A stretch of 64,000 nt of DNA from positions 7,502,001 to 7,566,000 of the forward strand of contig JAWMAR010000070.1 in NCBI GenBank assembly GCA_036785375.1, read 5' to 3'. The DNA is from Leucoraja ocellata (taxonomy: Eukaryota). This document shows positions 1-64,000 of the stretch, in pieces. The notes beneath the pieces are model-generated. The model made no database searches. It worked only from the letters and a program-made list of their open reading frames with translations, and was not told where the DNA came from. Position numbers and translations under genes: made by a program. Every line of letters starts with the position of its first letter. Positions within the stretch are counted from its first letter, which is position 1.

Positions 1-43
1 GCTGTTTGAACGCTCCCGCACACCCGACGCCGAGCCGCTCCCT

Positions 44-1132
44 GTGCCGCCGATTGCGACGCCCCGCACAGGGAGAAAATCAACCCGAAAAACAGACCGG
101 CCGGTGACCTCCGACTCGTCGGAGGAACGGGTACACTCTCCACCGGCGAAACGGGGAGACGGCCGCTTAAGCTGCATAAGGCAGCTGCTCGAGCAGATGC
201 TCGACGAGGAGATGCAGGCAAGGCATCTCCAAGGAGGACGGGCTTTGGCCTCCTCCAAACCATCACCACACCCTTCTGTTCCCTCTTTGTTTGAGGTCAG
301 TAAGGGAGGCCAGGACTGGGCTGGCCTATCACAAGGGCAGGCGGACGACAGCGCAAGCATGCCAGGCGAGCTGGAGGAAGAAGAGCTACTGGGTGTAGTC
401 AGCAGGTATGCGGCGCCCCCGAGGACCGGAATGATGCTAGCGCCAAGAATGGCGGCCAGTATCAACAGGCTCTCCAATAAGCCATTGCAAGAGAAAATCT
501 TACAAGAGGCCCTTGACACTTACACAGCGCCGGAAAACTGCGAAGCGCTTCGAGTAAAGACCGTAAACGGCCAGATATGGAGCCAGCTGGGGCAGCATAT
601 CAGGACACAAGAGCTGAAGATGCAGCGTATCCTGAAGCTCCACACCGCAGCCATTACCGCCTTTGCTCGGTCCACGGGGAACGAGGAGCTCTCTACACCT
701 CAGCAGGACGTGCTGGCCCTAATGTGTAACACGCAGTATGAGCTCAACAATTTAAGGCGTGAAAACATCAGGCCTGCCCTCAACCCCAAATACGCGGGCC
801 TTTGCAAAGCTCCGGCGCCAGAAAAGGAGGCGCTACTATTCGGGGCCGACTTGGCGAAAAGGCTCAAGGAGCTGGAAGAGGCGGCCAAGCCTGTAGGCCT
901 CATGAGGGCAGGGCCAGGACCGAGCAGGGTGAAGACACCCAGTTGGCAGCACGCCTCGGCATCCACCAGCAGGTACCAAGCTGGTGAAAGCCTGGTGACC
1001 ACTTCCCACTACCCCCAGAGCTCTTTTTTAGAGCGGGGCCCAGAGCGGAGCCGTGGGAAGATACGCCGCCCCACCACAGCACCAACAAGGACACCCTCGG
1101 GCCAAACCCATCGCAAACGCTCCCAGAAATGA
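44..1132 (+). CDS. DIRS gag-like ORF1 (true start probably upstream of the window)
   Basis: 362-aa open frame directly upstream of and overlapping the RT ORF; LNNLRRENIRPAL...LLFGADL segment resembles DIRS ORF1. Confidence 0.75.
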   Translation: MPPIATPRTGRKSTRKTDRPVTSDSSEERVHSPPAKRGDGRLSCIRQLLEQMLDEEMQARHLQGGRALASSKPSPHPSVPSLFEVSKGGQDWAGLSQGQADDSASMPGELEEEELLGVVSRYAAPPRTGMMLAPRMAASINRLSNKPLQEKILQEALDTYTAPENCEALRVKTVNGQIWSQLGQHIRTQELKMQRILKLHTAAITAFARSTGNEELSTPQQDVLALMCNTQYELNNLRRENIRPALNPKYAGLCKAPAPEKEALLFGADLAKRLKELEEAAKPVGLMRAGPGPSRVKTPSWQHASASTSRYQAGESLVTTSHYPQSSFLERGPERSRGKIRRPTTAPTRTPSGQTHRKRSQK

Positions 1133-3062
1133 ACATGGAGGTAGGTGGGTCTGGTTCCTGTCAACATACGCAGACAAAGGGTGTTGTATTAACAGGAGGA
1201 CGTTTAAGGTTCTTCAAACATGTTTGGTGCTCCTTTACTAACAACAAGTTCATACTCAACAGTATCAGTGGATACAAAATTGAATTTAAACCAGGCATAG
1301 AACCGCCGGTTCAGCACATACCCCAAAGGGTATTCCTTCCCACACAATTAGAGAAGGTAGAAGGACAAGCTGAACTAGATAGGCTCGTGTCCAAAGGCGT
1401 CATTGAGAGGGCAAGACACGAGCCATTGGAATTTGTATCGAATATATTCATCAAAACCAAAAAAGATGGTGGATGTCGCATTATTATTGATTTGACATCA
1501 CTAAATCAGTCTGTTGAGTATCAACATTTCAAAATGGAGACATTTGTTACTGCCAGACAACTGATCTCCAAGGGATACTTCATGGCAAGCATAGATATTA
1601 AGGATGCTTACTATTTAGTACCCATTCATAAGGATCATTTCAGATATCTGAAATTTATCTGGATGGGGCAACTATGGCAGTATAGAGCATTACCCAATGG
1701 GTTAACGACAGCTCCCAGATTATTTACAAAAATTCTCAAAGTGGCCATGAAAAAATTAAGAGAACAAAAACATTTAGTCATGGCCTATCTGGATGATGTT
1801 CTCATATTGGGGAGAACAAGGGAACTAGCTGTCGCAGGAGTCTTAGCTACTAAACAACTCCTTGAAACATTGGGATTTGTTCTACACCCAGATAAATCAA
1901 TATTGAAGCTAACAACTAACATGGACTATCTAGGCTTCACTATCGACACTATCCGTATGACTGTCATTCTGCCAAGAGACAAAAAGGCTGCATTAGCAGA
2001 AGCCTGTAACAACTTAATCGCAAAACACAACCAAAGATCCGGCATGTAGCCAGAGTCATTGGTAGTATAGTAGCAGCATTTCCAGCTGCACAATATGGGC
2101 CCTTGCATTATCAGAATTTACAAAGAGCAAGGACACATGCACTACGTCTAAGTAGGGGGCATTATGACCGAACTATGGACTTACCCGCTGAAGCCAAATC
2201 AGAACTTCAGTGGTGGGTGGATAACATTTGGCACAGTTACAGTCCTATCGCCGTCACCAATCCTAACATAGCCATTACAACGGATGCCAGTGCTTTAGGC
2301 TGGGGAGCTACTAACTCTATATCCAGCACAGGTGGCAGATGGACTAATTCAGAGGCATCGCTACTACAATCACTTGGCATAAATTATTTGGAGATGCTAG
2401 CCGCCTTTTATGGGCTAAAAGCATATGCATCCGATATGAGGCACGTGCATGTCAGGTTAATGATTGATAACACGACGGCGGTGTCTTACATCCAGCACAT
2501 GGGTGGCATAAAATCAGTATCATGCGACAAATTGACTACTATAATCTGGCAATGGTGTGTCGAGAGACATATTTGGCTATCAGCTGCCTATTTACCAGGC
2601 AAGCTAAACACAGTGGCGGACACCAGGTCACGAAAATTCAATGACAACATCGAATGGATGTTAGACCCAAAAATATTTGCTAGAATTGTTAAGCAATATG
2701 GTACGCCAGATATAGATTTGTTTGCGTCTAGATTAAATCACCAGCTACCCATGTATGTGGCTTGGGAACCAGAGGCAGCAGCGGTAGATGCCTTCACGCT
2801 GGATTGGGGAAATTTCTTCTTCTATGCTTTCCCTCCCTTCTGCCTCATCAGCCGGGTACTCCAGAAAATACAAGCAGACTCGGCTTCAGGTATTCTGGTC
2901 GTACCCGACTGGCCTACCCAACCATGGTTCCCAGTTTTCCACGACATGGTGGTAGAGTCACCTATGGTTTTTCACAGCCACCCACAACTATTGACTCATC
3001 CGGTATCCGGCATAAGCCATCCATGCCATCAAAAATTGAAACTCCTGGTTTGTAGGTTCTGA
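1129..3062 (+). pseudogene. DIRS pol: reverse transcriptase + RNase H + DNA N6-adenine methyltransferase-like domain, one frameshift near 2020-2030
   Basis: RT motifs IDIKDAY, LPNGLTTAPRLFTK, YLDD; RNase H TDASALGWG, INYLEMLA, DNTTAV; MTase-like DLFASRLN and YAFPPF. The frame changes between ORFs 1129-2049 and 2103-3062, and the connecting peptide PKIRHVARVIG reads in the second frame. Confidence 0.9.
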
Positions 3063-3079
3063 ACAGGCCTTACCAGGGA

Positions 3080-4033
3080 TTGGGGTTATCGGAACGAACA
3101 ATCACCACCATGTCGGCGTCCCTGCGAGTCTCTACCAAGAAACAGTACTTGACCTACATCAGGAAATGGGAGCAGTACTGCTTGGATGCAGGGACATCAT
3201 ACAAGACAGCCTCGATCACGGACGTGCTGGAATTCCTGGCCCACTTGCACCATGACCAAAAGATGAGCTACAGTGCCATCAATGCAGCACGGAGCGCCCT
3301 GTCCGCTTACCTTATGCCTACAGGACATCGCAGCATTGGATCCCACCCTCTGGTTATAAAACTCCTCAAAGGGATTTATAATACTAAACCCCCTACACCC
3401 AGATACACCCATGTATGGGATGTAAGTGTAGTTTTGTCACACCTTAGAGGTTGGCCTCCGGTGGGATCCTTGAGTCTGGAGCAGTCCACTCTCAAGACCC
3501 TCATGCTCATGGCGCTCGTCTCTGCACAAAGGGTTCAGTCGCTGCATCAACTAAGACTGGACAACATGGTAACCACCCCAGATTCCATTACATTTACCAT
3601 GCCGGGGTTGGTAAAACAAAGCAGGCCAGGTATGCCCAACTCTCCGTTAATCTTCCGGGCCTATCCTCCAGAACCTAGGCTGTGTGTAGTGACCCATCTA
3701 TACAACTACGTAGACACAACCCAAACGCTTAGAGGGAGTGAAAAAGCCTTATGAGTCAGCCACAAAAAGCCTTTTGGACGGGTTACCAGCCAGACAATAT
3801 CTAGGTGGTTGAAACAGGTCTTAAAAGCCGCGGGGATTAACACGGATGTTTTAAAATCCCATTCTACCAGGGCAGCGTCCACGTCAGCGGCGGAACGGAT
3901 GCAGGTTCCCATAGACCACATCCTTAGTACAGCGGGATGGTCAAGGGAATCAACGTTCCGGAAATTCTACCACAAACCGCTGATGGAGAAGGACTTGTTT
4001 GCGGACAAAATTTTAGAATCTGCAAACTTATAA
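3080..4033 (+). pseudogene. DIRS tyrosine recombinase with a single premature TGA at 3752-3754
   Basis: Catalytic residues AQR, HSTR, AGW and KFY present. The two ORFs are in one frame, separated by one stop (likely TGG>TGA). Confidence 0.9.
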
Positions 4034-4193
4034 TTTAAAGCCCAGGGGAGCTATTTTTGTTATTGTTAAATAAACAATTTTGTTTCAAAAAACTAACAAA
4101 TTCGTTGGTCTTTAGATACCACTTCCTCCCTCGATGAACTTCGGCAGTGAGTGATATAGCTGTTACACGGTTTGAAATCACAGACCTTTGAAG

Positions 4194-4530
4194 TCTTCAC
4201 GTAGTCACTCACGTGACTCCGAAGTAAAATAGTGAGATTAAACGAGTACTTACCAGTACCAAGTTTGATCTGTATTTTATGAGGAGTTACGATGAGGGAT
4301 TACGTGCCCTCCGCTCCCACCCTCGTTGTATAGATCAAACTCGAGCTGATGTCTCATTAATCTTTACTATCTTTACTTCAATATTGTGTCTACCTGTGAT
4401 TCCACACCGCTGCTTGGAAGTATGCCGCGCCTGCGCACTGGGTGGGTTCTTCACGTAATCCCTCATCGTAACTCCTCATAAAATACAGATCAAACTTCGT
4501 ACTGGTAAGTACTCGTTTAATCTCACTATT
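4194..4530. repeat. DIRS internal complementary region (ICR) and right terminal repeat
   Basis: 4228-4306 is the reverse complement of 4452-4530 (79 bp, 1 mismatch). TCTTCACGTA recurs at 4194 and 4449. Confidence 0.9.
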
Positions 4531-5630
4531 CTCTGCCACAGAAGATATTTGAGGCCAGTCATTGGCTTTATTTAAGAAGGAGTTAGATGTGGCCCTTGTG
4601 GCTAAAGGGATCAGGGGGTATGGAGAGAAGGCAGGTACTGGATACTGAGTCGGATGATCAGCCATGATCATGTTGAATGGCGGTGCAGGCTCGAAGGGCC
4701 GAATGACCTCCCCCTGCACCTATTGTCTATTGTCTATTGTCTATTGTCTATTGAGATAGGAAACATTTAAAGATACAAGTGCAGGCAGTTACAATCGTTA
4801 CTGTGCTGTACTGTTCCATGTTCCATGGCCTACTCCTGCACCTAATTTCTATGTTTCTATGTTTCAATGAGAGCCAGATAGGGTAGACAGTCAGAACCAA
4901 TTTGCGCAGAGTGGAAATGCCAAAGACTAGAGGGCATCGCTTTAGGGTAGGAGGCTTTCAAGAGAGAGTTAAATAGAGCTCTTAAATATAGCGGAGTCAA
5001 GGGATATGGGGAGAAGGCAAGAATGGGGTACCGATTGTGGATGGCGGTGATCACAGTGAATGGCGGTGCAGGCTCGAAGGGCCGAATGGCCAACTCCTGC
5101 ACCTATTGTCTATTGTCCATTGAGATAGGAAAAATTTAAAGATGTGCGGGACACAGAGGGTGGTGGGTGCCTGGAACACAATGCTGTGGGTGGTGGAGGC
5201 AGATACAATAGTTCAGAGTCTTTATCTAAAAGATCTCATGGACATGCAGGGAATTGAGATTATGGATCAGGTGCAGGCAGAGGAGATTAGCTGAACTTGG
5301 CATCATCTTCAGCACGGACCTTGTGGGCCGAAGGGCCTGTTCCTGTGCTGTTCCATGTTCTATGTTACATCATCTTCTCAATCACATCTTGAGAAGAACA
5401 TTTTCCAGAGGTGCCCTGGTACCACCAGTGTGACATTCATTGTATCTGCTGCAGTCAATGAGTGTGTTGTGTAGACAGCCAGAGGAGAAGATGGGATTTA
5501 TGTGGAGTTTCATTTTGTAATCATTATTTATTTAATGTCATAGTGTAATAGAGTCATAGAGTGATACAGTATGGAAACAGGCCCTTCGGCCCAACTTGCC
5601 CACACTGGCCAACATGTCCCAGCTACACTA
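4531..5630. repeat. Arm A of ~1-kb inverted segmental duplication (partner ~8315-9295)
   Basis: Same mosaic of CR1 pieces and unique sequence (e.g. 5370-5545 vs 8400-8580) in reverse complement, highly similar. Arm A carries an extra ~115 bp near 4710-4825. Confidence 0.9.
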
Positions 5631-5744
5631 GTCCCACCTGTCCACGTTTGGTCCATATCCCTCCAAACCTGTCCTTTCCATGTTCCTGTCTAACTGTTTC
5701 TTAAACGTTGGGATAGTTTCTGCCTCAACTGCGATGGGTTGACC

Positions 5745-6082
5745 AGAACGAGACGTGGTGGAGACACAAGCAGGATGTGTGGGGCGCCTGGTTGGCCGCT
5801 GGCAGCTGGGATGACGTTGTTCTTGTTAAACGTTAACGGCTGATGCAACGACACGTTTGGCAGAGGGTGGAGAGGTCGCGGCTGACTCCGGCCAATGCTC
5901 CGTGGGAGGCAGTGATTGGTTGAATGTACGTGAGGGCAGACAATGAGGGGCAGGAGAAGCCGGGAGTCGGTATAAAAGGAGCGAGCGATGGCAGGAGATG
6001 AGAACAAGACCGACCCCGTCACCCTGTGTGGAGACTCCGGAGCTGGTAACCAACCCTGTGGATCCTTCAAGTGTCTGTGAGT
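5745..6082 (+). promoter_or_regulatory. Promoter and non-coding exon 1 of IgV gene 1
   Basis: CCAAT 5892-5896, ATTGG 5915-5919, TATAAAA 5971-5977, donor GTGAGT at 6077. Block recurs nearly identically at ~10150-10573 (+) and ~16780-17172 (-). Confidence 0.7.
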
Positions 6083-6628
6083 GATGGGGGTGGGATTGTC
6101 TCTGTTCACTGTTCCCCCAGTTCAGAAGCCTGATAGCAGAGGGGAAGAAGCTGTTCCTGAGTCTGGTGGTGCGCGCTTTCAAGCTTCTGTACCTTCTGCT
6201 AGACAGGACCAGGGAGATGGAGGAATGACCGGGGTGGGACAAGTGATGGAGTCATAGAGTCACAGCGAGACCTTTGGCCCAACTTGCCCGCGCCCACCAA
6301 CGTGCCCCCATCAATACTAGACCCACCTGCCTGCGTTTGGCCCTTACCCCTCTAATCCTGTCCTATCAATGTACCTGTCTAACTGTTTCTTAATCATTGT
6401 GATAGTACCTGCCCCAACTACCTCTTCCGGCAGCTCGTTCCAAACACCCTCCACCCTTTGTGTAAAAAAGTCACCCCTCAGTTTCCCATGAAATCTTTCC
6501 CCCCCCCCCCTCGCCTTAAACCGATGTCCTCTGGTTCTCGATTCCCCAACTCTGGGCGGGTTCAGGGAATGTCATCATGAATCCTACTGAGTTGCAATAA
6601 GGTGACCCATTGTTTCACCCACAGGAAC

Positions 6629-7138
6629 ATGGGACTGCAGAGATGGATAGGATTCATGGTCCTTGTGGAGATGGTGTGGCAAGTCTCCGCAACTGGAACA
6701 GGTCCGATCTCCAGAGAATGGGGAGAGGAAGCAAACTTGCCCGGGTGGAACGCACGGGCCCCTCGGCAAGTCAACAAACAAGATACTCCACAATGCGGTG
6801 CTATATCAGCTTCGACCAAGTTACAATTCACGGATATAGAGACAAGCCAGGGTGGTTCTACTACGCTACCCTGTAAAGTACCCACAGGGAAGGATGGACC
6901 CAAGACTTTTGAGGTCACCTGGACTAAAGGGACGAAGACACTGGCCGTGTTTACTATAGGGAAAGGTGCCAATTATCCAGGGGGGGGCGGCCGCTGGAAG
7001 TTCAAGGAAACAAACGTGGATGAGACACGGGATGCCTCGTTGGTCATCAAGGGTTTACAGAAGAGTGATGTTGGGATGTATTCCTGCACTTGGCAAACGG
7101 GCAAAGATAAATGTAGACTAACTTCCAAGCTGTCATGA
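6629..7138 (+). CDS. Secreted single Ig V-type domain protein 1 (169 aa; signal peptide, propeptide, V domain)
   Basis: Acceptor TTTCACCCACAG at 6624 then ATG; hydrophobic leader MGLQRWIGFMVLVEMVWQVSA; RAPR; V-set motifs TLPC, VTW, RDASLVI, DVGMYSC; no TM segment before the stop. Confidence 0.85.
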   Translation: MGLQRWIGFMVLVEMVWQVSATGTGPISREWGEEANLPGWNARAPRQVNKQDTPQCGAISASTKLQFTDIETSQGGSTTLPCKVPTGKDGPKTFEVTWTKGTKTLAVFTIGKGANYPGGGGRWKFKETNVDETRDASLVIKGLQKSDVGMYSCTWQTGKDKCRLTSKLS

Positions 7139-7539
7139 AGTAAAACCTCACACTGACCCAGCACAGGCCCCCCCATGTCACAGAAGCAACAGGCAGTGGC
7201 AGGACAGCACAAACACACAATAACATCCATCATTATAAACTTCACATACTTAGACCAACAACAGCATTCTATATTGTAGTCACTTAATTGATCATGAGGG
7301 GAATAGAGGGGTGAACACAAAACATCTTTTACCTGGGGTACGGGAATCAAGAACCAGGGGGACATAAGTTTAAGGTTAGAGGGGCAAGATTTAATAGGAA
7401 CCTGAAGGGCAACATTTTCACTCAGAGGGCGGTGGGTTTATAGAACTGTCTGGTGGGGTGGGAATTGTAACAATATTTAATACACACTTGGGACAGGGAA
7501 AGGTTTAGGGGGATATGGGGCAAATGTAGTGCAATGGGA

Positions 7540-7790
7540 CAGATCGTGCTTGCATCAGTAAATGTATCATTAATGGAAATAAACTCTCTTGAAGACAGCC
7601 GGTGTGAGTGATTCTTTGTACGCCAGCATTGAGTTGGGTGTGAACTTTGTGCAACTCTTGCTCACTACGGGCAACATCGCCGGCTTCTATGAGCTGTGTC
7701 CAACATTGTCCATGACCACACGGGGACGGAACAACATGTGGAAAATCATGGAGTCCGCAGGTGTTGAGAACAGGAACAAAAATAACGGGG
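7540..7790 (+). terminator. Conserved 3' block with polyadenylation signal of IgV gene 1
   Basis: AATAAA 7578-7583 followed by GT-rich sequence; near-identical inverted copy downstream of IgV gene 2. Confidence 0.6.
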
Positions 7791-8314
7791 AATGTTGTCA
7801 GGAACAAAACAGGGACAAAAGTAAAGACTATATTTAAGAGGGAGTTAGATGTGGCCCTTGTGGCTAAAGAGATCAGGGGGTATGGAGAGAAGGCAGGTAC
7901 AGGATACTGAGTTGGATGATCAGCCATGATCATATTGAATGGCGGTGCAGGCTCGATGGGCCGAATGGCCTCTACTCCTGCACCTATTTTCTATGTTTCT
8001 TTGACACAAAAGTAGGCGGTTTTGCATGTGCAGGACCTACACAGTGAATAGTCCAGCTCTGGGGAATGTTGTAGAGCAGAGGGATCTATGAGTGAAGGTA
8101 CATGGTTCCTTGAAGATGCAGTTGCAGGTAGATACGGTGGTCAAAAAGGCTTTTGGCACTTTGGCCTTCATCAGTCACAGTATGGAGTATAGATGTTGGG
8201 AGGTCATCTTGCGTTGGTGAGGCAACATTTAGATCCCAATGTTTAAGGAACAGTGAGTCAGGTACATGGAGAGGACAGGTTTGGAGGGATATGGGCCAAA
8301 CACAGGCAGGTGAG

Positions 8315-9295
8315 ACTAGTGTAGCTGGGACATGTTGGCCAGTGTGGGCAAGTTGGGCCGAAGGGCCTGTGTCCACACTGTATCACTCTATGACTCTATT
8401 ACACTATGACATTAAATAAATAATGATTACAAAATGAAACTCCACATAAATCCCATCTTCTCCTCTGGCTGTCTACACAACACACTCATTGACTGCAGCA
8501 GATACAATGAATGTCACACTGGTGGTACCAGGGCACCTCTGGAAAATGTTCTTCTCAAGATATGATTGAGAAGATGATGTAACATAGAACATGGAACAGC
8601 ACAGGAACAGGCCCTTCGGCCCACATGGTCCGTGCTGAACATGATGCCAAGTTCAGCTAATCTCCTCTGCCTGCACCTGATCCATAATCTCAATTCCCTG
8701 CATATCCATGAGATTTTTTAGATAAAGACCCTGAACTATTGTATCTGCCTCCACCACCCACAGCATCGTGTTCCAGGCACCCACCACCCTCTGTGTCCAG
8801 CACATCTTTAAATGTTTCCTATCTCAATAGACAATAGACAATAGGTGCAGGAGTTGGCCATTCGGCCCTTCGAGCCAGCACCGCCATTCACTGTGATCAC
8901 CGCCATCCACAATCAGTACCCCATTCTTGCCTTCTCCCCATATCCCTTGACTCCGCTATATTTAAGAGCTCTATCTAACTCTCTCTTGAAAGCCTCCTAC
9001 CCTAAAGCGATGCCCTCTAGTCTTTGGCATTTCCACTCTGCGCAAATTGGTTCTGACTGTCTACCCTATCTGGCTCTCATAGAAACATAGAAACATAGAA
9101 ATTAGGTGCAGGAGTAGGCCATTCGGCCCTTCGAGCCTGCACCACCATTCAATATGATCATGGCTGATCACCCGACTCAGTATCCAGTACCTGCCTTCTC
9201 TCCATACCCCCTGATCCCTTTAGCCACAAGGGCCACATCTAACTCCTTCTTAAATATAGCCAATGATTTGGCCTCAAATATCTTCTGTGGCAGAG
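8315..9295. repeat. Arm B of inverted duplication; continues into an uninterrupted CR1 3' fragment (minus strand) to ~9595
   Basis: Reverse complement of 4531-5630. Confidence 0.9.
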
Positions 9296-10129
9296 AATTC
9301 CACAGATTCACCACTCTCTGTGTGAAAAATGTTTTTCTCATCTCAGTCCTAAAAGATTTCCCCCTTATCCTTAAACTGTGACCCCTTGTCCTGGACTTCC
9401 CCAACATCGGGAACAATCTTCCTGCATCTAGCCTGTCCAACCCCTTAAGAATTTTATTACCTTCTGTCAGGTCTCCGCTCAACATCTGAAGTTCTAGAGA
9501 AACCAATCCAAGATTATCCAACCTGTCCATATAACTTGCTATTGAGGGAGTGCAACGTAGGTTCACCAGGTTAATACCCGGGATGGCGGGACTGACATGT
9601 CAACTTCTTCTTTCGTGTGGCGTGCACAGCCTAAAGTTGTAGGACAACTTGTTCTATTTGATGTTGAAGTAGAAACTGCAGATACTGGAAAATCAAAGGT
9701 ACACAAAAATGCTGGAGAAACTCAGCGGGTGCAGCAGCATCTATGGAGCAAAGGAAATAGGCAACGTTTCGTCCTGAAGGTTCCCAGAGGTTGCAGGTGG
9801 TTGCCGGAGGTTGCAGGTAGTGGAAGCAGGTAGGGAGACAGACAAAAACCTCCGGGAACCGCACGGAAACCTTGGGTGGGGCGCAAAGTCTCCAGAGGTT
9901 TCCGTTCAGGTTTCCCAAGTGGGACAGGGGCATTAGTGCAACCTTGGACATTCCATAGACGTTCATCGTTGACCTCAGTGTCGTGTCGTGTTCAACAGCC
10001 TGATGGTTGTTGGGAAGGAAGAATTGATCCAACGCCATCCCAGCTGCCGGATCAGATTGAGTATAAACTGCGGAACCAGCGCAGGTGCCAAGGGCTGTGG
10101 TGGTGACGTGGCGTGGCTGGGACATCTGG

Positions 10130-10573
10130 TCCGATGGGTGGCCAAAGCGAGACGTGTTGGAGACACAAGCAGGATGTGTGGGGCGCCTGGTTGGCCGCTG
10201 GCAGCTGGGATGACGTTGTTCTTGTTAAACGTTAACGGCTGATGCAACGACACGTTTGGCAGAGGGTGGAGAGGTCGCGGCTGACTCCGGCCAATGCTCC
10301 GTGGGAGGCAGTGATTGGTTGAATGTACGTGAGGGCAGACAATGAGGGGCAGGAGAAGCCGGGAGTCGGTATAAAAGGAGCGAGCGATGGCAGGGGATGA
10401 GAACAAGACCGACCCCGTCACCCTGTGTGGAGACTCCGGAGCTGGTAACCAACCCTGTGGATCCTTCAAGTGTCTGTGAGTGATGGGGGTGGGATTGTCT
10501 CTGTTCACTGTTCCCCCAGTTCAGAAGCCTGATAGCAGAGGGGAAGAAGCTGTTCCTGAGTCTGGTGGTGCGC
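10130..10573 (+). promoter_or_regulatory. Orphan third copy of the IgV promoter/exon 1 block
   Basis: TATAAAA 10370-10376, donor GTGAGT 10476; near-identical to ~5750-6175; joined abruptly to Gypsy pol at 10574. Confidence 0.7.
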
Positions 10574-12734
10574 AATCAGGCTGATATTTCACTGAAGTCC
10601 GGAATAAATTTGCTCAAGTAGTTCACGATGCTAAGGAATCTCTGCAGACTGAGCACGTGTGTGGGTGCTGGGAGCTTGTTGATGGCACTGCTTTTCACCG
10701 GATCAGTTTTTAGGCCATCCTTAGTGAACACATGACCTAAGCATTTCACCTCACTTACCCTGCATTTGCATTTTTTAGGGTTTAGCTTGAGGTTGATGGC
10801 CTTGGCGCGATCCAGGACCTTTGTCAGATTAGCATTGTGATCTTCGACAGTTCGTCCAGCAACGAGGATGTCATCCACTACAATGGAGCATGGGTAAACC
10901 GCAAACAACTGCTCCATAGCTTGTTGAAATACTTCACTGGCAGAGCTTATGCCAAAAGGCATGCGAAGAAATTTGTAACGCCCGAACGGAATGCTAGGTG
11001 GTTAACTTAGAGGAGTTGTGTTCCAGCGAAATCTGCCAGAATGAACTCTTGGCATCTAGTACAGTGAATACAGTTGCCTCAGCCATCTGTGCTGCAATCT
11101 TGTCCACAGTGTGCATGGGATAGTGAGGTCATTTAATGCCTGTGTTTAAGTCCTTATGGTTGATGCAAATCCGTATTTCGTCTTTATTCTCCTTCGTTGC
11201 CACAACCATGGTGGAGACCCAATCCGAGGGGTCAGCGATGGGAGCAATCACACCTAGAGATACCATTCCGTTGAGTTCACTTTGAACACGGTCCCGCAAT
11301 AGCATGGGGAATCTTGTGAGCTGGACGGACAACTGGGATTATCTCAGAGTTAATGGTAATTGTGTACTTAGCAGGCAGCCTGCCCCGCTTGTCGTCAAAA
11401 AAAGTTTTGTATTGTGTCAGGATTTGTTGGCTAAAGTCACAGGTTGTAGTCAGATGACAAACAGAAAGGCTGAAGGAGACAAGTCCCAGGTCGTGACGAG
11501 CGTTGGCACCCAGCAGAGACGGCACATGCTCACGAACAACATAGAAACTCAGGTTGTGGACACGTGAGTTAAGACAGCAGCGTAACTCGACTTGACCGAT
11601 AGGGTGCACTGGGCCTCCTGCAAATGGGAGAAGGGAGGCAGTCGTAGGAGTGACGGTGTCTGTTTTTCGTAACTTTTTCAACACAGCTAGACAGATCACA
11701 TTACATCTGGCCCCTGTGTCAACTTTCAGATAAAAGTTCTTGCCATTCATGAGCAAAGCGACCTTGGGGTCTAGTTGTTTGTGTATTGAGTCAGATGGGA
11801 ATGCACATCACAGTCAAAACCTTCGCTAGCAGCCTGCAAATCCGTGGGAGCTGGTTGAGAGCATTCCAACTGCAAGTTCTCATGGCCAAGTGAGTTAACA
11901 GATTGCCTTGTTTGAACTCTGTTGCTACGTGAGCGGCAGAATTTGATGAGATTATTCCTTTTGTAACAAAATCGACATAATTTTCCATACGCAGGGCAAC
12001 GGTCACAAGCAGCAGCATGCAAACCCCCACAGTTAAAACAATTGTCTCATGATAGAGTTATCGGGCACTTGAGGAGAACAGCGAGAGATTTGTTAAGACA
12101 AGGCACTGGCATACATCTCCACAGGCTCACCGTGTCTCTGGCTTCGGGAAAAGAACAAATGCCTCTCCATGACCAAGTTAGTGCGTAACTCACATAACTG
12201 TTGGAATTTGCGTAGTAGGCAATCAGGGTCACAGATAGACTCAGTGGGAACAATCTGGACACCAGCCGGGTCAAACCTAGCCAGTCCATAATAAAATCTT
12301 CTGGCACATCAAGCAGCTTCTGTGCCTGCTAGATTAAGAAGAATTGACGCTTGAACACCGGGAGCAGCAGTAGGGTGAGTTGCTTCAATGTAAAATGAGA
12401 AATCTTCTTCAAATATGCGCCACCTTTCTGCGAGGCCTTCGTGGTGTTACACAGGATCTCTGGGTTTTCTGAGAGCAGAAGCCACAGTAATATATACCGG
12501 AGGAAACAACAAACTAAAATAAAAACAAGGAGTGAGTCCGTCCACTCTGACACCATGTCGATCTTCTGCTATTGGAATAACTTAAGTCACACACGGTGAT
12601 TAAGATCCAAAGACTTTATTAGCGTTACAGCATAGGTAACTTCATCTTAATATGTAACTCAAGACTGAGGGAGAAAGGGCTGAGAAGCTTTCTGTTAAAC
12701 TAGTGGGCGTAGCTACAAAGTATGACTCACAACA
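10574..12734 (-). mobile_element. Degenerate, 3'-truncated Gypsy (Mag-like) LTR retrotransposon
   Basis: Short LTR ~12556-12734 (TGTTG...CGACA, AATAAA 12615-12620); PBS TGGTGTCAGAGTGG (tRNA-Leu-like) 12542-12555; gag double zinc knuckle (CPAYGKLCRFC); protease VDTGA; RT MPFGISSASEVFQ and VVDDIL. Frameshifted and cut before RNase H. Confidence 0.9.
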
Positions 12735-14476
12735 TGAGTGACACAGGGAAAGAACCCAGCACAAAGTTTAATGATTAGATTTGGATAACAAAAGATGGCC
12801 TTGTCGGTGGCACCTACATCACGTTAAATCTTAGTGCAATTGCATTTTTTTAAAAAGTTTAAAATTACCTACGCAGTTGGGCACTATGGGTGAGTGGTGG
12901 AATCTTACATTGGGGAGCGTGTTGCGTTGGGGGACTAAGCCTCCCGCGGGGGCTATGGGTGAGTGGTGGATTATTGCGTTGGGGGAACGGGTTACGGTGG
13001 GGGAATGGGTTACGTTGGGGGAACGGGTGGGTGGTGGATTTGGGTTGTGTTGGGGGAATGGATGAGTGGTGGATTATTTTGTTGGGGGATGGGGTCTAAC
13101 GGGTCCCACTTGATCTAGACAACTATAAAATTCTTAAGGGATTGGACAGGCTATATGTTAGAAAAATGTTCCCAATGTTCGGGGAGCCCAGAACCAGGGG
13201 TCACAGTATAAGAATAAGAGGTAGCCCATTTAGGACTGGGATGAGGAAACAAAATTCACCCAGAGAGTTGTGAATCTGTGGAATTCTCTGCCACAGAAGG
13301 CAGTGGAGGCCAATTCACTAAAAGTTTTCAAGAGAGTTAGATTTAGCTCTTAGGGATAAAATAATCAAAGGATATGGGGAGAAAGCAGGAACAGGGTACT
13401 GATTTAGGATGATCAGCCATGATCATATTGAATGGCGGTGCTAACTTGAAGAGCCGAATGGCCTCTACTCCTGCTATTTTCTATGTTTCTATCTCCCTTT
13501 GGATCCCATGCGATCTAATATTTCAGAGCAGCCTACCATGCGGTACCTTGTCTCATCTCTTGCTGAAACTCACATATACATCATATGCAGCTATGCCATC
13601 ATCAACCTTTTTGGTCACATCTTTAAAAAACTCATTCATATCTGTGAGACACTACCTCCTGTATACAAAACCATCTCTAATCAGCCCTTGTCCATCTAAA
13701 TACATGTATAGATATCCCTCAGAAAACTCTGTAGTAACTTTCTCACCACAAATGTTCTGCTCATGGGGTCTACATTTGTTACCTTACACCATGCTCACTG
13801 GCCCAAGTGCTGAGGTGCAGCTGCTGTGGTGAAACCTGTGTGTGACGTGCGGACTACGACTTAGATCTGACCAGATGCCCTGGACCTTGCTTCATCATTG
13901 GCTGAGATCACACCAGTCACAGCAACTCCACTTTTGTTCAGCTTCTAAACATTGGCCGGTGTGGGCAAGTGGGGCCGAAGGGCCTGTTTCCACACTGTAT
14001 CACCCTATGACGCTAAAGATGGAAATGCCAAGTTAGAGAGCACAGTTTTAAGGTGAAAGGACAAAGCTTAAAGCAGATGTGCAGGGCAGTTATTTGACAC
14101 AGTGGGTGGTGGGTGCCTGGCATGTGCTGCCAGGGGTGGGGGTGGTGGGGGCAGATACGATATGGCATTTAAGAGACATTTGGATAGGCACATAAATATG
14201 CAGGGATTGTAGGGATGTAGATATGTGCAGGAAGATTAGAGTACGTCTTGGCATCATGTCCAGCACACACGTTATGGGCCGAAGGGCCTGTTCCTGTGCT
14301 GCACTGTTCTATGTTCTACAACAGTAACTAAACTATGAACCATGGATTGTTTTTGGATGCACGAGGACTTTAGACTTTTTGCACTAGTATTGGGGTTATA
14401 AATTAATTGATGTTTTGTTTATTAAATATTCTCTATGAGTACGGTGTTTCCAAGCCTGTTCTGCTGCTTCAGGTAA

Positions 14477-14791
14477 TGGCCCATGTCCCACGGTACGAGT
14501 TCATTCCAAGAGTTCTCCCGAGTTTGCCCTGATCTGAACTGGGAGATTTACGGTAATGGCCGCTCGTCGGTACTCGGGGCTCTCGTGGACTATTATCAAC
14601 AGGTTGAAAAATCTTCACGAGTCTTCCCGTGCTTACCTGCCGTTAGCGAATCTTCCTGAGTACCTGCCGTTAGCGTTACAAGCCGCTAAGAGACGTCCCC
14701 GCTACGTTCAGTCTCCGTGCTTATCACGAGTTTGATTTTTTTTAAACTCGGGAGAGCTCTTGGGATGAACTTGTACCGTGGGACAGGGCCA
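14477..14791. mobile_element. PIF/Harbinger-type MITE
   Basis: Long imperfect TIRs TGGCCC(A)TGTCCCACGGTAC...GTACCGTGGGACAGGGCCA with TAA target duplication (14474-76, 14792-94). Confidence 0.8.
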
Positions 14792-14999
14792 TAAGGATTT
14801 CATAGTTCCATTGTTGGTACATACGACAATGAAACACTCTTGACTCTAGACTCTTGATACCTGAGACCATATGATCCACCTAACTTCACCGCCAAACATC
14901 CTCTCTTGCCCGGTTCTGTTGAAGGATCTTCATTCTGAAACGTTGCCTCTGTTGCTCCCCCTCAGATGCTGCCTGACCCACTGTGTGTCTCCCACATTC

Positions 15000-15245
15000 C
15001 CCTTTATTTTTGTTCCTGTTCTCAACACCTGCGGACTCCATGATTTTCCACATGTTGTTCTGTCCCCGTGTGGTCATGGACAATGTTGGACACAGCTCAT
15101 AGAAGCCGGCGATGTTGCCCGTAGTGAGCAAGAGTTGCACAAAGTTCACACCCAACTCAATGCTGGCGTACAAAGAATCACTCACACCGGCTGTCTTCAA
15201 GAGAGTTTATTTCCATTAAACGTACATTTACCGGTGCAAGCAAGG
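15000..15245 (-). terminator. Conserved 3' block with polyadenylation signal of IgV gene 2
   Basis: TTTATT 15206-15211; inverted copy of 7540-7790. Confidence 0.6.
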
Positions 15246-15776
15246 TCAGTTCTCCTCACTGCATGCGATCCACGCTCACACCTTCCACGCTGCTCATCTT
15301 TATACCTTTATTATTCCCTACTTGGTGTCATAGCACGAAAACAGGCCCTTCAGCCCAACTCGCCCATGCAGACCCATATACCCCATCTAAGCCAGTCCTC
15401 AGCCACCCCATCAAATAATTCCTATCCATGGATCCATCCAAGTGTCTATTAAATGTTGTTTTAGTGCCTGCCTCCACTACCTCCTCTGGCAGCTCGTTCC
15501 ATACACCCGCCACCCTCTGAGAGTAAATGTTGCCCCTATTTATATAGAGTTTGCACGTTCTCATTGTGGATGGTTCCGTGTATGTTTGCAGGTTAATTGG
15601 TCAGTGTAAATTGTCCGTAGTGTGTGGGACAGAACTGGTGTATGGGGTGATCACTGGTCCCCATTGACTCTGTGGGCCAAAGGGCCTGTTTCCCTGCTGT
15701 ACCTCTGAACTAAACTACACTAAACTAGACTTTGCTACTGACCCTGGGGCGGGCCCTGTTGAATGAGTGGAAGCTT

Positions 15777-16286
15777 TCAATCCATTAACAGCCAGGTCTC
15801 TTCTTCACAATTCCCTTGATTATAAGTGGTCCAAATGCAGGAATATATCGCCTCATCGTCCTCTTGTGCCCGTGTCAGGAGCAACGAGGCGTCCCGATGC
15901 AGGATGACGTTTTGATGCACGAACCACCGATGGACATCAGACCTTTGATAATTCGCAAAGGTCCTATATGTGGCAATGGAAACACCATCTTTACTCCACG
16001 AAACAGAGCTCAGTGCACCGTAATCTTCGGATATTTTACAGTACAGCGTTACAGAACTACCCGGAGATGCAATGATCACATTATGTCTAGTTATGACAGG
16101 CTGACCTAGCCTGCCCTGGCAGTCTGGAAACCGATCTTCATTGACCTGCCGAGGCTCCCGTGCGTTCCACCCGGGCAAGTTTGCTTCCTCTCCCCATTCT
16201 CTGGAGATCGGACCTGTTCCAGTTGCGGAGACTTGCCACACCATCTCCACAAGGACCATGAATCCTATCCATCTCTGCAGTCCCAT
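15777..16286 (-). CDS. Secreted single Ig V-type domain protein 2 (169 aa)
   Basis: Same acceptor and leader as gene 1; REPR; V-set motifs TLYC, VSW, RDASLLL, DEAIYSC; no TM segment. Confidence 0.85.
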   Translation of the reverse strand: MGLQRWIGFMVLVEMVWQVSATGTGPISREWGEEANLPGWNAREPRQVNEDRFPDCQGRLGQPVITRHNVIIASPGSSVTLYCKISEDYGALSSVSWSKDGVSIATYRTFANYQRSDVHRWFVHQNVILHRDASLLLTRAQEDDEAIYSCIWTTYNQGNCEEETWLLMD

Positions 16287-16869
16287 GTTCCTGTGGGTGA
16301 AACAATGGGTCACCTTATTGCAACTCAGTAGGATTCATGATGACATTCCCTGAAGCTGCTGCCACCACACTGGGCAATGTCACTGTGCAGCTTCTACAGC
16401 TCCCGCCTGGTTTAGTTTAAGTTGCTTTGACCTGTCGTGGACCAACAACATTGAAGTGGCAGCCAAGGAGGCACACCAATGCATCTACTTCCTCAGAGAC
16501 AGAGGAAATACGACAAGTCTCCAATGTCTCTTAGAAACTTCTACAGATGCACCACAGAGAGCAGACTGTGGGGTTGCATCACAGCTTGGTTTGGGAACAG
16601 CTCTGAGCCCAAGATCACAAGATATTGCAGAGTTGTGGATGGAGCCCAGTCCATCACACAGACAACACTCCCCACCAGTGACTCCATCTACAACCAAAAA
16701 AATCAAAGACTTGTCCACCCCAGTCAACCCTCCTTCTCCCTGGTCCTGTCTAGCAGACGGTACAGAAGCTTGAAAGCGCGCACCACCAGACTCAGGAACA
16801 GCTTCTTCCCCTCTGCTATCAGGCTTCTGAACTGGGGGAACAGTGAACAGAGACAATCCCACCCCCATC

Positions 16870-17172
16870 ACTCACAGACACTTGAAGGATCCACAGGGTT
16901 GGTTACCAGCTCCGGAGTCTCCACACAGGGTGACGGGGTCGGTCTTGTTCTCATCTCCTGCCATCGCTCGCTCCTTTTATACCGACTCCCGGCTTCTCCT
17001 GCCCCTCATTGTCTGCCCTCACGTACATTCAACCAATCACTGCCTCCCACGGAGCATTGGCCGGAGTCAGCCGCGACCTCTCCACCCTCTGCCAAACGTG
17101 TCGTTGCATCAGCCGTTAACGTTTAACAAGAACAACGTCATCCCAGCTGCCAGCGGCCAACCAGGCGCCCCA
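16870..17172 (-). promoter_or_regulatory. Promoter and non-coding exon 1 of IgV gene 2
   Basis: TATA 16975-16981, donor at 16875, CCAAT boxes; reverse complement of the gene 1 promoter. Confidence 0.7.
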
Positions 17173-19644
17173 TGATGCAATGACACGTTTAGCAGAGGGT
17201 GGAGAGGTCGCGGCTTACTCCAGCCAATATGTGGGACAAGTCGTCGACTGTTGGGACATCTTTGATGACCACACTCTCGTTAGTAATTAACGGCGGCTGC
17301 CTAGCAACCACACGGAGACAAGTCTGGGCACCACCCTGTGGATGACAGTGTTTGCTTGACACCAGTTTGTATTGGGGTGGCACAGTGGTAGCATAGCAGT
17401 AGAGTTGCTGCCTCACAGCGCCAGAGACCCGGGTTCGATCCTGACTATGGGCGCTGCCAACCGGTGACAACGGCCAGACAACGGCCATTCTTCACCTGGT
17501 TAAATTGTAACGTTTCATTCTTAATTGTTAACTGTATATCGTGTTGTAACGTGAGCAAAGCACCAAGGCAAATTCTTGTATGTATACATACTTGGCTAAT
17601 AACATTTATTCAATTCAATTCATAGCAACTGAAATTGCTGACTTTAATTGATAAACTGTTTATCAGGATGAGGGGAATTTTGAAGGATGAGAGGAGGACC
17701 TCATTGAAACATACTGAATAGTGAAAGGCCTGGACAGAGTGGATATGGAGCGGATGTTTCCATTATTTACAGTCCAGGACAAGAGGGCACAGCCTCAGAA
17801 TAAAAGCAAGTACCGCTAGGAAGGAGATGAGGAGGAATTTCCTCAGTCAGACGGTGGTGAATCTTTGTAATTCATTGCCACAGATGGCAGTGGAGGCCAA
17901 GTCATTGGGTATTTTTAAAGTGGAGATTGACAGATTTTTGATTAGTACGGGTGTCAGAGGTTATGGGGAGAAGGCAGGAGAATGGCGTTGAGAGGGAGAG
18001 ATAGATCAGCCATGATTGAACGGCGGAGTAGACTTGATGGGGCAAATGGCCTAATTCTGCTCCTGAAACTGATGCACATGAACAGACACAAAGTACGCTG
18101 TTATCTGTTTGAAATTATGGCTTTATTTTATTGTTTTAACAGCAACAATTATCTTTGTGATGGACAATCGATCGGTGGTGGAAGTTCCCGGCTGTTTGTC
18201 GAGCGCAGTCTGCAACAGAAAGATCATCTTAGAATTCTCACAACCAGGAAGGATGTCTACACATCAGATCAAAAACAATATCTAAAGTACGTCTTTTTTT
18301 TTAAGTTTCTAGTTTAGTTTAGTTTATTATCACGTGGACCGAGGTGCAGTGAAAAGTATTTTTGTTTGCGTGCTATCCTGTCAGTGGAAAGACTACACAT
18401 GATTACAGTCCAGCCGCCCACAGTGTACAGATACAGGATGAAGGGGTTAATGTTCAGTGTGAGGCAAAGGCTGATCAGAGATAATCCAAAGTGTGATGGG
18501 GCTGCACAGCAGGGAGACAGGCCGTTCAGTGCATACCTGACCCTCACTCATTTTCCCCAACATTCCCATCAGTTCTCCCCAGATTCCAACCCTCACCTAC
18601 ACATGAGGAGCAATTTACAGAGGGCCTGTCAACCTACAACCCTGCGCAACTTTGGGATGTGGGAGGAAACCGGAGCTCCTGGAGAAAAACCCACGCGGTC
18701 ATGGGGAGAACGTGCAAACTCCGTCACCCAGAGAGTTGTGAAACTGTGGAATTCTCCGCCACAGAAGGCAGTGGAGGCCAATTCACTGGATGTTTTCGAG
18801 AGAGAGTTGGATATAACTCTTAGAGCTAATGGAATCAAGGGATGTGGGAGAAAGCAGGAATGCGGTACTGATTTTGGATGATCAGTCATGATCATATCGA
18901 ATGGCGGTGCTGGCTCGAAGGGTTCTAACTCCACACACAGACAGCTCCGGTAGTCAGGATTGAACCTGTGTCTCTGGAGCTGTGAGGCAGCAGTTCTACC
19001 CGCTGCACGGCTACATTTTCTGAAGTGGTCGCCTGTTTTCTGGCCCTTGCCCATCCCCACCACCGCACTCTTCACTCCAGGCTGCCCGTTATCAGGGGAC
19101 AACTCCATGAAGCCAGGGACCCAGAGAGGAGGTGACACGGTGGCGCAGCGGGAGACACACCGCTTACATATCTTACAGCGCCAAAGACCTGGGTTCCATC
19201 CTGACCACGGGCACTGTCTGTACGGAGTTTGTACGTTCTCCCCGTGACTGCGTGGGTTTTCTCCGGGTGCTCCGGTTTCCTCCCACATTCCAAAAACATA
19301 CAGGTTTGTCGGTTAATTGGCTTCTGTAAATTGAAAATTGTCCATAGTGTGTAGGATAGTGTTAGTGTACGGGGTGGCATGGTCTCGGTGGGCTGAAGGG
19401 CCTGTTTTTGCGCTGTTTCTCTAAAGGCTAGAGGTGACTCTGCTGGGTGAAAATACTATGACCAATGAATGTTTAGGATGGCCAGTCACATACTACTCTT
19501 GTGTTTCTTACCCCATGAGCATTTCAGTGTGGAAGGGCAAGTAGGGTCAGTATGGACTTGTTGGGCCGAAGGGCTGTTTCTGAGCTGTATGACCCGATGC
19601 CCAGTATAGAGTGTGAGGTCGGCAAGCAGTCTCACCTTCTGCCA

Positions 19645-22600
19645 TTAAGGCCAGTTGCAACATTTACAGGATAAATCGAAGACTAATCCAGTGGCACAGC
19701 TCTTCAGGTAGGTCCGACCATTGGCGCACTGGTAGAACTTGTTCTTGTCCTTGGGATCAGCGAAGGTACCGTTGGCTTTGCCCTTACAGAAGCCACTGCC
19801 TCCACCACCGCTGCTGCCACCACCGCTGCTGCCACCGCCTCCACCACCACTAGGGGCATCAGTAGGTGGGACCGCCGGCGCCAATGTTGTCTTGGATGGG
19901 ACGCAAGCTGCAAAGAAACACAGTTCGTTATAAGTTCATAAGCTCTCCTCAATTCATAGGAGAATTGGCCCATTGGGTTTACTCCACTATTCAATCATGG
20001 CTGGTCTATCACTCCCTCTCAACCCCATTCTCCTGCCTTCTCCCCATAAACCCTGACACCAGAACTAATCAAGAATCTGTCAATCTGAAATGCCCATTGA
20101 CTTGGCCTCCACATCCACCTTAGTTCAAGTTGAAACAAGAAACCGCAGATGCAAGTGTGAATATCGTGGTCAATGGGATTATGCCACTGAACCTCCCTCT
20201 CACCAACTCCAGCGGGTTCCTGACCTCCCATCTACCCCAGATGCTGGTCTATAAAAAGAGCCACAATGTGCTGGAGTAACAGTTGCTTGTTCTCTATACC
20301 CACCACCCTCTGTGTGGAAAACGTAGCTACATACCTAGTCCTACCACTATCTGCCTCCACCACCACCCCTGGTAGCGTGTTCCAGGCACCCACCACCCTC
20401 TGTGTGAAAGACTTGTCCCGCACATCTCCATTACCTCCAGAGATGCCAAGGCCAGAGTGCAGACTGTTGATGAGGGGGTAGGGTCCCTGGTGACAGAAGG
20501 CACCAGAGAAGTCATCCAGAGCCAGATCCCAGACCATAGCTCCTCCAAAGTTGTTCTTCTTCAGCCACGCAACCTGGAAGACACAGTTCACAACTTTACA
20601 CCAACATCCCTCAGTCAATAATGGCTTCTACAATGTGCTTTCTATCGGGATTCATCACAGCACGGTTTGGGAATGGCTCTATCCAAAACACGCAAGAAAT
20701 TGCAGCAAGTTGCTGACGCAGCCCAGACCATCAGGTAAACCAACCTCCCTTCCATTGACTCCATCTACACCTCACGCTGCCTCAGCAAGGCCACCCGCAT
20801 AATCGAGGACCAGTCTCGCCCAAGCACCAGAGAAATAAAAACAGAAATTCCACATTTCCTCGCTGTGAATCATTTCATGAGGGCAGCACGGTGGCGCAGC
20901 GGTAGAGCTGCTTTGCTGCCTCACAGCGCCAGAGACCCGCCAGAGATCCTGACTACAGGTGCTGTCTGTATGGAGTTTGTACGTTCTCCATGCGACCTGC
21001 GTGGGCTTTCTCCGGGTGCTCAGGTTTCCTCTCACACTCTAAAGACATACAGGTTTGTAGATTAATTGTCTTCGGTAAAATTCCTGGTGTGTGTAGTACA
21101 GTGCCCAGTGTGTGGGGATCGCTGGTCGGCCCGGACTCGATGGGCCGAAGGGCCTGTTTCCAGCTGTACCTCTAAACTATACTAAACTAAAGGTTACTCC
21201 CTGCCTTCCTCACACAGTCCCGCCCCCAATGGAAATATATAAAATCCCTAGAGAACAAATGTCAGATCCAAATCAAAAATGTCAATGTTTAAAGCACATT
21301 CTAAAGAGCATAGCATCAATTTTAACGGCGACTTAAACTTGTTTGAACTGCATAACAAAGCATGATCATCACTTAACATCCAATGGAAGGCACAGATCTA
21401 AGGCAAATGTGACTTACTTTATAAAATAGAAATAATAATTTTGTTCATAAGTGATAGGAGCAGAATTAGGCCATTCGGCCCATCAAGTCTACCCCGCCAT
21501 GGCTGATCTATCTCTCCCTCCTAACCCCATTCTCCTCCCTTCTCCCCATAACCCATGACACGCGAACACCATGAATTTATGGTGAGCTGGAAATTTTATG
21601 CAGAATGTTAACGACAAAAGATTCTAAGGATTTTGAAGCATAATTCTGGAGTTCACTGTTGGAAACTCTGCAGTAGATATTGAGATAAACGAGACCACGG
21701 TGGTTCACGCGGGAAGGGTGGAACTTCGATGGTCAGATGTACCTTGTCTCCGAAGCTCTTGACGTTGTCATAGCCGACCCATATTCCACTCTTGAAGGCG
21801 TACGGGGTGTCTTGTGGGGCGTTCCATTCGCTGGTGGCACCGTTCAGGAACCCGCAGATCTGCCCAGAGACGGAGATGTTAGGGACCAATCTTGTCGAGT
21901 TGGAAAAAATCATGAGAGGAACCGATCAGGTAAACGCAAACGCAGAGACGGCGAATCGAGAACCAGAGGACATGGGTGAGGGAGAAAGATTTAATAGGAA
22001 TGGTGCTGGCTTGAAGGGCCGAATGGCCTACTCCTGCACTTATTGTCTATTAAATCTGAGGGGTAACCATTTGACTCCAAGGGTGGTGGGTGGCGATAGT
22101 GACAAAGGCTGGAGGGGAACAGGAGACGAAATAGTGTCAGATACTGAGAGGAGAGGGCAAGAGAGATGTGGAGAGATGTGCAAAGAGAGGAGGAAAGAGG
22201 TGAGAGAGATATAGGTTAAGAGAAGGGAGAAAGACATGAAAGAGAAAGATAGAAAGAGGAGAGGAGAGAAAGATGTATAAAGAGCGATATGTCCAGAAAG
22301 TGGAGGAGAGAGATATAAAGCCGGAGGGAGGGATGTGGTGAGAAGGAGATAGTGGGGAGGGCAAAGATGAAGGGGAGGATAGAAGGGAAATGGGGATCTC
22401 TTGAGAGGAGGGGAACGGAGAACATGGGTGTGCGATGTTTCGGGTGGAGATCCTTCCTCAGGCTGCAGCACCTTGTGTCCATCTATGTTGTGTGTGGTTA
22501 TTCAGTATTGGATTGGAAGATAACATTGAGTAAAGAGCCACGCGGTTGGATTGGTCGGTAGGTACAGTACCTCATAGTAGGCCAGGAAGCCGGCTTGGCG

Positions 22601-25600
22601 GGTGAATTTGCCGGCTGGACCAGCGCCTCCTGCTGGGGCACCCACAGCCGTGCTGGACGAGGTCAGTCTGAATGTGTGTCCGTAGGTGGGGAAACCCACA
22701 TTCAACTTCTCCACTGGAGCCCCCTTGCTCTTCCAGTAGTTCATGGCGTATTCCTGCAGGGACACAGTTGGCATCAAAGGCTCATGTTTACGTTTAGGTT
22801 TATTATTATCACGTGTACCGAGGCACAGTCAAAAGTCTCCAAACAGATCAGATGATACCGTACATAAATACAATCAAATCAAACTCGGGTACAATAGGTA
22901 GAACAAAGGGGAAGATACAGAGTGAAGAATATAGTTCTCAGCATCGTAGCGCATCAGTTCCAGAGACAAAGTCCAATGTCCGCAATGGGGTAGAGGTGAA
23001 TCGGACAGTACCCTAGCTTATGGAAGGACCGTTCAGAAGCCTGATAGCAGAGGGGAAGGAGCTGTTCCTGAGTCTGGTGGTGCGCGCTTTCAAGCTTCTG
23101 TACCTTCTGCTAGACCAGGGAGAAGGAGAAATGACTGGGGTGGGACAAGTCTTTGTTCTGTTGGCTGCTTTTCTGAGGCAGCGTGAAGTGTAGATGGAGT
23201 TAATGGTGGGGAGTGTGGTCTGTGTGATGGACTGGGCTCCATCCACAACTCCCTGCAATTTCTTGTGGTCTTGGGCTAAGAGCTGTTCCCATACCTAGTT
23301 GTGATGCAACTCCACAGTCTGCTCCCCGTGGTGTATGGAACAGTTATATGGACTTGACAAAATGGGTTTATTAATTCGGAGAGAGGAGTTGAAAAAGTTG
23401 AGCAGGATTTATTTTTCTTGAGCACTTACCACATTGAAGTAGAGGTTGGTTGTATCCTGGTTATTAGGCAGGGGATAGAGGGGGCTGTTCTCTCCAGTAA
23501 CGTGGCTCCAGGGACCATAGAAATCGTAGGTCATCACGTTGAAGAAGTCAACTACCCTGCAAGAGAGGAGACGGGTCACCCTGATACTCCATGCACCAAA
23601 TTAACATCAGAATGCAGAACAGTACAACACAGGAACAGGCCCTTCTGCCCACAATGTCCGTGCCAAACATGACAAGATAAACTCATCTCCTCTGTCTACA
23701 CGTGATCCATATCCCTCCATTCTTTGTATATCTATAAGCCTCTTAAACACCACTATCGTATCTGCCTCCACCACCACCCCTGGCAGCGCGTTCCTGGCAC
23801 CCACCACTATCTCTGTAAAAAAAAAACATGCACATCTCCTTTAAACTTGAACATGATGCCAAGTCCATCACTTATCTACCTGCATATCACCAACATCCCT
23901 CCATGCCTGGCATGATCATGTGCCTATCTAAAGATCTTTTAAATGCCATTAACGTATCTGTTTCAACCACCACCCCAGCAGGTTCTGACTGTCTACACTA
24001 TCTATGCATCTAGTGATTTTATAAATTTCTATCAAGTCTCTCCTCAACCTCTGACGTTCCAGAGGAAACAATGTAAATTTGTCGAACCTCTCCCTGTAGC
24101 TAATCCCCTCTAATCCAGGCAGCGCTCTGGTAACTCTCCTCTGAACCGTCTCTAAAGCCTCCACATGCTTCCTGTAATGGAGACGACCAGACCTGCACGC
24201 AATGCTCTAAATGCCTCCTGGCTAAAGACCTACAGAGCTGCAAGTTGGCTTCCTGACTCTCACACTCAATGCCCCGACTGATGAAGGCATTGAATGCATT
24301 AGGGTTGTGGATGGATCTCAATCACCGTGCTGGAAGCTCCCACCATTGAAATTGTGGAGCCATGAAAAACTAGTTCAAATACGACGTCAAACTCGCTAAA
24401 TGCCCACAGGAAAAGTTGGGCTTCTTTGCATGTGGAAGGACACTCACTGGCCGAGCTGAGGAACCTCATAGCCAGTATCGATGTTGTTCTTCCCACCAGC
24501 AACGGCAGCCGAGAGCAGCAGTCGTGGCTTTCCTGCGCTTTTCCCTTCGGCCTCGAAGGCAGCCATCAGCTCCTGTGGGTCAGAGAGATCGAGGGCTCCT
24601 TTAGCAAGAGGTCAAGTCTAGTCTTAGAAAGGGTCCCGACCCGAAACATCGCCTATCCTCTTTCCTCAGAGATGCTGCCTGACCCGCTGAGTTACTCCAA
24701 CACTTTGTGTCAATTTCAATTTTAGTTTAGTTTAGTCTAGAGTAACTCAGCGGGTCAGGCAGCATCTGTGGAGAACATGGATAGGTGACGTTTCACAGAG
24801 TGCTGGAGTAACTCAGCGGGTCAGGCAGCATCTGTGGAGAACATGGATAGGTGACGTTTCACAGAGTGCTGGAGTAACTCAGCGGGTCAGGCAGCATCTG
24901 TGGAGAACATGGATAGGTGACGTTTCACAGAGTGCTGGAGGAACTCAGCGGGTCAGGCAGCATCTGTGGAGAACATGGATAGGTGACGTTTCACAGAGTG
25001 CTGGAGTAACTCAGCGGGTCAGGCAGCATCTGTGGAGAACATGGATAGGTGACGTTTCACAGAGTGCTGGAGTAACTCAGCGGGTCAGGCAGCATCTGTG
25101 GAGAACATGGATAGGTGACGTTTCACAGAGTGCTGGAGTAACTCAGCGGGTCAGGCAGCATCTGTGGAGATAAAGGATAGGTTTGGCCTGAGTTTGGCCC
25201 ATTTATTTTAAAGAAACTCATAGTGAGATGTACTTGACCGCACCTGAGCCAGGACAGTGTAGAGATGCTTGTCAACGGGAGGACTTCCTCGAGATCCAGG
25301 ATATTCCCAGTCGATGTCCAGACCGTCAAAGCCGTACCCTCTAAGGAAGGCGATGACTGACTTGATGAAGATTTGCCGAGTTCCTGATGAGGCGACCATC
25401 GCGGTGAATCTGCAGGAGGGATGGATGTGGGGAGAGGAGTTAGAAATTAAATGTGCCGGAGACACAAGGAACTGTAGTAACGGCCGCTGTACTCAGTGAC
25501 CCAGTGAATCTGCTGTTATATCCTATCATGTACAGATTCACCCTCGCCTTTATTAAATGTTCGTGGTTAAAAAATTACTCCTTTCTCCTGCTATTATCCC

Positions 25601-28600
25601 AAGTTTCATGTGAAATTATTATTTCTGAAAATGACGTTTAGTTCAGAGATATGGCGTGGAAACATGCCCTTCGGCCCCCCCCCACTCTGCACCGACCAGC
25701 GATCTTTGCTCACTAACACTATCCTACACACACAAGGGACAATTTACATTTATAACAAGCCAATTAACCTACAAATTTGTACGTCTTTGGAGTGTGGGAG
25801 CAAACTGAAGATCTCTGAGAAAACCCAGGAGGTCACAGCGAGAACGTACAAACTCCGTACAGACAGCACCCGTAGTCAGGATCGAACCTGGGTCTCTGGT
25901 GCTGTAAGCGCAATAAGGCAGCAACTCTACCGCTGTGCCACACACTATTGAAAGGATTCTTTCTGGAAATTATGTTCTTTTACTGTTTGGCAAGCAATAT
26001 CCTGCACTGTTCAAATTGCAAACTGCTCTGTTTAATAATATTCCTGAAACAGTTCACTGTAAAATTATCCCCTCAATATTTATCTCTGTGTATATCATTA
26101 CCAAACACACCCACTGTTCACGTCAGACACATGAAACTGCAGGTGCCGGTTTACTAAAAGAAAAGACACAAAGTGCTGGAGTAAATCAGCGGGTCAGGCA
26201 GCATCTCTGGAGAACATGGATAGGTGACGATTCTGGTCAAGATCCTTCTTCAGGCTGAGTTACTGAGGAGTTACTCCAGCACGTTGTGTCTTTCAATATT
26301 CATTCCATATCACAGTCAATTGGAAAATAACTTTTTTTAATCTAATGCTAACGTAAAAAGTTTCCATCTTACTTCTGGGTGCCAAAGTTCCAGCCTCCAA
26401 TGGACAGCAGAGTCTTGAGGTTTGCATTCCTTAAAAAAAATAGACAAAATGTGGTTTTGGAATGATGTTTAGAACAACAAAACATTTTTCAGAACTTCTC
26501 AGGAACTTCTGGATCTGTTTTTTTCGCCCCTTTGGTGTTACATTTAGTTGAGGGGATTTGCCTTAGTCTGGATCTCAAGGGGGTCACAGAAAATGAGGTG
26601 CAAGTTCATGCAACAAGGCTTCATAAGCAATGGGCCAGTCCCACTATGTGGGCTGAAGGGCCTATTTCCTCAATGATTCTGTTGGCCGGTCCAATAGCTT
26701 TCTCCTGAATATCCCCCTGGACCAAGTCACCTTTCAGACAGGGGAGGTGGATAAGATGAGAAAACCTTCAACAAATGGATGTGTAACAGGGTCATGTCAA
26801 AGACCCTGCTGACCATCGATCACCCATTCACACCAGTGCTATTTCATCCCACTTTCTCATCCACTCCCTATGCACTTGGGGCAAATTGTAGAGGCCAATT
26901 AATCTAGAAACCCTTTGGAATGTGGGAGAAAACCGGTAATCCAGAGAAAACCCTCACGGTCTTATGGCAAACGTGCAAACTCCACACAAACAGTGCCTGT
27001 GGCGTCGCGAGGCAGTGGCTCTACCCGCTGCGCCACTGTGCTGCCCGGTACTTACAACAGATGGAATCTTGCCACATACGCTTCCAAACGATAATAAACT
27101 AAACTAAACTAAATTAACTGTGGAATATGGATTTGGGGAATATCCAATACAGTGTCTGGTTAGCACACAACAAAAACCTTTCACTGTACCTCTGTACATG
27201 TGACAATGAACTAAACTGGACAATGTAAACATCGCAACAATGTCCGGCATTTGAGAAACAAGGTTAGTATTTATTCAGCAACTGTACTTGTTCTTCAGGC
27301 TGTTGATCTCCTTGTAGAGTTTTGGGTCGTTCCATTCGTAGGTGGCGATCTGGTTGCTCCTCATTCCAGCGAAGGCGTAGATGATGTGCGTGCAGAGGCA
27401 AGGGTCCACGCTCTGGGGCATGTATTTACCCTCTCCTGGTCTGTACTGTGCCCAGTTGGTGAAGTAACACACCAGCCTGTAGGCAGAGCCTGGGCAAGGG
27501 AGAGACAGGGTGGTCAGGACAATGTCTCAGTGGCACTCACACAAAGCAAAGCAAAGCAAGGCTGCAAATGCACAAAGACTCACCCAGTTGCAGGCAGGCC
27601 AGTAAAACCACCGCTGGAACAGAAAACAGAGAACAGCGTGTTAGGATTATGACAAACCGTAATAAATCAGGGGTTACGGCTGAACAATGGTCGGCATGGA
27701 CTCCGTGGGCCGAAGGGCCTTGTTTCCATACTGTATCTCTAAACTAAACCTTTCCTATCCCATGTACCTGTCCAAATTTCTTTTAAATGTTATTAAATGT
27801 TAAATGTCAACAAAATGGAGAGCGTACAGAGGAGATTTACTAGAATGTTGCCTGGGTTTCAGCAACTAAGTTACAGAGAAAGGTTGAACAAGTTAGGGCT
27901 TTATTCTTTGGAGCGCAGAAGGTTAAAGGGGGACTTGATAGAGGTTTTTAAAATGATGAGAGGGATAGACAGAGGTGACGTGGAAAAGCTTTTCCCACTG
28001 AGAGTAGGCAAGATTCAAACAAGGGGACATTACTTGAGAATTAAGGGACTGAAGTTTAGGGGTAACATGAGGGGGAACTTCTTTACTCAGAGAGTGGCGG
28101 CTGTGTGGAATGAGCTTCCAGTGAAGGTGGTGGAGGCAGGTTCGTTTTTATCATTTAAAAATAAATTGGATAGTTATATGGATGGGATGGGAATGGAAGG
28201 TTATGGTCTGAGCGCAGGTATATGGGACTAGGGGAGGATATGTGTTCGGCACGGACTAGAAGGGTCGAGATGGCCTGTTTCCGTGCTGTAATTGTTATAT
28301 GGTTATATGGTTATTATACTTGCCTCATCTACCTCCTCTGGCAGATCATTCCATATACTCACCACCCTCTGGGCAACAGGTTAGAGTCATAGTCACACAG
28401 CGCAGAAACAGGCCCTTTGGCCCAATTTGTCCATGCTGACCATCTAAGCTTGTGCCAGTTGCCCCTGGGTTCACCTTTAAATCTTTGCCCTCTCACCTTC
28501 AGTGTCAATGCCCCTGTAGTTTTAGACTCCCCTTCCCTGGAGAAAGGCAGAGACCATCCTTCATATCTCTGCCCCTCGTGACCTTCTAAACGTCTTAAGA

Positions 28601-29247
28601 AGTCAAACCTCAACCTCCATCACTCAGGGGGCTCCACTCCATTGCTAGTGTTGGGACTGAGGACTTGGCAAACCAGCACACACTGGGAGCAGAAGGTGGG
28701 GACACGGGAGAGTAGGAACATCATCTCCACAGAGTTCCAGCAACCTTCAACTGAAGATGGACACAGAGTGCTGGAGTAACTCAGCGGGTCAGGCAGCATC
28801 TGTGGAGAACATGGATAGGTGACGTTTCACAAAGTGCTGGAGTAACTCAGTGGGTCAGGCAGCATCTGTGGAGAACATGGATAGGTGACGTTTCACAGAG
28901 TGCTGGAGTAACTCAGTGGGTCAGGCAGCATCTGTGGAGAACATGGATAGGTGACGTTTCACAGAGTGCTGGAGCAACTCAGCGGGTCAGGCAGCATCTG
29001 TGGAGAACATGGATAGGTGACGTTTCACAAAGTGCTGGAGTAACTCAGCGGGTCAGGCAGCATCTCCAGAGATAAAGGTTAGATAGAGTCGAGACCCTTC
29101 AGACACCTTTATAATAAAACGTGAGAAACAATTTAACCTGTTCTCATCAATTAATGTCTAAACCTGATTCTTTCAAAAAGCATTCCAATATCAAAAGGAA
29201 TTAAACAACAAAAGGCTCTTACCTGTTCCAAGAAGTAGCTTTGCCAT
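19645..29247 (-). CDS. chia: Acidic-chitinase-like GH18 chitinase with Gly/Ser linker and one CBM14 (477 aa, 11 coding exons)
   Basis: Exons, all GT-AG with consistent phases: 29247-29223, 27613-27584, 27489-27288, 26429-26373, 25409-25244, 24572-24448, 23556-23430, 22753-22571, 21859-21743, 20573-20435, 19907-19645 (1434 nt). Motifs [46 protein letters not shown]. Confidence 0.95.
20885..21190 (+). mobile_element. tRNA-derived V-SINE (HE1-like), representative of many copies (e.g. 19135-19420, 25630-25945, 36560-36875, 49630-49910)
   Basis: A-box TGGCGCAGCGG, B-box-like region, central GGAGTTTGTACGTTCTCC domain, CR1-like tail GGGCCGAAGGGCCTGTTTC and (CTAAA)n end. Confidence 0.8.
24740..25170 (+). 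repeat. Tandem array of a 66-bp unit (~6.5 copies) in chia intron
   Basis: Unit AGTAACTCAGCGGGTCAGGCAGCATCTGTGGAGAACATGGATAGGTGACGTTTCACAGAGTGCTGG; copies nearly identical. Confidence 0.95.
27805..28310 (+). mobile_element. CR1-clade LINE 3' fragment (HER1-like); similar fragments at ~13120-13490, 29796-30329, 41468-41848, 46262-46680, 53150-53570
   Basis: ORF2 C-terminus [13 protein letters not shown]...[18 protein letters not shown]...RNFFTQRV..WN; microsatellite tails. Confidence 0.9.
28762..29066 (+). repeat. 66-bp tandem array (~4.5 copies); further arrays at ~30330-30760, 32766-33022, 35550-35720, 39690-39860, 40030-40250
   Basis: Same unit as 24740-25170. Confidence 0.9.
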
Positions 29248-29282
29248 CTTGTTACTGTTGCTGACTAGACCTGAGCTGCCTC

Positions 29283-29405
29283 TTTTATACAATGAGCTTA
29301 TCACGAACAATAATCCAATCTGTTTGTCATTCCCTTTATCAGAGTGAAAGGGCAGTCACGATGATCCTCCTGCTATTTACAAAGGGAAAATAATAGTTCT
29401 TATCT
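29283..29405 (-). promoter_or_regulatory. chia core promoter: TATA box and clustered GATA motifs
   Basis: TATAAAA 29283-29289, ~40 nt upstream of the ATG; GATAA at ~29298-29302, ~29336-29340 and ~29400-29404. Confidence 0.65.
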
Positions 29406-30394
29406 TGACTTCAATATTTTCTCTTCAATGTCATTCAGATTGTTCACCTTCATTTTCACCTCAATTTTGTTCCTGAGCATGGTATGGAAAAAACATAGAA
29501 AATAGGTGCAGGAGTAGGCCATGCCGTGAATTGGCCTCCACTGCCATCTGTGGCAGAGAATTCCACAGATTCACAACTCTCTGGGTGAAAAATATTCTCC
29601 TCATCACTGTCCTAAATGGCCTTCTCTCTCCTTCACCTACTTAGTTTAGAGATCCAGCATGGAAACAGGCCCCATCGGCACGCTGGGACCACGGCAACCA
29701 GCGATTATGCGTTCACAGTAGATCGATGTTTTCCCTCTTTCTCATCCACTCCCTACTCACTAGGGTGCAATTTACAGAGGGTCATTTGGCCTACAAACAT
29801 AGAAACGTAGAAATTAGGTGCAGGAGTAGGCCATTCGGCCCTTCGAGCCTGCACCGCCATTCAATATGATCATGGCTGATCATCCAACTCAGTATCCCGT
29901 ACCTGCCTTCTCTCCATACCCCCTGATCCCCTTAGCCACAAGGGCCACATCCAACTCCCTCTTAAATATAGCCAATGAACTGGCCTCGATTACGCTCTGT
30001 GGCAGAGAGTTCCAGAGATTCACCACTCTCTGTGTGAAAAAAGTTCTTCTCATCTCGGTTTTAAAGGATTTCCCCCTTATCCTTAAGCTGTGACCCCTTG
30101 TCCTGGACTTCCCCAACATCGGGAGCAATCTTCCTGCATCTAGCCTGTCCAACCCCTTAAGAATTTTGTAAGTTTCTATAAGATCCCCTCTCAATCTCCA
30201 AAATTCTAGAGAGTATAAACCAAGTCTATCCAGTCTTTCTTCATAAGACAGTCCTGACATCCCAGGAATCAGTCTGGTGAACCTTCTCTGCACTCCCTCT
30301 ATGGCAATAATGTCCTTCCTCAGATTTGAAACGTCACCTATCCACGTCCTCCAGAGATGCTGCCTAACCCCCTGAGTTACTCCAGCACTCTGTG

Positions 30395-33300
30395 AAACGT
30401 CACCTATCCACGTTCTCCACAGATGCTGCCTGACCCACTGAGTTATGGTGCAGCAGCATCTATGGAGCTAAGGAAATAGGCAACGTTTCATGGCCGAAAC
30501 CCTTCTGGAAATAGGCAACGTTTCGGGCCGAAACCCTTCTGGGTTTCGGCCCGAAACGTTGCCTATTTCCTTAGCTCCATAAATGCTGCCTGACCCGCTG
30601 AGTTACTCCAGCACTCTGTGAAACGTCACCTATCCATGTTCTCCACAGATGCTGCCTGACCCACTGAGTTACTCCAGCACTCTGTGAAACGTCACCTATC
30701 CATGTTCTCCACAGATGCTGCCTGACCTGCTGAGTTACTCCAGCAGTTTGTGTCCTTTTGTGTATTAACCAGTATCTTCACTTCCTTGTTTCTGCCAAAG
30801 ATATCTCTTGGATGAGGCCAAATGAGCATTGAAGCTTAAAACCAAGGAAGTTGGTCATGTTTAGTTATCCCCATTATGGTCAACAGTCAAAGAAGTTCAG
30901 TTCAGTTTAGTTTATTGTCCCGTGTACCGAGATACAGTGAAAAGCTTTTGTTGGGTGCTAACCAGAAAGTGGAAAGACAATACATGATTACAATTGGGCC
31001 GTTTACAGTGTACAGATACATGATAAGGGAATAACATTCAGTGCAAGGTAAAGCCAGCAAAGTCCGATCAAAGATAGTCCGAGGGTCACCAATGAGGTCG
31101 ATACTAGTACAGTACTGCTCTCTAGTTGCGATAGGATGATTCAGTTGCCTGATAACAGCCGGGAAGAAACTGTCCCTGAATCTGGAGGTGTGTGCGTGCC
31201 TTTTCACATTTCTGTACCTTTTGCCTGATGAGAGAGGGGAGATGAGGGAGTGGCCAGGGTGAGACTGGTCCTTGATGATGCTGCTGGCCTTGCTGAGGCA
31301 GCGTGAGGTGTAGATGGAGTCAATGGAAGGGAGGTTGGTTTGCGTCTGGGCTGCGCCTACAATTTGCTGCAATTTCTCGCGGTCTTGGATGGAACGGTGC
31401 CCAAACATTGCTGTGATGCATCGCGATAAAATGCTTTTTGTGGAGCATCTGTAGTTGTAGGGGAGATGCCAAACTTCCTAAGGCTTCTAAGGAAGTAGAG
31501 TCGTTGGTGTGCTATCTTGCTGTAGCCTCAACCTTAAGTTGCTATTGGTGGCGCACGTTATTATTGTTACATGTACCAAGATACAGTGAGAAGTTGTGTT
31601 TGTGTCGTCATTTCATTATTTGCAAAGGATATCTTGCAGCTTACGCAAAAGTGGGCATGTGATTCTTTCACCAGATTACTCGCATCTGTTAACTCAGCCC
31701 CAAGGTCTTTCCTTTATTCTTGACAAACATGTGCCAATTTATTCCATTCACACGTTTGCTGAAACGATAAGAACAAAACAACTTTTCTGCACGTGCCAGA
31801 GAAAAAAACCCCACAGAAAATAGGTACAGGAGTAGGCCATTCGGCCCTTCGAACCAGCACCGCCATTCAATATGATCATGGCTGATCATCCCCAATCAGT
31901 ACCCCGTTCCTGCCTACTACTCCCCATTTATCCCTTGATTCCATTAGCCCTAAGAGCTCTATCTAACTCTCTCTTGAAAACATCCAGTGAACTGGCCTCC
32001 ACTGCCTTCTGTGGCAGAGAATTCCACAGATTCACAACTCTCTGGCTGAAAAACGTTTTCCTCATCTCAGTGCTAAATGGCCGACCCCTTATTCTACCCT
32101 CTCCTTCACTAACTCGGTTTAGAGATGCAGCATGGAAACAGGCCCTTCGGCCCATCGTGTCCACGCCGACCAGCGATCACCCGTCCACAGTGGATCGGTT
32201 TTTCCAGTTTGTCATCCACTCCCTACGCACTAGGAGCAATTTACAGAGGGTCAATTGGCCCACAAACCAGCACGTCTTTGGGATGTGGGAGGAAACCAGA
32301 GCGCCTGGAGAAAGCCCATGCAGTCACAGGAAAAATGTGCAAACTCATCTCAGTCCTAAATGGCCAACCCCTTATTCATAAACTGTGACCCCTGGTTCTG
32401 GACTCCCCCCAACATTGGGAATTTTTTTTTCTGCATCTAGCCTGTCCAATCCCTTAAGAATTTTATATTAAGTGCATTGCTTTAAAATGAGGGGGGCAAG
32501 TTTAAAGGAGATGTGTGGGGTAGATTTATTTTCCACAGAGGGTGGTGGGTGCCTGAAGAATTCTGCCAGGGGTGGTGGTGGAGGCACATACGATAGTGGT
32601 GATTAGGCAGGCACATGGAGTGGAGGGATATGGATCATGGTTAACGTATGATGAGCATTTGAAGGCACTGGGTCTGTTCTCGCTTGAGTTTAGAAGGATG
32701 AGGGGGAACCTCATTGAAACTTACCGAATAGTAATAGTAAATAATTAATAGTAAAATACCAAACTCACCTATCCATGTTCCCCGAAGATGCTGCCTGACC
32801 CGCTGAGTTACTCCAGCACTCTGTGAAACGTCACCTATCCATGTTCTCCACAGATGCTGCCTGACCCACTGAGTTACTCCAGCACTCTGTGAAACGTCAC
32901 CTATCCATGTTCTCCACAGATGCTGCCTGACCCGCTGAGTTACTCCAGCACTCTGTGAAACGTCACCTATCCATGTTCTCCACAGATGCTGCCTGACCCG
33001 CTGAGTTACTCCAGCACTTTGTGACTTTTAAAATAATTAAATCCAGCATTCGTTTTCCATTTCCATGTTGCCCATTGAACACATTTGAGTCAGTGTCCCT
33101 ACACTGAGTTGATATCACCGTCTATCTGCTCCTCTCTCTCCTCCCCATCACCAGCACGTGAAACCAATCTCTCTCCCACCAATTCCCCCTCTCTCTGTTC
33201 ATAGGTTCTAGGAGCAGAATTAGGCCATTCGGCCCATCAAGTCTACTCCGCCATTCAATCATGGCTGATCTATCTCTCCCTCCCAACCCCATTCTCCTGC

Positions 33301-35905
33301 CTTCTCCCCATAACCCCTGAGACCCGGACTAATCAAGAACCGGTCAAACTGCACTTTAAAAATACCCAATGACTTGTGGCCTCCACAGCCGCCTGTGGCA
33401 AAGAATTCCACAGATTCACCACCCTCTGACCAAAGAAATTCCTCCTCATCTTCTTTCTAAAGCTACGTCCTTTTATTCTAAGGCTGTGCCCTCTGGTCCT
33501 AGACTCTCCCACTAGTGGAAACATCCTCCCCACATCCATTCCATATCCAAGCCTTTTACTATTCGGTAAGTTTCAATGAGGTTCCCCCTCATCCTTCTAA
33601 ACTCAAGCGAGAACAGACCCAGTGCCTTCAAATGCTCATCATACGTTAACCATGATCCATATCCCTCCACTCCATGTGCCTGCCTAATCACCACTATCGT
33701 ATGTGCCTCCACCACCAACCCTGGCAGAATTCTTCAGGCACCCACCACCCTCTGTGGAAAATAAATCTACCCCACACATCTCCTTTAAACTTGCCCCCCT
33801 CATTTTAAAGCTATGTACTTAATATAAAATTGTTAAGGGATTGGACAGGGTAGATGCAGAAAAAAAATTCCCAATGTTGGGGGGAGTCCAGAACCAGGGG
33901 TCACAGTTTATGAATAAGGGGTTGGCCATTTAGGACTGAGATGAGTTTGCACATTTTTCCTGTGACTGCATGGGCTTTCTCCAGGCGCTCTGGTTTCCTC
34001 CCACATCCCAAAGACGTGCTGGTTTATAGGCCAATTGACCCTCTGTAAATTGCTCCTAGTGCGTAGGGAGTGGATGACAAACTAGAAAAACCGATCCACA
34101 GTGAACGGGTGATCGCTGGTCGGCGTGGACACGATGGGCCGAAGGGCCTGTTTCCATGCTGCATCTCTAAACCAAGTTAGCGAAGGAGAGGGTAGAATAA
34201 GGGGTCGGCCATTTAGCACTGAGATGAGGAAAACGTTTTTCACCCAGAGAGTTGCGAATCTGTGAATTCTCTGCCACAGAAGGCAGTGGAGGCCAGTTCA
34301 CTGGATGTTTTCAAGAGAGAGTTAGATAGAGCTCTTAGGGCTAATGGAATCAAGGGATAAATGGGGAGAAAGCAGGAACGGGGTACTGATTTTAGATGAT
34401 CAGCCATGATCATATTGAATGGCGGTGCTGGCTCGAAGGGCCGAATGGCCTACTCCTGTTTTCTGTGGTTTTTTTTCTCTGGCACGTGCAGAAAAGTTGT
34501 TTTGTTCTTATCGTTTCAGCAAACGTGTGAATGGAATAAATTGGCACATGTTTGTCAAGAATAAAGGAAAGACCTTGGGGCTGAGTTAACAGATGCGAGT
34601 AATCTGGTGAAAGAATCACATGCCCACTTTTGCGTAAGCTGCAAGATATCCTTTGCAAATAATGAAATGACGACACAAACACAACTTCTCACTGTATCTT
34701 GGTACATGTAACAATAATAACGTGCGCCACCAATAGCAACTTAAGGTTGAGGCTACAGCAAGATAGCACACCAACGACTCTACTTCCTTAGAAGCCTTAG
34801 GAAGTTTGGCATCTCCCCTACAACTACAGATGCACCACAAAAAGCATTTTATCGCGATGCATCACAGCAATGTTTTGGGCACCGTTCCATCCAAGACCGT
34901 GAGAAATTGCAGCAAATTGTGGACGCTGCCCAGACCGTCACACACACAAACCAACCTCCCTTCCATCGCCTCCATCTACACCTCACGCTGCCTCGGCAAG
35001 GCCAGCAGCATCATCAAGGACCAGTCTCACTCTGGCCACTCCCCCGTCTCCCCTCTCTCATCAGGCAAAAGGTACAGAAGTGTGAAATCGCACGCACACA
35101 CCTCCAGATTCAGGGACAGTTTCTTCCCGGCTGTTATCAGGCAACTGAATCATCCTATCGCAACTAGAGAGCGGTGCTGTACTAGTATCGACCTCATTGG
35201 CGACCCTCAGACTATCTTTGATCGGACTTTGCTGGCTTTACCTTGCACTAAACGTTATTCCCTTATCATGTATCTGTACACTGTGGACGGCTCGATTGTA
35301 ATCATGTATTGTCTTTTCACTTTCTGGTTAGCAAGTAACAAAAGCTTTTCACTGTACCTCGGTACACGTGACAATAAACTAAACTGAACTGAACTCCTTT
35401 GAGTGTTGACCATAATGGGTGAACCATGGAGATAAATAAACATGACCAACTTCCTTGGTTTTAAGCTTCAATGCTCATTTGGCCTCATCCAAGAGATATC
35501 TTTGGCAGAAACAAGGAAGTGAAGATACTGTTAATACACAAAAGGACACAAACTGCTGGAGTAACTCAGCAGATCAGGCAGCATCTGTGGAGAACATGGA
35601 TAGGTGACGTTTCACAGAGTGCTGGAGTAACTCAGCAGGTCAGGCAGCATCTGTGGAGAACATGGATAGGTGACGTTTCACAGAGTGCTGGAGTAACTCA
35701 GCGGGTCAGGCAGCATTTATGGAGCTAAGGAAATAGGCAACGTTTCGGGCCGAAACCCTTCCGGGTTTCGGCCCGAAACGTTGCCTATTTCCAGAAGGGT
35801 TTCGGCCATGAAACGTTGCCTATTTCCTTCACTGCATAGATGCTGCTGCACCATAACTCAGTGGGTCAGGCAGCATCTGTGGAGAACATGGATAGGTGAC
35901 ATTTC
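30395..35905. repeat. Large inverted repeat: arms ~30395-32734 and 33556-~35905, spacer ~820 bp
   Basis: Mirror-image ORF pairs (31438-31662 vs 34616-34840; 32526-32714 vs 33576-33764) and colinear reverse-complement sequence with scattered substitutions. Confidence 0.95.
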
Positions 35906-38900
35906 GGGCCGGGATCTTTCTTCAGACTGATTGTAGGGGGAGGAGAAAGCTAGAAGAGGGGAGAGGCAGAACAACGAGTGGCAGGTAATAGATGGACACA
36001 GGCAAGGAAGGTTTTTGATAGGCAGATGTTTGGAACAAAGGCCAGCGATAAAAGCAGAAGGTGTGCAACAGGACGAGGAGTTGCAATTGTGAAGCTAGAG
36101 GGAGGAGAGTGACAGGAGGGGAGGGGAGGGAATGGAGGGGAGAATTAGGTAGGAGTCCTAGTGGGGCACAAGGAGGAGGGAGACAGGGGGGTAGAAAGGG
36201 GAGGGTATGGGGGAGAAGGGAGGGCGAGTTTGGAATTGTGGCCTACTTACCTGGGAAAAGATGGATCAGCTTTAGAGTGGTACACAGCAACGATTCACCA
36301 GACACAACACAGGAGATGCTGGAATCCTGAGCAAAATGCAAAGTGTTGGAGGAACTCAGTGGGTCAGGCAGCATCTGTGGAAGGAAATGGACAGGCGACC
36401 ATTTGGATGGGGACCCTTCTTCAAACTGATGAAGAAGGGTCCTGACCATTCCGTCCACAGATGCTGCCTGACCCGCTGAGTTCTTCCAGCAATTTGTTTC
36501 ATGTTCAACAAACTGAGATACTTGATACCGTGAGGAATATAGTGTTACAATAGGACGGTAGGGTTCAGCGGTAGAGTTGCTGCCTCGCAGTCCTTGCAGC
36601 GCCGGAGACCTGGGTTCGATCCCGACTACGGGCGCTGTCTTTACGGAGTTTGTACGTTCTCCTCGTGACTGCCGTGGGATTTCTCCAAGATCTTCGGTTT
36701 CCTCCCACACTCCAAGGACGTGCAGGTTTGTAAGTTATTTGGCTTGGTAAATGTAAAAATTGTCCCTAGTGTGTGTAGGATAGCGTTAATATGAAGGGAT
36801 CGCTGGTTGGTGCGGACTCAATGGGCCGAAGGGCCTGTTTCCACACTGTACCTCTAAGCTAAACTAAACTAAACTGCAGAGAAACTGCAGGTAAAAAAAA
36901 GTTCAAGGGTTACAATGAGGTAGATAGGAAGATCGGGAATTCATCCCTAATATATGAGAGGTATGTTCCAGTGCCTGGTTCAGAGGGAAAGAGCTGTTCT
37001 TGGACCTGGTGGTACATGCTTGCCTTTGTGTCTTCTGTAGATCTCATGATCTTTTGTAATCACCAACCAGCGATCGTGCCGTATACTAACATTATCCCAC
37101 ACACTAGGGACAATTTTACCAAAAACAATTACCCTGCAAAGCAACAATCACCCATATACTTGTTCTATCCCACACACTGGGGACAATTTACAGAAGCTAA
37201 TTAACCTACAAGCCTGCACGTCTTTGGAGTGTGGGGGGAAACCGGAGCACCCAGAGAAAACCCATGTGGTCACAGAGAGAATGTACCAACTCCGTATGGA
37301 CAGCACCTGCAGTCAGGATCGAACCCTTGTCTCTGGCGCTGTGAGGCAGCAACTCTACCACTGTGCCACCCACAGTGTGTTGGTGCATGCTCTTTTATGT
37401 ATCTTATATAACCATATAACTCCTTGATCTTCTGCAGATCAAGTCTCACAACGACAACTGGGGGATTTAAATCCTGTTAAATAAGTCAATCTACAATTAT
37501 AAGAGAAGTCCAGTTACTGCGATCATGAAAATCGAGATCATTTAGCGTAGGTCCCTTGTCCCCCCCTTACCTGGTCTACAGGTGTCTCCAGTTGCACCAA
37601 CATTGGTCTCTTGTCCAGTCGGGACAACTATGGGTGGACTGCTGTTGTTGGCGATGTCCGCCGTCTCCACAAAGACTCCACCGATGTCCAGCTGGAGATC
37701 AGGAGGAAGCAGAGGGAGCCTGGAGGGAGGTGCCCAATGTCGGGTGAACAGAGAGCAAGAGTCTGAGCCTTGGTCAGATGGACGAGGGTTTTGTAAAGAT
37801 TGGGGATGCGGCAATGACCAAGCGTGAGGAACAAGCCTCAGCTGACTGTGTGTGTCACCCTAACCACATCCTGCAGCAACATCTAGATGCTCAACAACAA
37901 CAGTCACATCGCAACCACATTGCAACACAGTTGGTTTGGTTTGGGTTAGTTTAGTTTATTGTCACGTGTACCGAGGTACAGTGAAAAGCTTTTGTTGCGT
38001 GCTATCCGTCAGCGGAAGGACGATTCACGATTACGATCGAGCCGTCCACAGTGTACAAGTACAGGATACAGGGAAAAACAGGCCCTTCAGCCCATCGAGT
38101 CCGCGCCTACCAACAATCACCCGGCCACTGCTCAGGACAATTTACCAAAGCCAATTAATCTACAAATCTGTACGTCTTTGGGAGCGCAGCCAAGTATCCT
38201 TACTCCTCTGATGATAGACGCAAAGTGCTAGAGTAACTTAGTGGGTCAGGCAGCATCTCTGGAGAGAAAGGCTGGGTGGCGTTTGTGGTTAGAACCCTTT
38301 TTCAGACCCAGTCGGAAGGAAGGTCGTGACCCGAAATGTCTGAAGAAGGGTTCCAACCAGAAACGCCACCCATCCTTTTCCTCCAGAGATGCTGCCTGTC
38401 CCGCTGAGTTACTCCAGCACCTTGTGACTATCTTTGGTATAAACCAGCATCTGCAGTTCTTTGTTTATACAGCCTCAGTCATGTGCTAGGTAGAACAAGT
38501 TGTCTGAAAATAGTGAAAGGCCTGGATAGAGTGGATGTGGAGAGGGTGTTTCCACTAGTGGGAGAGTCTAAGACTAGAGGTCTTAGCCTCAGAATTAAAG
38601 GACTTTCCTTTAAGAAGGAGATGAGGAGGAACCTCTTTAGTCAGAGGTTGGAGAATCTGTGGAATTCTTTGCCACAGAAGGCTGTGGAGCACAAGCCCAA
38701 GGCAATGGATATTTTAAAGCAGAGATAGATAGATTTTTGATTAGTACGGGTGTCGGGTTACAGGGAGAAGGCAGGAGAATGGGGTTAGGAGGGAGAGATA
38801 GATCAGCCATGATTGAATGGCGGAGTAGACTTGATGGGCCGAATGGCCTAATTCTGCTCCGATTACTTATGACCTTAAGACTGCTTAATGGTTTCAGAGA

Positions 38901-41900
38901 TTTCACTTTATCAAGGCTTTCTCTCTTCCTATTTCTCTTCCCAACGTCACCCTGTAACATGCACTCTTTTATTTATGGGGATGGACAGATGCAAAGTGGA
39001 AGATTAGTCATCCAGACCTGAAATCAAGTCGAGAGTCAAGGGTGTTTCATTGTCATTTGTACTGACAAAACCACAATGACATTTGTACTTGTGGCAGTGT
39101 AACAGGTCTGTACATATAGTGCACATAGATAATGTATAATAAGCAAAATATTCAATAAATTAATAACCCTAATAGTGCAAAAAGCCCAAAGTCCTTAGTG
39201 CAACCAAACCCAGTACCATAGTTCATCGATTAGTGACACAAGGAACTGTAGATGCTGGAATTGTGAGCTAAAGGCACAAATTGCTGGAGTAACTCAGCAG
39301 GTCAGGCAGCGTCTCTGGAGGACATGAAAGGTCACAGTTCGGGTTTGGACCCTTCTTCAGACTGATTGGAGTAGGGGGGGAGAAAGCCGGAAGAGAGGTG
39401 GGAGTGTGATGAAGCCTGGTGAGTGAAAGGTGGATCCAGCATTTTGTGTTTCCTTTTCATTTCTTTATTGCTTGACTTCCCTTGAAGGTCAACAACAAAT
39501 CAGTTCCACCTTCACCAACCCTCAGCATGAACCGGCCTCCCACACACTATTTGCCAAAGGCTATTTATGACAGTGACGATCACATGGTGGGTCCGGAGGT
39601 GGAGGACAGGTGTGGATCGTGGAAAAACAAGAGCAAGTTACCATCGTCCACACCCAACCTGAAAACAATCTGAGGACAGACGCAAAATGCTGGAGTAACT
39701 CAGCGGGTCAGGCAACATCTGTGGAGAACATGGATAGGTGACGTTTCACAGAGTGCTGGAGTAACTCAGTGGGTCAGGCAACATCTGCGGAGAACATGGA
39801 TAGGTGACGTTTCACAGAGTGCTGGAGTAACTCAGCGGGTCAGGCAGCATCTGTGGAGCTAAGGAAATAGGCAACGTTTCGTGCCGAAACCCTTCTGGAA
39901 ATAGGCAACGTTTCGGGCCGAAACCCTTCCGGGTTTCGGCCCGAAACGTTGTCTATTTCCTTAGCTCCATAGATGCTGCTGCACCCGCTGAGTTACTCCA
40001 GCACTCTGTGAAACGTCAACTGAAGATGATGCTTTATGCCAGAGATAGACACAGAGTGCTGGAGTAACTCAGCGGGTCAGGCAGCATCTGTGGAGAACAT
40101 GGATAGGTGACGTTTCACAGAGTGCTGGAGTAACTCAGCGGGTCAGGCAGCATCTGTGGAGAACATGGATAGGTGACGTTTCACAGAGTGCTGGAGCAAC
40201 TCAGCGGGTCAGGTAGCATCTCTGGAGGAAAGGAATAGGTGATCTTTCGGGTCGAGACCCTACTTCAGACCAACCCGTTGCCTGGTGGCCAAAACTGAAA
40301 GACATGCAATAGATCCTTCTGCTCATGAGCTGCCACAGACACATAATAATGGGAATAATGTTTAGTGCAAGGTAAAGTCCAGTAAAGTCTGATTAAAGAG
40401 AGTCCGAGGGTCTCCATCAAGGTGGGTGGTCAGTTTTGGTCACCCTGCTAGAGGAAGGTTTATCTGCAGGTTTATAAGACATTGGTTAGGCCGCATCTGG
40501 AGTATTGTGTGCAGTTCATTTCACTCCATTACTGGAAGCATGTCTAGTTTATTTTGTTTTAGTTTAGAGATACAGCGCAGAAACAGGCCCTTTGGCCCAT
40601 CGAGTCGGCTCCGACCATCGATCCCCGCACACTAACACAATGGTCGATGGACGATGACACGTTGGCCTGGCTCGCCTCAACGGAGCTGCAGGTCTAAAAG
40701 ACATACGACAGATGAAGAAGAACACAATCCTACAAACACTAGGGACAATTTACACTTATACCAAGTATTCAAACCCAAACCAATTAACCTACAAGGAAGG
40801 GAGTGCAGGAGAACGTACAAACTCTGCACAGACAGCACTCGTAGTCGGGATCGAACCCGGGTCTATGGCACTGTAAGGCAGCAACTCTACCACTGTGCCA
40901 CCCATCAATGAGTCATAATGCATGGAAAGAGACCAAGATGTCCCATCTGCCTGTGTTCGGCCAAATATTTTTTAAACATTGCCATAGCACCTTACCTCCT
41001 CTAGTAGCTCGTTCCAAACACCCACCACCCATTGTGTAAAAATATATGGAGGCTTTGGAGAGGTTTACTAGAATCACGCCTCGATTACAAGGAATTATCT
41101 ACATGGAGAGGTGTAAGATCTGCCATAAATTGGATATTTTCCCCTTATGTTTGACCTCTCAAAGTGTAACACCTCACACTAGCTCGGATTAAACTCCATC
41201 TGCCATTTCTCTGCCCATTTCTGTAGCTGATCTATATCCCGCTGATTATGATATATTTATCTGTATGTTTAGTTTAGTTTGGTTTGGAGATACAGTGCGG
41301 AAACAGGCCCTTCGGCCCATTAAGTCTGCGCCAACCAGCGATCACCCTGTACACTAACACTATCCTACACACACTAGGGACAGCAGTTTTACAGTTACAC
41401 CAAGCCAATACACCTGTACACACCTACACACCTGTACGTCTTTGGAGTGTGGGAGGAAACCAAAGAAACATAGAAACATAGAAACATAGAAATTAGGTGC
41501 AGGAGTAGGCCATTCGGCCCTTCGAGCCTGCACCGCCATTCAATATGATCATTGCTGATCATCCAACTCAGTATCCTGTACCTGCCTTCTCTCCATACCC
41601 TCTGATCCCCTTGGCCACAAGGGCCACATCTAACTCCCTCTTAAATATAGCCAATGAACTGGCCTCAACTACCCTCTGTGGCAGAGAGTTCCAGAGATTC
41701 ACCACTCTCTGTGTGAAAAAAGTTCTCCTCATCTCGGTTTTAAAGGATTTCCCCCTTATCCTTAAGCTGTGACCTCTTGTCCTGGACTTCCCCAACATCG
41801 GGAACAGTCTTCCTGCATCTAGCCTGTCCAACCCCTTAAGAATTTTGTAGAGGTAGAGAAGAAACCGGAGGAAATCTAAGCAGGTCTCAGGGAGAACGTG

Positions 41901-42492
41901 CAAACTCCGTATAGACAGCACCCATAGTCGGGATGGAACCCGGGTCTCCGCCGCTGTGAGGCAGCAACTCTACCGCTGCGCTATCGTAGCGCCCATGTGT
42001 TATTGCATTAGTTAAGCTGCAGCAAGTCAAAATGTCATTGTCCATTCTTGATACATATGGCAATTAAGCACTCTTGATTCTCTGCGTAGGAAGGAACTGC
42101 AGATGCTGGTTTACACCGAAGATGGACACAGCGTTCTGGAGTAACTCTGTGGGTCAGGTAGCATCGCTGCAGAGAGGGAATGAGTGACGTATCAGGTCGA
42201 GACCCTTGTTCAGACAGTCAGGGGAGAGGGAAACTTGAGGTATGAAAAGGTACAAAGAACAAACGAATGAAAGATATGAAAATAACAAATCAAAGCCAGC
42301 AATGAAGATCAAGGAAAGGTGGAGCCCACAATGGTCTATTGTTGACCGTGGGAAAAGGTGATAACGAGTAGATACAAACAGTGAAACTGGTAGTTTAAGA
42401 AGGAACTGCAGATGCTGGAAAAATCAAAGGTAGACAAAAATGCTGGAGAAACTCAGCGGGTGAGGCAGCATCTATGGAGCGAAGGAATAGGT

Positions 42493-42520
42493 GACGTTTC
42501 GGGTCGAAACCCTTCTTCAG
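42493..42520 (-). ncRNA. Minimal type I hammerhead-like motif of a Penelope-derived dispersed repeat
   Basis: Minus strand CTGAAGA-A-GGGT-TTCG-ACCC-GAAA-CGTC; degenerate copies at ~38340, 39340, 40245, 48295, 55870. Confidence 0.55.
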
Positions 42521-42964
42521 ACAGGTAGGAAGACTAGTGTGGGGGAATAAAGGAGAGAGAGGAAATGCAGGAATTACATGAAATTAGTGAAATTAATATT
42601 CATACCGCTGGGTTGTAAGTTTTCTAGTTGCCTACCATGGGTATAGAATAACTAGATGAATGGAATGTGGAAATGAGGAACTGAAGATGGGTCCTGACCC
42701 AAAATGTCACCTATCCATGTTCTCCACAGATGCTGCCTGACCCGCTGAGTTACTCCAGCACTCTGTGTCCTTTCCGGAATGATCAGATTGAGTGCGCTTT
42801 ATTTGAATATCGAGTATTTGCTTTAATATAAAGAATGTTGCTGTACCTTAGTACATGTGATAATAAAGGACCCATTGTCCCAGCGCCTCTTGTGCTAAAC
42901 CTGGTAGGCACTGCCATCTTGTGGCCATAGGAAAACTGCAGTGTCAATTACAGAATCAAAGTTA

Positions 42965-44004
42965 AGGGCCTGTCCCACTTGGCCGACATTTGCGGGACCT
43001 CGTCGTCGCGTTGTGACGCACGGGTAGCGTGTGGGCGGCACGGGACAGTCACATGGAGAAGCGCGGAGGGGTATGGAGTTACACGCGGTATCGCGCGGAG
43101 CTCCAGGATTTTGTAGTGCACAAATCTTCGCGTGCCTCCGGCGTAATGTATCGCGTACGCACGCGGACGTATTGCGGTCGCACGCTGACGTACTGACCTC
43201 GTGCGTACAGAACTGTCGTGTACGAATCAACTATCACGAATATCTTGATTGCATATGCTTTTGATGGAGGAATGTAAGTGCATTTTGCAATGGAGTTTGA
43301 AATCAGAAAGTCCCCAGAGAATAAGTCATCTCTATTGAGTCATTTGTACCTGTATACATGTAGGTGACATATTGCCGTCGGCAGATCTGCCACGTTTGAT
43401 GCAGGTGATGATTCACTAAAAATTGCAAATATTCGGACACTTGACACTCTTACAGAGTTTAAAACATTTTGTTCAACGGGCAGCTGCACCGATAATTGAG
43501 TTTGCTGCTCAAGGTTCAATGTTAATGCAAGGTCAGGGAGTCAAAGAACAATATTCGGTATTTTGCTTATACGCTGAGTCGGCTCTGATTAATTTTATTT
43601 ATTTATTTTTTCCTCCAGCTTCACTCACAACGTGTCAAGTTCTCGTCATGTCGAACCCCCATCTCACGCCCCCAAGGGGACGCGCAAAAGTCACTTAATT
43701 AATGGGTGTTTAGCCATTCTCTCAGTGCAGGATACCATCCAACCGCAATACAGCATGGAGCAAACGTATATTCCGTGGGGGGGGGAGGGGAGGATGGGAA
43801 CATAACCCAAAACAACCAATTTTCTGAATTACACCATAATTCGAAAGAAAAGACAGTATTATGCTCGGAACAACTTTCCACTGGGTATTCAAATTACGTC
43901 ACGCGTTCCAGACGGCTGTGCTGACGCAGGAAGACGTGCGCGACTGTCGTGCATCAGTCCCCACTGGCCTGTCGTGTAAATGACGGCCAAGTGGGACAGG
44001 CCCT
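42965..44004. mobile_element. Non-autonomous PIF/Harbinger DNA transposon, 1040 bp
   Basis: TIR AGGGCCTGTCCCACTTGGCCG...CGGCCAAGTGGGACAGGCCCT, TTA duplication (42962-64, 44005-07), CpG-rich ends, no transposase. Confidence 0.9.
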
Positions 44005-44929
44005 TTACAGTAGGGATCATAGCCCATAGTTAAACCAGAATCAGAGGTGCCACATTGACATGTGGAACTAAACCGGCATTGTTCTACTATTAATACTACT
44101 ATCACTTATGACCAAACCTGAACACAATACTGGGGAGAAAGCAGGAACAGGGTACTGATTCTGGATGATCAGCCATGATCAAGTTGAATGGCGATGCTGG
44201 CTCGAAGGGCCTCATGGACTACTCCTGCACCTATTTTCTATGTTTCTACTGTCAAACAGTTTTATACAAGGTGCTATTACTGATTGAACAGGGTTTTTTT
44301 CAGTAGTGTTAAGGTTATTAATTTAGTGAAGTATTTTGTTTATTATATGTTATCTATGAGTATTGTGTTGACATCCTGTTCTGCTGCTGCAGGTAAGAAT
44401 GTAATTGTTCCATTGTTGGTACATATGACAATTAAACACTCTTTAAAGTTTAGTTTAGTGATACAGTGTGGAAACAGGCCCTTTGGCCCACCGAGTCCGC
44501 ACCGACCAGCGATCCCAACACATTAACACTATCTTACACAACAGGAACAAGTTTTACATTTATACCAAGCCAATTAACCGTTACGTCTTTGGAAACCCAC
44601 ACAGGTGACGGGGAGAACGTACAAACTCCATAGACTTGATGGGCTGAATGGCCTAATTCTACTATTCCTTATGACCTTATGATCACCAATCAACCATATA
44701 TTAATTCTATTCTACACACCAGGACATTTCTTGCACCTGCAGATCTTTGGAATGTGGGAGGAAACCAGAGCACCAGGAGGAAACCCAGGTGGTCCCAGGG
44801 AGAACATTTATAGTGGAGCCTATTTGGAGGTTGTTGTGTCTAATTGCCTGACGTTGTAGGCCTGGGCTATTGTAAGTATCTATGAAAGGAGATCTGTTGC
44901 AGAAGCTTTGCACCGACTGAACTATCTCT

Positions 44930-45159
44930 GCTACAAGTGTCTGCGCTCCATCAGAAATATCAATGGCTCCTCTCCCTGCAGCAGAAGAGGAGGGGGCAAG
45001 AGAAGACTTTGTGCTAACCACATTGATGGTATGTACGGTGATCTGAGGGACCCAGCCAACGTCTATCGATGCTTTAGAGGAGAAGCAATTGCACAATATT
45101 GTGCCCGTGGATTAGTGTTTGCCAAAGAATGTAAATATTGCAACAAGCTTGCCCTCTGA
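44930..45159 (+). pseudogene. Orphan terminal chitinase exon (linker + CBM14), apparently frameshifted
   Basis: CANHIDGMYGDLRDPANVYRCFRGEAIAQYCARGLVFAKECKYCN aligns with the chia CBM14. Linker VCAPSEISMAPLP is in another frame. AATAAA ~45222. Confidence 0.75.
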
Positions 45160-47224
45160 AATACTGCACATGCTCAAATATCAAACTATAATTAATCAAA
45201 CATTAGATTCCACGTGTTGCAAATAAAAATGACACAAATTAATTGACTGACAAATTATTTATTAAAATGATTTGTTAATTTGAAAGTTTGAGTGTGGAAG
45301 GAAACCGGAGAAAACCTACACAGGTCACGGGGAGAACGTACAAACTCTGTACAGACAGCACCCGTAGTCAGGATCGAACCTGGGTCTCTGGCGATGTGAG
45401 GCAGCAGCTCTACCCGCTGCGCAACGTGTCTGCATTCCTTTCTATACAACCAACATTCGCATTCACTCCAGGATGCTCACTGTTCTCGGCTGTAAAACTG
45501 CATGAGCCTGGATAAGTGGCTGCCGACAATGTTTGAAGGTCATGCTCTTTTTTGCTGACGGTGTTTGCTCGCTGACCATGACCTGCTGATATTCTGGCCG
45601 TCTTCTTTCGGTTGCAGAAAAAAACCCAATCAATAACATTTCAGCAGTGTCAATAGCCTTCGGGAGCACTCACTGAATGATGTCCTGACATTTCAGATAT
45701 TAAAGCGATCAACATGTCCCTATTGGGTTTTTACTGTTTAGTCCAATACGCGGAGGCTACCAGTCCCATCCAGTCATGGGAAACATATCGCAATACGTCA
45801 GAGTCAACACCAGTTGCTGGGTGACCTGACATTTCAGAGAGAGATGTGATCAACGGTCATGGCAAGGTGACCTTGTTTACAATGGAGCAGACACAAAGAC
45901 TTGTAGAGTTCGATAACACAGAAACAGGCCCTTCAGCCCACTGAATCATCCTACCACAACTAAAGAGCAGTCCTGCACTATTATCTATCTCATTGGTGAC
46001 CCTCGGACTATCTTTGATCGGACTTTACTGGCTTTACCTTGCACTAAACGTTATTCCCTTATCATATCTATACACTGCAAATGGCTCGATTGTAATCATG
46101 TATTGTCTTTCCGCTGACTGGTTAGCACGCAACAAAAGCTTTTCACTGTACGTCGGTACACGTGACAATAAACTAAACTAAATTCCGTCCACACTTTTAT
46201 ACCAAGAAAGACAAGCCTGGAACTTTTTGCCACTTGGATAATTCCACAGACTCACAAGACAGATAATTCCACAGACTCACAACTCTCTGTGAGAAAAAGT
46301 GTTTCCTCTTCTCCGTTCTAACTGGCTTACCCCTTATTCTTAAACTGTGGCCCCTGGTTCTGGACTCCCCCAACATCGGGAACATGTTTCCTGCCTCTAG
46401 CATGTCCAAACCCTTAAAAATCTTTGTTTCAATGAGATAACCTCTCATCCTTCTAAACTCCAGAGTGTACAAGCCCAGCCGCTCCATTTTCCCAGCATAT
46501 GACAGTCCCGCCATCCCGGGAATTAACCTTGTAAACCTACGCTGCACTCCCTCAATAGCAAGAATGTCCTTCCTCAAATTAGGGGACCAAAACTGCACAC
46601 AATACTCCAGGTGTGGTCTCACTAGGGCCCTGTACAACTGCAAAATGACCTCTTTGCTCCTATACTCAACTCTTGTTATAAAGGAGGGTCTCAACTTGAA
46701 ATGTCATCCATTCCTTCTCTCCAGAGATGCTGCTTGTCCCGCTGAGTTACTCCAGCACTTTGTATCACACGGGTCAAGGTAGATTGGAAAGAAGGATGAC
46801 AGACACAAAAAGCTGGAGTAACTTAGCGAATCAGGCAGCATCTCTGGAGGAAAGGAACAGGTGCCGTTTCGGGTGGAGATGTTTGGAGAGTCCACCACAG
46901 TCCACGGATGAGGTTCCAAGCTCCTCGGTAGCGGGGGAGAGTCAGACCCCTGGGAGAAGATGCTCCCATGTTGACTCTACACGCTGGGTTATCTAGTACC
47001 TTTGAACTTCAAACATTTCCTGCATTTCTACCCACATTTACCCTGTTCACTATCACTGTTTAGTTGATCATTTATTGGAATTGCGGCTGCATTTCTCCCA
47101 TTGCCCAGGTGACATTCTGACACTCTCCTGTTGTCGTGGGATATCCATAGGCAGGTCAGACAGAGACCAGTGCACAGTGCTAACTGGCATCAGTGGAAGA
47201 ACCTTCCCTGCACAAGAGGACAAG

Positions 47225-50200
47225 ATGGTAAAGATCATCTTCTGCGCTGGTAAGAATGACATTCAACTATATATCTGAACAATCAGAAGCTCGGTTAATG
47301 GCCTTAAACCTTGCAAACATGATGGATTTTTTAATCAATTTCTTGAAGCATCCTGCACAACTCTAATCCTACCCAACCAATCACTACGAACAACACCTTG
47401 CGCTACTGTGGACTTGTTTTCTCATTGTGTATTGTTGCCCCAATGTCTTCAGATTTATTTTTCCAGTATTTTTATTTTTCACCATCTTGTAGAGTGCTCC
47501 AGTTTTCTCCCACATGCCAAAGATGTGCGGGTTTGCAGCTTAATCGGCCTTGGTATATTGTCCCTAGTTTGTGGGGAGCCGGTGCAAAAGTGGGAAAACA
47601 TAGAACTATTGCGAACCGTTGATCGATGGTCGGCGTGGACTCGGTGGGCCACAGAGTTTCCATGATATATCTTTCAATCCATTCAATTTATACCTCATTT
47701 ATGTGCAATTCATCTAATATTTATATATGTTTTCGTCTGTTGTCCGAGTCCAAGATTTTCTATATTTTGTTTCTATTATTTCAGTGGGATTCCTGCTGTT
47801 GTTACAAGCATACAATGGTAAGCAGCATGCACTGAATTTATCCCATATCAACACCATGAATATTTATGCCGTCATCGGTCAAAGTTAATCTAATCAGCTG
47901 TCGTTTGTTGCAGAGTGAAAATCTCAAATACAGGTGTTGATAGCAATTTACTGTAGATCACAGTGAATGGCGGTGCTAGCTCGAAGGGCCAAATGGCCTC
48001 CTCCTGCACCTATTTTCTATGTTTCTACGTTAATCATTGTACGAAAATACTTTCATTTATTGAGCACAATACTGGGGGTGGGAGATTGCAACCTTCACGT
48101 GGTCCGCCCTGTTTCGATTAATTCAATCAACCCGACGGGCACAATCAAATAAGATCAAATAGAACAAGTTGTCCGACAACTTTAGGCTGTGCACGCCATA
48201 TGCAAGGGGATGAAGAAGAAGCACAAAGGTACACAAAATTGCTGGAGAAACTCAGCGGGTGCAGCAGCATCTATGGAGTGAAGGAAATAGGCAACGTTTC
48301 TGGCCGAAACCCTTCTTCAGACTGAATTAAGAAGAAGCACAATACTGGAGAACACAGATAGGTGACGATTTGGTGTAAGATTATTTTTCGGAATGAGCTT
48401 TGAAGCTGGGTCTCGACCTATCCATGTTCTCCAGAAATGATGCCTGACCCGCTGGGTTACTCCAGCACTTTGTCTCTTTTTGTGTAAACCAGCATCTGCA
48501 GTTCTTTGTTTCTGCTTTCATTTACACAAAGGCTATCTGCCAGTAGGAAGTGCTTCCATTTCGAAGCTTCAAATGGGTTTTCTAATTGCATTTAATAAAA
48601 AATTCAACTGACAACTTTTTTGAAACCAGTTTTAAGCCAGGACTACAAGATAGTTTGTTACTACACAAACTGGGCACATAAACGAGGAAACTGCAAGTTC
48701 CTACCAGAAGATATCAACCCCAAGTTATGTACACATCTGATCTACGCCTTCGCTGTTATTGGCAAGAACCATGAAATGGTCCCACAGCAGACAGAGGATG
48801 AAAACCTCTATGAGTCGTTTAATAATCTGAAAAAACGGTACGTGAATTTACGAGACCTTGCAACGATTGTTAACTTAAATGTTTAATTCCACTGCAAATC
48901 TCTTCACAGGAAACTATCACAATCAGTTGAGTGCAGGGGGATGAGGGGTGATCTCATTGAGCTGGATAAGATTATGTGAGGAATAGAGATGCACAGAGTC
49001 TCTTGCCGCGAGTAGTGGAATCGAGGACCAGAGGACAAATGTTTAAAGTGAAGCGGGAAAGATTTAATAGGAAGCTGAGGGGTAACGTCCTCACACAAAG
49101 GGTGGTGGGTGTATAGAACAAGCTGCCAGAGGAGGTAGTTGAAGCAAGCACTATCCCAACATTTAAGAAGCAGTTGGACAGGTACATGGATAGGACAGGT
49201 TTAGAGGGATGTGGACAAAGTGTGGGCAGGTGGGACTAGTGTGGCTGGGACATGTTGGCTGGTGTGGGCAGTTTGGGCTGAAGGGTCTGTTTCCACACTG
49301 TATCACTCTATATCTATCTCACTTTTTGTTTAAATGAGGAATTGGTTTTCAAAATCTATGCAGGAAATTACCATCAGCTTAATATTAAATATATGTAGGA
49401 ACATATTGTACCGTGCAGAAATGAGTCTAAAATAATGAGAGGAAATCTCTCATGAGAAAGGTTTCGGTGGTAACCATTAAGTGTCCTGTTAAAACAGTTA
49501 AGAGTTCAATACTGAAACTAATTAGTTAGTGTTGACAAATAGAACTTTTTTTTTTCACAATTCACAATTGCATTAAACCACTGTGGATTTATTCATCTTT
49601 AGTCATTTCCAATTCCCAAGCCTCCTTTAGTTTAGTTTGGTTTAGAGATATAGCGTGGAAACAGGCCCTTCGGCCCACCGAGTCCGCACCGACCAGCAAT
49701 TCCCGCGCATTAAGACTACCTTACCTACACACACACTAGGGACAGTTTACACTTAAACCAAGCCAATTAACCTACAAACCTGTAAATCTTTGGAGTGCGG
49801 GAGGAAACCGAAGATCTCGAAGAAAACCCACGCAGGTCACGGGGAGAACATACAAACACCATGCAGACAGCACCCATAGTCAGGATCGAACCCGTGTCTC
49901 TGGAGCTGCAAAAATCTGTAAGACAGTGCGGCCCAAAATTCTGATTTATTCAATTACTTAAATTTAAATTTTGTACTGGCTCCAGTGGGACTTGAACTCA
50001 TATCCCTGGATCAATAATCCAGCTCCCAGTCCACTCATTTAACTGTTCTCCCCGTGACCATGTGGGTTTCCTCCTCGTGCTCCGGTTTCCTCCCACTCCA
50101 AAGACACGCAGGCTTGTAGATTGAAGTCGGGTTTCGGCCCGAAACGTTGCCTATTTCCTTCGCTCCATAGATGCTGCTGCACCCGCTGAGTTTCTCCAGC

Positions 50201-53200
50201 AATTTTGTGTACCTCAGGCTTGTAGATTAATTGGCTTCTATAAATTGTCCCCAGTGTGTGGGATAGAACAAGTGTACGGGGTGATCGTTGGTCTGAGCAG
50301 ACTCGGTGGGCCGTAGGGCCTGTTCCCACGCTATATCTCTAAAACTAAATAGATATGACGAATGTACAAATATGCAGTCTGTATGGACTCCATGTAGATG
50401 GGGTTTACATGTGTGCTTGTGTTATCCGTCTTAAATGGAATCTAAAAGAGTAACTTTACCCATCAGCGTGTTATTTATTGGGTAAAGGACATGGAAACTA
50501 GTTTCAGACGGAGGCTGTTCCAGCTACCTTGTGTTGTTACTTCACAGCACTTCAACGTGGGCTGGGCCATAGAAAGCACTTCAGAGAATTGTTGTACTGA
50601 CCTCCAAAAATGAAAAGTTGTTGATGGAGTCAGATTTATTTTTCTTGCCTTTGTGCTTTTTAAAAAATAAAATAATTTCCTCTGATTTCCACAGAAACCC
50701 AAACTTACGAACACTCTTATCCATTGGAGGCTGGAATTTCGGAACTGAAAAGTAAGGCTCTTTCTTGAATTAAATTTGAGAGAGAGCGCTGCCTTACAGC
50801 GCTGGACACACGGGTTCGATCCCGACTGAAAGTGTTGTCCATGTGGAGTTTGCACGTTCTCCATGTGACCATGTAGATTTTCTCCGGGGACTCCAGTTTT
50901 CTCCCACATCTCAAAGACATGTTGGATTAAAGGATAATCGGCCCCCTGTAAATTGCCCCTGGTGCGTAGGGAGTGGATGAGTAAGTGGGATCACATAGAA
51001 CTCGTGATCAATAATCGGCCTGGACTCGGTGGGCCGAGGGGACTCTTTCCATTTTAGTATCTCTAAATTAAACTGATGACTGGGTCACTGACCACAAGAA
51101 AATACAGAACTATCCCAGATTGTGTGCCAGTAGATATGTATGCAATCAAACCTGTCTGCTTAACTGAGTAAAAGAGTTTAATAGATCACACTGAACTTCC
51201 GAAGACAGATAAACCGGATGTTTATTTTTATCACATGTGATAAAATCCAATCATATCAGATAACAAATGAACGCATCTATCCATGTACATATTGGTTTAC
51301 AAAATTAATCCTTCAAAATGCCTGACTTTCATGGATTTGAAGTTTATTACATGGGTTTCTGTAATAAATGATCTGGAGTGAAACACAAAGCACTGGAGGA
51401 ACTCAGCAGGTCAGGCAGCATCTGTGGAGGAAATGGTCAAACAATTCACACAAATTCATTCATGTCATACACAAGTACTGCAAGAACATAAGACATTGGA
51501 GTAGAATTAGGCCATTCAGCCCATTGGGTGTGCAATAGTGATGGAAGGAACTGCAGATGCTGGTTTACAACGAAGATACACACAAAATGCTGGAGTAACT
51601 CAGCAGAACAGGCAGCATCTCTGGAGAGAAGGAATGGATGAGGTTTCAGGTCGAAACATCGCCCATTCCTTCTCTCCAGAGGTGCCGCCTGTGTTACTCC
51701 AGCTTTGTGTCTATCCATAGTTCGACAGGTTGAGCAAAGAGAAAAATACCAGGGTGCAGAATATAGTTTTTCAGCACTGAAACGTAACAGTTCCAGAGAA
51801 AAAGTCAACTGTAGCAATGAGGTAGGTTGGAAAATGGGGACAGTGCCCCAGCTTATGGAAGAAAATAAGATCAGAGTCTGGTAGTGCACCCTTTCAAGCT
51901 TCCATATCATCTGCCCGACATTCAAATTCGTACAATAGGTGGAGCTAAGGGGGAGATACAGAGTTCAGAATAGTTCTCAACATTGTAGCGCATCAGTTCC
52001 AGGGACAAAGTCCAATGTCCGCAATGGGGTTGAGATGAATCGGACAGTACTCTAGTTTATGAATGGACCATTCAGAAGCGTAATAACAGAGGGGAAGAAG
52101 CCGTTCCTGAGTCTGGGAGTGGTGATATGAGGGTTATATCACTGGTATATTTGGGTCACCTCAGTGGATAACCGGTGAATGGAAAATAACAACCACTAAA
52201 CCTCACTCCAGGGTCCCGACTCGAAACGTGGTCTGTCCATTTCCTCCACGGATGCTGCCAGACCCGCTGAGTTACTCCAGCACTTTGTGTTTCTCTCCAG
52301 ATCGTTTATTACAGAAATAAGAAACTTCAAATACTCAAAGTCTGGCATTTTGAAGGATTAGTTTTGTGGAATGGCAGTGTACCGAGCAGCCATCAGGGGC
52401 CGTGTGTGTTGTCAGGTGGGAATATTTCACTATTATCCATCTGCTGAGTTTGGAAAACTCAATTCTGAAAGGACTTGTAAAATTAAAAAAAGACACAAAG
52501 TGGCGAAGAAACTTAGCGAGTCTCTCAGCAACATGGAATGGTGATGTTTCGGGTTGGGATCCTTCTTCAGACGTTACAGTGGTGGGGGGGGGGGGGGGGA
52601 GCTGGATGAGGGTAGGGGGCATGACAAAGCCTGGCAAGTGCTAGGCAGGAAAATTCTGGAGTAATTCAGCGAGTCAGGAAGCATCTGAGGCGAATATGGA
52701 TGTGACATCTTGGATTGGACACTTCTACAGATGGATTGTTGTGAGGGGAGAGTTGGGGGCGAGTGATGGGTGGATACAGGTGAAGGCATCCAGGACAGAA
52801 AGGTCAATAGGGGATGAGAAGGGGAGTTAAAATGGTTAGCAACCAGGAACTCCAGCAGAGCCAAGAGTTCTAGTAAAAAATAAAACATCCTTCTCAGCCA
52901 TTTATCACAAGGCCAGAAGCTTTATGCATGAAGATTATGCTGACTACCTCCTTCCCAAACATATTTCATGTCAGGTTCACCGCCATGGTTTCCAGTAAAG
53001 AAACTCGCTTACTATTCATTACGTCTGCGATCGAGCTTCTGAGGAAAGCGGAGTTTGATGGTTTAGACCTGCACTGGGAGTTCCCCGGCTTTAACCGCAG
53101 CCCACACGAAGACAAGCAACGCTACACTGACTTGGTCCAGGTGAGTGTAGACTTGGTTTATACTCTCTAGAATTTAGAAGATTGAGAGGGGATCTTATAG

Positions 53201-56200
53201 AAACTTACAAAATTCTTAAGGGGTTGGACAGGCTAGATGCAGGAAGATTGTTCCGATGTTGGGGAAGTCCAGGACAAGGGGTCACAGCTTAAGGATAAAG
53301 GGGAAATCCTTTAAAACCGAGATGAGAAGAACTTTTTTCACACAGAGAGTGGTGAATCTCTGGAACTCTCTGCCACAGAGGGTAGTTGAGGCCAGTTCAT
53401 TGGCTATATTTAAGAGGGAGTTAGATGTGGCCCTTGTGGCTAAGGGGATCAGGGGGTATGGAGAATACGGGATACTGAGTTGGATGATCAGCCATGATCA
53501 TATTGAATGGCGGTGCAGGCTCGAAGGGCCGAATGGCCTACTCCTGCACCTAATTTCTATGTTTCTATGCGAGCTGAACGCATCACAAATCTCGAGACAC
53601 AAGGAACTTGTCTGGACAAAGTTTTTACACAGAGGGTGGTGGGTGCCTGCAACGTGCTGCCAGGGGTGGTGGTGGAGGCAGACACGGCAGTAACGTTCAA
53701 TAAAGAATCAGGAGTGAAACACAAAGTGCTGGAGTAACTCAGAGGGTCAGGCAGCGTCTGTGGAGGGAATGGACAGCCGACATTTCGGGTCGCCACCCAG
53801 AAGTGAGGTTGTAAAACGTTCAATTCATGACAGGCACGTGGATATGCTGGGAATGGTGGGATATGGATCACGTTCAGGCAGAGATTAGTTTAACTTGGTA
53901 TAGTGTCGGCACTGAAATACTGATAGATTTCCAAATGGAATCGGGATGCTAAAGAGTGGAGCAGTTTCCAAATGGAACAGAGAGTTTCTATATCCCCTTC
54001 ACTCAGATGGTGGTGGGCAAAGATTCTACAGCGAGCAAGGTCGACCACTCGACGAAAAAGATGTAGTACCGTCATGGGCAAATTCGTGGGTAATTTTCGG
54101 CCCCATTTCCGTAACCAGCTTCCGTCTCCGCACCAAAGATCCCGTAGCGGAGCAAAGATACTAGTGCGGAGATGGAAGCCGGTTACGGAAACATCCTCGT
54201 AAAAATAAAAGTTCTTTGGTAAAAATCTTCTCCTCATTTTCAGAATTTTAATTTATTAACACAAACTGTTCCTCCGCAACGTTGATTACACTGCGAGTCG
54301 GGTCGGGCCGGGTCGGGTCGGGTTACTGGAATGGATGAAAAGAAGGCCCACTTTCTGCTCCGTTGCATACTACATGTCAGCCCATTGCATTTAGCAGGAG
54401 TGGTCTATCTTGCTCCGCTATAGGATCATTGGTGGTGGGTATATGGAATGAGCTGCCAAAGGAGGTAGTTGAGGCAGGGACTATAACATTATTTAAAAGA
54501 TATTGGGAGAGGTACATGGCTAAAAAAGGTTTAGAGGGATGTAGGCGGAATGTGGGACCAGCGTAGATGGGGCATCTTAGTCGGCATGGGCAAGTTGGAC
54601 TGAAGGGCCTGTTTCCACAATGTCTGACTCTCCGACTCAGAGTGGAACTTCAGGGACAAACAGCAAAGAGTCACCCACACTTCGGCCCCATCTAGCCTTC
54701 TGCTCAGCTGAAACAAAGCATCTTTCCCAAGACCTTCGGCCTCTCCTTCACCCTGGGGCTGGCGTATTCCACAGGAAATAATGCAACCTAGTCATAATCA
54801 TTAATGATGAGAAACATTCCTATACATTCGCTCCTCTGTCACCAGGCAACTGAGCCATCCTCTCACCAGCTAGAGAGTGGTCCTGACCTCCCAACCTCCT
54901 CATTAGAGACCTTTGAACGATCTTTAATCGGACTTTACCTTGCAGTAGATGTTATGCCCTTGATCCTGTATCTGTACACTGTGGACGGCTTGATTTTAAT
55001 CACCTATAGTCTAATCAATGATTGGATAGCACAGAAAAACCACTTCATTGTACCTCAGTAAACATGACAATAATAAACTAAACCGTTTGAAATCTCAATT
55101 TCATTTTGGAAATCCATCCTTATTCCCATCTGTATCTGTTCTTGTGAATGGCTTGATTGGATTCAGGTACAGTGTTATGTAATTCAATGGAATAGTAATG
55201 ACCATGTTCTTGGTTCTTGGTTTCTTGGTCCTCCAAAATATTCCAGATGGAATTTAAACTGGAGGTGGTGAAGGGAGGGCTTAAGCCAGAAAGGGTTATT
55301 GGGAAGAAAGAGCTACTTTAAATGTAGTTGCATCTGGTTGGGTAACTATAGTTGGGTGGAGATTATTCCATGCTTTAATTGTGCGGGGGAAGAACGAATT
55401 GCTGTACCAACACATCTGTCTCTGTAGCTGGGATCACAAATTGGATCGAATGCCCTTGTCTGCTCCATGTTAATTATATATTCATTAAGTCCATGCCATT
55501 TGTAATCTGTCGTTCATCAGATATCATTGATGTAATCTGCCTGACAAACTCTTCACTATTTTATTAACTAATAGGAACTCCAGGAAGAATTTATAAAGGA
55601 ATCAAACGAGACCAACAAACCGCGATTGCTACTTTCTGCTGTTGTAGCATCTGGAATAAGAAACATTCAAGCAGGTTATGAAATAGAGAAGATTTCAGAG
55701 TACGTTGGGAGTTTATTTTGTACCTGGTGCGGCTTTAAGCTTTGAAGATGTTCATCGTAAAACTGAAAACAATGAGGAAAGACACAAAGTGATGGAGTAA
55801 ATCATCGGGTCAGGCAGCATCTCAAGAGAGCATGGATATGTTATGATTTGATCGAGACCCTTCCTCAGACTGATGAAGGATCCCATCCTGAAATGTCACC
55901 TATCCATGTTCACCACAGATGCTGCCCGACCTGCTGAGTGGCTCCAACACTGTCCTTGGTAAACCAGCATCTTCAGTTCCTTGTTTCTACTGAAAATAAT
56001 AACCACGGCTTTGAATAAGGGCCAAGGCGTTACAAAACTATCCAATGAACACTTCAAACTGGGCACGAGACACAAAGACATTTGCAACCAAGGAAAAATA
56101 ATTGAGAACAAACTTATCAGCCACTATGGTGGTAATATTAGTAATGCAAGAGGAGAGGGAGTGATGTGGTGAAAGGACCAGTGGAATGGAGACACAAGGA

Positions 56201-59200
56201 ACTGAAGCTGCTGCGATCTTGATTAAAACACAAAGTGCTGGAGGAAGTCAGCACATCAGGCAGCATCTGCGGAGGGAATAGATGTTTTGGGTCGAGACCC
56301 TTCTTCAAACCAGTGAACTGGTTGGGTTGGCAATAACTGGCTAGATGGATCTATACGGATCAATTACATTTTAATTTCCTATCACGTAAGATTGACCAGG
56401 AGAGCCAAGGAACTGCAGAAGCTGGAATCTTGAGCAAAACTGGAGGAACTCAGTTGGACAGACAGCATCTGTGGAGGGAATGGGCAAGCAATGTTTTGGG
56501 TTGGGACAGTCTGAAGAACATCATCTGTCCATCCCCTCTACAGACGCTGCCTGGCCCGCTGAGTGCCTCCAGCACTTATGTTTTGATGAAGATTGAAAGA
56601 TAACCGTGGTAAATGCTATTGTTAATCTTTGCAGCCGTGATATCAATGCCTGCAATAGCAACCTCCTTCAGTTCCATTCTCAACTAGCTGTTGTTTTTTG
56701 CAGACACATGGACTTCATCGGTGTGATGACCTACGAGTTCCATGGTCCATGGGATCTAAAAACTGGACCTAACAGTCCACTGTACAAGAGCTCTGATGAC
56801 TATAATGATGACAGATACTTCAATGTAGTATGTACTGACATCTTTCATGATTTCAATTTACATCCTTTCTCCAGTTCTCTAAAGTTTAGTTTAGTTTAGA
56901 GATACAGTGTGGGAGGTACAGTGAGGCCCATCAGATCGCCACGTCCATGCTGACTGGCGATACGCTAGTTCTAGCCTACACACGAAGGACAATTAACCTA
57001 CAAACCTGCACGTCTTTGGAATCTGGGAGAAAAACCACGCGGATAACATACGAACTCCACATAGACAGCACCCATAGTCAGGATCGAAACCGGGTCTCTG
57101 GTGCTGTCAGGCAGCAACTCTACCGTTGCGCTACTTTGCCAATGTACATTTGGGAACACAGAGAATGAATGAATGAACAAATACTTTATTGCCACATGAC
57201 AAGTCACAGTGAAGTTATTTGTTTCTGCATATGCCAGGTATGCAAAGAGTGGCCACATAAAGTGCAGCAACAAAGTATCCCGCCCCATGTCCTCCTTTGT
57301 TCTCTCCAAGATGCTGCAGTTGGAATGTGTGGTGGGATCGGGACAAAGCCTGGAAAGTGATAGGTGGATACAGTTGAGGGGAGGCTTATTGGTTACCACA
57401 TGGTTGGACAAAAGCCCAGACATGAAAAGACAAAAAGTGTGAGATAAGGAGATAAGCATAGAAGAGTCGCGAATTGTGAAGCCAGAGGAAGAAATATATT
57501 TGAAAGGGGAGAAGGAAGAGGAGAAATGGGTGTGTATCCAGGCGGGGCACAGGGAAGAGATGAGGTGGTGAAAAAAAGGGAATGGGTAGTTAGTAGACTA
57601 GTTACCTGAAATTGGAAGTCAATATTCATTGCATAGGGTTGGAAGATACCCAGGCAAAGTCAGTTCCGATGTAATCCTTTCTCGTAGGAGTTTGCAACAA
57701 ATTACTGGAAGCAAAATGGAGCTCCGGCAGAAAAGCTCTTGGTGGGATTCCCAACGTACGGACGGACATTTACTCTCTGCTCTGCCGACAACAAGCCTGG
57801 TTCTGCAGCGTGTGGACCTGGCACTCCGGGGAACTGCAGCAAAGCCGCTGGCATTTTAGCATACTCTGAGGTACGGTGTGACTGCAGTTTGACCCTACTA
57901 TGAAAGGGAATGCACTTCAATTATCACCACTAATTGCCACCATCACTAGCAATCGATACATTTGGCCCCTCTTGGAAATATGTAGATTTATCATAGCAAC
58001 ATCTGCATGAAAAGACATTTGGGCAGGTACATGGATAGGAAAGCTGGGAGGGATATGGGCCAAACGCGGGCAGGTGGGACTAGTGTAGTTGGGACATGTT
58101 GGTCGGCAGGGCAAGTTGGGCCAAAAGGGCCTGTTTCCACTCTATGATTTACTTATCACAGTGACACAGTTCTCATAGAATCATAATTACACAGCACAGA
58201 TACAGCCCTTTCAGCCCAACCTGCCTATGCCAACCAGAAGCCCCATCTACGCCAATCCTGCCTGCCCGCCTTTGGCCCATAACCCAGTAAACATTTCCTA
58301 TCCATGTACCTGTCCAAATGTCTTTGAAATCTTGTTATTGTGTCTGCCTCAACTACCTCCGCTGGCAATTTGTTTCATTTACCCACCACCCTGTGTGTGA
58401 ACAATTCCAAACCCTCTATCTTCTTCCATAAACCAATTGTGTATCCAGGGAGCAAGCTCACTCTGGCTTCCATGCGATCTAACCTTATAAAATGGAAATG
58501 TTATCATTATAAATTTACCAAAACAATTATCATAACAGTACCTCTCCACCATCGAAGGGATTGACAGGAGGCTTTGTCTCAAAAAACGCAGTCAGCATCA
58601 TCAGAAACTCTCATTTCACCCCTGCCGTCGGGAAGAAGGTACAGGAATCTGAAAAACCATGACTTCCAGGTTCAGGAACAGCTTCATCCCAACAAACATC
58701 AGGCTCTTGAACACTGCAACCACCGACTAAACTAAGAATAACATATTGTCTTGGTTACAGGAAATTTTTGCTTTTGTTTTTACACAAATATTGCCATTTT
58801 TTAGTTTATTATGTTATCTATGAGTACTGTGTTTACAGACCTGATATGTTTCTGCAAGTAAGAAGGGTCTCGACCCGAAAACATCACCTATCCATGTTCT
58901 ATAGAGATGCTGCCTGACCTGCTGAGTTCCTCCAGCACTCTCTGAAACGTCACCTATCCATGTTCTCCACAGATGCTGCCGGACCCGCTGAGTTACTCCA
59001 ACAAGCTGTGTCCTTTTTAGATTTTCATTGTTCCATTGTTGGTATTTATGAAAATTAAACACTCTTGAATCTTGAATGTCCAGTGAGGTGGAGATAAAAT
59101 AACAATTAGCAACAAAATAACCAGGAACCTTTACATCCTCCCTGTGGAATTCTAGTAATACATTTCCAAGGGGACACAGGCTGCATTTATGTAGCATCTT

Positions 59201-62200
59201 TCACTCACCGTGAAACACTTTGAAGCAATGATAAAGGTCTTTGCTATTATTACAGGTGTGTGACTTTTTGAAAGGAGCCCATAAAGAATGGATTGAGGAA
59301 CAGGAGATTCCATACGCATACAAAGATGATGAGTGGGTTTCTTATGACAATTTGAGGAGCTTTGAGAAGAAGGTATGTATTTTATTGGAACATTTATTGC
59401 ATGTTCCTGATATATCTTGTATAATGGATTGCACATGTGCAGTTTACATGGTCTCCTTTTAACTGTAGGGAATTCTTCCAAGTGCTCCATCTACACAGAA
59501 CAGCACAGCACCAGACCCTTCAGCCCACAATCTCCATGCTGGACATACCAAGTTAAACTCTCTCTGCCTGCACATTATTTTCCTCCCGTATCTGAAAAAT
59601 TGCTGCACGAGATGGATTGGCCACTGTAGTTAGCTCCCATATAGGTGGCAGGCAGGTGTGATCAGTATGCATGTGAGAGAATAGGTGACTCAATGGGCCA
59701 AATGGCCTTTTTTTTGTATGTCATGAGAAAACCAAGAGTAAATGAGTCCACCTGGGCTATATAATGTGCACGGCAGGTGGTTTCAGTTGGCCAAGATATT
59801 TATTTCTTGAGAATGTGAAAGCAAAACTAGTTTCAATGTTGATAACATTAAGTAATTCTCAAGAAATATATCCATCATTCTTGGACTTATGTTAAAAATT
59901 ATAATTTATCCAAATGTTTTTCTTTGCAAGGATTGAAAAAATGTGGCCATTTAATTATTGCTATACAGCAACGGGTGAACAGGTGAAACCCCTCACCTGT
60001 GTTCACCTATCACCATGTTCTGTCCTGCCCCTCATCTTTTCCCACTTTTGTTCCTGCCCCCCCCCCCCGTGCAATATGTCCGATTAAGGGTGCCTGACCG
60101 AAACGTCACCAGAGATGCTGCCTGACCCGCTGAGTTACTCCAGCACTTTGTGTCTTTCTTTAGTACAAAACAAGCATTTGTAGTTCCTTGTTATTGCCCT
60201 TTAAGAGGATGTTCCCACTGTGGCGGGAAGTTTTGTCTCAGGCAAGGTTAAACATAATTGCAGAAGCAAGGTCAGAAGATTGAAATCAACCATCCACTCG
60301 CTGAACATGTGGACTGGACATGTTTGTTACAGAGCCTCGTGAATTCATCCTTAATTTATGTAGTTTATGTATAAATTATGTTTTGTGCATTGCCTGAATC
60401 TATGTAACTGTGATGCTGCTGCAAACAAGATTTTCATTGTACCTCTACCTCACTGTATTTGTATCAGTATTGGTTAAATCTACCTGATCTCCTGGCTACC
60501 GCCTAAACCAGTCCGATTTCTCGGCTACTAAACATTTTAACCGCCCCTCCTCCCATTCCCACACTGACATTTCTGTCCTGGGCCTCCTCCATTGTCAGAG
60601 TGAGGCCCAGCACAAATTGGAGGAACAGCACCTCATATTTCGCTTGGACAGCTTTCACCCAGCGGTACGAACATTGACTTCTCTAACTTCAAGTAACCTT
60701 GCTTTCCCTCTTTCTCCATCCCTCCCTCTTCCCAGTTCTCTGACACTCTTACCGTCACCCATTCCTTCTCTCCAGAGATGCTGCCTGTCCCGCTGAGTTA
60801 CCGCAGCATTTTGTGTGTATCATTGGTTTATTATTAGATAGATACAAAATGCAGGAGTAACTCAGCAGGACAGACAGTATTTCTGGAGAGAAGGAATGGG
60901 TGACGTTTCGGACGTGTACTGAGATGCAGTGAAAAGCTTTGTTAATGTGACAATAAGCAGAACTCGACTTGACTATTTGATTTTAGAGATAACAGCACGG
61001 AAACAGGCCCTTCCACTCACCGGTTCCGCGCTGACCAACGATCACCCCGTACACTAGCGCTATCCTACACACTAAGGACAATTTTACAATTTACAGAAGG
61101 CAATTAACCTACATCCTTGGAGTGAGGAAACCAGAGCACCCAGAGAAATACCACACGGTCTCAGGGACAAGGTACAAACGCCTAACAAACAGCACCCGTG
61201 GTCAGGATCGATCCCGGCTCTCTGGTGCTATAAAGCAGCAACTCTACCATTGCACCATTTGCAGCCGTATTGCTTAGGTAATCGGACAGCAATCAAGAAC
61301 AATGTTTCTCTGGCAGTTTGTTTTGTGGCTTTTGGGGCTAATGTAAGCATCTAGAAACAAGGAACTGCAGGAACTCAAGGAACTGAACCTTGGGCTCCAT
61401 GTGACCTTGCATGGGGGTCGGTCTTGTAAATCTGCAGCTAAATATTAATTATTAAATAATCTGGATTAGCGAGATGATTTGCAATCTAGGCTACCTATTA
61501 AATGTTAAATTATTTTCAGGTGGAATGGTTGAAAAATAACAGCTTTGGGGGTGCAATGGTATGGACAATCGATATGGATGATTATGAAGGTACTTCCTGT
61601 AACCAAGGACAATTCCCCCTTATTAATAAACTCAAGGTTATGCTTTCGTCAGGTTCTGGACCCACGGATGAATCGTCAGGTAACTAAATTACATTTGCAT
61701 TTGCATTTCAAATCAAGATATTTACATTTTCTATCAAATATTTAAGCATTAATTATGCCATTATAATCATGCTGTCTACAAAACCTTTCTGGGTATGCAA
61801 TTTTGAAAATAATGGACATTTAATAAAATTAAAGAGTTTATTATAAGTTAATGCAGGAGGGAGACATGAGATGGAAGATCACAGCACTACAGGTGCTTGG
61901 AGTTCTGAAACAATAACAGAAAGTCGTCGCAGATCAGCTAGCATTTCAGATCTTGCTCCATTTATCAGAATCAGGAAAGAGACAAAACAAGAGAGGAGAC
62001 AAAATAAACTGCAGATGCTGGATTCTTGAGTAAGACAGAAAGTGCTGAAGGAACTCAGTGGGTCAGACAGCATCTGTGGGTCTGTCCATTCCCTCAACAG
62101 ATGCTGCCTGTCCCACTGAGTTACTCCCCAAAAAGGGAGAACACAAGTTAGTTTTCGGCAGAAGACAAGCTCGGAGAGAGATGGAAATATCTTGGCAACC

Positions 62201-63307
62201 AAATGAGTTAATACAGCAGTTTGAAGCACATTTTGCTTCCTTGTCAATATGGGCAATATTGTTAATAGGTAGGCTCTGGGATATGCACAACAAGCCCGGG
62301 GGAAGTGGGAGGTTCACTTGCTGTTCACGTTTAGAGATACAGCGTGGAAACAGACCCTTTGGCAAACAGAGTCCGAGCTGACCAGCGATCATCCTGTACA
62401 CTAGTTCTATGTCCTACACAATTAACCAACAAACCTGCATGTGGGAGGAAACTGGAGAGCCCAGAGGAACCTTAGTGTGAATGGGTGATCAGTGGTCGAC
62501 ATGGACTTGATGGGCCGAAGGGTCTGCTTCCATGATGTATCCTTCAATCAACAGTGGAAATCCCAAATCTTTTTTCCCCCACCTACATGTGGTAGTGTGG
62601 GAATTTCCTGCAGCTCCCGGAACACAGATTCAGACCAGGAGAGGCATCTTGAAACATTATCATCAGCGAGCTTTGCACCATCATCATGCCGATAATGGAT
62701 TAAGGTTACGCGTGAAGATATTGGTGTAGAGTTAATCATGTTGCTGTTCGTACTTTCAGAGACAACACCACTGTCCATTTGTTCATCAGATTCACAGGTA
62801 TCCGACCCCTGCCCCAATCTGGAATTTTGCGGAGGTAAAAAGGATGGTAACTATGCAGTGGAGTGTACTGCGGACAGTTTCTATCAGTGTACCAACAACG
62901 ACACCGAGATTCTAACGTGCTCCAGAGGTACTTCATACAACGCGGGCAGAGACAAATGTGTCTGGCCACCCAGGTTAATTCCAGCCATCAATTTGGCAGA
63001 CAGTAACTTTTGCAAAACCAAGCTCGACGGTGCATATGCAATCCCGGTTCCCTCGTACTACAAATGCAAAGCTGGGCAGATGCGCGTGAAGAAGTGCTCC
63101 TCTGATCTACTCTACGATGCAGTCAGCAAGAAATGCATCAGTGCAAACACATTTAGCGACTACGATGTGTCCTTCTGCAGTAGTAATGAAGATGGGACCT
63201 ATCCCATCCTTGGCAGACCAAACAAATACTATCACTGCCTGAATAAGGATACCAATGTAGGGAGCTGTCCCAAGGGGAGCTTCTACAATAATTTCTGTAA
63301 ATGCTGA
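47225..63307 (+). CDS. GH18 chitinase-like protein with DxxDxHxE motif and three CBM14-like repeats (~581 aa, 11 coding exons)
   Basis: Exons: 47225-47249, 47785-47817, 48630-48837, 50695-50751, 52975-53140, 55575-55699, 56704-56827, 57688-57870, 59256-59372, 61520-61679, 62760 (or 62790)-63307. GT-AG, same phases as chia, open throughout; AATAAA 63331-63336. Confidence 0.92.
54018..54431. mobile_element. MITE with 8-bp TSD (hAT- or P-superfamily) inserted in a CR1 fragment
   Basis: Imperfect ~33-bp TIRs CAAAGATTCTACAGCG.../...CGCTATAGGATCATTG; GTGGTGGG at 54010-17 and 54432-39. Confidence 0.75.
55205..55410 (-). mobile_element. 3' end of a non-LTR retrotransposon (CR1-group, Crack/Daphne-like)
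   Basis: Minus strand encodes YSNSFFPRTIKAWNNL...FK then a short tandem (CAAGAAC-like) tail. Confidence 0.6.
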
Positions 63308-64000
63308 ATCTAACGTTACGTTGAAAGAGCAATAAAACTAATTTTGACAGTTGAACTCATTTCATTGGCTAGATCTTTGTGCACTAACACAAAATAACGT
63401 GAGTATTTCTTGGTGTAATAAGGAACTGCAGATTCTGGATTAGACCAAAGTGCTGGAGTAACACAGCGGGTCAGGCTGGAGAAAATAGATAGGCGACTTT
63501 TCAGGTCAGGACCCTTCTTCAGTCTGAATTGAGTCATAGTCACACAGCGTGGAAATAGGCCCTTTGGCCCAACTTGCCCACACCATCTATACTAGTCCCA
63601 CCTGCCTGGCCCATATCCCTCTAAACCCACCCTATCCATGTACCTGTCTAAATGTTTCTTAAATATTGCGATAGTACCTGCCTCAACTACATTCTTGGCA
63701 GCCAGCCAGTTCCAACCTTAGTGTGAAAAAGTTACCCTTCAGATTCCGATTAAATCCCCCCCCCCAACAACCTTAAACCAAAGTCCTCTAGTTCTCAGTT
63801 CCCCTGCTTTGGGCAAGAGACTCCGTGCGCCTACCCGATCTATTCCTCTCATGATTTTGTACACCCTCATCCTCCTGCGCTCCACCGAATAGAGTCCTAG
63901 CCTGCTCAACCTCTCCCGCTCACCGAACCAAAAAGCTATATAAAATCGACAAAATCATCGTAGCTTTGTACAAAGGAACAATAAATACAACTAGTTCGTA

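Follow-up and report, generated by a model that had tools for sequence, protein, structure and literature searches.

A skate tandem family of predicted-secreted single IgV domains, with an electric-ray orthologue and a promoter and leader probably kept alike by conversion

A tandem gene family of skates, with an orthologue in an electric ray, encodes single IgV domains, predicted to be secreted; gene conversion probably keeps the promoter and leader alike while positive selection diversifies the V domain, and we consider it probable (roughly 0.6) that the products are inherited decoys that bind microbes or parasites. The family is apparently undescribed and lineage-restricted. Its natural stand-alone V domains come from cartilaginous fish, which are already the source of the VNAR single-domain antibodies. 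The locus is also a very clean natural example of an expression module fixed by conversion next to an entire binding domain that selection holds divergent, and the same genome supplies an unlinked control.

The window genes and their array

The window (64,000 nt of Leucoraja ocellata DNA) contains the end of the C70 array, with the genes g56 (+) and g57 (-). The features are:

5780..5977 (+): g56 promoter, with CCAAT at 5892, reverse CCAAT at 5915 and TATA at 5971; common to the whole array
5978..6076 (+): g56 exon 1, probably mostly untranslated; donor 6076/6077, 5' end approximate, in-frame upstream ATG at 5988
6077..6624 (+): g56 intron, 548 nt, GT-AG splice sites at 6076/6625; mid-intron of class A, with the middle part derived from repeats
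6629..6691 (+): g56 predicted signal peptide, aa 1-21; cleavage VSA|TG judged by eye
6692..6766 (+): g56 constant spacer or putative propeptide, aa 22-46, ending PR|QV
6767..7138 (+): g56 single IgV domain, basic clade, pI 9.4; extra Cys pair; stop codon immediately after
7539..7795 (+): g56 polyA signal (AATAAA at 7578) and array-wide 3' homology block
10135..10573 (+): orphan promoter, exon 1 and intron start with no coding exon, ended by an RT-bearing retroelement fragment
14994..15250 (-): g57 polyA signal (AATAAA at 15211) and 3' homology block
15777..16148 (-): g57 single IgV domain, acidic lineage, pI 5.1; AF2 pLDDT 80; nectin/CAR D1-like fold
16149..16286 (-): g57 predicted signal peptide and spacer, codons 1-42 identical to g56
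16291..16875 (-): g57 intron, 585 nt, GT-AG splice sites at 16876/16290; mid-intron class B, 99% shared with basic-clade genes, e.g. g29
16876..17172 (-): g57 promoter and exon 1, with TATA at 16981

The first-pass annotation described a pair of convergent genes of 169 aa each. Both reading frames (6629-7138, + and 16286-15777, -) are borne out, but they are not a pair: they belong to an array of 57 gene copies, 51 of them intact, and with 33 different mature domains. Two haplotypes left uncollapsed in the assembly, one of 32 genes and the other of 25, probably make up the array, and copy number differs at the haplotype level. In every array gene a TATA promoter and a 5' exon precede a single coding exon, which carries the signal peptide, a short spacer, the IgV domain and the stop, so that leader and V are not split, as had been noted. 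Two further paralogs, unlinked to the array, lie on C16.

Array genes are interleaved with GH18 chitinase genes, one of which carries three CBM14 domains. This linkage may be incidental, and the array promoter was not found at any chitinase gene in the 664 kb examined. The idea that the promoter is a dispersed transposon was rejected: its 64 candidates correspond approximately to the array and C16 copies, and all 42 matches listed fall within the array. A match on C1288 proved to be an unrelated nectin-like V exon, and C70 carried no copy of the ATP synthase b family when that family was tried as a synteny marker.

Homogenisation of the 5' module

Near-identity of g56 and g57 from the intron end through the leader, and again in the promoter and exon 1, had been reported and holds on alignment. 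Positions 6561-6774 match 16354-16141 over 214 nt with three mismatches (6759, 6760 and 6769; 198 nt are identical ahead of the first), and 5780-6244 match 17172-16709 over 465 nt, including the intron start, at 98.7%. Other features of the pair need qualification at the level of the array. The polyA block is shared (7539-7795 and 15250-14994, 257 nt, 96.1%), but the part common to all V classes lies only downstream of AATAAA, and the block is absent within 2 kb in 9 of the 57 genes. The two genes do carry different mid-introns, but divergence in this stretch is not the rule: of the 56 genes scored, 46 fall into one class and 9 into another, leaving 1 unique. Likewise, the furin-like R-x-P-R junction is present in 41 of the 51 intact genes but is not invariant, since the other 10 have RAYFKV or RAYWQV; PRQ is retained in the electric-ray and C16 proteins.

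Across the array, copies with 27-50% identity in their V domains are about 1% apart in the 5' module. Mean p-distances are 0.006 for the promoter, 0.004 for exon 1, 0.004 for the intron 3' end and 0.018 for the leader, and over positions 5800-6076, 33 of 40 scored copies are 100% identical. Even among the 420 gene pairs with V p > 0.4 the module difference is still 0.012, and at 16 of 32 informative module sites both alleles are present in both V clades. Between g56 and g57, none of 28 synonymous leader sites differs, against a V dS of 0.63.

The two unlinked C16 paralogs provide the control. Their V domains are nearer to g57 than those of g57's neighbours are, yet their promoter and intron are 8-13% diverged, which supports gene conversion in cis. 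Specifically, g57 and an unlinked C16 copy differ by V p 0.235 (dS 0.23), at 43 of 326 mid-intron positions and at 16 of 192 promoter positions, whereas g57 and the linked g29 differ by V p 0.37 but at only 3 of 354 mid-intron positions (binomial 5e-18 for the contrast). Non-coding flanks are thus too alike among linked paralogs for their age and less alike to unlinked ones, as in concerted evolution. Together with the alleles and intron classes common to both V clades, this control supports the initial proposal that conversion homogenises the expression module.

The 5' identity might instead have arisen with no conversion, by very recent duplication with extreme V acceleration or by purifying selection at the nucleotide level. 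Many recent segmental duplications within the array fit such an account, as does the difference of 0-2 bases among the leader contigs of greatest depth from three DNA data sets. Three observations count against it: (i) synonymous V sites are themselves diverged (dS 0.4-0.7) and the V lineages are older than the split from little skate; (ii) the mid-intron, which is repeat-derived, has 99% identity between V clades and is 13% diverged from the unlinked C16 copy; and (iii) the allelic same-V pairs g31/g56 and g30/g55 carry different leader ends. We therefore strongly disfavour it and give it a very small probability.

Leaders had also been expected to cluster by species; no such clustering could be demonstrated, since the leader proteins of little skate match these exactly or almost exactly. 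The first 34 leader codons are 3.9% diverged from C16, below the promoter (8%). Because the leader is near-unchanged between species and diverges from C16 less than the promoter does, purifying selection adds to conversion. In the mechanism that we propose, conversion tracts would span the promoter, exon 1, intron and leader, plus a 3' block, and would end at V, which would be too divergent and whose overwriting would be selected against. From the homogenised module we infer that a single cell type would express all copies together as a mixture. Human red/green opsins are alike in that flanks are homogenised by conversion while a selected region stays divergent (available text of PMC3924837); in the skate, by comparison, the divergence peak is a whole domain, and dozens of array genes keep it in about six deep lineages.

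Fold, selection and relatives of the V domains

The V domains were initially called hyperdivergent, and the g56 and g57 domains are indeed 29% identical. Both proteins score above the Pfam V-set cut-off, and the marks of the V-set (B/F Cys pair, C-strand Trp, D-x-G-x-Y-x-C motif and A'BCC'DEFG fold) were found through Pfam, invariant alignment columns, the AF2 model and Foldseek. Four Cys occur in 50 of 51 mature domains; the N-terminal Cys would pair with the G-strand Cys, and the sequences suggest that this extra pair probably staples the domain by a disulfide. The closest folds are D1 of nectin-1, PVR, CAR and JAML (TM-score up to 0.75), many of them solved with viral or immune ligands bound. 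However, identity to nectin/CAR is only 19-28%, and the array has an extra Cys pair and an intronless leader plus V, without the further Ig domains, TM segment and tail of the full architecture. An Atlas search returned generic Ig clusters only.

Two groups of immune V-type genes were compared. Ig, TCR and VNAR V genes and UrIg share the V-set fold and loop variability, and UrIg is non-rearranging and secreted (available text of PMC12227049). The FGxG/WGxG strand-G motif occurs in none of the 51 intact array genes, which also have no split leader and no constant domains. Somatic rearrangement was rejected: a scan with the RSS consensus gave four loose RSS-like matches in 3 of 57 genes, all of them broken copies, 3' of the stop region. 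CD300, MDIR and SITR form multigene innate families of V-type proteins that contain two disulfides, the MDIRs coming from skate and SITR being soluble (available text of PMC3031540). Unlike these, the array genes have a single domain without YWC, and their second Cys pair joins the N-terminal segment and strand G; two alignments place no Cys in strand C or C', so the CD300-type second disulfide is absent. No membrane members of the skate family were found.

The V domains have a dN/dS of 2-3. By distance, pN/pS is 2.8 at V distances of 0.05-0.1 and 2.1 at 0.1-0.2, with 0.58 for the closest pairs and 1.0 for the deepest; dS between deep V clades is near saturation. A tree-free N/S ratio gave 1.9 and 2.2 (p about 0.004), and M2a was preferred over M1a with LRT 34.7 and 89.2 in our own implementation, recombination being known to inflate site-model LRTs. 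Diversification of V, as first suggested, under positive selection is thus supported by pN/pS > 1 at intermediate distances, the N/S ratio and the site models. None of the 36 selected sites lies on strand B or E, and the loops and the C-C'-F-G side would bind variable foreign ligands. Co-folding of the g56 and g57 V domains scored 0.12 against a mark of 0.34, which counts neither way.

One V clade is strongly cationic (up to +13), which would suit toxin-like or enzyme-inhibitor effectors against prey in a venom or antimicrobial-peptide layout; the other clades are neutral or acidic, and venom is not known from skates. There was no toxin-family match in Pfam or PDB. Mussel CRP-I has a similar layout, in which the pre-pro region is conserved, the mature part is under positive selection and the Cys are invariant (available text of PMC4558851), but the skate mature part is a 120-aa Ig domain and its processing is putative. 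We regard such a function as very improbable.

The V lineages are common to little skate, where six of eight proteins are 87-99% identical. The electric-ray orthologue, automatically named nectin-1-like, keeps the layout, and homology searches found no shark match. In a profile search without a length limit, the best 150 matches were mostly multi-Ig proteins, and no longer fused form with the array leader was among them; 10 were looked up and 4 examined in sequence, and of those looked up only P0085 and P0009 align over the full profile in one stretch. The other protein searches were length-restricted, with longer fused forms outside their range. Neither databases nor the literature searched describe the family, in keeping with its first-pass designation as uncharacterised.

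Predicted secretion, expression and possible roles

The array proteins are predicted to be secreted. Past residue 25, no 19-aa window exceeds a hydropathy of 1.69, i.e., no TM segment was found, and the stop follows directly after strand G in six of six genes inspected. The g56 signal peptide has a best 11-aa window of 2.06 and a best 19-aa window of just 1.17, a pattern that recurs in the electric-ray orthologue. The signal peptide would be removed and the spacer probably trimmed near PR|Q.

The upstream exon-1 ATG allows another reading, in which it is the true start, the hydrophobic stretch stays uncleaved as a signal anchor, and the proteins are membrane receptors of type II, with a tail of 31 aa in the cytoplasm and possible shedding at PR|Q. 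This ATG is in frame in 55 of 57 array genes and has a good Kozak context; NCBI models and the Logan protein start there, with 31 aa extra before the hydrophobic stretch, and the electric-ray model likewise has an N-terminal extension. However, that extension is not homologous to the skate one, the two C16 paralogs have the ATG out of frame, and its frame is kept across the cluster because of conversion. The hydrophobic stretch is short and contains Glu. Moreover, transcription usually starts about 30 nt from TATA, and the ATG at 5988 is just 17 nt away, upstream of that site. Membrane anchoring is thus improbable, and we retain secretion.

Splicing is indicated by one 900-nt assembled contig (Logan) that encodes a 202-aa product and is too short to contain the intron; almost no exon reads in five RNA runs stand on the other side. 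Exon 1, V and the 3' block had zero depth in four RNA runs from four studies (1-25% of each read; tissues unspecified), and the leader had about one read pair across these partly read runs. A fifth RNA run gave 0 reads against g57, too weak to count as a test.

The near-absence of exon reads in the four runs would fit a narrow tissue, as might be expected if the same genes, under the same conversion, had a reproductive or social role as seminal-fluid, egg-case or gamete-recognition proteins or as chemical cues, their diversity driven by sexual conflict or individual recognition. Haplotype-level copy differences agree with this, and rapid duplication is a known pattern of fertilisation proteins. 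PSGs are, in addition, reproductive secreted IgV proteins (available text of PMC5594555). Nothing points to gonad, however, and V lineages that persist across species fit balanced specificities better than species-specific turnover. We consider a reproductive or social role unlikely, though worth keeping in view.

The decoy reading has its nearest precedent in bat PSG-like CEACAM paralogs, an expanded family with restricted expression whose secreted IgV domains are under diversifying selection, at several CFG-face sites, and are interpreted as decoys (available text of PMC5594555). They differ from the array in that PSG genes have further domain exons, whereas the skate genes have leader and V in one exon, four Cys and a homogenised promoter and leader; no CEACAM appears among the Pfam, PDB or homology matches listed, and the array is not CEA-type. 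We infer an anti-microbe or decoy role for the array, in which binding would occur at a mucosal, possibly chitinase-secreting, surface. Protochordate VCBPs are germline-encoded, secreted proteins of V type whose biology at a mucosal surface involves chitin (available text of PMC4757023), but the skate ORFs end after one V and CBM14 is in a separate chitinase gene, so V and chitin-binding domains do not share one chain.

A bolder proposal, which we hold only tentatively and think unlikely, is that a second antibody-like system, one without rearrangement, evolved in batoids: a V-only secreted germline array under one conversion-maintained promoter, with haplotype-specific repertoires arising by shuffling of V cassettes between the 5' and 3' blocks, and with co-secretion of chitinase. 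If true, a VCBP-like defence against chitin and microbes would have been rebuilt in trans in a jawed vertebrate. Since the V domains are small, single-exon and have little-skate orthologues, tissue, processing and ligand are directly testable in a model species.

The window genes and their array

Re-examination in the sequence placed both open reading frames, their three homology blocks and their splice, TATA and polyA signals where the first-pass annotation had put them:

6629-7138, plus strand: coding sequence of window gene g56, 169 aa
16286-15777, minus strand: coding sequence of window gene g57, 169 aa

Codons 1-42 are identical in the two genes, and the V domains, both above the Pfam V-set cut-off, share 29% identity (dS 0.63, dN 0.83). 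They had been described as a pair of genes; both are real, but the pair is only the end of an array of 57 leader copies. The skate single-V family is thus real and larger than first reported.

A leader search of the skate's own genome returned 59 candidates, and all 40 of the 40 scored lay on contig JAWMAR010000070.1 (C70), as did all 54 matches to an exact leader 20-mer. Tiling of C70 from 6.902 to 7.502 Mb, plus the window, located the 57 copies at 6.993-7.518 Mb (31 on the minus strand, 26 on the plus). Open reading frames are intact in 51 (169-190 aa) and truncated in six, and 50 of the 51 intact genes have exactly four cysteines in the mature domain. The array holds 33 distinct mature sequences (minimum identity 27%, median 36% among 20 representatives), with V domains in about six deep lineages, a basic clade with a pI of about 9-10 and others that are neutral or acidic. 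The genes lie in two blocks (L079 and L032 are stretches of C70):

Block A: 32 genes, about 328 kb; starts just after a 200-N gap and ends at another
Block B: 25 genes, the last ones in the window; starts just after a 200-N gap
200-N gaps on C70: L079:2805 and L032:930

The blocks are colinear, including the chitinase flank, with 2.15% SNV divergence over 37 kb; of the chitinase gene across the first gap, the 5' part is present once and the last scored exon twice. Little skate heterozygosity is given as 1.6%, and its genome as 2.2 Gb, in the accessible text of PMC10115646; the L. ocellata assembly is 3.44 Gb, and its ATP synthase b exons are present twice, on small contigs. Taken together, these observations indicate that blocks A and B are probably haplotypes with unlike copy numbers. 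Block A resembles an alternative haplotype that scaffolding has placed in tandem, and false duplication may affect further loci of the assembly. Leader contigs in one DNA data set reached about 22 times the depth of the g57-type V contig (283-302 vs 13.3), a depth ratio that does not equal copy number.

Homogenised 5' modules and diversified V domains

The proposal that gene conversion homogenises leader and promoter is supported by module identity across V clades and by an unlinked control on another contig, C16. Among 56 of the 57 genes (one was missed by motif), mean p-distance was 0.006 in the promoter, 0.004 in exon 1, 0.014 in the 5' part of the intron, 0.004 at the intron 3' end and 0.018 in the leader. 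For the 47 genes of mid-intron class A, the 1-kb module distance was 0.012 in the 420 pairs with V p >0.4, about equal to the 0.0105 at V p 0.02-0.1. Both alleles occur in both V clades at 16 of 32 informative module sites, and mid-intron class B unites acidic g57 and g32, another array gene, with part of the basic clade. Two paralogs on C16 (stretches L093 and L094) were found with the electric-ray orthologue XP_069798310 as query:

L093:4113-5486: intact paralog, 179 aa, spacer 10 aa shorter
L094:5341-6766: frameshifted paralog

The 3' block had no match in either, and the V tree places both with g57 (support 92/86). Between g57 and the intact C16 copy (V p 0.235), differences number 16/192 in the promoter, 9/105 in exon 1 and 43/326 in the mid-intron, whereas between g57 and the linked array gene g29 (V p 0.37) they number 2/192, 0/106 and 3/354 (binomial 5e-18 for the contrast). 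Thus, the repeat-derived intron is nearly the same in g57 and a linked gene despite their more distant V domains, but not in g57 and an unlinked gene whose V is closer. This module/V contrast is the divergence-peak pattern, as the accessible text of PMC3924837 describes it for converting duplicates.

The leader proteins of little skate and L. ocellata are the same or almost the same. In the deepest leader contigs of two further DNA data sets, 0 and 1-2 bases differ, compared with 30 in about 430 and 51 in about 450 for the g57-type V. Because the leader is conserved between species, purifying selection helps to conserve it as well, and a purely neutral account is disfavoured.

For the V domains, the suggested diversifying selection held up in a dN/dS check, with N/S above 1 in the two clades tested. 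When 40 unique coding sequences were paired and binned by distance, the nearest bin (33 pairs) had a pN/pS of 0.58; the ratio rose to 1.7, 2.8 and 2.1 over the three bins that follow and was 1.15 and 1.03 in the deepest. Tests covered 26 of the 40, namely 11 from the basic clade and 15 from the L clade, leaving out near-duplicates and small lineages, and the tree-free N/S ratio was 1.9 (p 0.005) and 2.2 (p 0.004), respectively. With custom-written site-model code, and in tree-based tests that recombination inflates, M0 omega was 2.1 and 3.5 and M2a exceeded M1a by 34.7 and 89.2. On the g57 model, strands B and E carry none of the 36 selected sites; most are in the N-terminal segment, C, C', the C'' region, DE loop, F end, FG loop and G. 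Classified cross-species V differences were residue-changing in 11/13 and 11/15 cases, these being subsets of the 30 and 51 with each base taken singly.

Protein, expression and relatives

The AF2 model of the g57 V domain has an IgV fold (pLDDT 80; N-terminal segment low-confidence), and its best fold matches are nectin-1, PVR, nectin-2, JAML and CAR D1 at 19-28% identity. Given this fold and the intronless leader+V, one may speculate that the family arose from a nectin/CAR-type V that was truncated and perhaps retroposed. No RSS was found next to intact V domains, and no FGxG motif or TM segment in the array genes examined. Co-conservation suggests that the N-terminal cysteine pairs with that of strand G. 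The R-x-P-R junction noted in the window is the commonest among intact genes (RAPRQV 22, REPRQV 17), but RAYFKV (8), RAYWQV (2) and two others mean that a furin-type site is not strictly required. The exon-1 ATG is the start in NCBI models and the Logan product (Logan being assembled public sequence-read contigs); it lies 17 nt from the TATA, and neither C16 copy has it in frame. We favour the 169-aa form.

The predicted splicing found support in one 900-nt Logan contig, in which a 202-aa family member is joined at the expected junction; as coding sequence plus intron would take about 1150 nt, this contig most likely comes from a spliced transcript. In four RNA runs, each from a different study and read to 1-25%, depth was repeat-derived apart from about one read pair over the leader. 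From these near-empty runs, expression is narrow or low, and zero depth does not equal silence.

The search for relatives extended the family to other skates and an electric ray, but no shark member was seen in word-indexed and profile searches within their length and sensitivity limits. Word-indexed searches yielded one Rhinoraja protein and six little-skate clusters, which comprise eight NCBI proteins (LOC129708937-946, each labelled 'uncharacterized'). Of these proteins, six match an L. ocellata lineage at 87-99% and two at 82%. An exhaustive profile search added XP_069798310, annotated 'nectin-1-like'; it shares the signal peptide pattern, PRQV and the four cysteines, has no TM and has a longer spacer. 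Searching with it included gave no further members. In largely open literature, the six LOC identifiers returned 0 papers, and topic searches, judged from their listings, found no description of the skate family.

The array falls outside the bat PSGs (PMC5594555), the VCBPs that it recalls (PMC4757023), Ig/TCR/UrIg (PMC12227049) and CD300/MDIR/SITR (PMC3031540); it would work like the PSGs, secreted IgV proteins under diversifying selection with a decoy hypothesis. It also falls outside the nectins. Array genes would be co-expressed from one promoter type, and their V proteins are predicted to be secreted and then trimmed, with variable foreign ligands as putative targets. Chitin is reportedly present in the ampullae of Lorenzini (10.1101/687301), which on that report are a further candidate site of action.

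Chitinase neighbourhood and other window elements

GH18 chitinase exons span C70 6.93-7.96 Mb on both sides of the array, and each block has one chitinase gene inside it. Both window chitinases are members of a larger array, with roughly a dozen chitinase genes along about 1 Mb of C70:

20546-27475, minus strand: GH18 chitinase gene
48650-63307, plus strand: GH18 chitinase gene ending in three CBM14 domains (by Pfam)

Inverted arms of 890 nt, 97% complementary, flank g56 (4825-5714, 8233-9122), which suggests that it was inverted or inserted via recombination between them. A 56-nt inverted promoter piece (17173-17228) adjoins the g57 promoter and is present also in block A and C16; it is the mark of an old rearrangement within the module. 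Further elements are:

988-4500: DIRS-like retroelement whose RT and tyrosine-recombinase-type ORFs overlap
10576-12500: decayed RT-bearing retroelement fragment, which we take to be Gypsy-like, directly after an orphan promoter copy
30394-32737 and 33553-35905: nested inverted repeats I3-I8, an interrupted palindrome of about 5.5 kb, part of it inverted relative to block A
24596-25291, 28630-29193, 32714-33095 and others: 66-nt tandem satellite from a dispersed repeat

Follow-up and report, generated by a model that had tools for sequence, protein, structure and literature searches.

Leucoraja ocellata carries a GH18 gene in which His replaces the second Asp of the DxDxE catalytic motif and Glu replaces the Asp of the MTYD motif, and both replacements recur throughout the sharks and rays in which we find the gene, as D136-H138-E140 and E213 are present in 24/24 orthologue rows. 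On balance the product is probably a secreted chitin-binding protein (chi-lectin) with little or no hydrolysis, judging from its sequence. Against that reading, the coupling of His, not a small residue, to D213E looks more like the product of selection for one particular geometry than like decay. The gene (hereafter the His gene) lies in the stretch of DNA analysed here, the 64,000 nucleotides of contig JAWMAR010000070.1 from position 7,502,001 to 7,566,000 (the window). Residue numbers of the type D136, H138, E140 and E213 are those of human CHIT1/AMCase, mapped by alignment, and His141, Glu143 and Glu216 are window numbering; subsite roles given with no paper cited are general knowledge of GH18 proteins.

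The His gene consists of 11 exons between 47225 and 63307 on the plus strand (Table 1), joined AG/GT throughout into one 1746-nt frame that encodes 581 aa and has its sole stop at the end, and the protein is laid out as a GH18 domain, a linker and three CBM14 modules. Positions 53054-53083 translate as FDGLDLHWEF, with the His codon CAC at 53072-53074 and the Glu codon GAG at 53078-53080, and MTYE lies at 56726-56737, its Glu codon GAG at 56735-56737. An earlier, sequence-only reading of this DNA had proposed the Asp-to-His change with the Glu retained, the change of MTYD to MTYE, the retention of the NW, GGW and MVW aromatics and a set of 11 open exons, and the spliced translation bears out each of these. 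The adjoining chia does keep the Asp and MTYD, as that reading had it, when read on the minus strand, where its catalytic strand is [11 protein letters not shown]; the two proteins are 53% identical across the GH18 domain. Our analysis adds that Y34, W71 and E297 have gone, that four cysteines are new and that the protein ends in a tail of three CBM14 modules. Arrays of a 66-bp tandem repeat, kin to a dispersed repeat, lie in introns and between both genes (24600-25200, 28750-29080, 30300-30760 and 40040-40240).

Table 1. Exons of the His gene, its canonical neighbour and the altered paralogues (window positions unless a genome coordinate is given)
Feature	Position	Strand	Content
Exon 1	47225..47249	+	ATG and signal-peptide-like N-terminal start; agrees with the N-terminus of skate orthologue P0009
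Exon 2	47785..47817	+	Likely signal peptide, hydrophobic core (called by eye)
Exon 3	48630..48837	+	CYYTNW (Y27, W31 retained); Y34 to Lys; new invariant Cys41; W71 to non-aromatic
Exon 4	50695..50751	+	SIGGWN (W99, N100 retained)
Exon 5	52975..53140	+	Catalytic strand FDGLDLHWEFP; His141 = D138, Glu143 = E140; invariant Arg149
Exon 6	55575..55699	+	Splice-joined frame
Exon 7	56704..56827	+	MTYE, Glu216 = D213; M210, Y212, W218 retained
Exon 8	57688..57870	+	Y267, R269 retained; E297 to Ala; new invariant Cys277, Cys288, Cys296
Exon 9	59256..59372	+	Splice-joined frame
Exon 10	61520..61679	+	GAMVW (W358 retained); linker begins
Exon 11	62760..63307	+	Rest of linker, three CBM14, TGA; AATAAA about 22 nt further 3'
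Canonical chia (comparator)	19646..29247	-	DIDWE, MTYD, one CBM14; head-to-head with the His gene
Altered paralogues DLDWQ, DLVWE (two), DLDWA, ELDWE, DVAWH	L003, L004, L005, L011, L020, L021 (G000:C70 6.98-7.96 Mb)		

A second copy of the His gene lies about 253 kb away (G000:C70:7296276-7312431, loci L013-L016), with 11 exons and identical motif codons. The copies differ at six exonic positions, of which four are synonymous changes in the GH18 domain, where there are no non-synonymous ones, and two are non-synonymous changes in the linker. Whether the second copy is a recent segmental duplication or an unmerged haplotype cannot be told, because the DNA flanking and within the introns of both copies is 93-99% identical. 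An inverted block lies upstream of the second copy. Contigs from runs X3, X6 and X8, each of another organism and another study, cover 52900-53145; they show 1, 9 and 5 differences there, respectively, and none within 53054-53083. Three named skate proteins match the window protein at 99.3%, 96.9% and 94.0% identity. GAC at the altered codon, which the sequence-only reading had named as the mark of an error or a private variant, was found neither in these contigs nor in the orthologues, all of which keep His. Sequencing error or a private allele is thus ruled out by the second copy, the three contigs and the His and Glu of all orthologue rows, and a pseudogene by the intact frame in both copies, the lack of non-synonymous GH18 differences between them and a constraint equalling that on chia. 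As for RNA of this species, run X24 gave zero depth on exon 5 in a sampling of about 5% of the run; on the last exon X22 has 2 reads, X23 has 1 and X24 has 3, in samples of 1-5% of these runs (the X24 depth running into the intron), and run X20 adds a single 68-nt contig piece, numbers too small to bear on expression.

The domain score and the predicted TIM-barrel fold place the window protein in the GH18 family. Orthologue P0009, which is 97% identical to it, scores 328 bits against PF00704 (cut-off 29.6), and the AlphaFold model of this skate protein has a mean pLDDT of 77.9. Using this model as a Foldseek query, we found CHIT1/AMCase as top matches (E about 1e-53), with an rmsd of 1.8-1.9 A on the best catalytic-domain matches; atlas searches returned only generic chitinase and CBM14 clusters. 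By Pfam, four orthologues and the last exon of the window gene each carry three CBM14 stretches, compared with one in chia. Module 1 has six Cys and a C-terminal Trp; module 2, with four Cys, and module 3, with five, both lack this Trp, which chia has. Trivalent chitin binding would therefore not be assured, as modules 2 and 3 are without the terminal Trp and short of cysteines.

The 24 orthologue rows, one per source, comprise the window, 22 shark and ray species and the transcript-sized contig P0287. They were recovered from skates, an electric ray, a sawfish, stingrays, devil rays and sharks belonging to six orders. P0287 holds a complete 586-aa frame on a 1980-nt contig and is probably a spliced transcript, because the His gene covers 16 kb in the window. 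Word-limited searches returned no orthologue outside elasmobranchs among the 120 matches listed of 294, nor among 11 tail matches, and they gave no chimaera sequence. The DxxDxDxE and MxYD of the active CHIT1/CHIA type are absent from the clade, with DxxDxHxE and MxYE in their place in every row, and the 107 non-clade rows have neither His138 nor Glu213 (0 of each), 106 of them being Asp/Asp and one Asn138/Asp213. D213E is likewise found in 0/105 canonical rows and in 0/53 motifs of the exhaustive-search set. The residues C41, H67, H141, R149, S189, E216 and C296 (window numbering) never vary in the clade and set it apart from the 105 canonical rows; for Asp138 to His this contrast holds by construction, since the canonical rows were picked for Asp138 (the single Asn138 row excluded), and for the others it does not. 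C277 and C288 are also in 24/24 rows and are missing in six controls, so that four new cysteines, Cys41, Cys277, Cys288 and Cys296, are fixed clade-wide.

Much of the remaining cleft is conserved. D136, E140, Y27, W99, M210, Y212, R269 and W358 are present in every clade row, and W31, N100, W218 and Y267 are retained in the clade as well; the sugar-stacking aromatics W31, W99, W218 and W358 are in all rows, while Y34 and W71, together with E297, have been lost across the clade. GH18 identity between skate and shark is 82% for the His gene compared with 81% for chia. At position 183 (A183) sharks have Ala and most batoids have Val, and one stingray orthologue has D133N. Orthologues of the sawfish and stingray lineages (P0022, P0027, P0293-P0297) show added changes near W31 (CYYPNWAN) and L362 as Gln or Leu, possibly a second round of change. 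Some RefSeq isoforms of the orthologue (P0001, P0014 and others) omit exon 8 or exon 4, which would disrupt the GH18 fold.

In a tree of 39 rows, of which 14 are His rows and none are mammalian chi-lectins, the His rows form a single clade (support 100/100), whose stem measures 0.5 changes per site and whose crown branches are short. The 13-row CHIA clade (100/99) includes shark and skate chia and leaves the His gene outside, so the His gene does not group with AMCase. As to an affinity with CHIT1 or CHIO, what the tree gives for the His clade is a link to a coelacanth protein, supported at just 82/79 within an open polytomy. The monophyly, the long stem and the position outside CHIA indicate an ancient paralogue and not a recent copy of the adjoining chia, an origin also ruled out by the 53% identity. 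The branch lengths and identities point to a single episode of rapid change along the clade's stem, followed by constraint that appears as strong as that on a working enzyme.

Altered catalytic motifs are a repeated theme in the surrounding cluster. The genome has 17 catalytic exons, 16 of them on the contig of the window; canonical DxDxE stands in 9 and an altered motif in the other 8 (DLHWE and DLVWE twice each, DLDWQ, DLDWA, DVAWH and ELDWE once each). Since 8/17 catalytic exons are non-canonical, drift of the pseudoenzyme type is common in the cluster, and the altered paralogues are possible further chi-lectins; among the cluster's altered genes, the cross-species conservation result covers the His gene. 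The canonical chia exists as four near-identical copies (window 19646-29247; L006-L009) with 95-98% DNA identity and alternating orientation, and a related canonical gene has three more copies in L018, L019 and L022.

Loss of the second Asp with the Glu kept is not rare in the GH18 family, as far as its motifs can tell. An exhaustive search gave 848 matches, and the 150 listed, minus 3 orthologues, left 147 representatives with 192 motifs. Among these listed matches 144/192 motifs are canonical, 6/192 have His at 138, 9/192 are DxAxE and 2/192 are DxVxE. The other His138 domains, from two insects, a snail, a fish fragment and two newts, all (6/6) have more damage, at W99, D136, E140, M210 or Y212. 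Fish-type GH18 proteins with DLAWE or DLVWE (P0131 from pike, P0186 from mudminnow, and P0172 and P0189) show loss of the Asp with the Glu kept outside elasmobranchs.

What, then, does the product do? The sequence-only reading had offered a chi-lectin or an altered enzyme, which is the right pair of alternatives, but sequence cannot settle which of the two applies. The Asp138 of mouse AMCase flips away from Asp136 towards Glu140 and then forms hydrogen bonds with Glu140 and with the amide nitrogen of the -1 sugar (PMC11182645). His138, paired with D136 as an imidazolium-carboxylate, would neither perform this flip nor stabilise the oxazolinium, while W31, W99, W218, W358, Y212 and E140 would still grip a few GlcNAc units. 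The cleft and the CBM14 tail would together hold chitin in place or cover it, whether that chitin is made by the animal itself or comes from its prey and parasites. The new cysteines probably pair into two additional disulfides, which would make the cleft more rigid. The chi-lectin reading is supported by the other His138 domains, because His at this position usually accompanies a dead site, and also by the invariant His and Glu213, the conservation level, the long stem, the full support for the clade, the three CBM14 stretches and the frequency of non-canonical catalytic exons in the cluster. However, the elasmobranch clade is without the further damage of those domains and keeps its core residues in all rows. 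Two plant precedents are reported to lack chitinase activity, narbonin, with DXHXE and the Glu kept (PMC11915627), and XAIP-II, with His124/Glu126/Tyr182 (PMC2998507). These precedents are weakened because the inactivity has other proposed causes, a Glu132-Arg87 salt bridge in narbonin (PMC3662789) and a blocked channel in XAIP-II (PMC2998507), and both are reported to carry other defects besides DxHxE (PMC3662789, PMC2998507, PMC6904773). Asp to Ala at this position is reported to bring activity down to 37% and 19% in crude-lysate assays of two Listeria GH18 enzymes (PMC7334433), which agrees with the chi-lectin reading, although these mutants are not dead.

An altered enzyme in the broad sense, whether by a shift in pH dependence, as a transglycosylase, with His as a base or on another substrate, has a chance that we put a little short of even, and it stays in play because the clade retains every other core catalytic residue. 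Its main form, an active enzyme with a rewired triad, seems to us rather unlikely; it would turn its substrate over more slowly, work best at a different pH or favour transglycosylation over hydrolysis, as a chitin remodeller. A neutral His could donate to Glu140 and accept from the acetamido N-H, so that Asp136-His138 would act as a base dyad, with Glu213 repositioning the -1/+1 sugars or water, although this geometry is our own reasoning. The invariance of the other core catalytic residues, the constraint equal to that on chia and the close fit of the predicted fold to AMCase/CHIT1 are all consistent with activity; the invariant Glu is weak evidence of catalysis, because 198/370 GH18 positions are invariant within the clade. 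Asn at the second Asp in Serratia ChiA-D313N and ChiB-D142N is reported to lower Km and to raise transglycosylation (PMC5505975). Furthermore, human chi-lectins are described as inactive via changes in the catalytic motif (PMC12042104) and OVGP1 as having lost the catalytic Glu (PMC6904773), which the elasmobranch clade has. Against activity, our literature searches found no active DxHxE GH18 protein, and the two published cases described above are reported as inactive. The fullest version, a natural active Asp-His-Glu GH18 enzyme dating from the shark-ray ancestor, with His as base and a co-adapted Glu213, working at neutral pH as a transglycosylase or remodeller of the animal's own chitin and held there by its triple CBM14 tail, we think decidedly unlikely.

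A site rebuilt for another ligand, such as the chitobiose core of N-glycans, another GlcNAc glycan or a protein partner, with the CBM14 tail as an anchor to chitin, appears very unlikely. It would account for the clade-wide loss of Y34, W71 and E297 in the distal cleft and the gain of Arg149 and four Cys, and the narbonin-like GH18 proteins XIP-I and XAIP are reported to have turned into protein inhibitors (PMC3662789, PMC2998507), but the core stacking tryptophans are in all rows. That the gene encodes an ordinary chitinase in which the substitutions are neutral is scarcely credible: the gene is intact, conserved and labelled as a chitinase, but such names are automatic, Asp stands at both sites in all non-clade rows save the one with Asn138, and the structural role of Asp138 is established (PMC11182645).

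If the product is a chi-lectin, cartilaginous fishes would have evolved and kept their own by a route unlike that of mammals, and it would be a candidate organiser or sensor of vertebrate chitin. Published work places such chitin in fish gut and in the ampullae of Lorenzini (PMC10234404, PMC8379299), with no known role there according to one of these reports (PMC10234404), and the ampullary-gel paper (PMC8379299) makes no mention of a chitinase. If the product is active, it would offer a natural test of the second Asp of DxDxE and a His-based variant of substrate-assisted catalysis. The automatic database name 'acidic mammalian chitinase-like', applied in some twenty genomes, conceals the change in the active site. 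Repeated origins of chi-lectins and the DxHxE of plants were known before, and what we did not find in print is a vertebrate clade that conserves D138H coupled to D213E together with a triple CBM14 tail; our searches, which covered mainly open-access full text, returned no literature on this clade.

Compared with known systems, the His gene is closest in plan to the vertebrate CHIT1, AMCase (CHIA) and CHIO-type enzymes, which it resembles in fold, exon structure, D136, E140, Y212, W99 and W358 and in 52-57% GH18 identity, and from which it differs by D138H, D213E, the loss of Y34/W71/E297, four added Cys and three CBM14 modules in place of one. The mammalian chi-lectins (CHI3L1/YKL-40, CHI3L2/YKL-39, Ym1/Ym2 and OVGP1) are structural matches that share the GH18 fold and an altered motif; of the binding aromatics, the elasmobranch protein keeps W31, W99, W218 and W358 but not Y34 and W71. 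CHI3L1/YKL-40, CHI3L2/YKL-39 and Ym1/Ym2 have lost the catalytic Glu, and mammalian chi-lectins are not known to carry a CBM14 and mostly retain D213, whereas the elasmobranch protein keeps Glu140 throughout, alters D213 and carries three CBM14. This different substitution fits an elasmobranch origin independent of the mammalian chi-lectins, none of which is in our tree. Narbonin and XAIP-II are alike in having His at the second Asp with the Glu kept but belong to distant plant subfamilies that lack CBM14, and their DxHxE would have arisen independently of the elasmobranch one. The Serratia ChiA-D313N and ChiB-D142N mutants, finally, also place a non-acidic residue at the second Asp with the Glu kept, but there the residue is Asn, the change was made in the laboratory and it is not paired with a change of Asp to Glu.

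Follow-up and report, generated by a model that had tools for sequence, protein, structure and literature searches.

A GH18 gene of Leucoraja ocellata, here called gene B, is best read as a cartilaginous-fish-specific paralogue within a chitinase gene cluster. Comparison of the predicted proteins indicates that a single CBM14 was triplicated within the last exon before chimaeras and elasmobranchs diverged, and that the active site was remodelled afterwards on the shark and ray stem, Asp138 being replaced by His and Asp213 by Glu with retention of Glu140 and the groove aromatics. The gene product is proposed to be a low-activity chitin-binding protein, in which the GH18 groove and the first CBM14 repeat (R1) would grip chitin and the second and third repeats (R2 and R3) would act as spacer or partner modules; a probability of about 0.45 is given to this reading. 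The gene lies in a window of 64,000 nucleotides (the whole stretch of DNA that was analysed), for which a sequence-only reading had drawn attention to the triple tail. The altered catalytic centre was absent from that reading and is the most informative feature with regard to function.

Gene B consists of 11 exons on the plus strand (47225-63307), and every intron has AG/GT splice sites. The open frame is predicted to encode a protein of 581 aa of the secreted GH18 type with a signal-peptide-like N-terminus. Gene B resembles CHIA (AMCase) and CHIT1 in its signal peptide, GH18 domain, hinge and CBM14, and its 11 coding exons have the intron phases of the adjacent CHIA-like gene A, with which the protein shares 46% identity. 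It differs from CHIA and CHIT1 in having three CBM14 repeats, in the replacements Asp138 to His and Asp213 to Glu (in elasmobranchs), and in belonging to a clade of its own. PF00704 (GH18) gave 331 bits, scored on the orthologue of Rhinoraja longicauda, whose GH18 domain is 97% identical, and not on the spliced protein of the window. The best PDB match of the gene B protein was CHIT1 (E 2e-140).

Exon 11 starts after a pyrimidine-rich AG just before 62760 and is open up to the TGA at 63305-63307, exactly where the sequence-only reading had placed it. The donor at 61679 and the acceptor at 62760 are both of phase 1 and compatible, and the acceptor ranked first among the 125 AG sites in 61720-63300 with a splice matrix trained on 19 other acceptors, 62760 being left out. 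The view that exon 11 is the last exon of an intact secreted GH18 gene, joined to exon 10 by a predicted splice, is supported by these results, in agreement with the earlier assignment of the exon to this gene. Since the phases are the same as in gene A and the acceptor at 62760 is top-ranked, exon 11 corresponds, in enlarged form, to the last exon of CHIA with its hinge and CBM14. The features of gene B are collected in Table 1.

Table 1. Features of gene B, with positions counted from the first letter of the window
Feature	Position	Strand	Remarks
Exon 1	47225..47249	+	25 nt; ATG and start of signal peptide; size and phase as in exon 1 of gene A; orthologues match the N-terminus
Exon 2	47785..47817	+	Remainder of signal peptide; AG/GT
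Exon 3	48630..48837	+	Start of GH18 barrel; equivalents of Tyr27 and Trp31; extra Cys41
Exon 4	50695..50751	+	SxGG motif; equivalent of Trp99
Exon 5	52975..53140	+	Catalytic strand, DxxDxHxE
His141 codon (CAC)	53072..53074	+	Position of catalytic Asp138 of CHIT1/AMCase
Glu143	53078..53080	+	Equivalent of Glu140; kept, invariant
Exon 6	55575..55699	+	
Exon 7	56704..56827	+	Includes Glu216 codon (56735-56737), at the Asp213 position
Exon 8	57688..57870	+	Insertion domain; three extra conserved Cys (277, 288, 296)
Exon 9	59256..59372	+	
Exon 10	61520..61679	+	Last part of GH18 barrel, first part of hinge; donor of phase 1
Exon 11	62760..63307	+	S/T/P hinge, three CBM14 repeats and stop
CBM14 R1	62825..62968	+	Keeps Trp468 (equivalent of Trp465); extra conserved Cys435; upstream Cys417 (62810)
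CBM14 R2	63008..63142	+	Four core Cys; no Trp465 equivalent
CBM14 R3	63173..63304	+	Stops at Cys462 equivalent; no Cys463 or Trp465; five Cys; most conserved repeat
Poly(A) signal AATAAA	63331..63336	+	

Ten further species of sharks and rays, and a chimaera, have orthologues with the same architecture. When exon 11 was searched among longer proteins, 10 of the 273 candidates matched, with 60-91% identity; they come from nine species of sharks and rays, and all of them are labelled 'acidic mammalian chitinase-like' in the databases. With the Rhinoraja protein as query (1,870 matches among 8,000 scored candidates, of which the best 120 were examined), matches were also obtained in Chiloscyllium, in Pristiophorus and in a chimaera, Callorhinchus milii (V9KD90). 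Three CBM14 were found by Pfam in 12 of 34 vertebrate proteins chosen from these 120, namely in 10 elasmobranchs, Callorhinchus and Umbra. With a CBM14 profile of our own, 13 of the best 120 of the 1,870 matches had three consecutive modules, and 12 of the 13 fell in the gene B clade. This agrees with the earlier view that a vertebrate GH18 with three CBM14 is unusual. That such proteins might prove common in vertebrates, a caveat attached to that view, was not borne out, although the architecture does recur (in Umbra and other ray-finned fish). Incomplete tails were seen in the models of Pristiophorus and a partial Scyliorhinus, which stop inside R1, and in one tailless whale shark isoform (P0070, P0024, P0035).

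In GH18 trees, which were quick trees with SH-aLRT support only and the second of which was made from 31 of 72 rows, the chondrichthyan gene B sequences formed a clade (SH-aLRT 100) apart from CHIA, with the chimaera as sister to the elasmobranchs. Gene A clustered with CHIA (SH-aLRT 97). Neither tree gave the deeper GH18 nodes a firm order, and the rows included no labelled reference for CHIO, the 'other' chitinases of fish. In a tree of the CBM14 repeats, built from 50 columns only, the repeats clustered by position with the chimaera included (R1 94, R2 99), and R3 formed no clade. The positional grouping indicates that the triplication is older than the split between chimaera and elasmobranchs, and the repeats have not been homogenised since. 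The Callorhinchus orthologue (V9KD90, P0022) is 60% identical over the full length and has three CBM14 in the same order; it differs in that both Asp residues are kept, the protein being presumably active, and in that the last two cysteines of R3 are missing. No description of gene B or of any chondrichthyan triple-CBM14 chitinase was found in the open-access literature, a scope that did not extend to the blue shark stomach chitinase (Suzuki 2014) or to Hussain and Wilson 2013. The proteins are already present in public databases under a generic name, and the architecture and the active site are undescribed in the open literature searched.

GH18 catalytic residues are altered in exon 5, where the motif DxxDxHxE takes the place of the canonical DxxDxDxE. 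His141 together with Glu216, at the Asp213 position, was found in 12/12 elasmobranch rows, and the chimaera has Asp at both sites. Asp213 is present in 37/37 outgroup rows; these 37 of the 72 rows were picked for an intact motif, which makes their count at position 141 circular. Among the best 120 of the 1,870 matches the His motif was found in 14 records, all from elasmobranchs, and in one divergent second domain of another record, the search being done by regular expression and yielding no motif in 6 of the 120 proteins. Other elasmobranch-fixed changes at conserved sites were seen at positions 189, 216 and 336. The groove residues Y30, W34, W102, W221, Y270, R272 and W361 are invariant in 12/12, as are the equivalents of Glu140, Met210 and Tyr212. 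The Trp71 region differs from CHIT1, and the GH18 domain has four extra conserved cysteines compared to CHIA and CHIT1. A Phe private to this species, against all 11 orthologues, is present at the Tyr141 position (53081-53083, plus strand); Y141F is tied to reduced activity in mouse CHIT1 (PMC12502790, in excerpt).

Asp138 is described as catalytically critical; it holds the acetamido group in place and relays protons to Glu140, and the +1 sugar is bound by Asp213 (PMC11182645 and PMC12502790, in excerpts). A His at position 138 would offer no carboxylate for these two tasks, and hydrolysis would be much reduced. The secreted protein would hold chitin both in the GH18 groove and by means of R1, and would probably work like a chi-lectin with a binding tail. 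R2 and R3 are assigned a role as spacer and as partner-binding or anchoring module because the binding Trp is missing in both, and they would still fold as CBM14. The unpaired conserved cysteine of R3 could form a disulfide to a partner. Chitin might in this way be coated or tethered in a mucosal gel, either the gut membrane or the gel of the electrosensory canals, or ingested or microbial chitin might be bound, with digestion left to the neighbouring canonical CHIA-type gene A. Chitin is made by chondrichthyans (bioRxiv 10.1101/687301), and the ampullary gel is held together by proteins (PMC8379299, in excerpt).

Several findings count against the low-activity reading, among them the incomplete tails of some database models and the fact that Cys407, found in this species only, makes its number of tail cysteines even. 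Another is the invariance of the Glu140, Tyr212 and Met210 equivalents, which would also be expected of a re-tuned enzyme, with an Asp136-His138-Glu140 relay shifting the pH optimum, the substrate preference or the balance between hydrolysis and transglycosylation, and with the tail as a long substrate-anchoring arm. Such an enzyme would fit the occurrence of the same replacement, His, in all 12 elasmobranch rows with no drift, the other fixed changes alongside it and the 83% conservation of the GH18 domain. Middle-Asp mutants of Serratia chitinases are hyper-transglycosylating. As a general precedent, GH18s have been turned into transglycosylases by mutations of catalytic residues (a title cited in PMC6131217, in excerpt). 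We regard a re-tuned enzyme as the main alternative but as less likely than the low-activity reading, as invariance would also be predicted by a binding site alone and Asp213 is kept by all 37 outgroup domains. Vertebrate GH18s with a broken motif, such as salmon Chia.5, are regarded as loss-of-function proteins, the residues not being given in the excerpt of PMC10234404, and narbonin, which is inactive despite its Glu (PMC3662789, in excerpt), indicates that a kept Glu is no guarantee of activity.

Like the mammalian chi-lectins CHI3L1, CHI3L2, Ym1 and OVGP1, and like salmon Chia.5, gene B has a damaged GH18 motif with the groove aromatics retained. Unlike the mammalian chi-lectins, which are not known to have any CBM14, it has three. 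It also differs in keeping Glu140, which classical chi-lectins have lost, and by that lost-Glu definition (PMC1945033, in excerpt) gene B would not be classed as a chi-lectin, though the groove residues are retained. From its predicted protein, gene B is placed as a member of the GH18-CBM14 family that is neither a CHIA orthologue, nor a chitinase with the canonical motif, nor a peritrophin.

The presence of three CBM14-like repeats in a single exon, as claimed earlier, was confirmed by scanning each repeat alone with PF01607 (gathering cut-off 22.1 bits), R1, R2 and R3 giving 36.1, 30.0 and 26.0 bits, respectively. The entire exon gave three stretches with E=1.7e-18. The repeats are mutually divergent, again as claimed, with 16/46, 14/44 and 13/42 identical residues in the pairwise comparisons, and they resemble the single CBM14 of gene A (16-17 identical of 44-48) about as much as one another. 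At the DNA level no meaningful similarity among R1-R3 was found, the best cross-match having an E of 0.87, and Tandem Repeats Finder gave no array over the repeats. The exon peptide was shuffled 100,000 times; the repeat pattern, drawn up post hoc from these repeats themselves, matched one or more times in 2 of the shuffled sequences and three times in none of them.

The cysteine counts are non-standard, in line with the sequence-only reading, with six in R1 (including the upstream Cys417), four in R2 and five in R3. R1 and R2 have the cysteines of the core disulfides, invariant in 12/12, which correspond to Cys420-440 and Cys450-463 of CHIT1 (pairing taken from PMC4844120, in excerpt). R3 aligns ungapped to CHIT1 418-462 and then ends without Cys463, Trp465 and Asn466, and the second core disulfide is lacking. 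The observation that the third repeat has no terminal CNW was therefore correct for R3, but R3 is not the sole case, as R2 is also without the terminal Trp. A Trp465 equivalent is found only in R1 (W468, 12/12), and none is present in R2 or R3 in all 12 aligned sequences. R2 of this species has also lost the Pro451 equivalent. R2 and R3 are basic, with pI values of 9.4 and 8.4. Mean identity among 11 elasmobranch sequences was 83% for GH18, 81% for R3, 67% for R1, 64% for R2 and 52% for the hinge; R3 is not decaying, because it has the highest conservation among the repeats. Fifteen tail cysteines are invariant in 11/11 elasmobranchs and 13 in the chimaera, both odd numbers, and Cys569 in R3 is without a canonical partner in all sequences, so one tail thiol should be free for another partner. 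The private hinge residue Cys407 (62780-62782, plus strand), not found in the 11 orthologues, is the 16th tail cysteine in this species.

An AlphaFold2 model of exon 11 from a 61-row alignment consisted of three separate beta modules, with a mean pLDDT of 79 and a low pTM (0.46). CBM14 structures came first in fold searches with this model, namely EHEP, the CHIT1 module, Der p 23, Avr4 and tachycitin. EHEP was the top Foldseek match (E 8.9e-10), and its rmsd of 10.8-16 A means that the likeness is at the repeat level only. R1 matched Der p 23 with a Z of 6.9 and an rmsd of 1.6 (48 aligned), and one repeat matched the CHIT1 module with an rmsd of 0.9 over 49 columns. The best fold Z was below 8; R2 and R3 have the same strand pattern as R1 in the model and were searched only within the whole tail. 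Matches in the ESM Atlas were confined to generic clusters of CBM14 with low recognition, the predicted tail homodimer scored 0.25 against a mark of 0.32, and a full-length AlphaFold2 model (10-sequence alignment, pLDDT 47.8) was set aside.

For the CBM14 of CHIT1, Trp465 is reported as key for binding, its loss abolishing or most strongly impairing it; every cysteine is needed, and Pro451 and Leu454 contribute (PMC4844120 and PMC5459812, in excerpts). The multivalent chitin cross-linker proposed by the sequence-only reading is not sustained as stated, as R2 and R3 lack the Trp465 equivalent and EHEP, the nearest solved protein with three CBM14, binds no chitin. A non-digestive role of matrix type becomes more plausible by another mechanism, in view of the replacements of Asp138 by His and Asp213 by Glu. 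If all three repeats did bind chitin, the protein would be a tri- or tetravalent, peritrophin-like cross-linker of fibres, and all three do score above the Pfam cut-off, form separate modules in the model and have conserved core aromatics. Chitin-contacting residues vary among CBM14s (PMC10619976, in excerpt), and by analogy R2 and R3 may bind without the Trp. That variability cuts both ways, since the two proteins that head the structural matches, EHEP and Der p 23, bind no chitin according to the same excerpt. The absence of Cys463 and Asn466 from R3 and of Pro451 from R2, together with linkers of just 10-12 residues between the repeats, makes such a cross-linker improbable, and a better fit to it is offered by the fish proteins with young, mostly Trp-bearing repeats.

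Among these fish proteins is that of Umbra pygmaea (P0106), a GH18 with three CBM14 and an intact motif. A scan of 1.84 billion representatives with exon 11 gave 257 matches, and 5 of the best 150 carry GH18. In three of those GH18s (P0122, P0127 and P0240) the catalytic Glu is missing and 4, 16 and 25 CBM14 stretches are present, which contradicts, for predicted proteins, the earlier statement that chi-lectins are without CBM14; all of these multi-CBM14 fish proteins are predictions, some possibly mis-joined. The three proteins sit among ray-finned-fish GH18s (SH-aLRT 99). The ray-finned-fish proteins (P0106, P0122, P0127, P0240) are like gene B in that a GH18 is followed by 3 to 25 CBM14 stretches, and unlike it in being nested among ray-finned-fish GH18s and in their repeats. 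Within each protein inspected the repeats are similar or near-identical, mostly with the canonical terminal aromatic, which points to younger, separate expansions. In an AU test a single origin for all multi-CBM14 GH18s had a log-likelihood 30 lower and was not rejected (p-AU 0.089); an independent origin of the ray-finned-fish and chondrichthyan arrays is favoured, not proven. P0122, P0127, P0240, P0123 and P0134 have leaders like those of fish chitinases, followed by a Glu-less GH18 with 4-25 CBM14 or by CBM14-only arrays of 7-13. Judged by their predicted sequences, these five look like better candidates than gene B for a vertebrate peritrophin-like matrix protein.

EHEP of Aplysia kurodai (PDB 8IN3) and the invertebrate peritrophins share with gene B three divergent tandem CBM14 folds, but they have no GH18 and another six-Cys spacing, and the ligand of EHEP is phlorotannin, not chitin (PMC10619976, in excerpt). 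The peritrophin-A spacing, with disulfides 1-3, 2-6 and 4-5 (same excerpt), is found in none of the repeats, R1 being without the downstream sixth cysteine, R2 having four cysteines and R3 five. A further idea is that an Asp-His-Glu relay splices or trims chitin and that a disulfide-linkable triple tail builds a soluble chitin gel, for example that of the gut membrane or of the ampullae of Lorenzini. We consider this a long shot; if true, this would be the missing protein behind the occurrence of chitin, itself insoluble, in hydrogel form in sharks and rays. Mammalian chi-lectins have immune or mucosal roles of lectin type. The ligand of gene B could by that token be something other than polymeric chitin, either another GlcNAc glycan or, for the tail, non-sugar ligands such as the tannins held between the domains of EHEP, the top fold match (PMC10619976, in excerpt). 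With the EHEP likeness confined to single repeats, and with canonical chitin-binding residues retained in the groove and R1, this is very improbable. Although a stray CBM14 exon does occur in the window (44902-45159), the notion that exon 11 is foreign to the GH18 gene, or that it is a duplication in decay, is hardly tenable in view of the canonical phase-matched splice sites with a rank-1 acceptor, the poly(A) signal, the same fused protein predicted in 11 other species and the 15 tail cysteines invariant in 11/11 elasmobranchs.

Few of the proteins that organise chitin in fish have been identified, and vertebrate chitin biology is young (PMC10234404 and PMC8379299, in excerpts; bioRxiv 10.1101/687301). 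Gene B is a concrete and conserved candidate, filed in the databases as an ordinary acidic chitinase, and may represent a further independent origin of chi-lectins in vertebrates. Should it prove to be an ordinary chitinase with an extended tail, it would be a modest lineage-specific domain expansion. Nature has provided, in the chimaera and elasmobranch proteins, a before-and-after comparison of the effect of His at the Asp138 position of a GH18, and no experiment on an Asp138His GH18 was found in the open-access literature. The elasmobranch-fixed Asp-to-His site with its intact chimaera counterpart is a stronger reason for follow-up than the triple tail.

Gene A (29247-19645, minus strand) is intact, with 11 exons and 477 aa; it is of CHIA type, with DxxDxDxE, a Gly-rich hinge and one CBM14, and stands head to head with gene B at a distance of 18 kb. 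The orphan CBM14-like exon at about 44902-45159 (plus strand) scored 27.2 bits and has no terminal Trp, its own stop and an AATAAA near 45222. A tblastn search with 120 proteins detected no GH18 exons upstream of it, and none of 10 candidates among proteins of 148-2000 aa proved to be a longer homologue; it could be a relic or the final part of a small gene. Its assignment to the N-terminal part of gene B was rejected, as it has a stop and a poly(A) signal of its own and lies upstream of exon 1. A candidate internal exon of 121 nt (37691-37571, minus strand), in unique DNA, lies between the chitinase genes; its donor is strong, and a single frame is open. Two inverted single-ORF genes, at 6581-7138 (plus strand) and 15777-16334 (minus strand), have near-identical signal-peptide-like N-termini of about 60 aa, whereas their Ig V-set domains, scored by Pfam at 41 and 32.8 bits, are divergent. 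V domains beside chitin-binding genes recall VCBPs, with no link to a CBM14 exon shown. At 11277-11807 (minus strand) an open frame of 176 aa is retrotransposon protease-like by the look of its translation. Overlapping frames at 2-3754 (plus strand) gave matches to reverse transcriptase and weak Dam-like and integrase SAM-like matches, which is consistent with a DIRS-type retroelement.
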